Positions 1-64,000 of a stretch of DNA of 64,000 nt are shown piece after piece. Origin of the DNA: Coleofasciculus chthonoplastes F2-STO-03. GTDB lineage: Bacteria; Cyanobacteriota; Cyanobacteriia; Cyanobacteriales; Coleofasciculaceae. The stretch covers positions 15,240 through 79,239 of the forward strand of contig JAVJWO010000108.1 of the NCBI GenBank assembly GCA_040222015.1. The letters are read 5' to 3'. The notes under the pieces were generated by a model. The model was given only the letters and a program-made list of their open reading frames with translations, did not search any database and was not told the DNA's origin. Position 1 is the stretch's first letter, and each line of letters opens with the position of its first letter. Position numbers and translations under genes: made by a program.

Positions 1-930
1 TTCAATCACCGTTGCGCCTTCCTGTTCTAACAAGTCTCGAAATGTACTCGACTGTTGAGCCGAACGAGTGACTAAGATTGTTTGACCCTGAAGCATCTGC
101 GGGAAACTACGTTTATTGATGTCATAGCCTATTGTCTCTTGTTTTGGGGTAAACTCGACAGGGATTTGGGATTGCGATCGCAGATAATCTCGTAATCCTA
201 CCACTTCTCCCACGACAATCACCACCGGAGACAGGGAGACACCCGCTGTTTGCTTAACAATACTAGATAATGTTCCCACCCAAACCTGTTGTTGAGTCTG
301 TCCACAAGCCCGAATCACCGCCACAGGGGTTTGATAGGATTTGCCATAACGCTGTAGCTGCTGAACGATTGTGGCTAAATGACGCCCACCCATTAAAATA
401 GCCAGAGTATCGATTCGCGCCAATGCTTCCCAGTCTAAGGCTTCGGGTTGATGCGCTGTCAGGACAGTAAAACAGCGACTCAAAACCGCATCAGTCAGGG
501 GAATATTTGCCAGTAACGGTGCAGCTAGGGCAGAGGAAATCCCCGGTACGACTTCAAAGGTACAATCGGCATCGGTTAACGCTTGAATTTCAGATGTAGC
601 CCGACCAAAGATAAAGGGATCACCACTTTTTAAACGGACGACTTGCTTTCCTTGTTGGCATTGTTCAACCAATAATTGATTAATCTTTGCTTGCGGAGTT
701 GAGGGGCGCCCCCCCCGCTTTCCCACATCAAACTGACGGCAATTTGCGGGGACTAATTGTAAAAGTTGGGCGTCTACTAAAGCGTCATAGACTAATACCT
801 CCGCTTGACGAAGAAGTTGTTGCCCGCGTAGGGTGAGGTATGACATACTTCCGGGTCCAGCACCGACGAGATAAACTTTACCCAAAGGGCGTCGAGAACG
901 CAGATTTTTAGCAGGATTGGGGTCAACCAT
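1..930 (-). CDS. cobA: Uroporphyrinogen-III C-methyltransferase/synthase (CobA-HemD fusion), 5' part; runs off the window edge
   Basis: Manual minus-strand translation: MVDPNPAKNLRSRRPLGKVYLVGAGPG...VYDALV...VGKRGG...VVRLKSGDPFIFGR...VVPGISSA (SUMT motifs); GGAG just before the ATG at 930; not in the ORF track because no stop is in the window. Confidence 0.9.
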   Translation of the reverse strand, partial: MVDPNPAKNLRSRRPLGKVYLVGAGPGSMSYLTLRGQQLLRQAEVLVYDALVDAQLLQLVPANCRQFDVGKRGGRPSTPQAKINQLLVEQCQQGKQVVRLKSGDPFIFGRATSEIQALTDADCTFEVVPGISSALAAPLLANIPLTDAVLSRCFTVLTAHQPEALDWEALARIDTLAILMGGRHLATIVQQLQRYGKSYQTPVAVIRACGQTQQQVWVGTLSSIVKQTAGVSLSPVVIVVGEVVGLRDYLRSQSQIPVEFTPKQETIGYDINKRSFPQMLQGQTILVTRSAQQSSTFRDLLEQEGATVIE

Positions 931-1325
931 TCTCCAATTTTAAACCGTTTTGGTGAATACATCCCTCTTAAGCCAACAGCAAGAGACAGCAAGAGGAGGC
1001 GATTGAAATCGCTGCTACACAAACAAAGTCCGCCTGCGCGGACTTTTTTATAACGGGGGTAGCTAACCCGGATTTGCATTTATAGCAATAGACACATCGA
1101 TTGGGACGTTCGGCACCATTGTAGAGACGCGCCATGGCGCGTCTGGAACATAAATGATGTGTCCTAACAGCCATGGCGGTTGCTATAAATTGGGAATGGG
1201 TAGCGAGGAGGAATGGGAAACAGAAAACGTTTACAGATGATCAGGAATAGCTTATATATATGAGCGCACATTTTTCCACTATAAAATAATAGTATCAAAA
1301 ACTAATTGAATTGTCTAGATTTTTT

Positions 1326-2396
1326 TCAAAAATGCTGAAATCCTCGACTTAGGGTTAATAATTCATCTCTATACTTTCCCGTACTATCCCGGAGACAAAC
1401 CGACCTACCGGATGTAATGGAACCAATAATGGCTGATCCGGCTGCCAATTTTTCGACAAATACCTGAGCCAATGGTTCAGATAAACATAACACCAGTTCA
1501 AAGTCTTCACCCCCATACAAAACCCAATCCAAAACTTGTTCTGGGGACGTCAGCCGAGGCAATACCGAGGGGATAGGAATCGCATCCCATTCCACCACAG
1601 CCCCCACCCCACTCGCTCGACAGATTTGAGCGATCGCATCCGCTAGTCCATCGCTGCTATCCATTGCTGTTAGCGGGATTGGGGAAGTATTGAGTGTTGA
1701 GCCAACCCTAGGCAGATCAGAAACCGGGTTTTGATCGGGGATGGGGAATTGGGAGGCGAGAATGTCCCAGAGTTGAGGTAAAATATCCAGTCTTGGCTGA
1801 GGGCGTTGGTGGGATTGAATCAGACGCGATCGCTCTTTTTCACTCAAGTCTTTGCCGAATTCCGGATTCAGCAATAATTCCAACCCAACTCGTGATCCAC
1901 CATGGACTCCAGTCACCACGATCGCATCGCCAACCTTAGCATTAGAACGACGCATGACGCGCTCTTGTAAGACTTGACCAAATGCAGTAATCGATACCGT
2001 AATCACCGGGGATTGACAAACATCACCCCCGACGATGGGCGTATGATACGGTTGTAAACACTCAGACATACCTTGATAGAGTCGTTCAACCCAACTCACC
2101 GCCACATCACCCGGAAGACTCAAACCAACCGTAATCCCTAGAGGCGATGAACCCATTGCGGCTAAATCCGATAAATTTGCCGCCACAGCACGCCAACCCA
2201 CATCTTCAGCCGACGTCGTGCGATCGCTAAAATGAATTCCATCTACTAAAACATCGGTTGTCACCACTAATAATTGCCCCGGTTCTAGATTTGGCATAAT
2301 CGCCGCATCATCACCCACAATATCTGAGGGACAAAAGCGCTGTAATCGTTTTAAAACACCCTGTTCTCCAATATCTCTAATTACATCATTGCTCAT
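1326..2396 (-). CDS. thiL: Thiamine-monophosphate kinase
   Basis: GDDAA, TTDVLVDGIHF, NLSDLAAMG, IVGGD, MDSSDGL and GGEDFELV motifs. Confidence 0.95.
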   Translation of the reverse strand: MSNDVIRDIGEQGVLKRLQRFCPSDIVGDDAAIMPNLEPGQLLVVTTDVLVDGIHFSDRTTSAEDVGWRAVAANLSDLAAMGSSPLGITVGLSLPGDVAVSWVERLYQGMSECLQPYHTPIVGGDVCQSPVITVSITAFGQVLQERVMRRSNAKVGDAIVVTGVHGGSRVGLELLLNPEFGKDLSEKERSRLIQSHQRPQPRLDILPQLWDILASQFPIPDQNPVSDLPRVGSTLNTSPIPLTAMDSSDGLADAIAQICRASGVGAVVEWDAIPIPSVLPRLTSPEQVLDWVLYGGEDFELVLCLSEPLAQVFVEKLAAGSAIIGSITSGRSVCLRDSTGKYRDELLTLSRGFQHF

Positions 2397-2416
2397 TTGT
2401 CAATTTATGGGTTTCA

Positions 2417-2710
2417 TTATTCGTTACGCCGATGCAGTTTCGGAAAGCGATAGTAGGTATCTCCATCCGCATCAACTTCTGGGATAGCATTAAACACCTG
2501 AACTTGGTGTTCCAAATACTGCTGTGCGATTTCAGGTTCAACCCTAGCGGATGCAGCTAACTGAATCAGAGAAATACAGCTATTTTCCGTTTCTAATAAC
2601 TGATAAAACGTTTCCTCTAACTGCTTTTGTTGACTTCGGGTGGCTTTTTGCAAGAACAAGATGCCTAAAACACCTAAAGTGATGACCAATAGCAAGTCAA
2701 TAATTTGCAT
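2417..2710 (-). CDS. Hypothetical protein with N-terminal membrane anchor
   Basis: 97-aa ORF with hydrophobic N-terminus, co-oriented with its neighbours. Confidence 0.7.
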   Translation of the reverse strand: MQIIDLLLVITLGVLGILFLQKATRSQQKQLEETFYQLLETENSCISLIQLAASARVEPEIAQQYLEHQVQVFNAIPEVDADGDTYYRFPKLHRRNE

Positions 2711-2876
2711 ATTCAGGGAACAGGGAATAGGGAACAGGAAACAAACCGATGATCCTTACCTTAACCTGAATGGCACGCTCAGATGAGGCTGGTGGGTTTC
2801 GACTTCGCTCAACCCACCCTACGGTATATCAATGATTTTGGCGATGACAAACTGCTTATTGAGCGTGCCATTGTTA

Positions 2877-4031
2877 TTAAGCAGCCACGTCGGGTTCAAC
2901 CAAATTCTCAGCGCCCTGAACAACTGTAGCTGACTCAATGATATCGCCGAGTTCTAGCTTATCCAATACGTCTTTCCCCTCAACAACATAACCAAAGACA
3001 GCATAACGCCCATCCATAAGATTAAAACCAGGAGGGGTTAACTCACTATCAAACTTGAAGAAAAAGAACTGAGACGAACCCCCATTGGGATCATCTGCGG
3101 GACGCGCCATGGCGAGAGTACCGTAAGCGGAGAAAGGAAGCATGGGTTCATCTAAGTAAATCCCCGCCTGTTCTAAGGTCATACCATAGATGGGTTCCTC
3201 ATCTCCCCTGACTAACACTTCAAAGGGAATAGCCCGATATTCACCTGTTTTGGGATCGATAAATCCTTCCTCCGGTCCAGGTGGATCACCGGTTTGCACG
3301 TAGAAGTCTTCAGTACGGGTAATTGCCAGATCATCATAAAAACCCCGTTGCACCAAATCAACAAAGTTACCCGCCGTAACCGGGGCGCTATAGCCATCGA
3401 CAACTAGGGTCATATCCCCTTTATTCGTAGCTATCTCTATCGTGGCGCGACCTTTGAGTTGAGGTAAGTTACTATACTCTGAGGGGACTTCAAAAGGAAC
3501 TCCCTTGACCATCATTTGTTCCAGTTCGCCCACTTTGTCAAGGATTTTGCCTCGCTCAATCCAGACGGCTTCTTTATCCTTGGCTTCAACTGCTTCTCGG
3601 AGTGAAACGATATCATCTCTCATGCTGGTAATGATCGCTTCAGCTTGCGGTTTTTGCTCCTCTGGGATGTCAGCCAGAACTTTTTCCGGGCGATTGCTCA
3701 AAATTACATCCGCTTTGGTGATATCCCGGTTAATCGGACTCCAGCGCTTTCCCCGTAACTGAGTGGCAATATCTTCAAGACTTGCTTGCACATTCCGCAC
3801 CGCTTGGTTCTCAATAGGCAGAGCATACCGCAGTAGGGCTTTGCCATCAGTAATCGCATTCCCTTGCGCCAAGCGACTTTCTCGGGCAGGTTGTTGTTGA
3901 TCATTACCAAAATTCCACCAGGCACCGCTTAAACTTACGGAGAGTGTCACCAGTAGCAGCGCCACAAAACTGGTTTTGAGCAGACGTTGGCACCAATCGA
4001 GCTTGAGAATTTTTAAAGGTCGCATAAACAT
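2877..4031 (-). CDS. Cyclophilin-type peptidyl-prolyl cis-trans isomerase (thylakoid TLP40/CYP38-like)
   Basis: Signal peptide, ALLRYALPI helical region, DGYSAPVTAGNFVDLV, GTLAMAR, SSQFFF, GRYAVFGYV. Confidence 0.92.
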   Translation of the reverse strand: MFMRPLKILKLDWCQRLLKTSFVALLLVTLSVSLSGAWWNFGNDQQQPARESRLAQGNAITDGKALLRYALPIENQAVRNVQASLEDIATQLRGKRWSPINRDITKADVILSNRPEKVLADIPEEQKPQAEAIITSMRDDIVSLREAVEAKDKEAVWIERGKILDKVGELEQMMVKGVPFEVPSEYSNLPQLKGRATIEIATNKGDMTLVVDGYSAPVTAGNFVDLVQRGFYDDLAITRTEDFYVQTGDPPGPEEGFIDPKTGEYRAIPFEVLVRGDEEPIYGMTLEQAGIYLDEPMLPFSAYGTLAMARPADDPNGGSSQFFFFKFDSELTPPGFNLMDGRYAVFGYVVEGKDVLDKLELGDIIESATVVQGAENLVEPDVAA

Positions 4032-4228
4032 ATCGCCTAAGGCTGAATATCTGACTATATTCTTATTGAAACTTTACAATACCATTAGGTTGAGGCTAAC
4101 TTACAGCATTGAAACAGATATTCTTCATATTGCCAAGTCTGATGTGGGCGTTACGTTTAATGCTGACCTCAATGCCAGCTACAATATCTTGCGTACACTA
4201 TTCCCCAACCCTTGAGGAACAAGGACTA

Positions 4229-4786
4229 ATGATTTCAAGTAACGACTTTCGCACGGGTGTCACGATTGAATTAGAAGGATCGGTGTGGCGGGTGGTGGAG
4301 TTTCTCCACGTCAAGCCTGGAAAAGGTTCGGCATTTGTCCGCACCAAGCTGAAAAATGTTCAGACGGGGAATGTCATGGACAAAACCTTTCGGGCTGGGG
4401 AAACAGTACCCCAAGCCATCCTAGAAAAACGCACCATGCAACATACCTATAAAGAGGCTGACCAATTTGTCTTCATGGATATGGAAACCTTTGAGGAAAG
4501 TCGTCTCAATCAAGAGCAAATTGGCGATCGCGTCAAGTATATCTCTGAAGGGATGGAAGTCAATGTGGTGACGTGGAATGACCAAGTCCTGGAAGTGGAG
4601 TTACCCAACTCCGTGGTGCTGGAAATTGTGGAGACTGATCCGGGTGTCAAAGGTGATACCGCCACAGGTGGCACTAAACCCGCTACGGTGTCTACGGGAG
4701 CGCAAGTGATGGTACCACTGTTTATTTCCGTCGGCGAGCGGATTAAAATCGATACTCGTAACGATTCCTATCTGGGTCGTGAGTAA
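4229..4786 (+). CDS. efp: Elongation factor P
   Basis: [10 protein letters not shown]...[17 protein letters not shown]...[11 protein letters not shown]; start moved to the ATG at 4229 downstream of GAGGA. Confidence 0.97.
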
Positions 4787-4933
4787 ATGGATCTGAACCA
4801 ATCAATCAACAGCTAAGGTCAATATCCAAACACCGCTTTTGCCCAGCTCAAATCGTGATCAATCCTACCTGAGGTATCATGTAGAACTCGCTCCCTTGAA
4901 TTTTTCCGGAATTCCTATCTCTCTAATTTAGTT

Positions 4934-5476
4934 GTGCCACTAGACTTCAACCAAATCCGTGAACTGCTAACCGCGATCGCTCAAACTGATATTGCGGAAG
5001 TGATATTGAAAAGTGATGACTTTGAACTGACGGTACGTAAAGGATTATCCGCCAGTCCTCCTATCGACTCGACAGTGAGTCGAACAGATACCGCTGTGGC
5101 GTCCAGCTTGGGAACAGCGGTGGCTGGAATGGCTCCCCCGCCGCCTCCCACTTCCACACCCACACCTGAACCAGCACCATCGGCTCAAACGGGAACAGCT
5201 TCAGCTACACCGTCTCCAGGAGTGGAGTCAAAATGGGAAGAGGTGAAATCGCCGATGGTCGGTACATTTTATCGGGCACCATCGCCAGATGACGCCCCTT
5301 ATGTGGAAGTTGGCGATCAGATTCGCGTCGGTCAAACTATCTGTATCATTGAAGCGATGAAGTTGATGAATGAACTAGAAGCCGAAATATCGGGACAAGT
5401 GATGGAAGTTTTGGTTGAAAATGGCGAACCGATTGAATATGGTCAACCGTTGATGCGGATCAATCCAGGTAAATAA
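4934..5476 (+). CDS. accB: Acetyl-CoA carboxylase biotin carboxyl carrier protein
   Basis: SPMVGTFYRAP and EAMKLMNE biotinylation motif; efp-accB synteny typical of cyanobacteria. Confidence 0.97.
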   Translation: MPLDFNQIRELLTAIAQTDIAEVILKSDDFELTVRKGLSASPPIDSTVSRTDTAVASSLGTAVAGMAPPPPPTSTPTPEPAPSAQTGTASATPSPGVESKWEEVKSPMVGTFYRAPSPDDAPYVEVGDQIRVGQTICIIEAMKLMNELEAEISGQVMEVLVENGEPIEYGQPLMRINPGK

Positions 5477-5569
5477 GCGGTGTAAAGGATTGATGATTAT
5501 TACTCTATTGTTATCAATTGACCAAAAATAGGCTAAAATCTGATGATCACCTAATTTCGGGTTAGACCG

Positions 5570-5923
5570 ATGCCAAGACTAAAAACTGTCCCCCAAGAGG
5601 TCGTCCAACAAGTTTCTGAGTATTTTAGTATCTTAAGCGAACCCATGCGCCTACGCCTGCTCAATTTACTCCGTGAAGGTGAAAAATGTGTCCAAGAATT
5701 GGTAGAAGCCACAGAAACAAGTCAGGCAAATGTCTCTAAGCACCTGAAAGTGATGTTACAGGCGGGAATACTCAGCCGCCGCACTGAAGGCACATCTGCC
5801 TACTATAAGGTAGAAGATGAGCTGATTTTTGACCTATGTAATTTAGTGTGCGATCGCCTAGCTACCCGCATCGAACAACAAGCCCGCCATTTTCGGAACT
5901 TTACTTTGACGAACAAAGGATAG
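5570..5923 (+). CDS. ArsR/SmtB family transcriptional regulator
   Basis: FSILSEPMRLRLL...CVQELVEATETSQANVSKHLKVM winged-HTH pattern. Confidence 0.9.
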   Translation: MPRLKTVPQEVVQQVSEYFSILSEPMRLRLLNLLREGEKCVQELVEATETSQANVSKHLKVMLQAGILSRRTEGTSAYYKVEDELIFDLCNLVCDRLATRIEQQARHFRNFTLTNKG

Positions 5924-6096
5924 AAGGGGAATTTTTTTGTCCAAAAACTGAACCGAACAGGCGATCTAAGTACCTGGACATAAATTCTGTTCACTGTACT
6001 CAGAACTATTAACAAGCGTCAAAACCTTACTGTTCCCCGTTCCCCGTTCCCTGTTTCCTTGTCCTCATGCTCAACTTTAATCATGGTTGTTTGACC

Positions 6097-6705
6097 TTAA
6101 AGTTGAAAGTTTGTTTCAAAGTTTTGGCGAGTCATCGGTTGATCGACGATCAACCCTTCACCTCCTAAGACTTCGAGGGGTTTTCCTTCCACATCAATCC
6201 AGACTTGAGCATCCGGATCTAAGCTGGTGGCTGTATAGATAATTTGTCCGAGGCGGCTTTGCATCGAAGTACTGCCACCCCCTGTGGTAAAGTCTTCAGA
6301 TAGATCCAGATGCACTCCGTCAGATTTGATAGAAAGATTCTGTAACTCAGTTCCTTCGGGAATTGCCGATGCTACCGCTTGCTGTTCAGGTCCAGACAAT
6401 AATTGCTGGAATGCCATCTCTAAAACTTCAGAGGGATTATCAGCATTTTCGACGGGAATGGAACTGGCAACCAGTTCCATTTGATTATTGACAGCATCAA
6501 CCCAATATACTTGAACCTCTTGTTCAGTCGCTGGCGGCGTGTCTTGGGGCGATTGGGAGAGGGTCGGAACTTCGGATTGGGGAGGTGAGGCGGTCATCGT
6601 ATTCCACGCCCACCAAGCGCCTCCAGCAGCGGCGGCTAACATGGCGACGGAAACACCAGCGATAAAACTTGTGGGAATGCGACGTGTGTTTTGTGGATTT
6701 TGCAT
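6097..6705 (-). CDS. GerMN domain-containing protein
   Basis: N-terminal TM; LLSGP...SAIPEGT...VHLDLSEDFTTGGGS...QIIYTAT. Confidence 0.85.
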   Translation of the reverse strand: MQNPQNTRRIPTSFIAGVSVAMLAAAAGGAWWAWNTMTASPPQSEVPTLSQSPQDTPPATEQEVQVYWVDAVNNQMELVASSIPVENADNPSEVLEMAFQQLLSGPEQQAVASAIPEGTELQNLSIKSDGVHLDLSEDFTTGGGSTSMQSRLGQIIYTATSLDPDAQVWIDVEGKPLEVLGGEGLIVDQPMTRQNFETNFQL

Positions 6706-6910
6706 AGTTATTACCTGTCCAATCGTTCAATGTTTTGTAGGATTAAGAAAAAATGTGATATTGTTTCACTGACAATGTTCCCTCTGTTTCCTTAACAAGG
6801 GCGGGTTTAGTTCAGTTAGGGCTTATCTCCAAAACGTTAGCGGTAAAACCCGCCCCTACAGAACGTATAAACTACCCAGACCTTAGGTGGGAAACGTATG
6901 AGGTGCAGGT

Positions 6911-7699
6911 TTAGTCCGCTTGCGGTACATCAGCTCGAACAAATGCGGCTACCTGTAGATCCTGATTATCTATCTCTAATTGTAAGAGTCTGACCGTAAT
7001 CCCAGCATCTTCCAAGCTACGGAGATTGGCGCGATCGCTTAATCCCCTAGCTAAGCCTTCAACCAAGGGAGACGGTAACGTTTGACCATCAACGGTTACT
7101 TTTGGTTCAATCAGTTGCAAGCGATGTCCGGCTTCAATCCCCAATCCAGATTCCACAACGATGGCTAAGGATTGACGATTCCCTTCCACTGCATCCACTT
7201 GGAAACGCAGGCGATTATTTCCCAGTAACTCTAATCGAGGATTGAGAAACTGGTAACGCTGTGCGGTATCTCTGGAGAGACGACTACCGAGTTGTTGTAA
7301 TTTGGCGGCAACTCTAGGAGACTGAAGCATCTGGTTGAGATCCGATTCGGTTAAAACCAGACGCACCCCTGCTTGTAACGGTTGACGTAACGAGGCTAAG
7401 GGCGACGTTTGACCCTCCTGTCTCAGACGTTTGATATCCAGATTAATCGGATCAGTTTCGACTTCTAGAACCTCAATCCGAATGTCTGGCGTCAACCATA
7501 CCCCTCGACCGGCGATGCGGACTTGTTCGAGTTTTCCTTGCAAAGCTCGGTAGTTCGGCGTATTGTCAATCCGCACATCAAGCTGTTCAACTCTCTCCAA
7601 TTGAGAACTTAGGATATTTTCCACCACGCGATCGATGATTAAGCCCGGAGGGGAAACCAGGGTGAGTAACGCCGATAGGAGGATGCTCAAAATTTCCAT
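6911..7699 (-). CDS. DUF2993/LmeA-like phospholipid-binding protein
   Basis: N-terminal hydrophobic segment; LQGKLEQVRIAGRG, LVLTESDLNQMLQS pattern. Confidence 0.75.
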   Translation of the reverse strand: MEILSILLSALLTLVSPPGLIIDRVVENILSSQLERVEQLDVRIDNTPNYRALQGKLEQVRIAGRGVWLTPDIRIEVLEVETDPINLDIKRLRQEGQTSPLASLRQPLQAGVRLVLTESDLNQMLQSPRVAAKLQQLGSRLSRDTAQRYQFLNPRLELLGNNRLRFQVDAVEGNRQSLAIVVESGLGIEAGHRLQLIEPKVTVDGQTLPSPLVEGLARGLSDRANLRSLEDAGITVRLLQLEIDNQDLQVAAFVRADVPQAD

Positions 7700-7714
7700 A
7701 TTTCGGTGGATTTG

Positions 7715-7732
7715 TTTACATTACTTAACATT
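7715..7732 (+). promoter_or_regulatory. HLR1-like (RpaB-binding) direct repeat
   Basis: TTTACATT-ac-TTAACATT resembles the (G/T)TTACA(T/A)(T/A)-N2 tandem consensus; lies in a divergent intergenic region. Confidence 0.4.
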
Positions 7733-7853
7733 TAATCCCTAAATCTTTAAACTTTATTGCAGTTTTATTACAGAGTGAGAGCCGATTGCCATAGGCATGA
7801 TACCTTCAATGAGGTGTTGACGAAAAGCACAAGCCTAAGGAAAGGAGGACATT

Positions 7854-8054
7854 TTGGATTTGCGTTCTGCTCAAACCCCCAACGACTTTGTTCATGAAGA
7901 TATTAGTGAGTACGTGGCTCAGCTCCAGCTACACATGGCGTTACAAGCCCGGAATTTAGTCCCGACTCTCACCAAGGCAGTAGATAGCCGAGAGCAGTTG
8001 TTACAGCAAACCCAAGCCACCTTGGAAAAGCTAGCGTCTCGACAGGCGGTTTAG
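7854..8054 (+). CDS. Small hypothetical protein
   Basis: Strong RBS (AAAGGAGG) before the TTG start; amphipathic helical 66-aa product. Confidence 0.7.
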   Translation: MDLRSAQTPNDFVHEDISEYVAQLQLHMALQARNLVPTLTKAVDSREQLLQQTQATLEKLASRQAV

Positions 8055-8153
8055 TTGAGTGTTGAGTGTTGAGTGGTGAGTGTTGACCCTTCACTTCGCT
8101 CGGTTGTTTGACAAATGACCAATGACAAATGACAAATGACGAATGACCAATAA

Positions 8154-9155
8154 TTAACGACTCGCCAAAACTAAAGCATCGGCATAGTTTAAAGCCTCTT
8201 GCCACACAGCATAGCCGCGTTTGGCGAGATGAATCCCATCAGTGGTTAACTCCCGTTGCATTTGACCCTGATTATTCACAAACAAACGGTGCAGGTTAAG
8301 ATAGCCTGCACCTTCTTGTTGTGCGATCGCGGCGATGTGTTGATTTAGGTTGCGGATGCGATCGCTCTTAATCGCAGGCAACCGTGTGGGTAAAATAGAC
8401 TGAACAATAATTTGGGCTTGTGGGTGGTTCTGGCGTAAGCGCTGGATGATTTGGCGGGTATTATCGAGAATCACGCGATCGCGAACGCCCTGACGCAAGT
8501 CGTTGGTGCCAGCCATGACATAGATTGTATCGGGTCGGGTTTGGGAAAAAGCCGAGAGTCGCTCCAGAATTTGGCTAGAGTTTTCCCCAGAAATCCCCTG
8601 ATTCAGCCAAAATTGACCGCTAGGTAGGTTGGCTGTAGGAAACCAAAGACTCAAGGAATCGCCCACTAATATAGACAGGCGATTATTCCCCTGTCCCCTC
8701 GCCATCGCTTTCGCTTCTTCTGCGAGTAGCTGTTTCCATTGAGTATGAGTGGGTTTAGCCAGTGTCGCTTTACTCCAAACCGACTGGAAACTATCAGCCG
8801 GGAGGCGGGTATAGGTTTGACCTCTATTTAATGCGGCTAATCGTTGGTAATAGAGTTGGGTTCCCGATTTAGGGGAAATGTTACTTTTAGAGTTTGTAGT
8901 CAGTGCTTGATTCGTGGTGGCACTAAAGTGCCCACTACTAACCGATGAACTAAACTCAACACCAGGGGTTTCAATTCTAGGGATAATCGGTTGAGTGACG
9001 ACGGAGTGCGATTGATCAGTTTTAGCAGAAGCCAACAAAGCCGACAAATTCTCGAACAGGTTGGGAACCAGTGGCGGTGGCGGGGGTGCAGATACGGGAC
9101 CTACGGTAAGCAGACTGGCTGCTAGTAAATACGGATCGCTCATGGTACATTCCAT
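8154..9155 (-). CDS. SGNH/GDSL hydrolase family protein
   Basis: GDSLS, NQGISG, GTND and DGIH blocks. Confidence 0.9.
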   Translation of the reverse strand: MECTMSDPYLLAASLLTVGPVSAPPPPPLVPNLFENLSALLASAKTDQSHSVVTQPIIPRIETPGVEFSSSVSSGHFSATTNQALTTNSKSNISPKSGTQLYYQRLAALNRGQTYTRLPADSFQSVWSKATLAKPTHTQWKQLLAEEAKAMARGQGNNRLSILVGDSLSLWFPTANLPSGQFWLNQGISGENSSQILERLSAFSQTRPDTIYVMAGTNDLRQGVRDRVILDNTRQIIQRLRQNHPQAQIIVQSILPTRLPAIKSDRIRNLNQHIAAIAQQEGAGYLNLHRLFVNNQGQMQRELTTDGIHLAKRGYAVWQEALNYADALVLASR

Positions 9156-9243
9156 TACTCTCTCTTTTTCCTTTGACAGGAATTTGCCAGAGTATCAGGA
9201 ATATATGGTAGAGGGCAGAAGGCAGGAGGGAAGGTGACTGATA

Positions 9244-9567
9244 TCACTTCTGCACATTTTGCTCCCGCAAAAAAGCAATAATGACGGCTTTTCTCAGGGT
9301 TGCCTCGATGGAATTGATAAAGCCTATCGCAACGAATAGATTATTCATTGACAATTTTATGGTTTGTAAAGCATTGTTGACTTCTATTTGATTGTCCTCG
9401 ATCCATTTTTCTAGAAATTTATGCTCGGTTAACGCTTCGTCAATATCATTCTGAGGAAAAATTTGCTGCAATTTGGATGATTTTCTCATAGAGTTAATTT
9501 TCTTGCCCAAACCCTCTCCAGATGAGTTCACTTGAGGACGGGTGAATAAGGCAGAAAGTCTTGGCAT
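9244..9567 (-). CDS. Hypothetical protein
   Basis: 107-aa ORF only; no recognised motif. Confidence 0.4.
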   Translation of the reverse strand: MPRLSALFTRPQVNSSGEGLGKKINSMRKSSKLQQIFPQNDIDEALTEHKFLEKWIEDNQIEVNNALQTIKLSMNNLFVAIGFINSIEATLRKAVIIAFLREQNVQK

Positions 9568-9857
9568 GATTGATGTTGGACGAACGGTTTCACTTAATAT
9601 ATTGACACAGTTGGAAGGTATTGTGTTTAAAAATACATACGAGAATAAGCGTAAAAAATACTACGTCAATTATCGTAAATCTTGTCAAGTATTATTTTTT
9701 TCCAAAAGATATAAATTCCACAAAAAAAATGATATAAAAATAAATAAAATTTGTCCCCCTAAGCTTTTCGATAAATTCATACTTTAGAGTGAAAACCAAA
9801 AAGCAGCACTTCGCTATAATGATAGATTGAATAAAAACCTGGAGGGAAATCTACACG

Positions 9858-10055
9858 ATGGCAACGATGAAATTCAACGTTCCGAGTATTGCTTGTGATG
9901 CTTGCGCTAAAACCATTAGTGAAGGGATTCGTACCCACGAACCTGAAGCGAAAGTCGATGTTGATGTGGCAAATAAGATGGTTAGTGTGGAAACTGAGGC
10001 GTCTCAGGAGTCAATTAAACAAGTCATTACCTCTGTTGGGCATCAGGTGGAATAA
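9858..10055 (+). CDS. Heavy-metal-associated (HMA) copper chaperone, Atx1/CopZ-like
   Basis: IACDAC (CxxC) motif, 65 aa, GGAGG RBS. Confidence 0.9.
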   Translation: MATMKFNVPSIACDACAKTISEGIRTHEPEAKVDVDVANKMVSVETEASQESIKQVITSVGHQVE

Positions 10056-10095
10056 TACCGATTCTGGCATTATAGAACTCTCTTTTTTATAAATT

Positions 10096-10123
10096 GTAGA
10101 GACGCGCCATGGCGCGTCTCTAC
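10096..10123. repeat. Palindromic REP-like element family A (GTAGAGACGCGCCATGGCGCGTCTCTAC)
   Basis: Perfect 28-bp palindrome; related copies at about 1121, 12142, 23719, 26554, 36117, 55848 and 58931. Confidence 0.85.
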
Positions 10124-10143
10124 AGGTTGGGAATCTAGTCGAA

Positions 10144-12090
10144 TTAGCCAGAGATTCCTGATGCTGTTGGTATTTGGGAATCTGAACGGTTTGCTCCCAA
10201 GCGCGATCGCACTTCCAAATACACCAGTAAGGCGTTAATATCGGCTGGGTTAACCCCCCCAATGCGAGACGCTTGTCCAATTGTCAGGGGTTTCACCTGA
10301 GATAATTTCTCGCGAGACTCCTTGGATAAGGTTTCAATGGCATCATAATCCAGATTCACAGGTAATCGTCGCTGGCTTTGACGAGATACTTGATCAATCT
10401 GATTTTGCTGGCGTTGCAGATATCCCGCATATTTAATATCAATTTCCGCGCCGTCTCGTTCAGCTTGGTTGAGACTGGCATTGTCTAATCCATAGTGATC
10501 CAGATTAACGTAGTGGAATTTGGGACGACGTAATAATTCAGCCAGCGTAATCGAACCCTTAATCCGTTGCTGAGTATCCGACGCGATCGCAACACCTAAT
10601 TCCTCATGTTCCTTAATCCGTACTGTCTGGAGTCGTTCCTTCTCCGCCGCAATATTCGCTTGTTTTTCAGTATACAGTTGCCAACGGCGGTTCTCAATTA
10701 AGCCAATCTCTCGCCCCAAGGGAGTCAGACGGCGATCAGCATTATCGGAACGCAGGAGTAACCGATACTCGGAACGACTGGTTAGCATCCGGTAGGGTTC
10801 TCGCAAATCTTTCGTACATAAATCATCAATTAATGTACCGATATAGCTTTCCTCACGGGGAAACACCAACATCTCTTGATGTCGCACATAGCGTACCGCA
10901 TTAATCCCCGCCACAATCCCCTGGGCGGCGGCTTCTTCATATCCCGTCGTCCCATTAATTTGTCCGGCGCAAAATAGCCCCTCTACTTTTTTCGTCATTA
11001 ATGTGGGAAAACACTGAGTTGCGGGCAGATAATCATACTCCACCGCATAAGCTGGACGTAGCATGGAACAGTTTTCCAATCCAGGGAGCGATCGCAACAT
11101 TTGCAACTGTAGCTTCTCTGGTAATCCTGTGGAGAATCCTTGGATATAGAGTTCGGGAATGTCTCGCCCTTCCGGTTCAATAAAGATCTGGTGGCTTGGC
11201 TTATCCGCAAACCGGACAATTTTATCTTCAATACTAGGACAGTAACGGGGTCCTTTTGCATCCACCCAACCCCCATAAACCGGAGATAAATGCAGATTGT
11301 CCCGAATCAACTGATGCGTTTGTGCCGTGGTACGGGTAATATAACAATTCATCTGTTCCCGTTCCACCCACACCTCTGGATCAAAGCTGAACCAAGATAC
11401 CGCTTCATCCCCAGGTTGAGGTTCCATCTTACTGTAATCCACCGATCGCTTATCCACCCGCGCTGGAGTTCCCGTCTTCAAGCGTCCCGTTTCAAACCCC
11501 AGTCGGTTCAGGGTTTCCGTCAATCCCACCGCTGCAAATTCCCCAGCGCGTCCAGCGGACATTGACTTATTTCCCACCCAAATACATCCACCCAGGAACG
11601 TTCCCGTTGTTAATATAACCGCAGGGGCTTGGAATGCTACACCAAAATAAGTCTGAACACCGATAACCTGATCATTCGCACCCAGGACTAAATCCGTCAC
11701 CATCCCTTCCCGGATAACCAAATTCTCCTGGTTCTCAACAATCCGTTTCATCACCGCCGCGTATTCCCGCTTATCGGTTTGCGCCCGTAACGCCCAAACT
11801 GCAGGTCCGCGCGACTGATTTAATACCCGCTTTTGGAGATAGGTTCGGTCTGCCATCTTACCAATTTCTCCCCCCAAAGCGTCTACCTCGTGGGCGAGTT
11901 GGGATTTAGCTGGGGCACCCACAGCGGGGTTACAAGGTTGCCAAGCAATTTTATCCAGGTTCAGGGTAAGTAGCATAGTGCGACATCCCAGACGGGCGGC
12001 GGCGAGTGCGGCTTCGCAGCCCGAATGTCCGGCACCGACAACGATGACATCAAAAGCGTCTTGGAAATCTACGGCGGAATCTGTGGTCAT
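10144..12090 (-). CDS. mnmG: tRNA uridine-5-carboxymethylaminomethyl modification enzyme MnmG/GidA
   Basis: [56 protein letters not shown]. Confidence 0.98.
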
Positions 12091-12269
12091 GATTAGTGTT
12101 TGAGTGACAAGGACTCATGGTTCATTTTACCGAATTCCCTGGTAGAGATGTGCCATGGCGCATCTCTACTGTTTTACCGTTATCGTCATGCAACGTAGGG
12201 GCACCATCCTTGCGCCCTTAACTTGATTCTGCGAGAAGTCTCCCGCCATAATCTACGATTTGTCATTTT

Positions 12270-12326
12270 GAGCTAATGCAAAGAGCTGGAATGTCTGCTG
12301 ATGATTTCCCTGAGGACGTGGATTAA
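12270..12326 (+). repeat. Diverged direct repeat; 3' remnant of the XRE-HTH gene found again at 19004-19060
   Basis: gagctaatgcaaagagctggaatgtctgctgatgatttccctgaggacgtggattaa versus gagctaatgtaaagagccgaaatgtctgctgatgatcttcctgatgacgtgaagtga. Confidence 0.75.
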
Positions 12327-12479
12327 GGTGGGTTGAGCGAAGTCGAAACCCACCCTACGGTATATGAAAGGTTTCGGCGATTTTTGATGCAAATTTTCAG
12401 TGCTATTCTGGTAATAAAAATCAGTAAAATTGTATTACAATAAATTCACTTAAATCAGGTCAAGGATGAGAATTGAGGA

Positions 12480-13502
12480 GTGACTAAAATGAGCGAATAT
12501 GATTCGCCATGGAAGGAAAGCATTTCGCTATATTTTCGGGAGTTTTTGAGTTTTTTCTATCCACGCATAGAAGAGGACATTGATTGGGAACGAGGATTTG
12601 AATTTTTAGACACTGAGTTACAACAAATCAAGCGAGAGACAGAAACGGGTAGGAGAGATGCGGATAAGTTGGTGAAAGTTTGGCGTCGTAGCGGGGAGGA
12701 GGAATGGGTTCTTGTCCATGTAGAAGTGCAATCACAGCGTCAAAGCGAGTTTAGTGAGCGGATGTACCTGTATCACAGCCGGATTTTCGATAGGTATCGT
12801 CGCAGTGTGGTGAGTTTGGGAATACTCGGCGATGAGCAACCGGGTTGGCGCCCCAGTCGGTATGAGCGTGAATTGTGGGGGTGTCGGGCAATACTGGAAT
12901 TTCCAGTGGTGAAACTGCTAGATTACAGTATGGATGAGCTTGCGAGTAGTCAAAACCCATTGGCGGCGATAGTACAGGCGCACCTTTCTGCTCAAGTTGC
13001 CGGGAAAGATGTTGGGGTTGGATATGAAAGCAAGCTGTCTCTGATTAAGAGTTTATATGAGCGTGGGTATGGGCGAGAGGATATCGTTCAATTATTTCGA
13101 TTAATCGATTGGTTTATTGCCTTACCGAAGAGAGAAGAGGATCGATTGTGGCAAGAGATACAAACGTTAGAAGAGGAGAGAAAAATGCCTTATATTACCA
13201 GTGTTGAACGAATCGGAATCAGGAAGGGCTTGGAGCAGGGATTGGAGAAAGGCTTACAACAAGGACGACAAGAAGATATTGTCCGTATTCTTGAACTTCG
13301 GTTTGAAGATATTCCGCAGAACTTGAGGGAATTAATTGGAAAAATAGAAGCTCTTGAGGTGCTAGGTACTCTTCTGGTTCAGGCGGTGACAACTCAATCC
13401 TTAAAGGCATTTGAATCTGTGGCGAATCAATTGATTACAGAGGCGGGATTGGAATTGGAGGACACAGAATCGAGTGCGGGGGAAGAGGCGAATGAGACGT
13501 AA
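12480..13502 (+). CDS. Rpn/YhgA-like (recombination-promoting nuclease, PD-(D/E)XK) family protein
   Basis: YDSPWK, DADKLVKV, LVHVEVQSQ, RMYLYHSRIFDRY; C-terminal MPYITSVERIG...GLEQG repeats typical of this family. Confidence 0.8.
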   Translation: MTKMSEYDSPWKESISLYFREFLSFFYPRIEEDIDWERGFEFLDTELQQIKRETETGRRDADKLVKVWRRSGEEEWVLVHVEVQSQRQSEFSERMYLYHSRIFDRYRRSVVSLGILGDEQPGWRPSRYERELWGCRAILEFPVVKLLDYSMDELASSQNPLAAIVQAHLSAQVAGKDVGVGYESKLSLIKSLYERGYGREDIVQLFRLIDWFIALPKREEDRLWQEIQTLEEERKMPYITSVERIGIRKGLEQGLEKGLQQGRQEDIVRILELRFEDIPQNLRELIGKIEALEVLGTLLVQAVTTQSLKAFESVANQLITEAGLELEDTESSAGEEANET

Positions 13503-13664
13503 ACAAAAAGTTAGGTTTTATTGAGCAAGAATTTGTGCGATCGCTGGTATGGGCAAGAGGATATAGTTCTATTATTTCGATTGCTCGATTTGTTTATTGC
13601 CCTACCTGAAAGTGAAAAATAACACTTGCATAAAGACATACAAACCTTAGAAAAGAAGAGGAAA

Positions 13665-13928
13665 ATGCATTACATTAGTAGTGTTGAACGAATCGGAATC
13701 AGGAAGGGGTTACAACAAGGAAGACAAGGCTCTATTATTCGTACTCTTGAAGTTCGCTTTGAAGATATTCCGCAGAAATTGAGGAAATTAATTGGGAAAA
13801 TAGAGGCTTTTGAGGTGCTAGAAACTATTCTGGTCCAGGCGGTGACGACTCAATCCTTAGAGGAATTTGAATCTGTGGTAAATCAATTTGTTACTGAGGA
13901 GGGGTTGGAATTGCAGAACACAGAGTAA
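13665..13928 (+). CDS. Stand-alone duplicate of the Rpn C-terminal domain (RpnS-like cassette or gene fragment)
   Basis: DNA from ~13546 is a diverged copy of ~13065-13470; AAGAGG RBS and ATG give MHYISSVERIGIRKGLQQG... Confidence 0.6.
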   Translation: MHYISSVERIGIRKGLQQGRQGSIIRTLEVRFEDIPQKLRKLIGKIEAFEVLETILVQAVTTQSLEEFESVVNQFVTEEGLELQNTE

Positions 13929-14048
13929 TCCCGTTTTTGCCGAGGCGACTGGAAGTCACGGCTACACAAACAAAGTCCGCCTTCGCGGACTAGATAATAT
14001 CAGTATTAACTCTTTGCTGGGGCATGGCGCTCAATTATCATAATCGCA

Positions 14049-17000
14049 TTAATTCAAATCAGCAACAACTTTTGCCACTGATTCTGCTTGTTCAGGATAT
14101 AATCGCGCTATTAATCCGCACATTTGATAGGCAGTTTCAAGATTGTAAGCGCAGGGAACTAATAAGCGTTTAAAGTTATTTTTGTCTTTGAGTTGGACAA
14201 GAATAACAGCAATGTGGCATAAGAGTTGATTGCGATTAATCAAAACTTTTTCGGCTGTGTTAAATGCTTGTTCAACTTGTCCTGCCATTACCTGTATCTG
14301 GGCAATCCTCCAAAGTGCTTTCAGTCGTTTCTGTTCATCTGTTATCTTTTCTTTAGCCTTGAAAACTGCGTTCAGCGTTCCTGAAAGCCCATCTTGAGCT
14401 CCTTGGTTCCATTGAAATGAAGCGATATCCGAGAGCGTTTTTGCTTGCGTCCATCCATCCTCGATCTTGTTTGTGTTTTCCCAAGCCAGAGTAATTTCTC
14501 CCACTTTTACCTGTGAACCCGCTACTGTTGATAGAAGCGAGTCTGGGTTTGTCTTAATTCTTTTAGCTTTTTCTTCTTCAATTATCTCACAAGCTTCAGC
14601 CCAAATATCTAATGCTGCTTGCCTTTCTCCTAGTTCCTGCCAAGCCACTGCTATCGAACTTAGCGTTGTGACTGCATGGTCAAATCCCCCATTCCAAGAA
14701 CTGAGTGCATTCTCATGAATAGTAGTGAGGGCTGTTTTTAATCTTTCCCTCTGTTCTGCCTCTGGATGTACCTGTGCCAGCGTTTGTAGAACTAGGGCTT
14801 TATGACCAATCAGTTTAATCTTTTCTACCGTCTCTAAGGCAGCATCAAACTCTCCGGCTTTTGCCTGAGCTATGCCTATTGTTTTGAACAATTCAACAAT
14901 ATGCCAATCTGTATGATTTGGAGAATTTTGCTTTTCGATCTTCTGTACAATATCAATAGCTTCGGTGAAAATGCCTTTCACCTGGTTTCTTTTACCTAAT
15001 TTAGCGTAAACTTCACCCAACCTGGCTAAGATGTTTACTTTTTGACTCAGCTTTTTAATGTTCTTAGCAATTTCATGGGCATCCTTAGCGTAAGCGAGTC
15101 CTTTTTCGTTCTGAGCAGATAGAAGCAACAACTCTGCCATATTGAGCAAAGTAGAAGCTGATTGATATGAAACGTCATAATCCAAGGAATATTTAAGTCC
15201 CAGGGCAAAAGTATCTCGTGCTTCTTTGGCTAGACCAATTTGATACTGTATTGTAGCTATTGATTTGAGCAATTCAAGTTTTGTTAATGTATTGAACAAT
15301 CCGTTAGCAATTTGGATAGCATGACTAAAGTTTTTGGCATGGGCGTATGCTGTAGCTATTTCTACCAGAGCATCTTTTTGCTTGATTTGGGATTGAATAT
15401 GACGTTCAAGTGTAAAGGCATCGTCAAATTTTCCGGCTGTAACCTGTCCTTTAATAATTTCTATCAATGCTTCATCTTTATCAGTTTGATTATCTGGCAT
15501 ATCAATCATGTTAGCAGTTTCAATCGCTTGGTCAAACCATCTCAGCTTGGTTTGTCCTTTAACTATTGTTAACAGAGATTCTGCTTTGCGGCGTTTATTC
15601 TTAATTTGCCGTGCTGTTGTTATAGCATCGGTAAAATATTCTTGCCGTCGCTGAGCTTTCTGTGCCTGTACTGCTACAATCTCCTGGAGAATCATATCTT
15701 TATAATAGTCAGGACTATTGTCATAAATTCTATTTGCGGTTTCCAGAACATAAATAAAAATTATATCGTCACACTCTTTCTGGTTTGCTATCGACGACAA
15801 AAGTCTTTCTATAGATTTAGGGTTAAGATTTGCAAGTTCTTCAGTGGTCTTAAGGGCATCAGCTAATTCTCCAATCTCAGCTTGCTTTCTAGCTATTCGA
15901 CCAAGAAAATAATAGGACTTGCCTTTGTCTTGAATGTTCTGGGCAAATTGTTTCGCTCGACTAAATGAGATTCGGGCTTGCTCTCTATCCCCAATTTTTG
16001 CTTGCGCTTTGGCAAGCTCTATCCAGTAGTCTTCTAAGTCACCTTGAAACTCAATTCGTTGCAGAGTTTCGCGGACGTCAGAAAACAGTCCTGCATCTGC
16101 CTGGTAATTTGCTATGTCAATCAAAGTCCTCATTCGATGCTTTTGATTTTCAATCTTGTGTGTTGCTTCGAGAGCTTCGCTAAAGGTGGCTCTTGCATCC
16201 TCTCTCTGTCCCAGTTTAATTTGCGCTTTGGCTATATCACCCATCCCCCATACCCACCAACAGTTTGGAAAGGTTTGTCTTGTAATTTCAAGGGCTTTGG
16301 CAAAGACAATTTGTGCTTCTTGACTATTACCTTTCTCTGCTTGTGCCTTTAGTATCTCTGGGAATGGAAATGGTTTCTTCAATTCCAAAATAATCCATTC
16401 TACAATTTTAAGAGCAGCTTGAACCTTACCAAGTTCGGTGAGAAATATACAAAGCAAACCCGGAGCAGAATATTCAAAAAGCCTTTGATGCAAAGTGAGA
16501 CAGGTTTCCTCACTCACTTCAAAAATATGAGCGAGGAAATATGCAGCATACTTGTGTTGCCAATCAGTAGCCCCATTGATTGGAAAAAAGGGTAAATTCT
16601 TCTGCTGTAATCTTTTCAACGTATCCCGTGCGTCATCCAGCTTGCCCTCATCTTTCAATTCCCACGCCAGCAGCAAATACCAAAGAATACAGCGCTCAAT
16701 CTCATACTGATCCGCCAGTACCCATGCCCTTTTGAGACTATCCGATCGCAACGCCTCCAGTGGTGACTCTTGAGCATTCGTCTGCCCCAGTCTGTGTGCG
16801 TGTATCAGCACAAACTCAGCCATTCTCTCTGCCTTGTCTTCCTCCACTGCACCGAGCAAGGCAGCCTGCACTGTCTTCAAAGGCAAATCAGGCTCATTGG
16901 GTAATTGTTCGCTTTGGGTAGCCGCAAAGTCTGGATTTCGTGCGATCGCATACAATTCTTCCCACCGTTTTTCCTCCCGTAAATGTTCTGGATAATACTG

Positions 17001-18644
17001 CAAGGCGTAATGACTTTGATGTTCTTGCCAATGGCTACAATAGTCAATCAAATTTTCTAAAGCATCTTCAGCATCTTCATCGTCATCTAACTTTGCAGCA
17101 AACGTTGTTGCCAGTAATGGGTGGGCAAAAGCATAAAGATTGTCTGCTGTAATTCTTATCCAGCGCGTTACCTGCCAACACAAATGCATCTGCCGTAATT
17201 GGCGATCGCGCATTTTTGTCACGGCTTTAATATCCTCTTTGGTTAGTGCGCCTTTCGCTACTGCCAATAGTGCAAAAAACTGCCACCGTTCATCTGGTAA
17301 GTCGAGTTCGTCTAAGCGTTTTATCTGTTGCTGCACATACTCCTCAAAACTTTTAGGTGTCTGTGCCAACAATTCCTGAATATTCTGTATATGCTTTGGC
17401 GCATGATGACATAAGTCATCAATCAGACAGCTTAGGTAAAGTGGAAAGCCTTGAGTGATTTGATCGAGTTGGTTAACTAAGCTTGTATCGTCTGCAAATC
17501 CTGCCAATTCACCATTTCCCGCTTCTCGTAACCATTGCGCGATCGCACTCTTAGACAAACGCTCAAGATGTAACGGTTCACCCTTCTCTGTCCAGCCTTC
17601 CAAATATTTTTGTTCTTGTCCTTTTTCGGCTCTAGCTGAAGCAATTACAAATACATTTTCTGGCAAAGGATTGGGAAAAGGAGGAAGAAAAATTTCTCCG
17701 GCTTCATCTAAGCCATCGATCACAATAATCAAAGGCTTTTCTGTTTGTCTCCCTGATCTTAAGCCGTTATAGAGTATTGTACGTAAGTTATCTTTATTGT
17801 TAGATGATAGATCATAAGCAAACTCATTATCAGCATCAAGTTGTCGGATTAGATTCCGATAAGCAGTTTCGATAGAGCGAGTTCTCTCATTGAAAAAATG
17901 GTAAGCAATATCACAATCTTTGTTCTGCAATTCTTTGACCCAATTAGCCAGCAGTGCTGTTTTACCAAAACCTGCGGGAGCCGTTACGAGGAATAAACCG
18001 CTGGAGTTTTCCTGCAAAAATCTGGCTAATTTCTGGCGTTCCTCCTCGCGCCCTACAAATAACTGGGTGTATTCGCTGATAGTTTGCTCAACCTTATCCA
18101 CAACCTCCCATTCAGTCAGTCTTCTCTCTTCGCCAAAGTTTTCTTCTAAAATGGCTTCAATTCGTCGAACTTGATTAACTTGGAGGTTAGCAACGGCTTT
18201 GAGGATATCCCGGTAATCCCAAATATCTTTATCTTTGTCAAAGGTAAACTTATTTTGAATGATTTCATCATAGCCGCTGCCCGAATAAGACTGCTGCTTT
18301 TCGGTTAGTATATAGATAATTAGCCTGTCATACTTCTCATACAACTTGTACTCAACAAACTTCCGTAGGGTCTTTTTAATTTTCTCACTGTTGGATGTTG
18401 AGGTGATTTGAAACGCCACTCTTGCCCTCTCATCTCCCAAATCGATTCCTGGATAGTTACTTCCTTCTGTATCATTCATATTTTGGAGATCGGTATAACC
18501 GTATACTTCAGAGAAGAGAGGAATTAGTAACGTTTCCGCTACTTTATTTATATCGGTTCGTGTCATCGCTGTAGCACCCTTGACCTGAGTGACAAAGCTA
18601 GACATTAATGTATTGATTCGGTTTTGCGATCGCAACAGTTCCAT
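14049..18644 (-). CDS. SMEK-domain STAND (NACHT/AAA-like) NTPase with C-terminal TPR array; Avs/NLR-like candidate defence protein
   Basis: N-terminal DINKVAE...NYPGIDLGD...AFQITS (SMEK-like); Walker A APAGFGKT; Walker B IIVIDGLDE; about 800 aa of TPR-like helical repeats. Confidence 0.8.
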   Translation of the reverse strand: MELLRSQNRINTLMSSFVTQVKGATAMTRTDINKVAETLLIPLFSEVYGYTDLQNMNDTEGSNYPGIDLGDERARVAFQITSTSNSEKIKKTLRKFVEYKLYEKYDRLIIYILTEKQQSYSGSGYDEIIQNKFTFDKDKDIWDYRDILKAVANLQVNQVRRIEAILEENFGEERRLTEWEVVDKVEQTISEYTQLFVGREEERQKLARFLQENSSGLFLVTAPAGFGKTALLANWVKELQNKDCDIAYHFFNERTRSIETAYRNLIRQLDADNEFAYDLSSNNKDNLRTILYNGLRSGRQTEKPLIIVIDGLDEAGEIFLPPFPNPLPENVFVIASARAEKGQEQKYLEGWTEKGEPLHLERLSKSAIAQWLREAGNGELAGFADDTSLVNQLDQITQGFPLYLSCLIDDLCHHAPKHIQNIQELLAQTPKSFEEYVQQQIKRLDELDLPDERWQFFALLAVAKGALTKEDIKAVTKMRDRQLRQMHLCWQVTRWIRITADNLYAFAHPLLATTFAAKLDDDEDAEDALENLIDYCSHWQEHQSHYALQYYPEHLREEKRWEELYAIARNPDFAATQSEQLPNEPDLPLKTVQAALLGAVEEDKAERMAEFVLIHAHRLGQTNAQESPLEALRSDSLKRAWVLADQYEIERCILWYLLLAWELKDEGKLDDARDTLKRLQQKNLPFFPINGATDWQHKYAAYFLAHIFEVSEETCLTLHQRLFEYSAPGLLCIFLTELGKVQAALKIVEWIILELKKPFPFPEILKAQAEKGNSQEAQIVFAKALEITRQTFPNCWWVWGMGDIAKAQIKLGQREDARATFSEALEATHKIENQKHRMRTLIDIANYQADAGLFSDVRETLQRIEFQGDLEDYWIELAKAQAKIGDREQARISFSRAKQFAQNIQDKGKSYYFLGRIARKQAEIGELADALKTTEELANLNPKSIERLLSSIANQKECDDIIFIYVLETANRIYDNSPDYYKDMILQEIVAVQAQKAQRRQEYFTDAITTARQIKNKRRKAESLLTIVKGQTKLRWFDQAIETANMIDMPDNQTDKDEALIEIIKGQVTAGKFDDAFTLERHIQSQIKQKDALVEIATAYAHAKNFSHAIQIANGLFNTLTKLELLKSIATIQYQIGLAKEARDTFALGLKYSLDYDVSYQSASTLLNMAELLLLSAQNEKGLAYAKDAHEIAKNIKKLSQKVNILARLGEVYAKLGKRNQVKGIFTEAIDIVQKIEKQNSPNHTDWHIVELFKTIGIAQAKAGEFDAALETVEKIKLIGHKALVLQTLAQVHPEAEQRERLKTALTTIHENALSSWNGGFDHAVTTLSSIAVAWQELGERQAALDIWAEACEIIEEEKAKRIKTNPDSLLSTVAGSQVKVGEITLAWENTNKIEDGWTQAKTLSDIASFQWNQGAQDGLSGTLNAVFKAKEKITDEQKRLKALWRIAQIQVMAGQVEQAFNTAEKVLINRNQLLCHIAVILVQLKDKNNFKRLLVPCAYNLETAYQMCGLIARLYPEQAESVAKVVADLN

Positions 18645-18820
18645 GGACTCGATTTGGCAGGCGATATTCCTCTAGTTCTAACACATAGTCCACAGCCAAT
18701 CTATGATAAAGGGCGGGTTGGGTTGATAAGTTATCGGTAGATACCAAAATTAAGCGGCTAAACCCGCCCCGACAATTTATTTGGGTTCGCGAACTGGGAT
18801 TACTAAGCTGATACCTTAAA

Positions 18821-19060
18821 ATGGCAAACGATAATTTAAATAGCAACCTTGAATGGGCAACTCTCAAACTGTTACGCCAACATCTGAGTATGACTCAAGA
18901 AGAGTTAGCTCAGGAATTAGGAACAACCAGCAGAACAATCCGACGCCACGAGACGGGGAAAAGGCAAATTAGGTTTTCGCTTCCTCAAATCAAGCGACTG
19001 ATTGAGCTAATGTAAAGAGCCGAAATGTCTGCTGATGATCTTCCTGATGACGTGAAGTGA
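18821..19060 (+). pseudogene. XRE-family HTH regulator with a probable premature stop (TAA at 19013-19015)
   Basis: LRQHLSMTQEELAQELGTTSRTIRRHETG; the frame continues RAEMSADDLPDDVK* after the stop; the paralogous copy at 12270 has CAA at that codon. Confidence 0.65.
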
Positions 19061-19065
19061 ACTAT

Positions 19066-19164
19066 TCAGGTTTTTGAACTAGGAAACCATCGGTCAATTT
19101 CTACCAGTACCTTACCCTCTTTTTCGAGCTTGTACGATAGAAAATTGACAAACATTCCCCAACC
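19066..19164 (-). pseudogene. tnpB: IS200/IS605 tnpB fragment
   Basis: Minus strand reads GWGMFVNFLSYKLEKEGKVLVEIDRWFPSSKT*, the TnpB segment preceding the Zn finger. Confidence 0.75.
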
Positions 19165-19380
19165 TATAACGGAATCGGCAAAGCCCGAATCTTTCAGGAT
19201 GCTAAAATTTCCCTCCTTGGACGGGAAGGTACGTTTGAATGTTTAGAACTTCCAGGTGGCAGAAATCCTTTACTCGGAGTTATCCCACTGGAAGCTTTAG
19301 GGATTGAATTAGATATAAAAAATCAACGCCTGAAGCTATTGCCTATCAGTCCAACTGAAACCTATTTAACGATTCTTTAA
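19165..19380 (+). pseudogene. C-terminal fragment of a clan AA aspartyl protease
   Basis: ...ARIFQDAKISLLGREGTFECLELPGGRNPLLGVIPLEALGIELDIKNQRL...*; N-terminus missing. Confidence 0.6.
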
Positions 19381-20031
19381 ATAAACAGTAAAAATCCACG
19401 ACTATTATCGTCGTGGATTTTGCAACTGAGGCTCTCTTCTAGTCCTGCCGAAGCAAGGCTTTTAGTTATCCCAAATCCCAAGGGTTAGGAGGACTTAAAA
19501 AACGTTATTCGCTGGCGCTACCCGTAATAATTTTGGGATACAATTATCTTGGGTTAACGACAGGTGGATGAGGCGTAAATTTTAGCTTACAGCTAGTGCT
19601 GTCAGAAGTAATACATTGACGAATAGAATAGCGCACGCCCCTTGAAAAGCATAGCGACGCTGTTGCTCACTATTGGGATATTCAGCATAATATACAGGGG
19701 TTTCGATCGCGTAGTTGTTCAGTTGTCCATCTTGGTTGATTGTGGTGTACATCTGAATCTTTCTCCTCTGTGTTTTTTCTCTCTGTTGTTTATAACTTTA
19801 ACGAAGGTCTTTACAGAAAAGCAATAGATATGCTATCGGATCTTGTTCTGCTTTTTATAAGATGAGCTTATCAAAAGTTACCCGGGTTATATGCCTAGGC
19901 AATAATACCGACTTAACTCCATCACAGACAGTTTTCCCCTAGAACTTCTCCATTGCCATTCATCAAAAGACTGGACTTTGCGTCTGCTAAGATAGATCAG
20001 CCACAGTTAGATTCACCGTTCTACTGCAAAG

Positions 20032-20892
20032 ATGGACAACACACTGAACAGGCTTCGCCGCCTGAAACGAATTATGGGTTACCGTGTCGAGGATACAATC
20101 AGACACTTATCCAACAACGTGAGTCCGTCAGAAATAGTTAATCAAAAGGAAATTAGAGTAGTTGGCTTAAAACGGAGTGGAAATCATGCCATTATCAACT
20201 GGATCAGAAAACAACACCACGGTGAAGTATGGCATTTGAATAAGATTCCCGTAAAAAGAAATCCATACCGTTTCTTGTATGAACATTATCCCAAAGAAAA
20301 ATTAAAACAGGAAGCCAAAGGTAATTTCACCAAAAAAGACTGTTTAATCTATAGCTATGAAGATCATGCGCTTGAGCAAATCACTGACAATGAGTTTGAG
20401 AGAAAAAGTGAACTGTACTTGGGTGAAAGTGCAATCAAATACGACGTAATTATCTTAAGAGATCCTTTCAATATGCTGGCAAGCCGATTTAAAAAGGGAT
20501 ATATGAAAGTAAAATGTCCTGATAGAACATTAGTTGAACTGTGGATATCATACGCTCAAGAATTATTGGGAGAAACGCAGTTTTTGAAAAATCATAAAAT
20601 TGTGGTTAATTATAATCAGTGGTTTATCGATGTGGACTATCGCCAGCAATTAGCCAAGCAACTTAATATCAAGTTTTCTGATGCAGGTTTTAATGAGGTA
20701 AAAGGTCAAGGTGGTGGGAGTTCTTTCGACGGACTTATATTTCGGGGGAAAGCGGCTGAAATGGATGTTCTTAATCGATGGAAAGTCTTTGCTGATCAGC
20801 CACAATATCAAAAACTCATTGATAATGCAGAACTTCGAGACTATTCAGAACGAATCTTTGGTCATATTCCAGGAACAGAGCGCTATTTTTGA
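20032..20892 (+). CDS. Sulfotransferase-like protein
   Basis: VVGLKRSGNHAI (PAPS 5'-binding loop-like) and IILRDPFNMLAS motifs. Confidence 0.65.
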   Translation: MDNTLNRLRRLKRIMGYRVEDTIRHLSNNVSPSEIVNQKEIRVVGLKRSGNHAIINWIRKQHHGEVWHLNKIPVKRNPYRFLYEHYPKEKLKQEAKGNFTKKDCLIYSYEDHALEQITDNEFERKSELYLGESAIKYDVIILRDPFNMLASRFKKGYMKVKCPDRTLVELWISYAQELLGETQFLKNHKIVVNYNQWFIDVDYRQQLAKQLNIKFSDAGFNEVKGQGGGSSFDGLIFRGKAAEMDVLNRWKVFADQPQYQKLIDNAELRDYSERIFGHIPGTERYF

Positions 20893-21366
20893 GAGGTTTT
20901 GGCATCGGATTTTCTGACTGGACTGTTTTTGTAGAGTTACCTCCACTGAATATCTGGAAACCATTATTCATCAAGGGTTAAAGCGGTTTTAACTTCAGTC
21001 ATGGAGTCAAGATTAACTCAAATTTTACGAATACCTTCCCAAAGGTTAACCCTTTCACCCCGATAAAGGGAGTAAGATTGATGAAGATTTCTTCGGGGTG
21101 AATTATGAATAGATTTCCTTTCCTTGGGGCAACTCTCCAGTTAAAAAAGGTGCAAAATCTTACTGTATAAGCTTTCTCCCCTCCTGCCTTCTTGCCTGGT
21201 TGGTGAGCCTGTCGAACCACTGCCTCCTGCCTTCTTGCACTAGATATCGATCAGGGCGGGTTTTGAATAAATTTTATCACCAATAGCTGGCACAAAATCC
21301 CCTAAACCCGCCCCTACAAACCCGGTTTCACTCTTCAGCGCGTTGGCTCAAAACATCTGTAACTAT

Positions 21367-21851
21367 TCAACCCAATGTCTGGGTAATCCCCAAATATAGA
21401 GAAGAGTAATCTTCATCTGCTAACCCAGCATTTTGGGCATTTTCAACAACTTGGCGCACACCTGCAAAACTACTTGCCTCTAACCCTTCTGCTTTGGCTT
21501 CACTAAGGAATAAATTAATATCTTTAAGTAAATGTTTTAGGGGAAAATTGGGATCAGCAAAATTACTGTCTTGCATCCGATTTAACTTCTTATCAAATTT
21601 AATGCATCCTGGCAACTATCGGATAGTGCCACCTGTCGAATCGCATTCGCATCCGCCAACATTAAAATAACGCAATCGGCAGCCGCGATCGCATCCGCCG
21701 CAGAATCAGTTGTTTCGGCACCTGCATTCCTGAGAGGTTCTAGCTTAGACGAGGTGCGATTGTACGCCACGACTGGTATTTCCCCATCCAGTAACCGTTG
21801 CGCCATGGGTTGTCCCATTAATCCTGTACCGAGAAATCCTACCTTAACCAT
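21367..21851 (-). pseudogene. NAD(P)-dependent 3-hydroxyisobutyrate-dehydrogenase-family gene with internal deletion and frameshift
   Basis: N-terminal GFLGTGLMGQPMA Rossmann part (21582-21851) joins out of frame to the C-terminal FDKKLNRM...NFPLKHLLKD part; the central region is absent. Confidence 0.8.
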
Positions 21852-21977
21852 AGATTTGTCTTTAGGTTGACGACATCAAAACACTCCCTTGCAATCTTGC
21901 AGCCACTGCTTGACTATGACACCTATCTGTTGAGGGATTTCTTTATTTCTGAAGAAATGACATAAGACTAATGACAA

Positions 21978-23675
21978 TTACCCTTTCCACCAACGCTCCT
22001 CTTGCACGAGTGTATGCATTTGCCAATTCGGATCAGGTTGAGGATAATCTAAGCGGTAATGTCCGCCGCGACTTTCTGTCCGAAACAGGGCGCTTTTCAA
22101 AATTAAGTAAGCTATATCTAATAAGTTAGATGTTTCTCCCCAAGTTCGCACTAGGTAATCGGCATTCGGGACATCAAGTTGAACTGTCTTATGTGGCGTT
22201 AAATCCCGTAACTGTTGGCTTAAAGGCAATGTAGCAAATTCAGACTGCCAGACTTCCACCTGCGCGATCGCACGTTCTAGCTTTTGTGCAGATCGACAAA
22301 TCCCAGCACTTTGCCAGACTAAACGTTTTAACTGATCTTGCATCACCAGCATTTTATCCGTTTTCGTGGCTTCATCAGATAAGGTTAATGGAGAAATAGA
22401 ACCCAATTCCTGAGTCAATATCGATCGATCTGGTGTTAATTCCCTCAACTGAGCGCCAAATACAATACATTCCAATAGCGAATTACTGGCTAGACGATTC
22501 GCACCATGAACACCTGTATTTGCCGTTTCACCCACGGCATATAAATTAGGAATAGAGGTACATGTCATTAAATCCGTAGCAATTCCCCCCATCCAATAAT
22601 GGGCGGCGGGGGCGACAGGAATCATATCCCGAAATACATCAACTCCCCATTGCTGGCAAACTTGGATAATATTCGGAAATCGGTGGCGAATCCGATCATC
22701 GGGAATGGGTTGCAAATCTAAATAGACATGACTGGTGGCTGGATCAGGTTTAGTTTTCTGTAAATGACTAAAAATTGCCCGACTCACCACATCTCTGGGC
22801 GCGAGTTCGCCATCAGGATGATACTCAAAGGCAAAACGGTGTCCCTGATCATCCACCAGATGCGCCCCTTCTCCCCGCACCGCTTCGCTGATCAGAAAAT
22901 GAGGCGCTCCCGGTTTGGTTAACGCTGTGGGATGAAATTGGACAAATTCCAAGTCTTTGAGAATCGCACTCGCCCGCCACGCGATCGCAACTCCATCTCC
23001 GGTACTGACATCGGGATTCGTCGTCTGGGCAAAAACTTGACCGCCGCCTCCTGTAGCCAGGACAACCGCCCCCGCCCGTATCCAACTGATGTGACCTTGA
23101 TACATGAGTTGGACACCCTGACAATGACCTGTTTCAGGATTCAGCCAGACAGATAAAGCAAACGCCTGCTGAAGCACCGTAATATTAGATTGGCGCAAGA
23201 CTAAGGCAGTAAGCGTACTCACTACCGCCCGCCCTGTGGTATCTGCCGCATGGAGAACCCGGGGACGAGAATGAGCCGCTTCTAAGGTTAACGCTAACTG
23301 CTCCCCCCGTCGATCAAACGTCACCCCCATCTCCACTAACGAGCGAATGCGATCGGGCGCTTGTTGAGCCAGAAACGTCACAGCATCAGCATCACAAAGA
23401 CCCGCCCCTGCCCGAAGTGTATCCTCAACATGCAACACTGGGGAATCTCCGGGGGCAATAGCCGCCGCAATACCGCCCTGCGCCCAGTCACTAGCACCGA
23501 TGGATAGAGTATCTTTGGTTATCAGTGCAACATTTAAGCGATCGGGTAGACAGAGGGCGGCATAAAGTCCAGCCGCGCCAGCACCTACAACGACGACATC
23601 AAACTGGGTTGGCTGATGGAGTGGCGATTGAGAATTGTCAGGAACAGAAATCATAGTTAGTCCAAATATAGTCAA
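21978..23675 (-). CDS. nadB: L-aspartate oxidase
   Basis: WAQGGIAA, LEAAHSRPR, QFHPT, LISEAVRGEG, HGANRLASNSLLEC, ESRGGHYR. Confidence 0.96.
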   Translation of the reverse strand: MTIFGLTMISVPDNSQSPLHQPTQFDVVVVGAGAAGLYAALCLPDRLNVALITKDTLSIGASDWAQGGIAAAIAPGDSPVLHVEDTLRAGAGLCDADAVTFLAQQAPDRIRSLVEMGVTFDRRGEQLALTLEAAHSRPRVLHAADTTGRAVVSTLTALVLRQSNITVLQQAFALSVWLNPETGHCQGVQLMYQGHISWIRAGAVVLATGGGGQVFAQTTNPDVSTGDGVAIAWRASAILKDLEFVQFHPTALTKPGAPHFLISEAVRGEGAHLVDDQGHRFAFEYHPDGELAPRDVVSRAIFSHLQKTKPDPATSHVYLDLQPIPDDRIRHRFPNIIQVCQQWGVDVFRDMIPVAPAAHYWMGGIATDLMTCTSIPNLYAVGETANTGVHGANRLASNSLLECIVFGAQLRELTPDRSILTQELGSISPLTLSDEATKTDKMLVMQDQLKRLVWQSAGICRSAQKLERAIAQVEVWQSEFATLPLSQQLRDLTPHKTVQLDVPNADYLVRTWGETSNLLDIAYLILKSALFRTESRGGHYRLDYPQPDPNWQMHTLVQEERWWKG

Positions 23676-23860
23676 ATATTTGAGGAGACATGGGAATCTT
23701 CACCTCCCCAAGGGCAATGTAGAGACGCGCCATGGCGCGTCTCTACACCGGACAGGTTTTCATCCCTCTACCCTCTGTCATCTGCCTTGATCCTTGTGTA
23801 AAAAATAACCCACCCCCAACAGGAGTGGGTTGAACTAGGAATTTCCTGGATTATCCGAGT

Positions 23861-24316
23861 TTAGTAGACGCCGGGATTGTAGCGGTCGTCACCTTCGTTG
23901 TAAACGTCCGCTGTATCGGTCACAGTGAATGCATCCAGATTGTCTTTTAGCACCTGCTTTTGCCGATCAGTCAATCCGGGAATCTCCAGCACTTCCTCTA
24001 CATCGTCGTAGGGAGCATTCTGGATGATCAATGATGCTAATGTCGGGAACATCCCCCGATACTTGCGAAACGCTCGGATATGAGTATTGTTCAAATCCAG
24101 CTTTTGACCATACTCTGTTTCCAGCTTGGCATCGGCTGGATTCCGTAGAGTCGTCTCAGCCAGTAACATCGGGGACCCATTCTGGATCGCGTTACTCAAA
24201 GACACGCCCGGAGTCCAGGACATTGGTGCTGCGATCGCGCTTTGGGAGAAACCCAACCATCCTAAGCAGCCCACTAACAGTCCCCATACCACTAACACAC
24301 GAACCAATCGTTTCAT
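23861..24316 (-). CDS. psbU: Photosystem II 12-kDa extrinsic protein
   Basis: Signal peptide; RNPADAKL...KLDLNN...RGMFPTLA...[15 protein letters not shown]...DRYNPGVY. Confidence 0.95.
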
Positions 24317-24628
24317 TAACTCTCCTCCTTACTCAGACACATTGAAGACCAAGAGAGAACTGCCGTTCTACAACACTTGGACAAAGCTAGACAATATTGG
24401 ATCTTCTTAGACATCATCCGGATTGCTTCCTGTTTCACTCTGGCGGTGTCGGCACTCAACCAGTCCACAGGCTTAACATCGGACGGAACTCGCCCTACTT
24501 AAAATCTGTATTTGTTTTCTATCCTCTCATGAAAAATGCTAAATAGTTCTAAAAGTCTACCGGAAAACCGGGGTTTTGTGGGAAGATTAAAAATTGTCTC
24601 TGTTGACGAAAGAATCAGGAAATTAGCT

Positions 24629-25267
24629 ATGGCTCTGCGATTAGGCGACACTGTTCCCAACTTCACGCAATCCTCTAGTGAAGGCGAAATCAACTTCTAT
24701 GACTGGGCAGGGGATAGCTGGGTCGTGTTATTCTCCCACCCAGCTGACTATACACCCGTTTGCACCACAGAGTTAGGCGAGGTTGCCAAGCTCAAACCCG
24801 AATTTGACAAGCGCAATGCTAAAGTCATCGCCTTGAGTGTTGACGATGCGGAGTCTCATCAGGGTTGGATTCAAGACATCAACGAAACCCAGAATACGAC
24901 CGTCAACTACCCGGTTTTGGCAGATGCGGATAAAAAGGTGTCTGATCTGTACGACATGATTCATCCCAACGCCAATGCTAGTGTTACGGTACGCACCGTC
25001 TTTGTCATTGATCCCCAGAAAAAACTGCGCCTGACCATCACCTATCCTCCCAGCACCGGTCGCAACTTTGACGAAATCTTGCGGGTGATTGACTCCCTAC
25101 AGCTTACGGATCATCATCAGGTTGCCACTCCCGTGAATTGGAAAGATGGGGATGAGTGCGTAATTGTCCCCTCTCTGAAAGACCCAGAGGTTTTAAAAGA
25201 AAAATTCCCCAAAGGTTACACCGAAGTCAAGCCTTACCTGCGGATGACCCCTCAACCCAACAAGTAA
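24629..25267 (+). CDS. 1-Cys peroxiredoxin (Prx6)
   Basis: MALRLGD...FSHPADYTPVCTTE...YPPSTGRNFDEILRV; start set at the ATG after AGGA. Confidence 0.95.
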   Translation: MALRLGDTVPNFTQSSSEGEINFYDWAGDSWVVLFSHPADYTPVCTTELGEVAKLKPEFDKRNAKVIALSVDDAESHQGWIQDINETQNTTVNYPVLADADKKVSDLYDMIHPNANASVTVRTVFVIDPQKKLRLTITYPPSTGRNFDEILRVIDSLQLTDHHQVATPVNWKDGDECVIVPSLKDPEVLKEKFPKGYTEVKPYLRMTPQPNK

Positions 25268-25313
25268 GGGTTAAGGTAGTGGCGTGGCGCAGCCCTCACT
25301 CCATAGTTAAAAA

Positions 25314-25430
25314 GTAGGGGAAGCAGGGGGAGCTCTTGAAGCAGGGGGAGCAGGGGAAGTAGGGGAAGCAGGGGGAGCAGGGGAAGCGGTGTAGAGACGT
25401 AGCAGGCTACGTCTGGAAGCAGGGGGAGTT
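25314..25430 (+). repeat. Short tandem repeats (AGGGG(A/G)AGC-type nonamers) interleaved with REP-like elements
   Basis: Repeated agggggagc/aggggaagc units; the complementary cttccccag array occurs at ~58085-58145. Confidence 0.8.
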
Positions 25431-25557
25431 CCTCCTGTAGGGGCGGGTTTGACCGATAACATTTTGGCACAAACTAATAACTTGACTAAACCCGCCCTTC
25501 TCTGGGAACAGGGGAGGTACAGAAAAAGGACAATAAAGCAGCAACCTTGTAAAGCAA

Positions 25558-26535
25558 ATGGATATTAAAGACGGCTTTGTCGGCACAGTAGGGAATACCC
25601 CTCTAATTCGATTAAATAGCTTCAGCGCAGAAACAGGCTGTGAAATCCTGGGAAAAGCTGAGTTTCTTAATCCTGGCGGTTCTGTCAAAGACCGCGCCGC
25701 CCTCTATATTATTCAAGATGCTGAAGACAAAGGGTTACTCAAGCCTGGTGGTACAGTTGTTGAAGGAACGGCTGGTAATACGGGTATTGGTTTAGCGCAT
25801 ATTTGCAACGCGAAGGGATATAAGTGCCTAATTATCATTCCCGAAACTCAATCCCAAGAGAAAATGGATGCATTAAGGACGCTAGGTGCCGAAGTGCGTC
25901 CGGTTCCGGCTGTACCGTATAAAGACCCAAATAATTACGTTAAGCTATCGGGACGAACTGCCGAAGAGATGGAGAATGCAATTTGGGCAAATCAGTTTGA
26001 TAATTTAGCCAATCGACAGGCACATTACGAAACCACGGGACCCGAAATTTGGGAACAAACCGATGGTAACGTTGATGCTTGGGTGGCGGCGACAGGGACA
26101 GGGGGAACATTCGCTGGGGTGTCTATGTTTCTGAAAGAAAAGAATCCCCAGATTAAATCGATTGTGGCTGACCCGATGGGGAGTGGGTTGTACAGTTACG
26201 TGAAGACGGGCGAAATTAACACAGAAGGGAATTCTATTACTGAAGGGATTGGGAACAGCCGAATTACTGCCAATATGCAAGGCGTTCCCATTGATGATGC
26301 GATTCAAATTGATGACCAAGAAGCGGTGCGGGTGATTTACCAACTGCTGGAAAAAGATGGTTTATTCATGGGTGGTTCTGTGGGAATTAATGTCGGTGCA
26401 GCCGTAGCTTTAGCCAAAGAAATGGGACCCGGACATACAATTGTGACGGTGCTGTGTGATAGCGGTTCGCGTTATCAATCGCGGCTTTACAATCGGGAGT
26501 GGTTGGCGCAAAAGGGGCTGTTACCTGAATGTTAG
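25558..26535 (+). CDS. cysK: Cysteine synthase A
   Basis: VGNTPL, KAEFLNPGGSVKDR, EGTAGNTG, GTGGT. Confidence 0.93.
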   Translation: MDIKDGFVGTVGNTPLIRLNSFSAETGCEILGKAEFLNPGGSVKDRAALYIIQDAEDKGLLKPGGTVVEGTAGNTGIGLAHICNAKGYKCLIIIPETQSQEKMDALRTLGAEVRPVPAVPYKDPNNYVKLSGRTAEEMENAIWANQFDNLANRQAHYETTGPEIWEQTDGNVDAWVAATGTGGTFAGVSMFLKEKNPQIKSIVADPMGSGLYSYVKTGEINTEGNSITEGIGNSRITANMQGVPIDDAIQIDDQEAVRVIYQLLEKDGLFMGGSVGINVGAAVALAKEMGPGHTIVTVLCDSGSRYQSRLYNREWLAQKGLLPEC

Positions 26536-26765
26536 CGGTACATCATCACATCTGTAGAGACCAAACATGGACGGTCTCTACAATTGCTGGATTATTATTC
26601 ATATTCTCGTTAATTTGTCAACCTCTAGGGGTTGGACTGATGTTCTAGAGTGAGTTGATCAGTAACAGGACTTACGCTGCTACACCATCTATAGCGGGAA
26701 TGGTGCGTTACGCTGCGCTAACACACCCTACAGATAGAGACTGTGCGTAAGTCTTAAGTAAGCAA

Positions 26766-27083
26766 TCATTTTGTCCCTTGGGTGAAGCGTTGCACTGTCA
26801 ATTGGATGGCTAAAGCCACCAAGCCAACAGCCACAAGACTAAAGACAGCCGTGGCGAGAGTACTGATTCCCACAACTAAAGTACGAACCGCGATCGCAAT
26901 ATTAATCGCCGTCACATTCCCAGAGGGTAGAGGCTTATTCGCTAAGGATTGGGCAATAGCGGTTGTCAGCCAGTATCCCGCGATCGCCAGAGAACCGGAT
27001 ATCAAGGCTGAAATTAAGCAGCGCAAGGGAGTCGGCGGTGTTTGTTCGGTAGTTGTGGGTTGGTTATCGGGATTAGTGGTCAT
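26766..27083 (-). CDS. DUF3082-like membrane protein
   Basis: PTPLRCLISALISG...NIAIAVRTLVVG..LATAVF pattern with two TM segments. Confidence 0.75.
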   Translation of the reverse strand: MTTNPDNQPTTTEQTPPTPLRCLISALISGSLAIAGYWLTTAIAQSLANKPLPSGNVTAINIAIAVRTLVVGISTLATAVFSLVAVGLVALAIQLTVQRFTQGTK

Positions 27084-27165
27084 GAATCTGATATCTAGGG
27101 TTTCATCCTTTATTTATTATGAGTGATTTGCCGGACATCACATTACCCTGTAGAGACGTAGCATG

Positions 27166-27741
27166 CTACGTCTCTACTTTGTCATAAATATCTGCCAGGG
27201 TTATTTGGAATGAGAAAGAGTTGAGAGAAACGATTTCATCGGCATCATCATACTCATAAAATATCCAGCGTTTTCGCTCAGTTTTTAAATAGTACTCAAT
27301 GTGCATCGTGTATTGGTCAATTAAGAGATATTCCTGAAAGCTGGGAATCGTTCGATAGGCGGCAAATTTTGCATCTTTGTCATAGCTTCGGGTGGATTCT
27401 GACAACACTTCAGCAATAATCAAAGGATTAGTAATCGTGTCTCGCCGTCCTTCTTGAAATTGCAATTCACCCTGAACGACCATGATATCAGGATAGGTGT
27501 AGAGGCGTTTTCGAGGAATCCAGAGGCGTTGATCGGTGACAAATACTCGATAAGGTTGACGCTTGAGTGCAAAATTCAGTGCCGCGTAAAAGTTGCCAGC
27601 AATTTGATTATGATTAGGGGTTCCGCCAGTCATCAGGACAATTTCGCCATTAATGAATTCATGTCGGTTTTCTGAGTTAACTTCAAACTCCAAGTAGTCT
27701 TCAAGAGTATAAATCTTTTTGTCTTCAGCTTGCATAATCAT
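27166..27741 (-). CDS. Uma2 family endonuclease
   Basis: YTLEDYLEFE...RHEFINGEI..MTGG...YPDIMVV...EVLSEST...EYLLIDQ; start at MIMQAED. Confidence 0.9.
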   Translation of the reverse strand: MIMQAEDKKIYTLEDYLEFEVNSENRHEFINGEIVLMTGGTPNHNQIAGNFYAALNFALKRQPYRVFVTDQRLWIPRKRLYTYPDIMVVQGELQFQEGRRDTITNPLIIAEVLSESTRSYDKDAKFAAYRTIPSFQEYLLIDQYTMHIEYYLKTERKRWIFYEYDDADEIVSLNSFSFQITLADIYDKVET

Positions 27742-27775
27742 TTTATTTAATCTCCCAAGTGTTTGACGTTTAATT

Positions 27776-28015
27776 ATGTCTACTTGCTTACATCGACGTT
27801 TTCTTAATCCTATCCCACAACAAAACCCATTTCGACAGACTATTCTGGAGATTCTGGCGAACTGGCGTATCACTGTCAACGAAAGCGAAAATTTAAGTGA
27901 ACTGGATCAGGAATTGTCGAGTGCGATCGCGCCGATGTTACAGTTACCTCCTCAAGAGTTAACTTCCCTGCTGATTACCCTTTCTCGTGAGCAATTGTTA
28001 GAACGGTTGGGATAG
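27776..28015 (+). pseudogene. Fragment of a repetitive cyanobacterial nuclease-associated family (C-terminal LSREQLLER type)
   Basis: Short ORF ending LLITLSREQLLERLG; appears truncated or internally deleted. Confidence 0.4.
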
Positions 28016-28253
28016 TTGTTTAGAAGTCATAAGTTATCGAGCAAAAATTTTAGTATTCTGTGTTACATTGTTCAGGGAGTTTACCGTTGGATCGATTACT
28101 GAATTGGGTTTCTCGTGTTGCTGCGCTACGCTAATTAAAGTTATTTCGATTCCCCGGTTCTGATCAGCAGACGACAAGGTATCGATAATTGAGACCGATA
28201 GCCGATCGCTTTCCCATCGAGGACATCTCTCAAACGTCAGTAACGAGGTTACC

Positions 28254-29198
28254 GTGCAGCTAAAACAAGTGATTATCGCCCACAAAGCCAGAGACTCCCA
28301 AGGTCAAGCTTGGGCGGAAAAATGCGCTCGGCAATTGGAACAACGCGGTTGTCATGTCCTGATTGGACCAAGTAGTGCCAAGGATAATCCCTATCCTGTG
28401 TTTTTGGCATCCGTGATGCACAATATTGATCTGGCGGTGGTGCTGGGAGGAGATGGCGCTGCCTTAGCCGCCGCACGACACCTTGCCCCCGCCGGTATCC
28501 CAATTTTGGCGATTAATATTGGTGGACATCTAGGATTTCTGACAGAACCCTTTGAAGCGTTCAAAGATACCGAACGGATATGGGATCGGATTAGCGAAGA
28601 TCGCTATGCTGTGCAGCGACGCATGATGATCGAAGCCTATTTGTTTGAAGGGGATTCCCGCCAGGATAACTTGGCCACACGTACTAATCTCGAACCGATC
28701 AGCGATCGCTATTTGGCGCTGAATGAAATGTGCGTCAAACCCGCCTCAGCCGATCGCATGATTACCTCGATTCTGGAAATGGAAATTGACGGAGAAGTCG
28801 TCGATCAGTATCAAGGGGATGGATTGATTGTCTCCACACCAACCGGTTCCACCTGCTACACCTTATCCGCCAATGGTCCAATTCTCCATGATGGCATGGA
28901 AGCGATCGCGGTGACGCCGATTTGTCCTTTAAGTCTATCCAGTCGTCCCTTAGTCTTACCTGCGGGTTCCATCGTCAGCATTTGGCCCCTCGGCGATTAT
29001 GAACTCAACACCAAGCTGTGGATGGATGGGGTAATGGCAACCCCGATTTGGCCCGGACAACGGGTGGATGTGCGTAAGGCAGATTGCTATGCTAAGTTTA
29101 TTGTTCTCCGCGAAAATAATTCCTACTATAAAACTTTACGGGAAAAACTCCAGTGGGCGGGGGCAAGATTTCATTACAGTAATAATCACCGACATTAA
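28254..29198 (+). CDS. nadK: NAD(+) kinase
   Basis: LGGDG, GHLGFL, ALNE, GDGLIVSTPTGSTCY. Confidence 0.95.
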   Translation: MQLKQVIIAHKARDSQGQAWAEKCARQLEQRGCHVLIGPSSAKDNPYPVFLASVMHNIDLAVVLGGDGAALAAARHLAPAGIPILAINIGGHLGFLTEPFEAFKDTERIWDRISEDRYAVQRRMMIEAYLFEGDSRQDNLATRTNLEPISDRYLALNEMCVKPASADRMITSILEMEIDGEVVDQYQGDGLIVSTPTGSTCYTLSANGPILHDGMEAIAVTPICPLSLSSRPLVLPAGSIVSIWPLGDYELNTKLWMDGVMATPIWPGQRVDVRKADCYAKFIVLRENNSYYKTLREKLQWAGARFHYSNNHRH

Positions 29199-29363
29199 TT
29201 GATGTAGAGACTCCTCATGCTACGTCTGAATTTTGAATGTGTAGGGGCGGGTTTTACTACTATCGTTTCTAACCTAACCCAGATGTAACTCGCGCCCGCC
29301 CCGATCTAATTTTGAGTCACTAACGTTTGGGCAAGAATGCGCGAGTTCCTACAGGTATGAGTA

Positions 29364-30707
29364 TTAAACCGCCAGACTAGAAATTCTGGAATAAATCGCA
29401 TTAAATTTTCCATTGGGAACCAAACCTAGGGAATCCGTAGCAAAATCGCGTTTAAGTCGTTTAACCTGATACATATCAATTTCTCCTTTATTTTTAGCCG
29501 CAATTTTACCCCGATAGTCACACTCAAAAAAATCCTTAACCTGATCAAACGTCGCTTGGGAAATATTAATCGTTCCCGGAATCGCAGATGATTCCATCCG
29601 GGATGCTGTATTTACCGTATCCCCCCATACATCATAGGTAAATTTATTCCGCCCAATCACACCCGCGAGTAAGGAGCCTGAGTGAATACCAATCCGAATC
29701 TGCCAATAGGGTTCATTTTTATGCCTCTTTTCAATTTGTCGCCAGTGAATAAAAGTTTGGATTTGTAAAGCTGCCATAACCGTGTCAATCGCATGAGTTG
29801 ATTTGGCGACGGGAATACCAGAGACTGCCATATAACTATCACCAATTGTTTTTATTTTTTCCAGATTATACACTTCACTGACTAAATCAAAAAACGAGAA
29901 ACAATAATCTAATTCCTGAACTAGGGCTTCGGGTGAGAGTTGTTCAGCGATTTGAGTGAAGTCCTTAAAATCAGTAAATAAAACCGTGGCACAGTCATAA
30001 TAAACCGGCTTTACTTTTCCCGTTTCCTTTAACTCATGGGCAATCGGTTCAGGGAGAATATTTAACAAGAGTTGATCAGATTTACGTCGTTCTCTTTCCA
30101 GACTTGAGTAAAGGACGTTCATTTCTGCCAACAGCTTTTTCATTTCCTGAAAACATCTGGCATTGCGAATCGCACTAGCTAATTGTACCGCCAGTAAATA
30201 GCCGATGCGTAAATCTTCTTGGGAATAGGCTGAGGGTTGGCTCGTGGCAAAATTTAGCGAACCGATAACTTGATCATCTCTAGCTAGGGGCAGAATGATT
30301 TTAGAGGGATAGGCAGATAAAAATGTATCGCTGGAATCGGGAGGATTGAGTTGAGATTGTCCAGTTTTGAGAACAAAACTGATGGGTTTTTTTTCGCAAA
30401 TGAGACAATCCTGACAGTCAATTTGAGAACCAAATAGAGTGATTAAGCGAAATGTACTATCGTCGTTTTTGAGACAGACACTGCAATGCTGAAAATCCAA
30501 TAACCACTTCGCTTGTTTACTGAGAATTTGTAGTATTTCTTCTAGATTTAAGGAGCGGTTAATGGAATTAGAAATTTCATTGACTGCGGCAATTCGGGAT
30601 GAAAGCGCCTGGATTTGAGTCAGCAACTGTCGGGTAGTTTGCAGGAGTTGTTCCCGATCCTGATCTTCGATCTGATGATTACTGCTGGCAAATAAAGAAA
30701 AACTCAT
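29364..30707 (-). CDS. GAF-domain class III adenylate/guanylate cyclase
   Basis: GAF region, then LLLNILP, VLFTDFKDFT, KIKTIGDSYM, RIGIHSG, YDVWGDTVNTASRMES. Confidence 0.92.
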   Translation of the reverse strand: MSFSLFASSNHQIEDQDREQLLQTTRQLLTQIQALSSRIAAVNEISNSINRSLNLEEILQILSKQAKWLLDFQHCSVCLKNDDSTFRLITLFGSQIDCQDCLICEKKPISFVLKTGQSQLNPPDSSDTFLSAYPSKIILPLARDDQVIGSLNFATSQPSAYSQEDLRIGYLLAVQLASAIRNARCFQEMKKLLAEMNVLYSSLERERRKSDQLLLNILPEPIAHELKETGKVKPVYYDCATVLFTDFKDFTQIAEQLSPEALVQELDYCFSFFDLVSEVYNLEKIKTIGDSYMAVSGIPVAKSTHAIDTVMAALQIQTFIHWRQIEKRHKNEPYWQIRIGIHSGSLLAGVIGRNKFTYDVWGDTVNTASRMESSAIPGTINISQATFDQVKDFFECDYRGKIAAKNKGEIDMYQVKRLKRDFATDSLGLVPNGKFNAIYSRISSLAV

Positions 30708-30787
30708 TCCTATCCCTCATCCCATCATAGGGTAAGCCACGGCGCGTCTACATATCTCACTTGTTTATTATTATTCATCCCCTATTG

Positions 30788-31330
30788 TTATAGGGTATCA
30801 ACTTCTAGAGCGATCGCGTCGGTATATTGGTTGATAGCGGTAAATAGGTTAGCGGTGGTAATGAGTTCAAAGATTTCTGATTGATCTAATCCCAACTCGT
30901 ACAGGTGTTGATAGTCTGCATCACTGAGTTGATGGGGTTTCGTCGCCGCGAGCAAACCAAAGCGAATTACGGCTTTTTCGCGTTCGGGTAAAGGACAGTT
31001 GTCAAAGTCGCTGACAAGCATTTGTAATACTTGTTCGCTAATTCCCAGTGCGGATAAGCTATGTAGGTGAACCTTCAGCGCATAATCACTACTATTTGCC
31101 TGGGAGATAGCCACACCAATCATTTCCTTAATCGTGCGGGGAATAGTGCCTTTTAAAATAGTGGATCGAAACTGTTTCCAGGTGGTGGATAAAAACTCGG
31201 GACGAATCGCCATGGATTTGAATAAATTGGGTATCATACCAAATCCCAATTCGGCGCTAATTTCGGCGTAGGTATCTTGGACGAGGGGATGGGTGATCTG
31301 ATGTGCGTCTTGCAGGGGAAATTGTGCCAT
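30788..31330 (-). CDS. AhpD/carboxymuconolactone decarboxylase-like protein
   Basis: GMIPNLFKSMA...KEMIGVAISQAN...HL; the usual CxxC position reads SDYA. Confidence 0.8.
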   Translation of the reverse strand: MAQFPLQDAHQITHPLVQDTYAEISAELGFGMIPNLFKSMAIRPEFLSTTWKQFRSTILKGTIPRTIKEMIGVAISQANSSDYALKVHLHSLSALGISEQVLQMLVSDFDNCPLPEREKAVIRFGLLAATKPHQLSDADYQHLYELGLDQSEIFELITTANLFTAINQYTDAIALEVDTL

Positions 31331-31639
31331 AATTACCTCAAAAATGGTTGCGTTTAGGTAATACCATGTATTACGCTGGATTGAGTTATCTTTTCACCTG
31401 TTCTGGGTTGGCAAGAGAGGACGTACTCCTGGGTAAAAACCAAGTGACGGGGTTCATGGTAATCACCAATCAACCCGGAACGATGAACGGTAAATTTCAG
31501 TAAATGCCCCTAAAACGCTCGTCAAATTCCTGCGGTTCTCTGGTGCATTGCCGGAATTGACTAGAGTAAGGATAATAAAACTCTAACCATAAATATCAGT
31601 TCTGGGGTTAATTGTCTACCCAAAAGCTAGCGAAACATA

Positions 31640-32959
31640 ATGATGATTTCACAAACCGAGTATCGCCAACGCCGCGAACAGTTGATGAGTCAGATTGGTC
31701 AGGGGACGGCTGTCTTCCGCAGCGCCCCGGTTGCGGTGATGCATAATGATGTGGAATATAATTTTCGTCAGGATAGTGATTTCTTTTATCTGACGGGGTT
31801 TAATGAAGCTGAAGCCGTGGCGGTGTTAGCGCCGCACCATTCCGAACACCGCTTTGTGCTGTTTGTCCAACCTAAAGATCCGGAGAAGGAAGTTTGGACA
31901 GGGTATCGGACGGGGGTTGATGGGGCGAAAGAACGCTACGGTGCAGATGAGGCGTATCCGATTACGGAACTGGATGAGAAGTTACCTCAGTATTTAGAGA
32001 AGGCAGATCGGATTTATTATCAGTTAGGGCGCGATCGCGAGTTTAATCAAACCGTTCTCACCCATTGGCAAAGGTTGATGCGGACCTATCCTAAGCGGGG
32101 AACGGGTCCGATGGCGATTGAGTCCACGAATCCGCTGCTTCAGAAGATGCGCTTGGTGAAGAGTCCAACGGAATTGGAGATGATGCGCCAAGCCGTGGCG
32201 ATTTCCGTAGATGCTCATAATCATGCCCGAAAATTTGCCCAAGCGGGATGTTATGAGTACCAAATTCAGGCGGAAATCGAATATATGTTTCGCCAACGGG
32301 GGGCGTTAGGTCCAGCCTATCCGTCGATTGTGGCGTCGGGGGTGAATAGTTGTATTCTGCATTATGTGGAAAATACCCGCCAGATGGAAACTGGGGATTT
32401 GTTGTTGATTGATGCGGGCTGTGCTTATGAGTATTACAATGCCGATATTACCCGCACGTTTCCGATTGGGGGTAAATTTAGCGAAGATCAACGGATCATC
32501 TATGAGTTGGTGTTGAAAGCGCAGCAAGACGCGATCGCACAAGTGCAACCAGGAAAGCCCTATAATCTATTTCACGATACCGCCGTGCGCGTATTGGTGG
32601 AAGGATTAATGGATTTGGGTTTACTGGCGGGAGATATTGAGGAAATTATTAAGGAGGAGAAATATAAACCCTTCTATATGCATCGGACTGGACATTGGTT
32701 AGGATTAGATGTTCATGATTCTGGGGTATATAAGAATGGGGAAGAATCCTGGCAAACCTTTGAACCGGGTCAAGTGGTGACAGTGGAACCGGGATTATAT
32801 ATTGGCTTAGATATTAAATCGGTAGAAGGTCAACCTGAGATTCCTGAACGTTGGCGCGGGATTGGTGTCAGGATTGAGGATGATGTTTTGGTTACCGAAT
32901 CAGGGAATGAAGTGTTAACGGCTGGGGTGCCCAAGTTGGTAGATGAGATGGAAAGCTAG
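31640..32959 (+). CDS. pepP: Xaa-Pro aminopeptidase (aminopeptidase P)
   Basis: FRQDSDFFYLTG, LLLIDAG, ADITRT, HRTGHWLGLDVHD, TVEPG, GVRIEDD. Confidence 0.95.
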   Translation: MMISQTEYRQRREQLMSQIGQGTAVFRSAPVAVMHNDVEYNFRQDSDFFYLTGFNEAEAVAVLAPHHSEHRFVLFVQPKDPEKEVWTGYRTGVDGAKERYGADEAYPITELDEKLPQYLEKADRIYYQLGRDREFNQTVLTHWQRLMRTYPKRGTGPMAIESTNPLLQKMRLVKSPTELEMMRQAVAISVDAHNHARKFAQAGCYEYQIQAEIEYMFRQRGALGPAYPSIVASGVNSCILHYVENTRQMETGDLLLIDAGCAYEYYNADITRTFPIGGKFSEDQRIIYELVLKAQQDAIAQVQPGKPYNLFHDTAVRVLVEGLMDLGLLAGDIEEIIKEEKYKPFYMHRTGHWLGLDVHDSGVYKNGEESWQTFEPGQVVTVEPGLYIGLDIKSVEGQPEIPERWRGIGVRIEDDVLVTESGNEVLTAGVPKLVDEMES

Positions 32960-33072
32960 AAGGGTAATAATTTGACCAAAATCCGGGGTGTAGGGGCGGG
33001 TTTAGGGATTTTAATAGCGGTGTAACCAATAACGTTTGTAGCAAAACCCGCCCAGTAGTATTATTTCCTATA

Positions 33073-33109
33073 GTTTCAGTCCCCTTGCGGGGATTTAGTT
33101 GGTGGAAAC
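33073..33109 (-). CRISPR. Orphan single CRISPR repeat preceded by a leader-like sequence
   Basis: Minus strand GTTTCCACCAACTAAATCCCCGCAAGGGGACTGAAAC matches the main repeat at 32/37; adjacent aaaatcctcgctaaaatcctc...gtttcagatggtgga parallels the main leader end aaaatcctctgtagaatcctc...gttttagatggcggg. Confidence 0.8.
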
Positions 33110-33428
33110 TCCACCATCTGAAACATCGGCTGCACGAGGATTTTAGCGAGGATTTTCGTAAGTCGAGGTTCTGCTGCTGATATTCAATCATACAGGAAAC
33201 TTGCCCTTAAGCCAAACAATTTAGCTCCCTTGGCGGGATGCGGTTGTCGATGCGCTCCCCCTAGTGAGTGGGAAGACAGGCGTTCCGTCAGGTGATGAAG
33301 GGGTTTTAGTTGAGGATTTCGGGTAGCGCGATCGCATCTGGGTAATTTTCCAGGATTGACGGTGGAGCCGCGTTTAGGGTAGCTTGTCATAACTTATAAT
33401 AAAAATGTACTCTACTAGAGTAATTTCG

Positions 33429-34025
33429 ATGTCTGGGGATATTGTTTTTAGCTTTAATGACATAAAAACCACTCAGGCGGCGGCTTTCCTGATCAAGCTT
33501 CATGGTCAGCCTTCGATGAGTTATTTGGGGCTGCTCAAAATGCTCTACATCAGTGATCGCCGATCTCTACAATATAGTGGCTATCCTATTACAGGTGATA
33601 GTTTTGTTTCGATGAAGTATGGACCCGTGTTGACCCGTATTTATGACTATGTGAAGCCAAATGGCGGTTTTACCAGTTCTGAATATTGGTCAGAATACAT
33701 CGCCACAGTTCCCGCCCCCCATGAGCCTAATAAAAAAGTATTTGTGACTTTAATTGCTGACCCCGGTGATGATGAGCTTTCTCTGGCTGAAGAAGAAATT
33801 ATGGAGGCAGTTTATCAAGAATTTGGTCATCTCAATGCTTTTGATGTGGCTGAGTGGACTCACTCACTTCCAGAATGGATAAATCCACAGGAAAAAGGTC
33901 AAAAAGTTGTTGATATTAAAGTTGTGGATCTACTTCAGTATCTAAAAAAAACTGATGACGAAATTCAGCGTATAAAAGAAATTGCTGATCGAGAACGCTA
34001 TTTAGATGGGGTTCTAAATGGCTGA
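33429..34025 (+). CDS. Panacea/DUF4065 (SocA/GepA-like) antitoxin
   Basis: KTTQAAAFL...LLKMLYISDR..L...GYPITGD.FVSMKYGPV...THSLPEW; alternative start at 33405; TATAAT at 33394-33399. Confidence 0.85.
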   Translation: MSGDIVFSFNDIKTTQAAAFLIKLHGQPSMSYLGLLKMLYISDRRSLQYSGYPITGDSFVSMKYGPVLTRIYDYVKPNGGFTSSEYWSEYIATVPAPHEPNKKVFVTLIADPGDDELSLAEEEIMEAVYQEFGHLNAFDVAEWTHSLPEWINPQEKGQKVVDIKVVDLLQYLKKTDDEIQRIKEIADRERYLDGVLNG

Positions 34026-34419
34026 TTTATCAATTAATTTGGGTGATATTTTCCTTTTGGACACGGGGGGTCAAAAAAATCATTGGTATATTGCGATCGC
34101 TCCCCTTTCTTCCGATGAATTTTTGTTTGTAAATATATCAACTTGGTATGAAGGCAGTAGTGATAATGATGGAACTTGTATCTTAAAACCAGCGGCAAGA
34201 ATGCCTGGATTTATTAATCGAAAATCATTTCTTGCCTATAAATTTGCGAGGTCTTACACCGCCGAGCAACTGGAAAAACTCATCGTGCCAAATTCTGACC
34301 TTCCCTATGATACGCTTGAGCCTCAGATTTTAAGACGTGTTCAAAGAGAGAGTCTAAATGCTAGAAACTTAAAGAAAAAGTATCTTAATGCTCTAAGGGC
34401 TTATCTGGGAGTTTCTTAA
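34018..34419 (+). CDS. Putative toxin (PemK/MazF-like fold) paired with the Panacea antitoxin
   Basis: Overlaps the antitoxin stop; GDIFLL...HWYIAI...VNIST...TCIL...FINRKSF pattern. Confidence 0.6.
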   Translation: MADLSINLGDIFLLDTGGQKNHWYIAIAPLSSDEFLFVNISTWYEGSSDNDGTCILKPAARMPGFINRKSFLAYKFARSYTAEQLEKLIVPNSDLPYDTLEPQILRRVQRESLNARNLKKKYLNALRAYLGVS

Positions 34420-34604
34420 GTTACTTTACTTCACCGACGTGCGCCCAATTTCAACAGCAGGCGCCCATTTTAACAGTAAAATCTATTCCACAATTTTAGC
34501 TGTGTCAGTCCAGTAGGGTGGGTTAGGTAGATATTTCATGAGGAAAATCACCCTTTAATGTAATATTTCCGCCGTAACCCACCAACAATTAGACGGGTAG
34601 AACT

Positions 34605-34724
34605 GTAAGACGTCCCCTTGCGGGGAAGAGGTGAAAGACGACTCAACAGTTGAGTCAACTTCTAGAGGCGTGTTTCCATCCCCTTGCGGGGTAAGTTTAT
34701 CAAGCGATTACCGCTTGCGGAAAC
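34605..34724 (-). CRISPR. Degenerate repeat-spacer-repeat mini-array (crRNA-like regulatory RNA candidate)
   Basis: Repeat 1 (34724-34672) GTTTCCGC-AAGCGGTAATCGCTTGAT-AAACTTACCCCGCAAGGGGATGGAAAC; 32-nt spacer (34671-34640); repeat 2 (34639-34605) GTCTTTCACCTCTTCCCCGCAAGGGGACGTCTTAC; both keep the CCCC-GCAA-GGGG hairpin of the main repeat. Confidence 0.8.
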
Positions 34725-34745
34725 TTAACTCCTCTAGCCAAATCA

Positions 34746-34774
34746 AACATAACCGTACTGGGTCGAAAAGTCAA
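34746..34774 (-). promoter_or_regulatory. Sigma70-type promoter for the mini-array
   Basis: Minus strand TTGACT-N17-TATGTT; predicted TSS about 15 nt before the first mini-array repeat. Confidence 0.65.
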
Positions 34775-34807
34775 GTTGGTATCAACTCAAAACAGCAGTA
34801 TGAATTC

Positions 34808-34840
34808 GGGGAGAGTGGTAGCATGTCAGCGACTCTCCCC
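34808..34840. terminator. Stem-loop between the 133-aa gene and the mini-array promoter
   Basis: GGGGAGAGT...ACTCTCCCC inverted repeat; no clear U tract. Confidence 0.45.
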
Positions 34841-34880
34841 AGTGAGGTAGGATGCTTACCCTGATATCATCCAGATATGT

Positions 34881-35282
34881 CTAGTCGTTTTTATCAGACT
34901 CCGGCTTAACTTGCTCCACATCGAAATTGTTGACCAACAAGCCAAGGCGGTTACTCATATCCAAGTTCTGCCAAAGTTGGACACCGTTATTAGCGCCAAC
35001 GATGAACGCTGAGACAATTGCCGCCAGTATCTGAAATTTCCGCAAATGCTTCCAAGAACAAAAGGATTTTTTAGGTTGGAAATTTGCGTGGTTTTGCGTC
35101 TGCTTCGAGTGTTTCAGGTTTTCTTGGAACTTATCCGTCAAACCCAGCGGGTGTAGATTATTGTCCGGTACGTCATCTTGGAGCGTAAAGTCATGACCAT
35201 CCGGTGATGGGTGTGCAGATAAATCTAATTCGGCTAAACCTGCTACAGGGTCAGCCACCAATGACTTCGAGTCTTTTTGCAT
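34881..35282 (-). CDS. Hypothetical single-TM protein; its 5' UTR is matched by the mini-array spacer
   Basis: 133 aa; disordered N-terminus, basic patch, hydrophobic FQILAAIVSAFIVG segment; AGGT ~10 nt upstream of the ATG. Confidence 0.65.
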   Translation of the reverse strand: MQKDSKSLVADPVAGLAELDLSAHPSPDGHDFTLQDDVPDNNLHPLGLTDKFQENLKHSKQTQNHANFQPKKSFCSWKHLRKFQILAAIVSAFIVGANNGVQLWQNLDMSNRLGLLVNNFDVEQVKPESDKND

Positions 35283-35469
35283 TGTTCGTTACCTATTGTT
35301 AAATACGCCAGCTAGAAGTTGCTTGCAACAGTTGAGTCGGTTTTGAGTGCTTATTCAGACATCTTTCCTCCCGAATATGTATCAATTTTTACCACCTCAT
35401 GGTTTTGACCATGAGCTTACCCTCTATCATAATCTCAGACCAATCTCAATGACCACCAACAAAGTTATT

Positions 35470-36087
35470 TCAACCAACGCATTTAACCTTTTTGAGACTT
35501 CCATCCTCCTTGAGAACCATAATCTCAACCTTAATCATTTGCCCTTCAGATAGCAATTTCGCCTTTTTTGGCTCTTTTTCGGTTAATTTAATCGTTTCCA
35601 GAATCGTATATGTTACCTTATTTCCCTTAACGCCTGTAACCGTGGCGTCCAATATTTGACCCACTTTAAAATCATGAGTGCTAACCACCTCAGCAATTTC
35701 AGCTTGACGCGCTGACTCGACAACAGGGGCGCTAATTTCGCCAACGGGTTCAGCGTTTTGGTAATAACGCATTAGCCGATAAGACCAGCCTAAAATATGT
35801 AGCATCACTGGGGGATTATCTTGATAGGCTTTTAGGTATTGATTACAAGCATTGTCAATACTTTGGTAATAGTCAGACGTTCGCTTACTATGTCCAATTT
35901 GTCTGCCATTTCTGACCAAGGTTTTGAGATAATCAAACAACTTTTTTCCGTCTTGGTTGGCGTAATTGCGAAGATAGGCGATCGCTTTTCCTAGTTCATT
36001 GGCGTCTGTATCTGCTTTGACTAGAGTTTGTGCGATCGCGTGGGCAATTTTCCACTCATTTTCGGTTAATTCTTCTGTTATTACCAT
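35470..36087 (-). CDS. CRISPR-associated protein: helical N-terminal domain plus C-terminal S1/OB-fold domain
   Basis: Last gene of the cas run; C-terminal FKVGQILDATVTGVKGNKVTY...LSEGQMIKVEI is S1-like; start at MVITEE, because the longer ORF begins in a REP palindrome. Confidence 0.65.
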   Translation of the reverse strand: MVITEELTENEWKIAHAIAQTLVKADTDANELGKAIAYLRNYANQDGKKLFDYLKTLVRNGRQIGHSKRTSDYYQSIDNACNQYLKAYQDNPPVMLHILGWSYRLMRYYQNAEPVGEISAPVVESARQAEIAEVVSTHDFKVGQILDATVTGVKGNKVTYTILETIKLTEKEPKKAKLLSEGQMIKVEIMVLKEDGSLKKVKCVG

Positions 36088-36151
36088 AGAGATTTTATCC
36101 TTGGTTCTTCCAGGTTGTAGAGACGTTGCATGCAACGTCTCTACAATTGTG

Positions 36152-37177
36152 CTAATACATTCCCTCCGGCGGTTCTCTCTCAGTAGGATATCCCAATACC
36201 TTGACTAATTCCTGCAATGGCTGGGATTGCACCAATTCTCGATGCGCCGCCTGAATCGCCTGTTGGATCAACTGTTGCAAGGGTTTTCCAGTAAGGGGTT
36301 GGGATTGAGTTTGATAGGATAAATAGCGATCGCGTAAATTATCGACAGGTTCTAAACTCCTTACCTCAACTGTCATTGTCCCCATCCCAATCGGTTTACC
36401 GCCACCCACTTTAAGTGCAATCGCATTCAGTTTATCTTGTCCGAGTACAATCAGTAGGGTTCCCAGTTCCCCTTTGGTTAAGTTTCGATAGGGTAATGAT
36501 GTGGTAAATACAAAAGTTTTCGCCGCTTGTTGTACTGATATTCCCTGGTGTTGCCCTTTATCTACAGCCCGAATTGTGTGATAATAAAACTTGCGCCCAG
36601 CGACCTTTCCCTGGTTAAAATAACCTGGGTATTCATCAGGACGAGGACGATAGAGAGATGGCATAAATCCGGGACGAAATTCAGTTGATTCACACTCAGC
36701 ATCCCTAAACTGAATTAACCCTTGCCAATTCAGCGCCCCAAATACCCGACAAGCGGGACAAAGTTGGGTTTTATCACGACATTCCTGATAGCCTGGGGGG
36801 ATTTGATTCGGTTTTGCTTTCGTTTTACACAAACAGCTACGGGTAATCGCTTCATAGGTGGAACGTACCACACCTTTAAGCGAACTACCGGGAATCATTA
36901 ACTGTCCCTGGCTTCCCTGAATCATCGTTTTAATCAAGGGAATCGACTTTTGTCCCACATCCGTTCCCAGGGCGACAACTCCCGTAGAAACGTGTAATCC
37001 GGTTTGAACCGTTAATTTTAACTGTAACGTTCCATGGACGCAATCGCGATAATATTGATCGTGTCCTTTAGGATGTTGTAATTGCGGCTTTTCTTTCGGT
37101 AAAGGGATGAGATGATAGGGTTTTGGGGCAGTAATTTGGGATGGTTGAGGGCGGGGAAGGGGTTTATCATAACTCAT
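36152..37177 (-). CDS. cas7: Type III-D RAMP (Cas7 group) protein
   Basis: IPGSSLKGVVRSTYEAIT, CPACRVFG, GRKFYYH, G-rich loop KVGGGKPIGMG. Confidence 0.88.
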   Translation of the reverse strand: MSYDKPLPRPQPSQITAPKPYHLIPLPKEKPQLQHPKGHDQYYRDCVHGTLQLKLTVQTGLHVSTGVVALGTDVGQKSIPLIKTMIQGSQGQLMIPGSSLKGVVRSTYEAITRSCLCKTKAKPNQIPPGYQECRDKTQLCPACRVFGALNWQGLIQFRDAECESTEFRPGFMPSLYRPRPDEYPGYFNQGKVAGRKFYYHTIRAVDKGQHQGISVQQAAKTFVFTTSLPYRNLTKGELGTLLIVLGQDKLNAIALKVGGGKPIGMGTMTVEVRSLEPVDNLRDRYLSYQTQSQPLTGKPLQQLIQQAIQAAHRELVQSQPLQELVKVLGYPTEREPPEGMY

Positions 37178-37683
37178 TTTGGCATATCCACAGTTAAGGC
37201 AACAAAATGCACCATTGCAGTAGGTTTAGCGATAAAATAACGCTGGGCTAGTTTCGGCTGATTGGGGGAAGTATTTCTCACATCCAGACTTTGAGGATAA
37301 ATTAGCGATCGCGGGAATCTGGTTTCATTGGTAAGATACCCATAAGCTGGGCGTTGTTCAGTTTTCCAATAGGATTTATTCTCAGATTTTCTGGGATATT
37401 CTGTATCATCAATAATCGATTTAAAGCCCAGAACCTCACCCGTATTCGATAACACAAGTACGCTATAACCCTCATTTTGCCATTTCCAGCGCAATTCGCG
37501 ATCGCAATTAAACATCTGTCCTTCAGGAGAGGGAAAATTATCCGGTAATTTGTCCACAATTCCACTCACTTGATGACTCCAACGCAGAAAATAATAACTC
37601 GGCGCTGTAGCTTGCTGTTGCACTAATTCTCTTAACTCTGTTTCAGTGAGTAACTCTTGATAAACACCAACAAAAGGACTCAT
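37174..37683 (-). CDS. csx19: Csx19-like type III-D subunit
   Basis: Position between RAMP genes; EGQMFNCDRELRW and QRYF motifs. Confidence 0.7.
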   Translation of the reverse strand: MSPFVGVYQELLTETELRELVQQQATAPSYYFLRWSHQVSGIVDKLPDNFPSPEGQMFNCDRELRWKWQNEGYSVLVLSNTGEVLGFKSIIDDTEYPRKSENKSYWKTEQRPAYGYLTNETRFPRSLIYPQSLDVRNTSPNQPKLAQRYFIAKPTAMVHFVALTVDMPK

Positions 37684-37701
37684 GCTGCACCTGCTTCTAC
37701 T

Positions 37702-37839
37702 GTGACTTTTTCCCGGAAGTCTAAAAACCTGAATCGGGGCGGGTTTAATTCCTTATGGTTAACCCAAAAGATAGTAGTGAAACCCGCCCCTACACAATCC
37801 TCACGTTACGCCACATACCCTGAAAAATCTGCTTCTACT
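37702..37839. mobile_element. REP/MITE-like insertion with an 11-bp flanking direct repeat
   Basis: CTGCTTCTACT at 37691-37701 and 37829-37839; the interior is near-identical to ~40895-40997. Confidence 0.7.
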
Positions 37840-38765
37840 CTCTGACGCCAAGCCCGAACCGCCCGCATCAATAAATCCTGAACTTGTTCCTTTCCTTGCC
37901 AATTTAACTGTACTCCAAACCCCAGCGCCATTGATTCCGCCCGCACAGGAGTATCTTGCATATCATTAGCTGGAAAACCATAGCGTTCTCGTTCCTCCGC
38001 CTCCAGAAACATACCAGCACCCAAAAGTTGATTAGCTTGCCATTCTCCCCCACCTCCTAAACTACAAATCTGTTGATTTTCAATAACACAACCCGGATAT
38101 TGGACAACCGCCTGGTTTAATTTTACGTCCACAATTCCCAAGCCGCGAGACTTCGCAAACCCCAAGCCAAACCATCCCTCATCCAAATCGCGCAACACTA
38201 AACCAATTAATCCCAATTGGGCTAACGAGAAGTTTTTAAGATGGAGTTTAGTACGAAACTCCCCAGCCGTACAAACTTGATAATTAAATGGTCCCACCGC
38301 CACCGAACCAAACACGCGGTCAATCGCCACACCATTCCGTTCTTCCAATTTCACAGGTTGAGATTCAACCGGATAAGCATCCTCAATTCTAATCCGACTA
38401 GCAATTGACTTATTGCCAAACATTTGATCAGTGAAGGAAGATAAACGGTAAATATCTGCTGAGTCATCTTTCAGATAGTCATAGTTATCAGTTAACGGAT
38501 CATTTGCCCAAAGCACATCCGGATTATCAGAATTACGATTATCGCGTCCCACCGTTCTCACAATTCGTTCAGCATGAGCGCGGATTGCCCCTTTTAAAGA
38601 ACTTCCCGGTAAATAAACCGAACGCCCTCCCCCATGATACGTTTCCACAAATTCCATATCCGGCTTCGTCGGATCAGCGCCTTCTCGCCCTGACTTAATC
38701 AGAATCGGACCACAAGGAACTAAACTAAAATCAATCGTACATTGATTAACCAATCGTTTGTGCAT
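37806..38765 (-). CDS. cas7: Type III-D RAMP (Csx7/Cas7 group)
   Basis: YLPGSSLKGAIRAHAERI, ERNGVAIDR, GLGFAKSRGLG. Confidence 0.88.
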   Translation of the reverse strand: MHKRLVNQCTIDFSLVPCGPILIKSGREGADPTKPDMEFVETYHGGGRSVYLPGSSLKGAIRAHAERIVRTVGRDNRNSDNPDVLWANDPLTDNYDYLKDDSADIYRLSSFTDQMFGNKSIASRIRIEDAYPVESQPVKLEERNGVAIDRVFGSVAVGPFNYQVCTAGEFRTKLHLKNFSLAQLGLIGLVLRDLDEGWFGLGFAKSRGLGIVDVKLNQAVVQYPGCVIENQQICSLGGGGEWQANQLLGAGMFLEAEERERYGFPANDMQDTPVRAESMALGFGVQLNWQGKEQVQDLLMRAVRAWRQRVEADFSGYVA

Positions 38766-38795
38766 AATCTAAATTTGTCTGAGACTACCTGTCGT

Positions 38796-39416
38796 TTAAG
38801 CCGCAACTAAGGTATCTAGTTGGGCTTCACAATGTTGAAAAATCGAGTTAACAACTGCAAAGAGTTGATCAAGATTTTCAATAATGTATGGAGTCGTATG
38901 TTTGGTAAATACATTGCCTTCTAGTTTACCAAACTGCCAGACTTGCCCATTAGAAACAATTCCAAATACAGTAATCTGAGGATATTGATTCAGGCGTTGA
39001 GCCGCCACCATTTCGGCGGCACACTGACCCCACCCTTCCTTAAACTTATCTTGTTTTGCCTCAACCAGTAAGAAATAGGGTTGGTCAAAAACCACCTTTC
39101 CCAGGGGAGAGCGTTTCGCTAAAATATACTCTGGAAAACCCGAAAGGGTCTCATCGTAATTTAGGGATTCGTGACTCCATAAAATAAACTTGCTTGAATA
39201 ACATTTCCAGACTTGTTTCAGTACCGGATAAATGAGATTCTCACAAATAGCAAACTCTGAATTATTCACCACCCCTTCCCGCATCACCATCTGGAGATCT
39301 TCGCGGAAATAGTCCGGAATATCAAAGGGAGATTCAACAATAAAATTCCCTTCTGTATAACTAATCTGAAACTCCTGGATAACATCCGCAATACTTGTGT
39401 ACTTGCTAAATGACAT
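38796..39416 (-). CDS. PD-(D/E)XK-like hypothetical protein inserted in the cas operon
   Basis: LVEAKQDKFKEGWGQCAAEM, FGIVSNGQVWQFGKL; start at MSFSKY after GAGGTG, because the ORF-track extension lies in repeats. Confidence 0.75.
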   Translation of the reverse strand: MSFSKYTSIADVIQEFQISYTEGNFIVESPFDIPDYFREDLQMVMREGVVNNSEFAICENLIYPVLKQVWKCYSSKFILWSHESLNYDETLSGFPEYILAKRSPLGKVVFDQPYFLLVEAKQDKFKEGWGQCAAEMVAAQRLNQYPQITVFGIVSNGQVWQFGKLEGNVFTKHTTPYIIENLDQLFAVVNSIFQHCEAQLDTLVAA

Positions 39417-39482
39417 AATCACCTCACAACATTTCGTTCGTAGTTGCCCGTAGGGTGCGTTAGCGGAGCGTAACGCACCGTT

Positions 39483-39915
39483 GAACAAGGGCAGGTTTTG
39501 TTGTTCAATTATCGGTAACCCGCCAGATTGAATCTCTAAACCCACCCCTACGATAGGGTATCGCATTTCCTGTGAATAAGGGCGGGTTTTGTTGTTCAAT
39601 TATCGATAACCAGCCAAAATCAATCCCTAAACCCGCCCCTACGATAGGGTATCTGCTTTCCTGCGAATAAGGGCGGGTTTTGTTGCTCAGGTGTTGGTGA
39701 AAAGCGAGATTAAGTCCCTAAACCCGCCCCTACGATAGGGTATCTGCTTTCCTGTGAACAAGGGCGGGTTTTGTTGTTCATTTATCGGTAACCCGCCAGA
39801 TTGAATCTCTAAACCCACCCCTACGATAGGGTATCGCATTTCCTGTGAACAAGGGCGGGTTTTGTTGTTCATTTATTGGTAACCCGCCAAGTTAAATCCC
39901 TAAACCCGCCCCTAC
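39483..39915. repeat. Five tandem ~91-bp units built on REP family B (AAGGGCGGGTTTT...AAACCCGCCCCTAC)
   Basis: Units start at about 39483, 39574, 39665, 39756 and 39847; single family-B copies also at ~6798, 18710, 21254, 25437, 29243, 32989, 40914, 57978 and 63626. Confidence 0.9.
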
Positions 39916-39932
39916 AATAAATTGATACATCA

Positions 39933-40808
39933 TCACCTCGTATTCACCTCAGCATTCTGATTTTTCCGATTTTCCAGATAGCCAATCAAAGATTGTACCC
40001 ACTGGTCTTTATACCCTTTACCATCCTCATAAGCTGAACCCTCATTATTAACCATTTTCTTAAGATAATTCAGCAACTTATCTGCATCAATATTATCCGG
40101 TTTATTTTTATCTCTGGCGTCAAACCAATCCATCCGCTCAACCTCCAATTTAACCACACCCAAACCCCGCGAACGCCCTCCCCCCAGTGGAATTTGTTCC
40201 GTCTCAAACTGATGTAACCCAATCATTAATAATCCCAACTCCCAATCCTCAGCATTTTCCACCACCGCCTTAAACGCAAAAGGAGTTCCCGCTGGAACCA
40301 CTTGGAAATCATACAATTTCCCATCAGCCGCCGTTTCCGTATCTCTATCAATCGCCACCCCATCCCGTTCTTGATATTGACCAAACCAATACTCTGAGAT
40401 AACCATCAAATCTCGAACTTGAAACTTACTCGCCAGCCAAGGTGAACCAAATAGATGAGAAATTAAATCAGTCTGATTTAAAATAGCCTCAGTTAGCGCC
40501 GTATCCGTAGGATATCGCTCTTTCAATTGCTTCATTTCCTGAGCCGTAATCGCCCACTCCTCCTCTACCGCCGGATTAGCCACCAAAGTCCGCTCCCCGC
40601 CCAGGATACCACGGAGGAAGCTTTCTAAGCGCGATCGCAACGCCCCCTTAAAACTAGCGCCCGGTATCAACGGTTTACCCAACGCATCTTTAATCACCGG
40701 TAAATCCGAACCAATTGGTTCCGTGGAACGCCCTGCGCTAATTCTTAGTGCCGTTACCGTCATCAACTTCCCGCTAATTTCCAAACGATTCTTAAAACAA
40801 TCAAACAT
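39933..40808 (-). CDS. csx7: CRISPR RAMP protein Csx7 (Cas7 group)
   Basis: PLIPGASFKGALRS, ERDGVAIDRDT, LYDFQVVP, LGGGRSRGLG. Confidence 0.9.
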   Translation of the reverse strand: MFDCFKNRLEISGKLMTVTALRISAGRSTEPIGSDLPVIKDALGKPLIPGASFKGALRSRLESFLRGILGGERTLVANPAVEEEWAITAQEMKQLKERYPTDTALTEAILNQTDLISHLFGSPWLASKFQVRDLMVISEYWFGQYQERDGVAIDRDTETAADGKLYDFQVVPAGTPFAFKAVVENAEDWELGLLMIGLHQFETEQIPLGGGRSRGLGVVKLEVERMDWFDARDKNKPDNIDADKLLNYLKKMVNNEGSAYEDGKGYKDQWVQSLIGYLENRKNQNAEVNTR

Positions 40809-41014
40809 AAGATTATCTCCAAGTTCGTATTTACGCTGTCTTCGCCCTAAACCTTCGCCTCCCCACCACCAACCCTAACTTTAACTTTTCACAGGAAATC
40901 TAAAAACCTGCGTCGGGGCGGGTTTAGTCACATCCGGATGCAACCGAAAAGATAGTAGTGAAACCCGCCCCTACACAATCGTTGCGCCACATACCATAAA
41001 AACTAAAACCCTAA

Positions 41015-41584
41015 CTAACTCAGACTCAACCAACTAAACACATCTTGAACCGATAACCGCAACTCTCCCAAAGAACTAAGCACAGACAAACTATCTTGAT
41101 TTTGCTTAATTTCCGGCTGTTTTCCTGGTTTAAAAATAATTATTGAACGCTCCTGCGGATCAATAAACCAACCCAGTGCTGTGCCATGATTCAGACAAAA
41201 CAGAATATTATCAATCACACGGGTTGAACTTTGTTCCGGTGACAAGATTTCAATCGTCCAGTCTGGGGCAATTTCAAAAGTATTCTCAATTTCCCCATTC
41301 CCATCAACTGGAATACGTTCCCAGGAAAAGACAGTTATATCTGGCACCAAAGAACGCCCACCAAAGGTACAGCGCAACTCAGTAAACGCACGCGCTATTT
41401 TCTTAGGGATAGCGACTTGATTGATAGCCGGAGCTAAAAACGTTTGGATAGCGCTGTGTTTTCCTTTAGGCATTGGTTTTTGGTAGATTTGACCATCGAT
41501 ATATTCACTTGCGGGTTCTGTTTCTGGCAATTGCAGGAAATCAGCTAGAGAAATTTGGGTAGAAGACGGAAGCGGTATAATCAT
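41015..41584 (-). CDS. Uma2 family endonuclease
   Basis: FLQLPETEPASEYIDG..QKPMP..KHS...VPDI...APDWTIEILSPEQS. Confidence 0.9.
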   Translation of the reverse strand: MIIPLPSSTQISLADFLQLPETEPASEYIDGQIYQKPMPKGKHSAIQTFLAPAINQVAIPKKIARAFTELRCTFGGRSLVPDITVFSWERIPVDGNGEIENTFEIAPDWTIEILSPEQSSTRVIDNILFCLNHGTALGWFIDPQERSIIIFKPGKQPEIKQNQDSLSVLSSLGELRLSVQDVFSWLSLS

Positions 41585-41592
41585 AGTAAACT

Positions 41593-42780
41593 TTAATTTT
41601 TTATTTCTTTGCCTTCGACATACTTATGCGTTCCGTAATGTCTGAGTATTAACGTTCCGTTAGATGATTTACAGCTAACACGAAACTGTCTTCCTACATA
41701 AAAATGATCAACGCCCTCTTTGTCTTTTGTTCCTTTATAGGCATAATAACTCACTGGTTTAGCCAAGGCTCTCGTATCACCATTGGATTCTTCAAGTAAG
41801 AATGAAGCTTTAGCTATTGTTTCTTGTAGTTTAACTTTATCTTTTGGATTTTTAATTTTTTTATAGTCTTCCATAAATGAACCATCGTAATGAATTCTAA
41901 GAAAGCCATCTAGTAGCTTTTGTGACAATAAATTATCTTTGCACTGATTCCAAACAAGTTGTCCCCAGTTAGAAAGAGTCATCTTTCCATCAATCTCTGC
42001 TACCATCGCTTCTGGAACTTCTTTCGTTTCTGATGGAGACAAACCAGCTCCAGCGTCCAGCAATGCTAGAGTAACTACATGGTCTTCAAGTCGAGAATAA
42101 TCTACAGTAATGGGCAAGCGAGGTATAGTAATTAAGTTTGAGTTTTCCCCTTCAAACACATAAATGATTTTATCCGCATAAAACATACCGATTGTATTCA
42201 TACAACCTTGTAAGGCTTTAAATCCACCGACTAAATTAAAATAGATGTCATAGTTTTGTTGTCGATAATTTTCCACCCGTCCTTCAAGCCATTCAATCAA
42301 ATCGTCAATTCCTTGATTAAAATTATGGGTACTTTCTGTTGAAAGTTTGTCAGGTGTGTATACTTCAACAGAATTAACTTTGCCATGCAAGAAATCTTTA
42401 AGAATTTTTGCCGCCTCTTGCCCCTGCGCTGTATCTGTGGTTACTAAAATGTGAGCATCTAGCTTGCCCTTTTCTAATTGCTCATCATATAATCCATAAA
42501 TACCATTCAGTTCAGCACTAGCTTCTCGAATTTCCAATGTATTACCAGTATCTAATTCCTGTTCAGCCCTATTTTTTAATTTCGCAATTTTATCTGCGAG
42601 TTTCGAGTCGGATTTATTAACCTGATCATATTGTTTAACCCGATCATGAGTTAGATTCGCATACTTTTGCAATTCTTCCTTCCAGCCTGAGTCACATTCA
42701 TCATCGATTTGATTGGTTAGCAAACTTGTTCCAACCGTTGAAATTACTAAACGAGGCATAGTTTTCATAGAGTCATTCAT
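41593..42780 (-). CDS. CARF (APE2256/TIGR02619-type)-wHTH-RelE effector, Cami1-like
   Basis: STVGTSLL, SAELNG, TDT, NLVGGFK, IYVFE (CARF); LSNWGQLVW (wHTH); C-terminal DHFYVGRQFRVSCK...LILRHYGTH (RelE-like). Confidence 0.8.
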   Translation of the reverse strand: MNDSMKTMPRLVISTVGTSLLTNQIDDECDSGWKEELQKYANLTHDRVKQYDQVNKSDSKLADKIAKLKNRAEQELDTGNTLEIREASAELNGIYGLYDEQLEKGKLDAHILVTTDTAQGQEAAKILKDFLHGKVNSVEVYTPDKLSTESTHNFNQGIDDLIEWLEGRVENYRQQNYDIYFNLVGGFKALQGCMNTIGMFYADKIIYVFEGENSNLITIPRLPITVDYSRLEDHVVTLALLDAGAGLSPSETKEVPEAMVAEIDGKMTLSNWGQLVWNQCKDNLLSQKLLDGFLRIHYDGSFMEDYKKIKNPKDKVKLQETIAKASFLLEESNGDTRALAKPVSYYAYKGTKDKEGVDHFYVGRQFRVSCKSSNGTLILRHYGTHKYVEGKEIKN

Positions 42781-42791
42781 TGTTTTAGTCT

Positions 42792-43310
42792 TTAGTAGTT
42801 ATTTTTACTAGCTTTACTCTCTCCTACCAGAGCTGTATGTTCTCTTGCCAAATATCCTAGATACAGGCGAGTTAGTTTTAGATGAATATTTTTGATAAAT
42901 TGGGCTTTATTTTTAGTATCCGTCAGATACTGTTCTAATGGATTTTCTTTGGGGATTGGTCGTCTCACTCTATCCAGTATTTCTTGTGCATCCTGCTTTA
43001 AACTGTCAATCTGTTCAACAACTTCAGTCGCAAAGAGCTTTTTATCTTTAGAGACTTTCCAAATTCGACTCGCTCCACTACGACCCACTTGATAACGAAT
43101 ATAGTTTTTTATAGCTTCTATTGAAGCATTAGCTTCAGTAGCAGCAGCAAGAACATTTTTGAAAGGAGATTTTGAATCTTCACTGGCAATTGAAAATTTT
43201 TTGGATATGGCTTTAACTTTGAGGATAACATCATCCATTTGTCTACTAATTTCCACCTCAGTTCTTAACGTCAGTTGTTCTTGGAGCAATGGATCAAGTA
43301 ATTTCTCCAT
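42792..43310 (-). CDS. Small subunit Cas11/Csm2-like
   Basis: All-helical 172 aa, IKNYIRYQVGR motif, downstream of csx10. Confidence 0.7.
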   Translation of the reverse strand: MEKLLDPLLQEQLTLRTEVEISRQMDDVILKVKAISKKFSIASEDSKSPFKNVLAAATEANASIEAIKNYIRYQVGRSGASRIWKVSKDKKLFATEVVEQIDSLKQDAQEILDRVRRPIPKENPLEQYLTDTKNKAQFIKNIHLKLTRLYLGYLAREHTALVGESKASKNNY

Positions 43311-43312
43311 GT

Positions 43313-44581
43313 CTAAACTGCCTCCTCACGCAAAACTAAATGAAATTCATTGCAAATTTGCACTTGACCAAAGCCCTCGCAAGTGCGCTCGCCTACTCCC
43401 TTCACCTCCAAATAGTTTAACCTCTCCATCCAGAGATTGGGTTGAATCGTACTGAAAAGATAAACAGCTCCCTTATTAGTAATCAACTCTACATCTTTCA
43501 TCAATCCCCATGCAGAATTCCAACCAGATAGGTAGTCATAGCTGCTGTAGGCAGCGTGTAGTTGTAGGGATGAATCAGTAACACCTGTAAAATACTGTAG
43601 CATTTCTGGTGAAATTACCGTGGTACGTCGCCAGTTTTCATTCAGAATCGTATCTGACTGTAAATCAATAGTAAAATACGTGCGATTTTGCAGTAAATCT
43701 TGTTGTGGCTGACCAAAAATTTGCCAATCCTGCCAACGCTTATGTAGTTTGTCCTGAAACATCTTGATTCGCTCCTCGACAGATGGCTTAACGGCTGTGG
43801 TATCTACAGGTGACTTAGCCGTGATTTTTACTTTTCCTAATCCCCGTGAAGTTGAACCACCCAAGCGGAAATCTTGCTGATAATTAGTGATAAAGCGTTG
43901 TAAAGATTCGGCTAGTTCATCGGCAACTAGGATCGCTCCTGTATAAATCACAGGCTTTTCTCTCTTACCTGCAATTTTAGACTCGTTTAAAACTTCAATA
44001 CTATAGAGTACTCCTTCTTCTGTAGTGGCTCGGCGTCGATTGATGCCAGCTCGTGTTAGTAGGCGAGTATTGGCAGAATGGCTGTGGTACTTGTTACCAA
44101 TTTTACTGTAAAATTCAGTAAAAGTATCCACTCTATCACCATCTTGAGGACAAGTCGGGTCATATAAATGACCATAGCCATCAGCACAAAAGCGATCGAT
44201 TAAGGTGTCAAAAACACCATTATGATCAGAATCGTTAGGTTTTGATTTAAAACCGGGCTGAGTTTTGGAACTTAGAGCCGTAGCAGGTACAACCCAAACA
44301 TCTGACTGAACTCTAGTTTGTTTTTGTCCCTCAATGGTTGCTGGATACGCATTGTGGAAAATTGCTGGATTGTCGCCTATAAATAAAGCTTGAAAGTCAC
44401 CTCCATTGTCTGCCAAATTAGCTGACTGATGTCCTGACTGTCGTAGAATCTGAGCAGCCATCGCCCCCCGAATTACTGAACCGGGAATATAGTCTCCGGC
44501 TTCACTCACTGAACCCCCTGGTTTTTTCCGCCCAATGGCTAAAGGAGATAACGCTTTAATTTCCAGTTGAATGCGCTTCAT
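43313..44581 (-). CDS. csx10: Type III-D RAMP Csx10 (Cas5 group)
   Basis: LSPLAIG, YIPGSVIRGAMA, GINRRR, LGGSTSRGLG, GVGERTCEGFG. Confidence 0.88.
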   Translation of the reverse strand: MKRIQLEIKALSPLAIGRKKPGGSVSEAGDYIPGSVIRGAMAAQILRQSGHQSANLADNGGDFQALFIGDNPAIFHNAYPATIEGQKQTRVQSDVWVVPATALSSKTQPGFKSKPNDSDHNGVFDTLIDRFCADGYGHLYDPTCPQDGDRVDTFTEFYSKIGNKYHSHSANTRLLTRAGINRRRATTEEGVLYSIEVLNESKIAGKREKPVIYTGAILVADELAESLQRFITNYQQDFRLGGSTSRGLGKVKITAKSPVDTTAVKPSVEERIKMFQDKLHKRWQDWQIFGQPQQDLLQNRTYFTIDLQSDTILNENWRRTTVISPEMLQYFTGVTDSSLQLHAAYSSYDYLSGWNSAWGLMKDVELITNKGAVYLFSTIQPNLWMERLNYLEVKGVGERTCEGFGQVQICNEFHLVLREEAV

Positions 44582-45308
44582 TTGCTCCTCCTTTGGCTAA
44601 ATAATTCCACACTGACTCATCCACCTGAATTGAGGGAAGTTCCCACTTCAACCATCCTAATCCTACTGATTTAGAACCCCCCAAAGCATTAATATGGTGT
44701 AACCCAGCTAAAATTAAGGCTTTGGTAGAAGCCGGACAATTAGGCTGAAGGTGAATGTCGCCAGTAAACTTAAGCTGAATATTAGCGGGTGAAGTTTCTA
44801 GGAAATAGAGTTTTTTCTCTTCAGCCGTATGACGACGACGATTAATCGTCACACCTGGGCGGAGAACTTCTGAGGGAAGATTATCGGGTTCTTCTTGGCA
44901 AATTAAGTCATCAAAAATGACTCGTGACGGTAAGGCGGGATTGCCAAAAATCTGACAAATTAAACAATGATATCGGTTATCTCCTGCTACTCGATAATCC
45001 TCGTCTCGTTGAAAACGCCTCGCCTCATTGTCGGGAAAATCTGCACGCTGGGGACACATAGTTTGAGGATTAGGGGCTTGACAAATTGCCCACCCTAACC
45101 CCCGTGCTAATTTCTCACATTCATGACGCAAACGCCCTTTAAGTTGAGACGCTGGAATTAGGAGTTTGTTGTCCGCAGTACGCACAATTGGCTTATCGGC
45201 GAGAGAACCGGAAGAACCTCCTGCACCCACGCATAAAGCAGTATCAATAACAGCCGTTAGGGAGATTGTTTCGACTGGATTTGATAATAAGTCTTGCAGA
45301 TAAATCAT
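44556..45308 (-). CDS. csm3: RAMP Csm3/Cas7
   Basis: TALCVGAG, IPASQLKGRLR, CLICQIFG, RPGVTINR, LGGSKSVGLG. Confidence 0.88.
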   Translation of the reverse strand: MIYLQDLLSNPVETISLTAVIDTALCVGAGGSSGSLADKPIVRTADNKLLIPASQLKGRLRHECEKLARGLGWAICQAPNPQTMCPQRADFPDNEARRFQRDEDYRVAGDNRYHCLICQIFGNPALPSRVIFDDLICQEEPDNLPSEVLRPGVTINRRRHTAEEKKLYFLETSPANIQLKFTGDIHLQPNCPASTKALILAGLHHINALGGSKSVGLGWLKWELPSIQVDESVWNYLAKGGANEAHSTGN

Positions 45309-47668
45309 ATTAATCGCGCCCCTGTCTGGCTAGGTTGTTCAGTGGTTTCAATAATAAAAGGATAAAGTTCGACTAATTCCCGCCAGATAGTTTCATAGGT
45401 AGTCGTACCATCCTTTTCCGGTAACGACATCCAGGGTGATAAGTTACCACTATTAGTCTTGGCATCACACCAGGCTTTTTCAAAATACTCCTCCAACAAT
45501 TTTTGGTTTTCCAGTTCCAAGCGAACGCGGAAATAGCGATAATTGAGGATAGCGGTGTGTTTACCTTGTTCGAGTAAACTGCGGATTTGATAAAGTTGCG
45601 ATCGCGGAAATTCTGACTGCTTTAATTTCTCCCCTGTTTCAATCAATCCGCCGAGTTCGTGTAAGGTGTAGGGTGCGCCATAAAGTTTCAACTTGGGTTT
45701 GCCTTTTTCCTGCTTAGTTAAAGCCTCTTGGCGAAAGGCTTCAATATTGGAGGAAATCATCGTTACCGACTTCAGCGTGAGAAAGTCAACAGTTCCGCCG
45801 TGATAGTCATAGTCTTTTTTTAACTGCTTTGCCTTCTTCTTGGCTGATTTAAGTAATTGACTTGTTAGATTTTCGGCATAATAAATTGGTGTTTGATAAG
45901 CCGTAATTAGAACCCCCGTTGACATACTCAGTTTACATTGTGAAGGTTTGACAGATATCTGCCCTTGGTATCGGTGACAGTCTTGAGAACGTGAGATTAT
46001 TTCTGGATCAGTAATTCGATAGTCTTCTTTCCCTTGTATCTTTTCGCCTTCCAGAAGAATTCGCTCAAACTCCTCGCCAATAGTTTGAGCAATTGCCAGG
46101 GCTTTATCGGCTGGTACAATTAACATGACATCATCCCCACCAATTGTGAGGATTTCAAAAGGATGAATAATCGATCCATTCCGATGTTGATTGTCTCCAG
46201 TTAAACCGTTTAATTGATGAGGGTTAAGATGTCGTCCGAGGGCGTGGTAAACCGATTCCTCTGTGGCTGTAAAGATATCTCGGCTAAATCGGCGACAATC
46301 TTGGGGGGTTTTGAGTTCTTTCTGAATATAACCTCCTATGTTATTGCCATCAGCATAAATATAGCCAACAAAACCATTTCCAGCATTGCCAATTTCGGTG
46401 AGCGATCGCGCTTCGCCAATTTTCTGTTTTGAGATGTCTTGATAATAGCGATCTCGATAGTGACTTTTTTCGATAAAACGCCTAAATTTAACCACCCAGC
46501 TTTCCAGATACCCTGAATTCCATAATGTTTTAACTTGACCAAATTGCCATTTCCAATCCGAATTTTTTGTCCACCATTTCTGACTGCGACTCCCTTCCCC
46601 TTTCGTTCGTTGCCCAACAATACGCTTACGGGCTAAAGCATCAGAAAACCAAGGTTCATCCGGAAGACGACTCCCAGGGGCAATAGCTAGGCGATGTTCG
46701 ACGTCATCCCGCAATAAATAAGGATGGGTTTCAAACATAGGCGGATAGCGACGGCTGGGGCGTTGGCTATCGGGTAAGTTATTACCGTTGCGTCGCTGCT
46801 GAAATAAAGCCGCCAGTTTCCCCGTTATTTCGTTAAAATTCTTGCGATTTTCAAATAAGTATTTCCAGGGTTGACCGTTTTTAAGTTGACCAAAGTAGGC
46901 GCTTGTAATCGGATTTGTTTGCCGTTTATTATCCTGTAAATACCAGTCTAACCATTTGCTTTGTTCAATCGGATTGTCAAGTAATCCAAATCGCAGTTCC
47001 AGCAATCTGAAACTTTCTCCTACAGCACAAGAATTAGCGGTCAAGGTTTCTTCTGTATAGCGTTTTTCAATTAAATTGACCAAATCCGGGACAAAGGCTG
47101 TCGGGCAAAAGGCTAAAATGTTAGCCCCGGTTGAGTAAATCACTAACTCAGGAATCAGTGCGTCCCATAACGGGTGTAGTGTTTTATCTTTGTGTTGTAA
47201 GTCTCGCCTAACCCTTTGGCAATATTGTCTGGCTCGGTAACATTCGGGAAAGTCCTCTGGCAATTCTTCACATTTGAAAAAGGCAGGTAAATCTATTAAA
47301 TTAATTCGATCCAGTAATGCTGATGCGCCCCGAATTTCGGGAAGTTTGGCTGATTCAAATACATAGCCTTTAATCTTTGTTGCACCGCCGTAGACTAAAC
47401 CGATTCGGGTGGTTTGCTCCCACAAATTGGCATAGTTATCCTGAAGATCAGTAATTTTATCGGGAAAATAGTCTTGGGAAATCTCTTGTAGTTGCCGCAC
47501 CGTTTGTAGTAAGCACTTTAGTGCTTCTGTATCCGGAACATCTTTCCCTTGACGCAGCGCCTCTCGCATTTGCTGCAAGATACTCAAATCAAACTGCGGT
47601 TCACGCCCCTCGCCCCAAGCGAGACACCAGGCGATTCCAATGGTTAGGAGGGGTAGAGAATGGGTCAT
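45305..47668 (-). CDS. cas10: Cas10 large subunit (type III-D) with intact Palm/GGDD and no apparent HD domain
   Basis: IKGYVFES..L.EIRGAS, YADGNNIG, TIGGDDVML, ENLTSQLLKSAK; short N-terminus lacking an HD motif. Confidence 0.92.
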   Translation of the reverse strand: MTHSLPLLTIGIAWCLAWGEGREPQFDLSILQQMREALRQGKDVPDTEALKCLLQTVRQLQEISQDYFPDKITDLQDNYANLWEQTTRIGLVYGGATKIKGYVFESAKLPEIRGASALLDRINLIDLPAFFKCEELPEDFPECYRARQYCQRVRRDLQHKDKTLHPLWDALIPELVIYSTGANILAFCPTAFVPDLVNLIEKRYTEETLTANSCAVGESFRLLELRFGLLDNPIEQSKWLDWYLQDNKRQTNPITSAYFGQLKNGQPWKYLFENRKNFNEITGKLAALFQQRRNGNNLPDSQRPSRRYPPMFETHPYLLRDDVEHRLAIAPGSRLPDEPWFSDALARKRIVGQRTKGEGSRSQKWWTKNSDWKWQFGQVKTLWNSGYLESWVVKFRRFIEKSHYRDRYYQDISKQKIGEARSLTEIGNAGNGFVGYIYADGNNIGGYIQKELKTPQDCRRFSRDIFTATEESVYHALGRHLNPHQLNGLTGDNQHRNGSIIHPFEILTIGGDDVMLIVPADKALAIAQTIGEEFERILLEGEKIQGKEDYRITDPEIISRSQDCHRYQGQISVKPSQCKLSMSTGVLITAYQTPIYYAENLTSQLLKSAKKKAKQLKKDYDYHGGTVDFLTLKSVTMISSNIEAFRQEALTKQEKGKPKLKLYGAPYTLHELGGLIETGEKLKQSEFPRSQLYQIRSLLEQGKHTAILNYRYFRVRLELENQKLLEEYFEKAWCDAKTNSGNLSPWMSLPEKDGTTTYETIWRELVELYPFIIETTEQPSQTGARLI

Positions 47669-47970
47669 AATTCAGCCTGCGTTTAAGAACTATAGCCCTG
47701 AACTAAAGTTCAGGCTCAAAGCTAAAACCCGTTAAAACGGGTTCAAAGCCTTGTATCTAGTAATCTTTAGTTTACTTGAGCTTAAAGATAAGAAATTGAT
47801 GTCCTGGCGTCCAAATCAACAGCATTCCGCCTAAGCCCTAAGTCAGCAACATTCGGCTTAAGTCAGTGACATTCAGTTTGAAGTCTATTTTAATGGACAG
47901 CCAGTCCTTTGAACTTGGGGCGGATGTTTGAGCCTCAATACCGGATGATCTCCCTCGCTAGATGGCTGGA

Positions 47971-48309
47971 TTACCGAGACAGTGCGGCGGGTAATTCCAC
48001 GGGAAATACTTCACCCACGGAGACATCGTGAGTGTGAGTCGCGACGACGACAACGCCTAAACGGGGGTCATAACATCCTACCCAAGCGGCGGGATGACAT
48101 TCGTGAACCAGGTAACTGTACAGCCAAATCGGACCTTTTCCTTCGATGACGATACCTTGGTTGAAGGGTATTCCTTCTGGTAGTTTGATTCCTTTAATAT
48201 CTGGGGGGGAAATAATACCGTCTTCTGTGGCAATCTGGAAATGCAGGTGTTGATAGGGTAAACCGGTTTGGGTTTGATGGGGAAGCAGTTGAAGTTGAAT
48301 CGCGTTCAT
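47971..48309 (-). CDS. csx3: CRISPR ring nuclease Csx3/Crn3
   Basis: GIVIEGKGPIWLYSYLVHECH, YDPRLG, VVVATH. Confidence 0.92.
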   Translation of the reverse strand: MNAIQLQLLPHQTQTGLPYQHLHFQIATEDGIISPPDIKGIKLPEGIPFNQGIVIEGKGPIWLYSYLVHECHPAAWVGCYDPRLGVVVVATHTHDVSVGEVFPVELPAALSR

Positions 48310-48401
48310 GGTTTTTGCCGTTCTGTGAGTACGAGGCTAATGTAGCACCCCCTGGGAAAGACCCTTTTCCAGCACAAGTAAGGGACTATAGAGACAAGGG
48401 G

Positions 48402-48434
48402 GTTGGCGTCGGGGAGAGTTGAGTTGGTGTCGGG
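48402..48434. promoter_or_regulatory. Tandem direct repeat upstream of the cas operon (putative regulator site)
   Basis: GTTGGCGTCGGG (48402) and GTTGGTGTCGGG (48423), 21-bp period; extended -10-like TGcTACATT on the minus strand near 48339-48347. Confidence 0.4.
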
Positions 48435-48499
48435 ATTCCCTTGGGCAAGTGAGTCAGATATCTTGCTATGATTCAGAGCATCGGGTTATAGTATATAAG

Positions 48500-48707
48500 A
48501 GTTCATTTTTGACGGCTAAAAGCGGGGTCGATTTTCCGGGACTCCCGTCAAAAACTCCAGAACCTTGACAATTAAATAGTTTCAGCGTTTGAGAATGTGC
48601 CGTAATTGCGAATTGGTTTCAATAAGCGGGGCTGAAATGAGGCTAAAAAAGAGTCCCGTCAAAATCCTCTGTAGAATCCTCTCTCTGTAAGCGTTTTAGA
48701 TGGCGGG
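48500..48707 (+). promoter_or_regulatory. CRISPR leader
   Basis: Non-coding region before the first repeat with repeated TCCCGTCAAAA motifs; the degenerate repeat is at the opposite end of the array. Confidence 0.75.
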
Positions 48708-49646
48708 GTTTCCGCTAACTTACTCCCCGCAAGGGGATTGAAACTCAACTTCTTCTAGTGTTTTCAAAAAATAAAGTATAGTTTCCGCTAACTTACTCCC
48801 CGCAAGGGGATTGAAACTTAATTTTACCAGAGTCACTATAATTACGTACTAAAAGTTTCCGCTAACTTACTCCCCGCAAGGGGATTGAAACACAATCAAG
48901 ATGATGCTTTGCCACGATAGATGCTGCGGATGTTTCCGCTAACTTACTCCCCGCAAGGGGATTGAAACAACAGTTTCAGTTCATCCTCAGATACAGGTAT
49001 GGTAGTTTCCGCTAACTTACTCCCCGCAAGGGGATTGAAACTACCGTTTTTTTGCATCTCCAAGATATCCGTACTGCTGTAGTTTCCGCTAACTTACTCC
49101 CCGCAAGGGGATTGAAACGTGCCGGATCGAAAACGATAGGCATGATCGGCTTATGTTTCCGCTAACTTACTCCCCGCAAGGGGATTGAAACTTAAACTTT
49201 ATTTTACCTCCAGTCTCCAAAGATAAAGTTTCCGCTAACTTACTCCCCGCAAGGGGATTGAAACGAATAGTTGGCGAATTAGTCCAGTAAATAGGGGCGG
49301 GAGTTTCCGCTAACTTACTCCCCGCAAGGGGATTGAAACAATCGAACCCATTACAATCATGAGCAGATTCGAGGGTTTCCGCTAACTTACTCCCCGCAAG
49401 GGGATTGAAACGCTCTATATCGTTTGAGGGCGATCGCCCTATTTGGGTTTCCGCTAACTTACTCCCCGCAAGGGGATTGAAACACTACGGATGTTTGAGT
49501 TTCAGGCTCGTTTAAAACTTGTTTCCGCTAACTTACTCCCCGCAAGGGGATTGAAACAATTTCACCCTACAGCAAGACCTAGACATCCGCAGGCTTAGCG
49601 GAGTTAGTAGCTTGACAAACTCACTTCCCCCAAAGGGGATGAAAAC
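48708..49646 (+). CRISPR. CRISPR array: 12 identical 37-bp repeats GTTTCCGCTAACTTACTCCCCGCAAGGGGATTGAAAC, 11 spacers of 35-40 nt, plus a ~52-nt last spacer and a degenerate terminal repeat
   Basis: Repeats start at 48708, 48781, 48855, 48932, 49005, 49082, 49155, 49228, 49303, 49375, 49447 and 49521; degenerate copy ~49610-49646. Confidence 0.98.
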
Positions 49647-49806
49647 TCTGGTATCAGTAAGGTGGGCAATGCCCACCCTACAACTTGAAAAATTTACCCG
49701 GTATGCTGGATAAGCCCAGGAATAGAGGAAGGCGATCGCACGGATTCGGTAAAAAGATGATAACCTTTTTATTTTCGGGGATTACGGGGAGAATAGGGGT
49801 GTAACC

Positions 49807-50214
49807 TTGTCAAATAGAGAGGGATTACTACCAGGAGAAGGTGCGGTTGGACGCTATGCTGACTTACTTAAAACTGGACGTAGAGGGGATAATCTAACAC
49901 CTCACCACATTCCTTCTAATGCTTTTATGGCAGCAAAGGTTCCTGGCTACACTAGAGGAATGGGCATTGCTATGATGATGGAACATCCTTTGCCCGGTCA
50001 AGGAGGTCGTCATCGTCAAACTATCTCTTATGGACAATCTCCTGATTTAAGTCTTTCGCCTAGGCAGGCTCTGGCTAGAGAGATTAGAGATGCGCGATCA
50101 ATTTATTGGCGTCAGGGACTTTATACGCCAGAAATTAGACGCAGCTTACAGGATATTATCCAGTTCAATAAGTTAGCTTGGCAGGGTATTTTTGAGCAGG
50201 GAGAAAATAGCTGA
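49807..50214 (+). CDS. Stand-alone polymorphic-toxin-like His-rich (HNH/EndoVII-type) nuclease domain
   Basis: DNLTPHHIPS ... GGRHRQT motifs; TGATG coupling to the next gene. Confidence 0.6.
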   Translation: MSNREGLLPGEGAVGRYADLLKTGRRGDNLTPHHIPSNAFMAAKVPGYTRGMGIAMMMEHPLPGQGGRHRQTISYGQSPDLSLSPRQALAREIRDARSIYWRQGLYTPEIRRSLQDIIQFNKLAWQGIFEQGENS

Positions 50215-50663
50215 TGTCACAAACCAATTGGATTCGTGTCTTAGAGGCTAATAAATTGATGCGATCGCGCCAAGAGGTGATCGCCTTTGAAACGGCGTTA
50301 GCTGAACTAGCAAAGCATCCTCAAAGCGAGGATTTACCCACCTTACATCTCATGTTCGATGATCGCTGTGAACAGCCAGAGGTCATGTTTAGTCTGCTTC
50401 ATTTTCTAGAATCCTTTGATTTACAGCAACAGCTTCAAGCATTTATTACTGTGGCGCCTCAGTTAATCGGGTTGGCTCAAGATTGGGCGAGAATCATCCA
50501 TACTCGGATTTTAAATGATGATTCGGCTTGTCGGTTGTATCGAGAGTTGTTACATTCGGTTAACTCACAACATCCAAATTTTATCCGTCAATTGCTCGAA
50601 GACAGCGCTACTGGTCATTTAACCGATCTGAATTCGCCAGGGGAGTTAATAAAACAGGTTTGA
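50214..50663 (+). CDS. Imm30-like immunity protein
   Basis: FDDRCEQPEVMFSLLHFLESF...WARIIHTRILN pattern; coupled to the upstream toxin-like gene. Confidence 0.65.
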   Translation: MSQTNWIRVLEANKLMRSRQEVIAFETALAELAKHPQSEDLPTLHLMFDDRCEQPEVMFSLLHFLESFDLQQQLQAFITVAPQLIGLAQDWARIIHTRILNDDSACRLYRELLHSVNSQHPNFIRQLLEDSATGHLTDLNSPGELIKQV

Positions 50664-50726
50664 GACAACTCAGTCTACCCTATATATATAGGAGCAACCC
50701 CTTAAAAATCCGGCATTCACCCCATC

Positions 50727-51851
50727 ATGGCACCCCGCAAACGCCGCCAAACCCAACCCCCTCCATCCCGCCTTCCTTGGGCGCCGGATACAGAATTAGT
50801 CGGACTTGTCTTAGAATTAACCGCCAACGCCCCAGACTCCCTCTATACTCAATACACCGTCGGACTCCACGCCTGGTTCTTAGATCAAGTTCGCCAAACT
50901 AACCCCCAACTCTCCGCCTATCTCCATGATGGTCAATCTGAGAAACCCTTCACCCTCTCCCGCTTAGACGGAGACTTCCTCACCTCTGGAAAAACCCTCA
51001 AACTCAAACCCGATACAACCTACCGTTGGTACATCACCGCCCTTTACCAACCCCTAACCCAATGGCTCGCCGAATGGGTTCATCACCTGCCAGATATGAT
51101 TAAGTTACGCGGTGCGGTGCTAAACATTAGCGGTTGGCACATTGCTTTAGCACCAACCACGTATCCTAACTTATCTACCCCAACCCCCACCCTACCCCAA
51201 TCCCTAAGCCTCAGCTTCCTTACCCCCACCAGCTTTCGCCGCAAGGGACACCATTTCCCCTTACCGGTTCCCAGGAATCTATTCCACAGCTATTTGCGGC
51301 GCTGGAATGATTTTTCTGATCAACCCTTTGATCAAACCGCCTTTTTAGACTGGATAGAGGAAAATGTAGTGATTCAGCGTCACCGTTTAGAATCGATGAA
51401 AGTCGCAGCCGGAAAGAAAGGAGTCGTCACCGGATTCACAGGTGCGATCGCGTTAGGACTGGACTCAGGTGCCAGCCAACACCCAGAATTTAGCCAATTA
51501 TTCCATACCTTAACCCAATTTGCCCCCTACTGCGGCACCGGACACAAAACCCCCTTTGGTTTAGGACAAACTCGCCTCGGCTGGTTATCCCCTGAAACCC
51601 CCGCCCTCCCCTCCATGGAAACCCTATTAGCCGAACGCATTAGCGAATTAACCCAACAATTTCTCGCCCAACGCCAGCGCCAGGGGGGAAATCGGGCGCA
51701 AGATATCGCCGAAACCTGGGCAACCATCTTAGCACGACGAGAAATGGGCGAATCCTTAAACGCGATCGCAGATGATCTAGAGATGCGTTATCAAACCGTT
51801 AAAACTTACGCCAAATTAGCCCGCCGTGCCATATTGAATAATCACAGATAA
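50727..51851 (+). CDS. cas6: CRISPR endoribonuclease Cas6 with C-terminal HTH extension
   Basis: LHAWFLD, LHDGQSEKPFTLS, FLTPTSFR, G-loop CGTGHKTPFGLGQ. Confidence 0.93.
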   Translation: MAPRKRRQTQPPPSRLPWAPDTELVGLVLELTANAPDSLYTQYTVGLHAWFLDQVRQTNPQLSAYLHDGQSEKPFTLSRLDGDFLTSGKTLKLKPDTTYRWYITALYQPLTQWLAEWVHHLPDMIKLRGAVLNISGWHIALAPTTYPNLSTPTPTLPQSLSLSFLTPTSFRRKGHHFPLPVPRNLFHSYLRRWNDFSDQPFDQTAFLDWIEENVVIQRHRLESMKVAAGKKGVVTGFTGAIALGLDSGASQHPEFSQLFHTLTQFAPYCGTGHKTPFGLGQTRLGWLSPETPALPSMETLLAERISELTQQFLAQRQRQGGNRAQDIAETWATILARREMGESLNAIADDLEMRYQTVKTYAKLARRAILNNHR

Positions 51852-52059
51852 CCAAACCTAAGTTCTTAATACAGCCTACAGAATTTAAGGGGTATAGAAA
51901 CCCGCGCAGGCGGGTGCAAGTTTGTGTAGCTGCGGTTTCAACCGCCCTGTGAGTTTCTTTAATTTTGTCCGACTACTTATGTATTGTAAAGTTTCAATAA
52001 GAATATAGTCAGATATCGTCATGTTGGCTAATATATACAGAGGAAACGGATAAGACTAT

Positions 52060-52250
52060 GAATTGTCCCCAAGTGCGATTGTTGTGTAATTGAGAGAATT
52101 TATGAAGAAAAAAAACAGTTATTAACCCCGAAGGGAAATATAGCAGCGATAGATTTGGGCAGAAATAGGCTGCAACTTCAAATCAACCGGATTTTACTCC
52201 TTTGTTGATTAATGGCAGAAGGTTAAAAAGCCTAAATAAATTTTAGAACC
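52060..52250 (+). pseudogene. tnpB: Degraded IS200/IS605 tnpB remnant
   Basis: Broken frames give IAAIDLG (RuvC-I) and TSNQPDFTPLLINGRRLKSLNKF*. Confidence 0.6.
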
Positions 52251-52456
52251 AAAGTTCCTAGAATATTTGAGGAAAAGCATTCCCAAATGCGTTTAACCGC
52301 TATGGGATAGAGAGGTGCGTAGTTCACCCAAGGAGAATTAATCAAGGAGAATTAATCTCTCAAAGTAAAAGCGAAGGGAATTTCTGAAATGAAATTCAGT
52401 CTATCTATATTTGACTATACTTTTACAAACTATAATATTTAGGCAGTTCAGGGGCA

Positions 52457-54058
52457 ATGGATGGATTGAATTCTTCCTCCTCCACACAAGCAGAACGGTT
52501 TCGGCGGCTTCAGAGTCAGTTGCGCGATCGCTCGTCTGGTATTGATCTGTTTGACCAGGACGATCGCGACATCTTGGTGGTGCCGTCTGTTACTGTGGAT
52601 CAACGGGAATTGGCGAAGATTCCTGGTTTTCTGCACTATGAGGAACGGCTGTTATTTTCCCTGATTCGCCTACGCAATCCTCGCACCCGCCTGATTTATG
52701 TGACGGCGGTACCGCTATCGCCGATAGTGATTGATTATTACTTACAACTTTTACCGGGCATCCCTTTTTCTCACGCTCGTGAGCGTTTGATGCTCCTCTC
52801 CACTTATGACGCCTCACTCAAACCCCTGAGCCAAAAAATATTAGAACGTCCCCGGCTAATGGCGCGAATTCGTCAGGCGCTGCGTCCGCACAAGTCGTAC
52901 ATGGTCTGTTATAATTCCACCCAGCTTGAGCGAGAATTATCGGTAAAACTGGGTCTACCGCTTCTCGCACCTGACCCCGATTTACTCCACTGGGGCACCA
53001 AGAGTGGGAGTCGGGAAATTTTTAAACTCAGTGATGTTCCCCATCCCGATGGCTGGGAAACGCTGTGGACAGTGGACGAGTTAGTAGAAGCGGCGGCTGT
53101 GTTGTGGGAAAGTCATCCCTACTTAAAGCGGATGGTGATTAAACTCAATGAAGGCTTTTCGGGGGAAGGAAATGCGATTCTGGATTTGAGAAAAATCCCC
53201 GACGCAGCACCAGGGAAAGCATCCCATGAGCAACGAGTTGCAGCTATCCACAAAGACTTAGAACATTTAGGCTTTCAGGCAAATAATGAAACCTGGACTG
53301 AATTTTCCAGTCGCATCCCAGAGTTAGGCGTGATTGTCGAGGTATTTATTGAAGGAGAGAATAAGCGATCGCCCAGTGTGCAAGGGTATATTACCCCGAA
53401 TGGTCAGGTAAAGATACTCTCCACCCATGATCAAATTTTAGGCGGTCCAGACGGTCAGATTTATCTAGGATGTCGATTTCCCGCCGATGAAGGCTATCGC
53501 TTACCCTTACAACAGATGGGAATTAAAGTGGGAGAAGCCTTGGCAGAAAAAGGTGCGATCGAGCGGTATGGCGTGGATTTTGTCGCTGTTCACCAGCCGG
53601 AGAAGGGGGAGAATGTTTGGGAGTTACAGGCGATCGAAATTAACTTACGCAAAGGGGGAACCACCCATCCGTTTATGTCGCTGCGGTATTTAACCAATGG
53701 TCATTACGACGCCTCAACGGGTTTATTTCACAGTCAGCAAGGTCGCCAGAAATATTATATCGCTACCGATAATTTACAACGGGATCATTACCGAGGGTTA
53801 ATGCCTAATGATCTGATGGATATTATCACCCATTATCGCCTGCATTTTGATAGCAGTACCCGGACTGGCAATGTATTTCATCTGATGGGTGCCCTCTCCG
53901 AGTTCGGCAAACTGGGATTAACCTGTATTGGTGATTCCCCTCCAGAAGCGGAGGCATTTTATAACCAGGTGATGCAAGTGTTGGATCACGAAACCACCGG
54001 GACAGATAATGACCAGTTTTCTTATCCCTGTGAACCAATTTCTTGGTGTTCTAAGTGA
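52457..54058 (+). CDS. Peptide ligase PGM1-related (ATP-grasp) protein
   Basis: HYEERLLF, WGTKSGSR, KLNEGFSGEGN, SPSVQ, GVDF, IEINLRKGGTTHP. Confidence 0.8.
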   Translation: MDGLNSSSSTQAERFRRLQSQLRDRSSGIDLFDQDDRDILVVPSVTVDQRELAKIPGFLHYEERLLFSLIRLRNPRTRLIYVTAVPLSPIVIDYYLQLLPGIPFSHARERLMLLSTYDASLKPLSQKILERPRLMARIRQALRPHKSYMVCYNSTQLERELSVKLGLPLLAPDPDLLHWGTKSGSREIFKLSDVPHPDGWETLWTVDELVEAAAVLWESHPYLKRMVIKLNEGFSGEGNAILDLRKIPDAAPGKASHEQRVAAIHKDLEHLGFQANNETWTEFSSRIPELGVIVEVFIEGENKRSPSVQGYITPNGQVKILSTHDQILGGPDGQIYLGCRFPADEGYRLPLQQMGIKVGEALAEKGAIERYGVDFVAVHQPEKGENVWELQAIEINLRKGGTTHPFMSLRYLTNGHYDASTGLFHSQQGRQKYYIATDNLQRDHYRGLMPNDLMDIITHYRLHFDSSTRTGNVFHLMGALSEFGKLGLTCIGDSPPEAEAFYNQVMQVLDHETTGTDNDQFSYPCEPISWCSK

Positions 54059-54660
54059 GATCGAATCCCCTTGACTGCACACAGATGCGGCTTTCAAATC
54101 CCAGACGATCTGATTCATCCCGCAGTTCGCAAAGCCTTAGAAACAGTATCATTCTGAATACTCTGATAGCTGATACCAGAAATCCTGCAAAGATGAAGCT
54201 CGATAGCCAATACAATTGGATGCTGACCTTGATTAGGGTTAGTTTTGCGTGCCAATACAGCACGGTAGAGATCCCCCCAAACCCCCCCTTTAAAAGGCTG
54301 ACAGGTGTAGGTTTTTTATTTTAGGGTTGAGATAAGACAAGGGGGACAAGGTGACAAGAAGACAAGGGAGGAAAACCGTACAGAATCATGTTCGGTCAAG
54401 CTAACTGTAAAAAGCCGAAACGCCCTGTTTTTCGTGAAAACTCTTCCTTGTCTACTGGTCTACTTTCCAACCTTTACTCACCTGAACCCCAATCTTTAAA
54501 AACCTACCCTTGTGAGCCCTTAAAAAGGGGGGCTTACTTTGGGTTCAGGTTAACGAGAGTAGGTTGGGTTGGTTCCTGTCCCCAACAAGCACGGGTTAGC
54601 TTGGATATTATCTGCTATCCCTGAAAACAGCAAAGGCTCGATCAGGATAAAACCAATTCC

Positions 54661-55014
54661 TCAACCAAAGGTTGTACCGTTCCACCCCCACATACTACCC
54701 TTGGCATCAGCGAATTCAATATAAATTCGCTTAATCGGCACACCTAGCTTTTCACTAATCACCTGGCAAAAGTCTTGACTCATTGCTTGAGTTTGGGCTG
54801 GATTCATCGTGCCAATATTTTTGACTTCCATGTAGCAGGTTGGCTCAACCGTACCACCGAAGGTCATCGATACACTATCTTCAAATGCCGTCATCACGTA
54901 TGATTCCGGCTTGCCGACATGCTGGGCTAGCTTACCAGACAGAATTTTCAGCAAACCTTCAACCAGGGTAGGTTCTAGATTACTGACAGAGGATTGAACT
55001 TTAATCAGAGGCAT
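54661..55014 (-). CDS. MIF/phenylpyruvate tautomerase family protein
   Basis: N-terminal MPLI, GKPESYVM, RIYIEF, WGWNGTTF. Confidence 0.9.
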   Translation of the reverse strand: MPLIKVQSSVSNLEPTLVEGLLKILSGKLAQHVGKPESYVMTAFEDSVSMTFGGTVEPTCYMEVKNIGTMNPAQTQAMSQDFCQVISEKLGVPIKRIYIEFADAKGSMWGWNGTTFG

Positions 55015-55285
55015 AGGCTTACTTTTTCAATTTCAATTTTAGGACTTAGGCAAAGGCTCTATCGGTAGGGTGTGTTAGCGTAGTGTAACGCACCTTAACC
55101 AATATATATGGTGTGGCTGCGTAAGTCCTGAATTTACGCGATCGGTGGGCAAGAGTAACAAACGAGAATAGAAGGGTGTTTGAATTTATAATTCTTGCCC
55201 ACCCTACATCAAATTGGCTTACCCTTGACGGCTACCCTATCCGAGTTAGCACGATTTGAGCTGGGCAGAAACTGGGGTTCAGTCT

Positions 55286-55768
55286 CTAGCCACCATATTG
55301 CCAACCAGTGCTTTCGAGTAAAAGTGGTTCTCCTTCCCGATGAATACCTGCAGCAATCACTTCACCCACATAAACACTGTGATCTCCCTTTTCCACCGAA
55401 TCGATTACTTTACATTCGATGTAACCGAGAGAATCAGAAATGATTGGACAGCCTGTGGCTTCTCCTTCATAAAAATCCACATCCGCGAACTTATTCCCAA
55501 CCCGGCTTTGGGGTTTAAAGAATTTCGCCGCCATGTCTTTTTGTCCACGTTCTAGGAAGCTGATGCTGAACACACCATTTTTTTTCAGCATTTCGTGAGA
55601 ACCTGTCTCTCTCTTAATACAATTAACCACCAGTGGCGGTTCAAACGAAGACTGCATCAGCCAACTTACGGTGAAACCGTTTAAGTTATCATCATCTTTG
55701 ACGCCGCAGATATACAGACCATGCGGAATCTTACGCAGCATCGTTTTTTTCGCTCGTTCGTCTAGCAA
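55286..55768 (-). CDS. Flavin reductase family protein
   Basis: NGFTVSW..QSSFEPPLV, GDHSVYVGEV. Confidence 0.9.
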   Translation of the reverse strand: MLDERAKKTMLRKIPHGLYICGVKDDDNLNGFTVSWLMQSSFEPPLVVNCIKRETGSHEMLKKNGVFSISFLERGQKDMAAKFFKPQSRVGNKFADVDFYEGEATGCPIISDSLGYIECKVIDSVEKGDHSVYVGEVIAAGIHREGEPLLLESTGWQYGG

Positions 55769-55892
55769 GGCATCCTCTCCCTAGTTGCACAGATATGGCA
55801 TTCAGTTTACCAAGAGGTAGGGGGTTTTGGGTGCGAGCGATACTAATGTAGAGACGTAGCATGCTACGTCTGGGAGCAAAGGTAGCGATAAG

Positions 55893-56285
55893 CTAATGAG
55901 AACGCCAGGGTTTGCGAACTCGACCTAAAATCCCTTTGCGTGAGAAATTCTGCTTAAACTGCTTAAATTCACCCGCATCTAACCAGACGCCGTGACACTG
56001 GGGACATTTTTCATACCAGATACTATATCGATCAATGTCAATCATGCGAAACATCTTTGCACCACAGCGAGGACAGTACACATCCTTATCCACTTCATCA
56101 AAGTGATGTCCTGTTTCTGGATCTCCAATGTCCAAACTCTCAGAATCTTTAATCCGCTTGAGTTTTTCAGCTTCTAGAGAATCAAACCAAATCCCTTTGC
56201 AGTTACAGCAGCGATCGACTTCTATGCCACCATGGGTGATAGACTCTAATTTGGCATCACATTTAGGACAAACGGTTGGCTTCAT
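55893..56285 (-). CDS. zf-TFIIB (Zn-ribbon) domain protein
   Basis: Two CPxC...CxxCxGxWxDxxE repeats. Confidence 0.85.
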   Translation of the reverse strand: MKPTVCPKCDAKLESITHGGIEVDRCCNCKGIWFDSLEAEKLKRIKDSESLDIGDPETGHHFDEVDKDVYCPRCGAKMFRMIDIDRYSIWYEKCPQCHGVWLDAGEFKQFKQNFSRKGILGRVRKPWRSH

Positions 56286-56411
56286 CAGGAAATGGGGAAC
56301 AGGGAACAGGCAATATCATCACTATACTCACAGGGAATTTTAACGCCATCGTTAGCCTGTTGAGTTTCGCCTACGCTCTACCCAGCCTAGTCGGGTTGGT
56401 TTAGCTTTCTT

Positions 56412-56774
56412 AGCCGGAAGCCCCACACCATACCTGAGTGCAGGTTGGTGTTGGGATGGATAGGCGGTCAATACAGCTTGAATATACTACCTTAGTAATA
56501 TACAGGTTAATCAAATAAAGCTAATCGCTTCCTGTATATTGAACCAAGACAACCTGGCATAGCGGGTTCCGTCCAGAAACAGGCTACACGTAGTCGCATC
56601 TGTGGACGGGTAAAATTCCAGCAGCTACATTGGTGTTGAACATTTTTGTATTGTTCCGGCGCGGTGGGGCATCCCGTGCCGTTAATAAAGCTCAGTTAAT
56701 GTCCTAACCAATAGGTGGAGTCGCTGAGAAGCCCACATCATATATCTTTTTGATTTGATGTGGGAGTATGTCAC
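56412..56774 (+). mobile_element. Non-autonomous IS200/IS605-like element
   Basis: Left-end-like GGAAGCCCCACACC...GGTGTTGGGATGG hairpin; right-end-like GAGAAGCCCACATCA...TGATGTGGGAGTATGTCAC ending in TCAC; no intact ORF. Confidence 0.6.
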
Positions 56775-57729
56775 CCAGCCGTATCCAGTTCCCCGCCGTC
56801 TGATCCGTGGTGGCGATCGCAGCGCCATCGGCTACAGTATCCACAACCCGATATCCTAAACCCGAACCCGATCGCACATTCAAGGGACTCCCATTCGTCG
56901 TCACCAGGGCTGTATCCGTCGCTACAGTTCCACCCCCGATCCAGCGAGAAGCGACCCAGTTACCATTCGCTAGTTGAGACCAACCACTAACGCTACGACC
57001 ACTTAGATTAACTGTTCGATTATCGGCTACCGTACCCACCACGCCATACCCCAAACCGGGACCCGATCGCACATTTAGCGGACTCCCATTGGTCTTGACA
57101 AAGGCGGTATTCGTCACAGGCGTCCCACCTCCCCCATTATCACCATATAAGGCGGTTAACGTCGTCGGTCCAGCAATCCCATCCGGCGTCAATCCCTCAG
57201 ACACCTGAACCGTTCTCACGGCGGCTTCGGTGAGGCGACCATAATAGCCAGTGACCGGTCCGTTATAAACCCCAACCTCTTGCAATCGATTTTGTAGATT
57301 GGTTACCCCTGTCCCCGTACTACCGGGGCGCAAGACAGCGGATGGCACACCACTACCACCATTCTCACCTCGTACCCAGCGAGAAGCGACCCAGTTGCCA
57401 TTGCTGAGTTGAGACCAGCCATCGGCATCAAGACCACTGAGATTAATAGTAGTGCCATTGGCGAGAGTGCTAACCACGCCATACCCTAAACCGGGACCCG
57501 ATCGCACATTTAGGGGACTGCCATTGGTATTAACCACAGCCGCCCAAGCGCTACTGGTTAAGCTTAATGAAGACAGTGCGATCGCCAAGGCTAGTCCCTG
57601 AATCCAGGCTAAACTCGGTAGTTGAACGTGAAACTCTGACTCCCAGACCAACCCATCAGCACTCGGTTGGGAGTGGGGAGTCATGTCATCGGCTTGGGCG
57701 GAGAAATGGGTATAGGCTAGGGTTTCCAT
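56704..57729 (-). CDS. SH3b-repeat and peptidoglycan-binding domain protein, C-terminus truncated by the IS-like element
   Basis: Three TNGSPLNVRSG repeats and a PG_binding_1-like LRPGSTG...LQNRL...GLTPDGIAGP segment; the last ~22 aa derive from the IS end. Confidence 0.8.
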   Translation of the reverse strand: METLAYTHFSAQADDMTPHSQPSADGLVWESEFHVQLPSLAWIQGLALAIALSSLSLTSSAWAAVVNTNGSPLNVRSGPGLGYGVVSTLANGTTINLSGLDADGWSQLSNGNWVASRWVRGENGGSGVPSAVLRPGSTGTGVTNLQNRLQEVGVYNGPVTGYYGRLTEAAVRTVQVSEGLTPDGIAGPTTLTALYGDNGGGGTPVTNTAFVKTNGSPLNVRSGPGLGYGVVGTVADNRTVNLSGRSVSGWSQLANGNWVASRWIGGGTVATDTALVTTNGSPLNVRSGSGLGYRVVDTVADGAAIATTDQTAGNWIRLGDILPHQIKKIYDVGFSATPPIG

Positions 57730-57773
57730 CAGAATACCTCACGGTTTGTTTATCGCAGTGATGAACCTTTAAG

Positions 57774-57815
57774 ATCGTCATTCGTCATTCGTCATTCGTC
57801 ATTCGTCCTTCGTCC
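57774..57815 (+). repeat. Heptamer tandem repeat (TTCGTCA)n, STRR-like
   Basis: tcgtcattcgtcattcgtcattcgtcattcgtccttcgtcc. Confidence 0.8.
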
Positions 57816-58261
57816 TTTGTAAGGGTTTGAGGCTTGTTGACAAAACTTAGTAGGGTGTCTTTTGTCCGACGACTTACAGAAGTAGTTGGGGATAGCGAAA
57901 CGACGACGGCTGGGTTCATCTAATATAATTTTATAATTTTCTTTTCTAGTAGTATTATTAAGGATAATTAAGTAAAGTCGGGGCGGGCGCGAGTTACATC
58001 TGGGTGTAACCAAAAAGATAGTAGTGAAACCCGCCCCTACACAATCTCCCAGACGTTCTACCAGAACGTCTCTACAACCCCATCTTCCCCAGCTTCCCCA
58101 GCTTCCCCAGCTTCCCCAGCTTCCCCAGCTTCCCCTGCTTCCCCTACTCTCTAACCCCATCACAACACTTATTCAGCAGCCCCTATTTATTTGTCGTCGG
58201 AGGGGAATGGAGACTATAGTAACGGTTAGCTCCTCTGTATCTATTACGCATTCTTACTCTT

Positions 58262-59329
58262 ATGGCTACTGCCACTTGGACTCGCCGCCATGTCCTTTCC
58301 CTGGAAGATTTTACATCGGCTGAATACGATACCCTCTTACAAACCGCCGCAAGCTGTCGGGAAGTTCTCTCCCGGCGCACCAAAAAAGTCCCGGCTTTGC
58401 AAGGTCATGTGGTGGCGAATATGTTTTTTGAACCCTCAACCCGCACCCGCAGTAGTTTTGAACTCGCAGCAAAACGATTGAGTGCGGATACATTGAATTT
58501 TGCACCAGGAACCTCATCCTTGACCAAAGGAGAAACCATTCTCGACACCGCCAAAACCTATTTAGCCATGGGAGCTGATATGATGGTGATTCGCCATCGA
58601 GAAGCAGGAGTCCCCCATGCGATCGCCCAGGAAATGGATCGCCTGGAAACGAATGTCGGTATCTTGAATGCGGGAGATGGTCAGCATGAACATCCCTCCC
58701 AGGCGTTGCTGGATTTATTTACCATTACGTCCCTATTAGACTTTGAGTATCCTCGCCTGAAACTCTTGGCAGACAAAAAAATTGCCATTGTCGGCGATAT
58801 CGTCCATTCACGGGTTGCTCGTTCTAATATTTGGAGTCTGACAGCGAGTGGCGCTGAGGTTCATTTAGCCGGTCCACCCACATTAGTCCCCCAAGAGTTT
58901 GCTGAGTATGTCCAGGGAACTGGAGAGCTTGTAGAGACGAGCCATGGCACGTCTGGATCGGGGGAGAAAAAAGAGAATTTTTCCCAATCCCCAATCCCCA
59001 ATCGGCGGCTATTCTTGCATTGGAATGTCGAACCGGCGCTCAAAGATGCCGATTTTGTCATGACCCTACGGCTGCAAAAAGAACGCATGACCGCCCATCT
59101 ATTGCCCAGTTTGCGAGAATATCATCAACGGTATGGGATTACACGCGATCGCTTAAAACTTTGCCATCCGGGAGTCAAAATTCTCCACCCCGGACCGGTC
59201 AATCGCGGCGTGGAAATTAGTTCCGAGTTAATGGATGATCCAGAATTCAGTTTAATTTCTCAACAGGTAACTAGTGGTGTGGCGGTACGAATGGCGCTGC
59301 TTTATCTGATGGGAAGTGGGAAGTCTTGA
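58262..59329 (+). CDS. pyrB: Aspartate carbamoyltransferase catalytic subunit
   Basis: [54 protein letters not shown]. Confidence 0.97.
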
Positions 59330-59498
59330 CATTTGTCATTCGTCTTACCTATACATCGAGGACTTGTAGGGGCGACCCGCTTGCATCAATTAACCACACT
59401 AGTCCCTTCAATGAAATCGGGTCGCCCTTCAATGGCGGCGAAGGACTTTAAACGTACAACAACCTGATACCATTAGTGATTTAAATAATTACAAAGAA

Positions 59499-60602
59499 TC
59501 AGGTAATCGCTTGTTGGCTGTGCTTGTCAAACAGGTGAAACTGAGACCGATCAAACGCCACACTAATTGATTGTCCCACAGTCATGCGCGATCGCGGATC
59601 GACTCTGGCGATAAATTCGTGATTGCTTGGCGTTGTCAGATAGACAATGATTTCATTCCCCATCATTTCCGTAACGGATACTGTCGCTTTGATAGAAGCT
59701 GGACGAATATCTGGGGGAATATAGTCAGGATCATGGATATTTTCCGGGCGAATGCCAAAGATAACCTCTTCTCCTGAATAATGTTGATAAAATAGGGCTT
59801 TGTCTGGAGGAATATGGATTTCAAATGAGTCTGTTTTTAAGTACAGATTATCCTCTTTACTAATTAATTTAGCCTCAAAAAAATTCATCGCTGGGGAGCC
59901 AATAAAACCCGCGACAAAGACATTATTCGGATAATTGTACAGCTTTTGGGGGGTATCAATTTGCTGCAAGACGCCATGATTCATCACTGCAATCCGGCTT
60001 CCCATGGTCATCGCTTCCACTTGGTCATGGGTGACATAAATAAACGTGGTGCCTAATTCGTTATGCAATTTATTAATTTCTGCTCGCGCCTGTACCCGTA
60101 ATTTCGCATCTAAATTGGATAACGGTTCATCCATTAAAAAGACAGCCGGATTGCGAACAATAGCGCGACCCACCGCAACTCGCTGGCGTTGTCCTCCGGA
60201 GAGTTCTTTGGGTTTGCGGGACAGTAAATGGTCAATTCCTAATTGCTTGGCGGCACTTTCAACATGGGTTTTAATTTCGCCTTTACGCTTCCCTTGCAAC
60301 TCTAAGCTAAATGCCATATTTTCATAGACAGACATGTGAGGATACAGGGCGTAAGATTGGAAAACCATGGCAATATCCCGGTCTTTGGGCGGAATCTCAT
60401 TGACTCGCTGATCGCCAATATAAATACTGCCTTGGGTGATATCCTCAAGTCCCGCCAGCATCCGCAGGGAGGTGGTTTTTCCGCAGCCAGAGGGACCGAC
60501 AAATACAAGAAATTCACCATCGTCAATGGTCAGATTTAAATCATTGACCGCGATAAAATCAGCAAATTTTTTACTGACGTCTTCAAAAACAACATTAGCC
60601 AT
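59499..60602 (-). CDS. Sugar ABC transporter ATP-binding protein (MalK/GgtA-like)
   Basis: GPSGCGKT, LSGGQRQR, DEPLSNLDAKLR, TOBE-like C-terminus. Confidence 0.93.
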   Translation of the reverse strand: MANVVFEDVSKKFADFIAVNDLNLTIDDGEFLVFVGPSGCGKTTSLRMLAGLEDITQGSIYIGDQRVNEIPPKDRDIAMVFQSYALYPHMSVYENMAFSLELQGKRKGEIKTHVESAAKQLGIDHLLSRKPKELSGGQRQRVAVGRAIVRNPAVFLMDEPLSNLDAKLRVQARAEINKLHNELGTTFIYVTHDQVEAMTMGSRIAVMNHGVLQQIDTPQKLYNYPNNVFVAGFIGSPAMNFFEAKLISKEDNLYLKTDSFEIHIPPDKALFYQHYSGEEVIFGIRPENIHDPDYIPPDIRPASIKATVSVTEMMGNEIIVYLTTPSNHEFIARVDPRSRMTVGQSISVAFDRSQFHLFDKHSQQAIT

Positions 60603-60761
60603 TTGAGAATCTGAATTGGTAATTTAGCCGTAGATGTCCCAGGTTGATTATTAAAGTCTAAAAAATTGCTTGATTAATAGTCTAACTGACTTGATTATTA
60701 ATTGACACTCTTTCAAACTCGACGCCGCTTCTTCCCTGTTCCCTGTTCCCTGCTTAAGACA

Positions 60762-61664
60762 TTACCCTTTAACTGAACCTGCCAAAATCCCCCGCACAAA
60801 ATACCGTTGCAGGGAAAAAAACACAATCAGGGGTACAATCATGGTGACAAAAGCCCCGGCTGTCAGCAAATGCCAAGCTTCACCGCGAGAGCCCACCAAC
60901 GTGGTTAAACGCATGGTTAAGGGGGCGACATCCGGTGTTCCTCCCAGATAGACTAAGGCGACTAATAAATCATTCCATACCCATAAAAATTGAAACACGG
61001 CAAAAGATGCGATCGCGGGCAGGGAAAGGGGTACAATTAAGCGTGTAAATGTAGTCAAATGCGACGCCCCATCCACCGCCGCCGCTTCGATTAAATCCTT
61101 GGGTAGGGAACCGATATAATTCCGGAGTAAATAAATCCCCAACGGCATCCCATACCCCGTATGGGCTAACCACACACCCAAAAACGAACCCGATAATCCC
61201 AACTGATTATAGGAGCGCAATACCGGAATTAGCGTCATCTGTAAGGGAACAACCAGCAACGCCACGACTAAAATAAATAACACCTGACGCCCTGGAAACT
61301 CCATCCAAGAAAATGCATAAGCTGCAAAGGTGGCGATAGCAATGGGAATAACTGTCGCGGGAATAGTAATGGTAAAGCTATTTAGAAATGCTTGTCCCAT
61401 TCCTTCCGCTGTCAAAACATCGATATAATTCCCTAACTGATATTGGGTGAAATCAAAGGGATGTTGAAACACCATCCACCAGCCACTTTCTAACAAATCA
61501 TCCTTCGGGCGTAGGGAACTGATCAATAAGCCAACGGTGGGTAATGTCCAAATTAAGGAAATGACGATTAAACTCAGGTGAACCGGAAGGCTATTAAAGG
61601 CATTTTGTAACTGATGAGACAGATGTTTGACAGAATTCGGTTTACGGCGACGTTTAGATTTCAT
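60762..61664 (-). CDS. Carbohydrate ABC permease (AglG/GgtD-like)
   Basis: EAAAVDGAS loop, FQFLWVWNDLLVAL, LQRYFVRG. Confidence 0.9.
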   Translation of the reverse strand: MKSKRRRKPNSVKHLSHQLQNAFNSLPVHLSLIVISLIWTLPTVGLLISSLRPKDDLLESGWWMVFQHPFDFTQYQLGNYIDVLTAEGMGQAFLNSFTITIPATVIPIAIATFAAYAFSWMEFPGRQVLFILVVALLVVPLQMTLIPVLRSYNQLGLSGSFLGVWLAHTGYGMPLGIYLLRNYIGSLPKDLIEAAAVDGASHLTTFTRLIVPLSLPAIASFAVFQFLWVWNDLLVALVYLGGTPDVAPLTMRLTTLVGSRGEAWHLLTAGAFVTMIVPLIVFFSLQRYFVRGILAGSVKG

Positions 61665-62638
61665 CGACTTGCCTCTTGCTGACGGAAGCGGCGGATATTC
61701 ACAACCATGATTGGTACAATTGCTAGTAATAAGATAACCGCGATCGCACTCCCCCTGCCATAGTCGCGATAGTTAAACATTTCCTTAATCATCCGCGAGG
61801 CAATCACTTCTGTGCCTTGATTCCCCGCCGTCATCACAAAGACAATATCAAACACCTTAAGTACCATAATCACCACTGTGGTTGTCACCACCGCTAAGGT
61901 AGAACGAATCATCGGGATGGTAATCCGCCAGAAAATTTTCACCTCACTCGCCCCATCCATGCGGGCGGCTTCAATAATATCTTTGGGAATCCCTTTAACG
62001 GCGGCGGAAAGCAACACCAGACAGAAACCGGTTTGCAGCCAGATCATAATCGCAATTAGGGCAAAATTGTTAATCGAGCGTTCCACTAACCAACCCACGG
62101 GTTCAAATCCCAGGCTGGTGATGATACCATTGAGTAAACCAATTTGCTCTGATCCGGCTGGGCGAAAGGCATAAACAAACCGCCAAATCACACTCGCGCC
62201 GACAAAGGAAATTGCCATGGGTAAAAAGATTAGCGACTTGGCGAGAGGTTCATAGCGTACCTTATCCATGAGTACCGCCAGAATCAAGCCAAACCCGACA
62301 CTAAACCCCGTCACCAGAACCAGCCATAACAAATTATTCCGAAACGCCACCAGCATCGCCTCACTGGTGAAAGCAAACTGATAATTCTCCCAGCCGACAA
62401 AATTTTGCGATCGCCGATCCAGAAAACTGATGTAAATTGTGTTCAGCGTGGGTAAAATCAAGTATGCCGTCAGCACCAGCAGGGCGGGGGCGAGATAAAT
62501 CCAAGGTAGAATTCGCGATTGCCATTTATGAGGTAAGGTGTTGGCTAGATAATTCATGGCATAAAAGAAGCCAAGCACACCGCCACAGCCAATAATTACG
62601 GCAATAATTACACTGATAATTTTACTGAAAACTGACAT
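61661..62638 (-). CDS. Carbohydrate ABC permease (AglF/GgtC-like)
   Basis: FLPMAISFVGASVIW, EAARMDGAS, LKVFDIV. Confidence 0.9.
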   Translation of the reverse strand: MSVFSKIISVIIAVIIGCGGVLGFFYAMNYLANTLPHKWQSRILPWIYLAPALLVLTAYLILPTLNTIYISFLDRRSQNFVGWENYQFAFTSEAMLVAFRNNLLWLVLVTGFSVGFGLILAVLMDKVRYEPLAKSLIFLPMAISFVGASVIWRFVYAFRPAGSEQIGLLNGIITSLGFEPVGWLVERSINNFALIAIMIWLQTGFCLVLLSAAVKGIPKDIIEAARMDGASEVKIFWRITIPMIRSTLAVVTTTVVIMVLKVFDIVFVMTAGNQGTEVIASRMIKEMFNYRDYGRGSAIAVILLLAIVPIMVVNIRRFRQQEASR

Positions 62639-62913
62639 AAGAATTTACTCTAACTGGAGGAAACCGATATCAATCCATCCTGTTACCATCCTCTATGATA
62701 ATCGTTCTATCCTATCTGTCTCGCTCTCAGTAGGGTGGGTTGAGCGAAGTCGAAACCCACCAGCCTTAAGGAGCGTGACATTCACCCTAGTTTGCACGCT
62801 CGATGGTTAAAAAGTCGTCATGCACTAGCTGTACTAAAGCGGGAAGTGTCAATTCTGCTGGTTTAAGTCTTGTAAAATAATTGTATCCTCGCTACCCTCT
62901 AAGAATTAAACCG

Positions 62914-63231
62914 ATGGCTCGCACCAAATCCGTTCGTCCTCGTCGTCAAGGCAGACTATTTCCGGAATATACGATACCCCCAGAGGAGTTAGCCAGACGG
63001 GAAGCGGAAAAAAATGCCCGGATAAAGCGCTATCGAGAGATTTTCGCTCAAGTCAGCCCTCAACTCATCCGAGATCATTACAACTGGTTTATGATTATTG
63101 AACCAAACAGTGGGGATTATTTTATTGATCCGGATGAAGATGTAGCGATGGAAAAAGCGCGTCAAAAATACCCAAGAGGTATGGTGGGAATTATGCGCCT
63201 TAACGAAACCGGAACTTGTGGCAAGATATGA
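62914..63231 (+). CDS. Hypothetical protein coupled to an aspartyl protease gene
   Basis: HYNWFMIIEPNSGDYFID...ARQKYP...RLNETG; ATGA overlap with the next gene. Confidence 0.7.
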   Translation: MARTKSVRPRRQGRLFPEYTIPPEELARREAEKNARIKRYREIFAQVSPQLIRDHYNWFMIIEPNSGDYFIDPDEDVAMEKARQKYPRGMVGIMRLNETGTCGKI

Positions 63232-63596
63232 TTTCAGGCAAGTTTGGTGAGATTGGTGAATTGATCTTTGAAATTGATTTAGTTGGCGCTGATGCAGAAC
63301 GATACCCCATTGATGTGTTATTAGATACAGGCTTTACAACGGGTTATTTAGCGCTTGATGCTCAAGATGTCCAAAGCTTGGGTTGGTCGATGATTGAAGG
63401 TGAACGTGCGATGCGAATGGTACAAGGGGAGGATTTTTTTGATATATATGAAGGCAGGGTTTTTCTGGATGAAAGGGAATATATTATTCCAGTATTAGCT
63501 GGATCAGGTATATCCGAACCGCTACTCGGTTTGCAGTGGTTGAAGATGCTACCACTGGCGGTGAATTTTGCAGCCGGAATGTTGACGCTGGGGTGA
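63228..63596 (+). CDS. Clan AA (retropepsin-like) aspartyl protease
   Basis: LLDTGFT catalytic motif; PLLGLQWL. Confidence 0.8.
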   Translation: MISGKFGEIGELIFEIDLVGADAERYPIDVLLDTGFTTGYLALDAQDVQSLGWSMIEGERAMRMVQGEDFFDIYEGRVFLDEREYIIPVLAGSGISEPLLGLQWLKMLPLAVNFAAGMLTLG

Positions 63597-63852
63597 ATGG
63601 CGAAAGAAGCGCCTGTGAGAGTTTGTCGGGGCGGGCGCGAGTCTTTCACAAAACCCGCCCTTACCCAAAAGTTGTGCTTTCCAAAAAGCAAACCCACAAA
63701 ACACGCGATCGCAACATTGGAAGGAGCACGTCAGTCATGGGTGTCAACTTAAGGTGAAAACTAATACTGGTAAGCATTTCACCCTCATCCCCTAACCCCT
63801 TCTCCCATCAAGGGAGAAGGGGAACCGCCCTCACCCCCATCCCCTCTCCCGT

Positions 63853-64000
63853 GCAAAAAAAGCGAAGCATCCTCTGTCCTCCCCCCTTGCCAAAAAAGCG
63901 AAGCATCCTTAGTCCTCCCCCCTTGCCAAAAAAGCGAAGCATCCTTAGTCCTCCCCCCTCGCCAAAAAAGCGAAGCATCCTTAGTCCTCCCCCCTCGCCA
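63853..64000 (+). repeat. ~35-bp tandem repeat (AAAAAAGCGAAGCATCCTTAGTCCTCCCCCC...), at least 4 copies, running to the window edge
   Basis: Direct reading; units abut with no unique spacers. Confidence 0.85.

Follow-up and report, generated by a model that had tools for sequence, protein, structure and literature searches.

A one-spacer CRISPR mini-array of the cyanobacterium Coleofasciculus chthonoplastes F2-STO-03, found in a stretch of 64,000 nt that was analysed as a whole (the window), probably belongs to a toxin-silencing module of the CreTA/CrePA kind, which would act on mRNA through the type III-D effector encoded next to it. A type III-D, RNA-level, CreTA-like role had been proposed in an initial annotation of this DNA, and the sequence-level parts of that proposal are now backed by conservation, by co-variation of guide and target, by toxin families among the targeted "cargo" genes, by a six-base period of mismatches and by pairing of the target flank with the crRNA tag. 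The mini-array itself, whose parts are listed in Table 1, looks like a dedicated gene for a crRNA-like RNA, and that this RNA is transcribed, processed and loaded we infer.

Table 1. Features of the mini-array locus in the window.
Feature	Position	Strand	Basis or remark
Mini-array, one spacer and two degenerate repeats	34612-34724, promoter 34746-34774	-	directly after type III-D operon
Mini-array promoter TTGACT-N17-TATGTT	34746..34774	-	consensus scan
Mini-array transcript leader	34725..34745	-	CTAGAGG (34737-34731) complementary to guide positions 4-10
R1, full repeat with ~19-nt stem-loop insert	34672..34724	-	sequence anatomy
R1: GTTTCC	34724-34719	-	
R1: insert	34718-34699	-	
R1: AACTTAC	34698-34692	-	
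R1: hairpin CCCCGCAAGGGG	34691-34680	-	
R1: 8-nt tag ATGGAAAC	34679-34672	-	
Guide ("spacer"), fixed, 32 nt, ACGCCTCTAGAAGTTGACTCAACTGTTGAGTC	34640..34671	-	
R2 GTCTTTCACCTCTTCCCCGCAAGGGGAC, degenerate terminal repeat	34612..34639	-	GTCTTTCACCTCTT + hairpin + AC
Cargo gene, 133 aa (P0001)	34881..35282	-	no family match
Last 18 nt of the 22-nt target-ATG stretch (35304-35283)	35283..35300	-	presumed ribosome-binding region
Target in cargo mRNA leader (35338-35305) and 3' flank AUUU (35304-35301)	35301..35338	-	alignment
Upstream leader	35351..35455	-	promoter-like TGGTCA-N18-TATGAT 35455-35426; GGGAG
3-codon uORF ATGTCTGAATAA in upstream leader	35362-35351	-	
Upstream-leader hairpin GCTCATGGT-caaa-ACCATGAGG	35416-35395	-	
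Type III-D operon	35470..47668	-	family profiles
Main CRISPR array, 12 full repeats and degenerate end	48708..49650	+	
cas6	50727..51851	+	TIGR01877, 93.2 bits vs cut-off 58.65

The promoter, the two repeats that keep the hairpin, the 8-nt tag in R1 and the 32-nt spacer are all present as first listed. The repeat of the main array is GTTTCCGCTAACTTACTCCCCGCAAGGGGATTGAAAC; its hairpin recurs unchanged in R1, and behind it comes a 5' tag of 8 nt, so that R1 has the layout of the array of its own locus, which is what a type III crRNA should show. Two small departures count against our reading, namely that the tag differs from the ATTGAAAC of the main array in one base of eight, and that the R1 stem is one pair shorter than the stem of the main repeat. 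The locus, which is single copy in its genome, also has the form of crRNA-like RNA gene known from CreTA and CrePA modules, in which one or two degenerate repeats stand next to the cas genes. The insert in R1 forms a hairpin of varying sequence in about half of 16 single-sequence folds and is ambiguous in the others. Consensus folding by RNAalifold (16 sequences) pairs ACUAGA of the leader with UCUAGU of the guide; this stem lacks covariation support (a double change in one of 18 pairs) because its pairs are nearly invariant.

The neighbouring operon comprises cas10 (with GGDD present), csx7, csx10, a cas11-like gene, a gene for a CARF protein, a Uma2 insert, a further csx7, a PD-(D/E)xK gene, cas7, csx19, a cas7-like gene and csx21 (35470-36135). 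Its earlier assignment to type III-D holds, with Csx10 at 449.9 bits over a cut-off of 177.3 and Csx7, Csx19 and Csx21 also present. The genome is 99.99% complete, and no cas3 match in it passed the family cut-off (at best 43 bits against 102.45). Known CreTA and CrePA modules use PAM-flanked promoter DNA and a DNA-binding effector of type I or V-A; this arrangement is missing here, because the locus is III-D, no cas3 passes its cut-off, the site lies on the sense strand and the flank is tag-like.

The match between the spacer and a partner site upstream of the cargo start codon was reproduced by alignment: the guide is complementary to 35305-35338 in 28 of 34 columns with two gaps, and on the mRNA strand 22 nt separate the end of the target from the cargo ATG at 35282. 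The flank beyond it pairs with tag positions -2 to -4. When the guide was compared with the 2 kb upstream, the RNA-RNA alignment score was 38, as against 24.3 +/- 2.4 for dinucleotide shuffles, whose maximum was 35; none of the 300 shuffles reached 38, with the slice tested shifted by one base. The guide is thus antisense to the predicted mRNA leader of the neighbour gene, as had been claimed, and in all classes of locus described below it is complementary to the sense strand. Complementarity of a guide to a predicted transcript, which a type III crRNA requires, is found in tandem and in divergent layouts, and the locus shares with CreTA and CrePA modules a conserved partial complementarity to the control region of the adjacent gene. 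Other loci show, in the place of the upstream leader, a hairpin that is homologous but differs in its stem bases, together with a frame that begins with ATG; every class has a -10-like box and a 5' hairpin ahead of the target. The duplexes also contain indels, which speak against our reading: two target bulges in the window, and -1 or +2 nt near position 12 elsewhere. The stretch from csx21 to the target showed no terminator, and therefore the target may also sit in read-through cas mRNA.

The distribution of mismatches bears on which machinery would read this site. Among the proximal sites, of which 14 are non-redundant, the unpaired guide positions are 35 of 73 at multiples of six and 50 of 400 at other positions; among the second, distal sites the corresponding counts are 27 of 48 and 21 of 242. 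Since the loci are related, these pooled counts overstate independence; counted by class the figure is 11 of 21 (p ~2e-4), two of those classes being tandem paralogues. In the window alone, three of four unpaired positions fall at 6, 18 and 24 (p = 0.008), while one locus taken alone (L037) shows no such enrichment (1 of 7), a result against our reading. Phase 3 is not enriched among unpaired guide positions, so the six-base period is not a codon effect. In class 1 complexes every sixth guide base is flipped out, according to the part of PMC11127173 available to us, and the paired segments of 5 nt with every sixth position free that are expected of a type III crRNA are found here. The mismatch pattern shows the six-base period of a Cas7 backbone and points to a type III effector reading RNA.

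A second signature lies at the tag. Tag positions -2 to -4 pair with the target flank in 14 of 14 sites, with up to seven pairs, and guide positions 4-5 (in the window, position 6 instead) are unpaired, which breaks the pairing beside the tag. As reported in the same portion of PMC11127173, activation of Cas10 needs about 5 nt of mismatch between tag and anti-tag together with about 12 nt of complementarity beside the tag, while cleavage by Cas7 is independent of the target flank. Flank-tag pairing and broken tag-adjacent pairing each correspond to a condition under which Cas10 activation is reported to be blocked and Cas7 cleavage to be allowed. On the other side, tag and guide may once have been duplicated in inverted orientation, and the flank's complementarity to the tag could be what is left of that event.

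To see how widely the element occurs, we searched 185,579 species genomes with the pattern GGGGATRGAAACACGCCTC, which matched 23 loci, 2 of them by chance. The other 21 are mini-arrays after csx21 in cyanobacteria of the genera Coleofasciculus, Microcoleus, Microseira, Lyngbya and Phormidium. In all 19 loci with enough upstream DNA, the mini-array is preceded on its own strand by a csx21 homologue no more than about 1.3 kb away; two loci at contig edges were left out of this count. Promoter, R1, guide start and R2 are all conserved among the loci, and the promoter TTGACT-N17-TAnnnT occupies the same place in 20 of the 20 non-redundant loci listed. A complementary site is found in the window and in 17 of the 21 other loci, always on the mRNA-sense strand, and its end lies 22-25 nt from the cargo ATG in all classes.

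Spacer/UTR pairs that co-vary in related cyanobacterial III-D loci, for which the initial annotation had called as a check, were found in three classes. The first 10 nt of the guide are conserved across genera, and the rest falls into three specificity classes that match their own targets, cognate scores exceeding cross-class scores (30 vs at most 24 for the window, 44 vs at most 25 for L037); within the genus there is in addition one compensatory guide/target change from G:C to U:A. Across four Coleofasciculus genomes, variable columns number 1 of 38 in target and flank, 1 of 53 in R1, 0 of 21 in the mini-array leader and 0 of 18 at 35283-35300, set beside 48 of 402 in the cargo CDS and 19 of 106 in the intergenic stretch. 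Judged by these columns, mini-array and target are under purifying selection within the genus, stronger than that on the flanking CDS. Two genomes of the same genus without the toxin gene also lack the mini-array, a joint decay. One genome carries a rearrangement with insertions of 150 and 101 nt.

The R2 motif CWCTTCCCCGCAAGGGGA was also tried as a probe for more mini-arrays. Most of its matches were plain arrays, because the motif is an ordinary repeat of arrays in other cyanobacteria, and the probe was dropped, though mini-arrays of other kinds did emerge. Two of these, L053 beside a type III-A operon and L084, have other tags and are transcribed divergently; their guides are complementary to the mRNA sense strand of the neighbour, with pairing that runs through six tag bases. 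In L053 the targeted gene encodes a single-helix protein, with 22 nt between the end of the target and the ATG of that gene; this cargo of the type III-A case immediately precedes cas10, in the same orientation.

What is being silenced is clearer in the relatives than in the window. Among eight loci in which the gene behind the target was scanned, six have Gp49/DUF891 (E 1e-20 to 1e-22), one has YoeB with Phd and one has no family. The position held by Gp49/HigB-like or YoeB toxins in other loci is occupied in the window by the 133-aa cargo, a protein whose N-terminal part is hydrophilic and is followed by a single hydrophobic helix (about residues 83-104) and a short tail. Pfam, NCBIfam, PADLOC, homology search and protein atlas gave it no family, which counts against our reading; the structure rows of the atlas are long-helix look-alikes below the naming threshold, and the six matches of the homology search are all from Coleofasciculus. 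We infer the repression of this gene and the toxicity of its product; in relatives, toxin families are seen as cargo. In most loci a gene of about 101 aa stands in antitoxin position after the toxin, with HTH matches that are weak and under the Pfam cut-offs, so that an RNA guard may be less needed there, a point against our reading. No HigBA-like type II toxin-antitoxin pair is seen in the window, where the cargo has neither a family nor a partner gene.

Logan contigs from four metatranscriptome runs (X9, X16, X18, X20), derived from a relative about 94% identical, cover 34602/34613 to 35411-35593. They bridge csx21, target, cargo and mini-array, as contigs for which strand and ends are not given and in which DNA carry-over is possible. 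Contig breaks at 35417 were considered as a transcription start and rejected, because genomes of the same genus diverge at that very point.

Put together, these features would make the following circuit. The mini-array would be transcribed from its own promoter, and Cas6 would cut after the R1 hairpin to give AUGGAAAC followed by the guide, which would then be loaded into the type III-D effector complex. The complex would bind the leader of the neighbouring cargo mRNA, with the well-paired 3' part of the guide as a seed, whereupon the Cas7 subunits would cut the leader, and/or the Cas10-Cas5 end, placed over the 22 nt before the ATG, would block the ribosome. Because the flank pairs with the tag and the tag-adjacent pairing is interrupted, Cas10 would stay off there and no immune alarm would accompany the silencing of the cargo. 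Loss or inhibition of the cas genes, of Cas6 or of the mini-array would let the cargo be expressed, and the element would thereby protect the type III-D system as its guard or addiction module, by the logic of CreTA and CrePA but on RNA.

Other explanations deserve to be weighed against this one. Control may be antisense and independent of Cas, the mini-array RNA, perhaps only trimmed by Cas6, pairing with the cargo leader like a type I antitoxin RNA. This is rather unlikely: the complementarity is extended and lies beside the ribosome-binding region, the mini-array has its own promoter, and loading of the guide RNA into a complex is deduced from sequence, but naked RNA pairing leaves the unpaired multiples of six unexplained, as it does the full repeat hairpin, the 8-nt tag and the tag-complementary flank kept in every class, and the element always follows a type III operon. 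The regulated unit might instead be the cas operon, whose read-through mRNA would be cleaved either to tune cas expression in a CreR-like RNA-level autoregulation or to uncouple the cargo by 3'-end processing. Favouring it are the lack of a terminator-like site between csx21 and target, the RNA-library contigs that span the whole region and the type III-A cargo placed ahead of cas10. We nevertheless regard it as unlikely, for the III-D target lies downstream of all cas genes and cutting there should therefore hardly lower Cas protein synthesis, while the fixed distance to the cargo start codon and the toxin families found there suggest that it is the cargo that is regulated, and the -10-like box and 5' hairpin stand before the target in all classes.

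Repression at the DNA level, by a type I Cascade that borrows the mini-array crRNA as in classical CreTA or CreR, could also leave every sixth position unpaired, as type I complexes do according to the part of PMC11127173 available, and could use an 8-nt tag, since such complexes have 8-nt tags too. It is very unlikely, however, with cas3 absent above the cut-off, with the element tied to type III operons, with guides complementary to the mRNA sense strand in all five classes, two divergent ones included, and with a flank that resembles the repeat ("self") and not a PAM. Least probable, and largely refuted, is a neutral relic, either an array end in decay whose spacer targets its own genome by accident or a pair of terminal inverted repeats belonging to a mobile cassette. 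The degenerate R2, the inverted repeat that guide and site form around a gene, the change of cargo genes among loci and the occurrence of rearrangements and decayed copies would suit it; yet the element is conserved in at least five genera with its own promoter, its constraint exceeds that of the flanking CDS, and guide and target co-vary. Terminal inverted repeats of a mobile element, which the initial annotation had itself named as a finding that would overturn its proposal, are rejected, the region being single copy, in a fixed place after csx21 and with only one arm between CRISPR repeats.

Returning to the silencing of cargo mRNA by type III effectors, we lean towards a wider proposal, that filamentous cyanobacteria carry a natural mRNA-silencing circuit of this type, in which a fixed guide and a III-D (in another lineage III-A) effector would act on the leader of a toxin-type gene with a built-in anti-tag and broken tag-adjacent pairing, without Cas10 signalling, and loss or inhibition of the effector would free the toxin, which guards CRISPR or aborts infection by phages with anti-CRISPRs. 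It would give CreTA and CrePA their first type III, post-transcriptional counterpart; a type III, mRNA-level case was not found in the literature searched. If true, the cell also employs RNA-targeting CRISPR to control genes and to preserve itself, the tag:anti-tag rule has been put to use by evolution to part silencing from immune signalling, and the natural pattern of mismatches and bulges shows what a type III complex tolerates. The circuit would offer a testable design by which Csm-type complexes could knock down RNA without signalling, and is a candidate explanation for the upkeep of type III loci in genomes.

Regulatory crRNA-like RNAs are already established for the DNA-binding effectors of types I and V-A. 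The original description of CreTA is reportedly that of a Haloarcula paper. As far as the accessible parts of the sources describe it (PMC9458426, PMC10097628, PMC12737573), CreTA is a CRISPR-regulated toxin-antitoxin of type I-B and I-F systems, in which a degenerate mini-array by the cas genes yields a crRNA-like RNA that by design matches a neighbouring toxic gene only in part, and the cell thereby comes to depend on the Cas effector. The likeness to our locus ends at the target: in CreTA, Cascade attaches to promoter DNA next to a PAM and a small RNA is the toxin, whereas here the system is type III-D, the site is in an mRNA leader on the sense strand, a tag-pairing flank takes the place of the PAM and the cargo gene encodes a protein. 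In CrePA, where CRISPR represses a protein toxin and the antitoxin is an RNA (10.1101/2024.01.05.574328, PMC12737573, in the sections available), the toxin is similarly silenced by a crRNA-like RNA with the effector and freed when the effector is inhibited. CrePA acts on a promoter via DNA-binding effectors, however, and its toxin has a KilA-N domain, while at the mini-array loci the cargo is Gp49/HigB-like, YoeB or a single-helix protein without family, and control would act on RNA. The Cas-regulating CreR RNAs and the crlRNAs of CRISPR-supervised immune systems likewise use mini-array guides for a regulatory, non-immune role; in the excerpts of 10.1101/2023.03.10.532045 and 10.1101/2024.12.27.630466 they are described for types I and V-A and aimed at promoters, type III being named in passing. 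The self/non-self rule of type III, by which a 3' flank that pairs with the tag keeps Cas10 from being activated but leaves cleavage by Cas7 going, is known, in the part of PMC11127173 seen, as protection against antisense array transcripts; here, where the cargo flank pairs with the tag in every class, it would be a permanent design of host mRNA. At the same time, the survey of Shmakov et al. (10.1101/2023.03.03.530964) reported mini-arrays near type III loci in 10-14% of systems and, in the portion available, judged them degraded repeats without conserved positions and without targets, in contrast to which position and guide are conserved, and the target co-varies, in the csx21-linked family.

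The type III-D operon ends with csx21, and 3' of this gene, on the same strand, lie a 133-aa gene (34881-35282, here called the cargo), a promoter-like site and a one-spacer mini-array (see table). We found the promoter, the two hairpin-bearing repeats and the 8-nt tag described in the initial annotation all in place on the minus strand; the hairpin of the first repeat, R1, is identical to that of the main-array repeat, and its tag is ATGGAAAC. The match claimed there between the guide and the leader of the neighbouring mRNA is borne out as well, for the guide is complementary to minus-strand RNA 35338-35305 in 28 of 34 columns with two gaps, and the site ends 22 nt 5' of the cargo ATG. Paired with 2 kb of sequence from further upstream, the guide scores 38, compared with 24.3 +/- 2.4 for dinucleotide-shuffled guides, none of which (0/300, with the 2-kb slice shifted by one base) attained that score. 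RNA-library contigs from a relative span the whole cassette of target, cargo and mini-array, which is of little weight.

Features of the type III-D locus and of mini-arrays at loci from other genomes (L-numbers); all other coordinates are those of the window
Feature	Coordinates	Strand	Remarks
Type III-D operon	47668-35470	minus	family profile matches
cas10	45305-47668	minus	with GGDD motif
csx7-type Cas7 genes	within III-D operon, 47668-35470	minus	
csx10	within III-D operon	minus	TIGR02674, 449.9 bits, cut-off 177.3
Cas11-like gene and CARF protein gene	within III-D operon	minus	
csx19	within III-D operon	minus	
csx21	35470-36135	minus	last gene of operon
csx3	47971-48309		
Main CRISPR array	48708-49650	plus	repeat GTTTCCGCTAACTTACTCCCCGCAAGGGGATTGAAAC
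cas6	50727-51851	plus	
Promoter-like site	34774-34746	minus	TTGACT-N17-TATGTT; consensus scan
R1, complete repeat	34724-34672	minus	19-nt insert separates GTTTCC from AACTTAC
Guide	34671-34640	minus	
R2, degenerate repeat	34639-34612	minus	
Mini-array, tag ATTGAAGT	L053 1434-1506	plus	transcribed divergently from neighbour
Locus of the ATTGAAGT mini-array and its neighbour gene	L082 8514-8966	minus	mini-array divergent from neighbour
Type III-A csm operon beside ATTGAAGT mini-array	L082 411-8424	minus	heterocystous cyanobacterium
Mini-array, tag ATTGAAGC	L084 near 1505-1576	reverse	divergent from neighbour

Several other features were noted in the window. A Uma2-family endonuclease gene (41015-41584, minus) interrupts the III-D operon, in which five 91-nt units also stand in tandem (39479-39923), overlapping the 5' part of a PD-(D/E)xK-type ORF (38796-39599) and having a related copy at 18701-18781; an Imm30 immunity-protein gene (50214-50663, plus) lies between the main array and cas6. 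Convergent with the mini-array, a SocA/Panacea-domain antitoxin gene (33405-34025, plus) runs into the beginning of a second gene (34018-34419, plus), which encodes 133 aa and has no family match. The two probably form a toxin-antitoxin pair of their own, inserted between the mini-array and a single orphan repeat (33071-33107, minus; third repeat variant GTTTCCACCAACTAAATCCCCGCAAGGGGACTGAAAC) with a leader-like stretch to about 33160. At the position of this orphan repeat same-genus genomes hold two repeats, which suggests that it is what is left of a second array. A short hairpin-type repeat at 34461-34520, of a GC-rich palindrome family with many copies in Coleofasciculus, has a summed metatranscriptome contig depth of up to about 55,000, compared with about 80-120 nearby.

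Among 61 relatives searched, three genomes of the same genus have the mini-array with its guide, and so do members of three other genera. A scan of 185,579 species, one genome per species, with the pattern GGGGATRGAAACACGCCTC gave 23 loci, namely 21 with the mini-array (in Coleofasciculus, other Coleofasciculaceae, Microcoleus, Microseira, Lyngbya PCC 8106, Phormidium and MAGs) and two chance matches; since the pattern fixes the first seven bases of the guide, classes with different guides are missed by design. All 20 non-redundant sequences keep the promoter TTGACT-N17-TAnnnT, the leader with CTAGAG, the R1 hairpin with tag ATGGAAAC or ATAGAAAC, and R2; the guide start ACGCCTC, shared by all 20, is fixed by the search pattern, and it is followed by TAG in all of them save L047 (ATG). 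Wherever the flank is long enough (19/19 loci), a csx21 homologue precedes the mini-array on the same strand; the other two loci are at contig edges. Across four Coleofasciculus genomes, variation is lower in the non-coding parts of the module than in the cargo coding sequence: variable columns number 1 of 38 in the target plus flank, 0 of 18 before the ATG, 0 of 21 in the mini-array leader and 1 of 53 in R1, against 48 of 402 in the coding sequence; the intergenic stretch has 19 of 106. Judged from these alignments, the mini-array is a conserved gene and not debris, and a relic or a repeat of a mobile element is largely excluded, being contradicted by this conservation and by the copy number, which is one in the window's genome.

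The target is conserved together with the guide. A same-strand site complementary to the local guide stands upstream in 17 of the 21 loci, with 22-25 nt between it and the start codon of the gene that follows, and eight loci have a second, tandem site just upstream; such a site was not found in the remaining four, two at contig edges and two without the toxin gene (L032, L050). When the variable guide part was scored against all targets, the cross-pairing matrix separated three specificity classes, between which we see co-varying guide/UTR pairs, as the initial annotation suggested looking for in related cyanobacterial loci: cognate pairs score 30-38 in Coleofasciculus and 44 in the single locus L037, with cross-class scores of at most 25 for both. 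In the third, main class the guide is near-invariant and the top scores do not come from cognate pairs, hence the co-variation is between classes and not inside this one. Within the Coleofasciculus duplex, one G:C pair has become U:A.

Family scans of the gene behind the target in eight loci assigned six to Gp49/DUF891 (E 1e-20 to 1e-22), a HigB-like toxin family of the RelE/ParE fold, and one to YoeB, followed by a Phd-type antitoxin; the eighth, in L037, had no family match and, judged by eye, is a distant, frameshifted relative of the window's cargo. A gene of about 101 aa with only sub-threshold HTH matches lies 3' of the Gp49 genes, and a Gp49-type cargo toxin probably already has a protein antitoxin. 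The window's own cargo, a protein with one hydrophobic helix, has no family match in Pfam, NCBIfam or PADLOC, and its six homologues are all from Coleofasciculus. Two same-genus genomes carry decayed cassettes with csx21 still present (L016, reverse strand; L013, 1480-2300): in L016, from genome G001, the tandem targets are kept, a deletion has removed the toxin gene and the mini-array is absent too, and in both loci the gene at the downstream HTH position is truncated at a common junction sequence. The same junction sequence occurs inverted in genome G003, just upstream of the mini-array.

The manner of pairing carries two marks expected of a type III effector. In 14 non-redundant proximal alignments (L034 and L051, which duplicate the window, were left out, as were L043 and L048, which duplicate L039), guide positions at multiples of six are unpaired in 35/73 cases versus 50/400 at other phases, and at distal sites in 27/48 versus 21/242, the latter count covering 11 loci, three of them without a convincing distal site. 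Typical unpaired positions are 4, 5, 12, 18, 24 and 30, those of the window being 6, 17, 18 and 24 (p = 0.008); L037 shows no enrichment (1/7). Pooled p-values are overstated because the loci are related, and a count at class level gives 11/21 (p about 2e-4). Because phase 3 shows no enrichment, the pattern is not accounted for by codon wobble; according to the available text of PMC11127173, class 1 complexes have the guide base flipped out at every sixth position. Regulation of the cargo by the mini-array RNA as a cas-independent antisense leaves unaccounted for both this six-base period and the retained repeat and tag.

Tag positions -2 to -4 form pairs with the 3' flank of the target in 14/14 sites, and as many as seven bases of the tag can be paired. 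Beside the tag the duplex is interrupted: main-class guides are unpaired at positions 4-5, and the window has position 6 unpaired together with a bulge. The best-paired part of the guide is its 3' half. As far as the same text goes, Cas10 activation requires both a tag:anti-tag mismatch of about 5 nt and tag-side complementarity over about 12 nt, Cas7 cleavage is independent of the flank, and the crRNA 3' end serves Cas7 binding. With a tag-paired flank and interrupted tag-side pairing, the natural sites would by these rules fit targets that an effector binds or cuts without signalling.

Widening the search brought two further, independent mini-arrays, with tags ATTGAAGT and ATTGAAGC. The first, in L053 and L082, has a guide complementary to the sense strand of its neighbour despite the divergent layout; this neighbour, just upstream of cas10, encodes a 146-aa single-helix protein, and the target lies in its 5' UTR, ending 22 nt before the ATG, with six tag bases paired to the flank, guide positions 14-37 perfectly paired and positions 1-13 broken. 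Between cas10 and csm2 of L082 are a HigA-family antitoxin gene (5190-5462, minus; TIGR02607, 52 bits, cut-off 47.7) and a 110-aa gene (5810-6142, minus). The guide of the second, in L084, pairs with codons 14-27 of the divergent neighbour gene, and six tag bases also pair. In L052 and L054 (reverse strand, near 1390-1520), two repeats with tags ATGGAAAC and ATGCAAAG, about 100 nt apart, enclose a conserved insert unlike a spacer, possibly another repeat-derived RNA gene.

The best reading of these observations is that the fixed guide would be loaded into the III-D complex and direct it to post-transcriptional silencing of the cargo mRNA, and that the cargo would be expressed once the effector is lost or inhibited. 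Autoregulation of cas genes through the target site fits poorly in III-D loci, whose cas genes all precede the site, and may apply in the III-A case. Use of the guide by a type I effector is unlikely, considering that the window's genome has no cas3 match above cut-off and that in every case it is the sense strand to which the guide is complementary.

In the open-access literature, as far as it was available, work on CreTA, CreR, CrePA and crlRNA was found only for type I and V-A. Shah et al., in the part available, describe Csx21 as III-D-associated with function unknown, and report that toxin-antitoxin pairs were not found among type III accessories. A 2023 survey of repeat-like elements (10.1101/2023.03.03.530964), in its accessible portion, regards type III mini-arrays as without conserved positions or targets and as probably degraded repeats, and the cases given in the accessible portion of a December 2025 review are those of type I and V-A.
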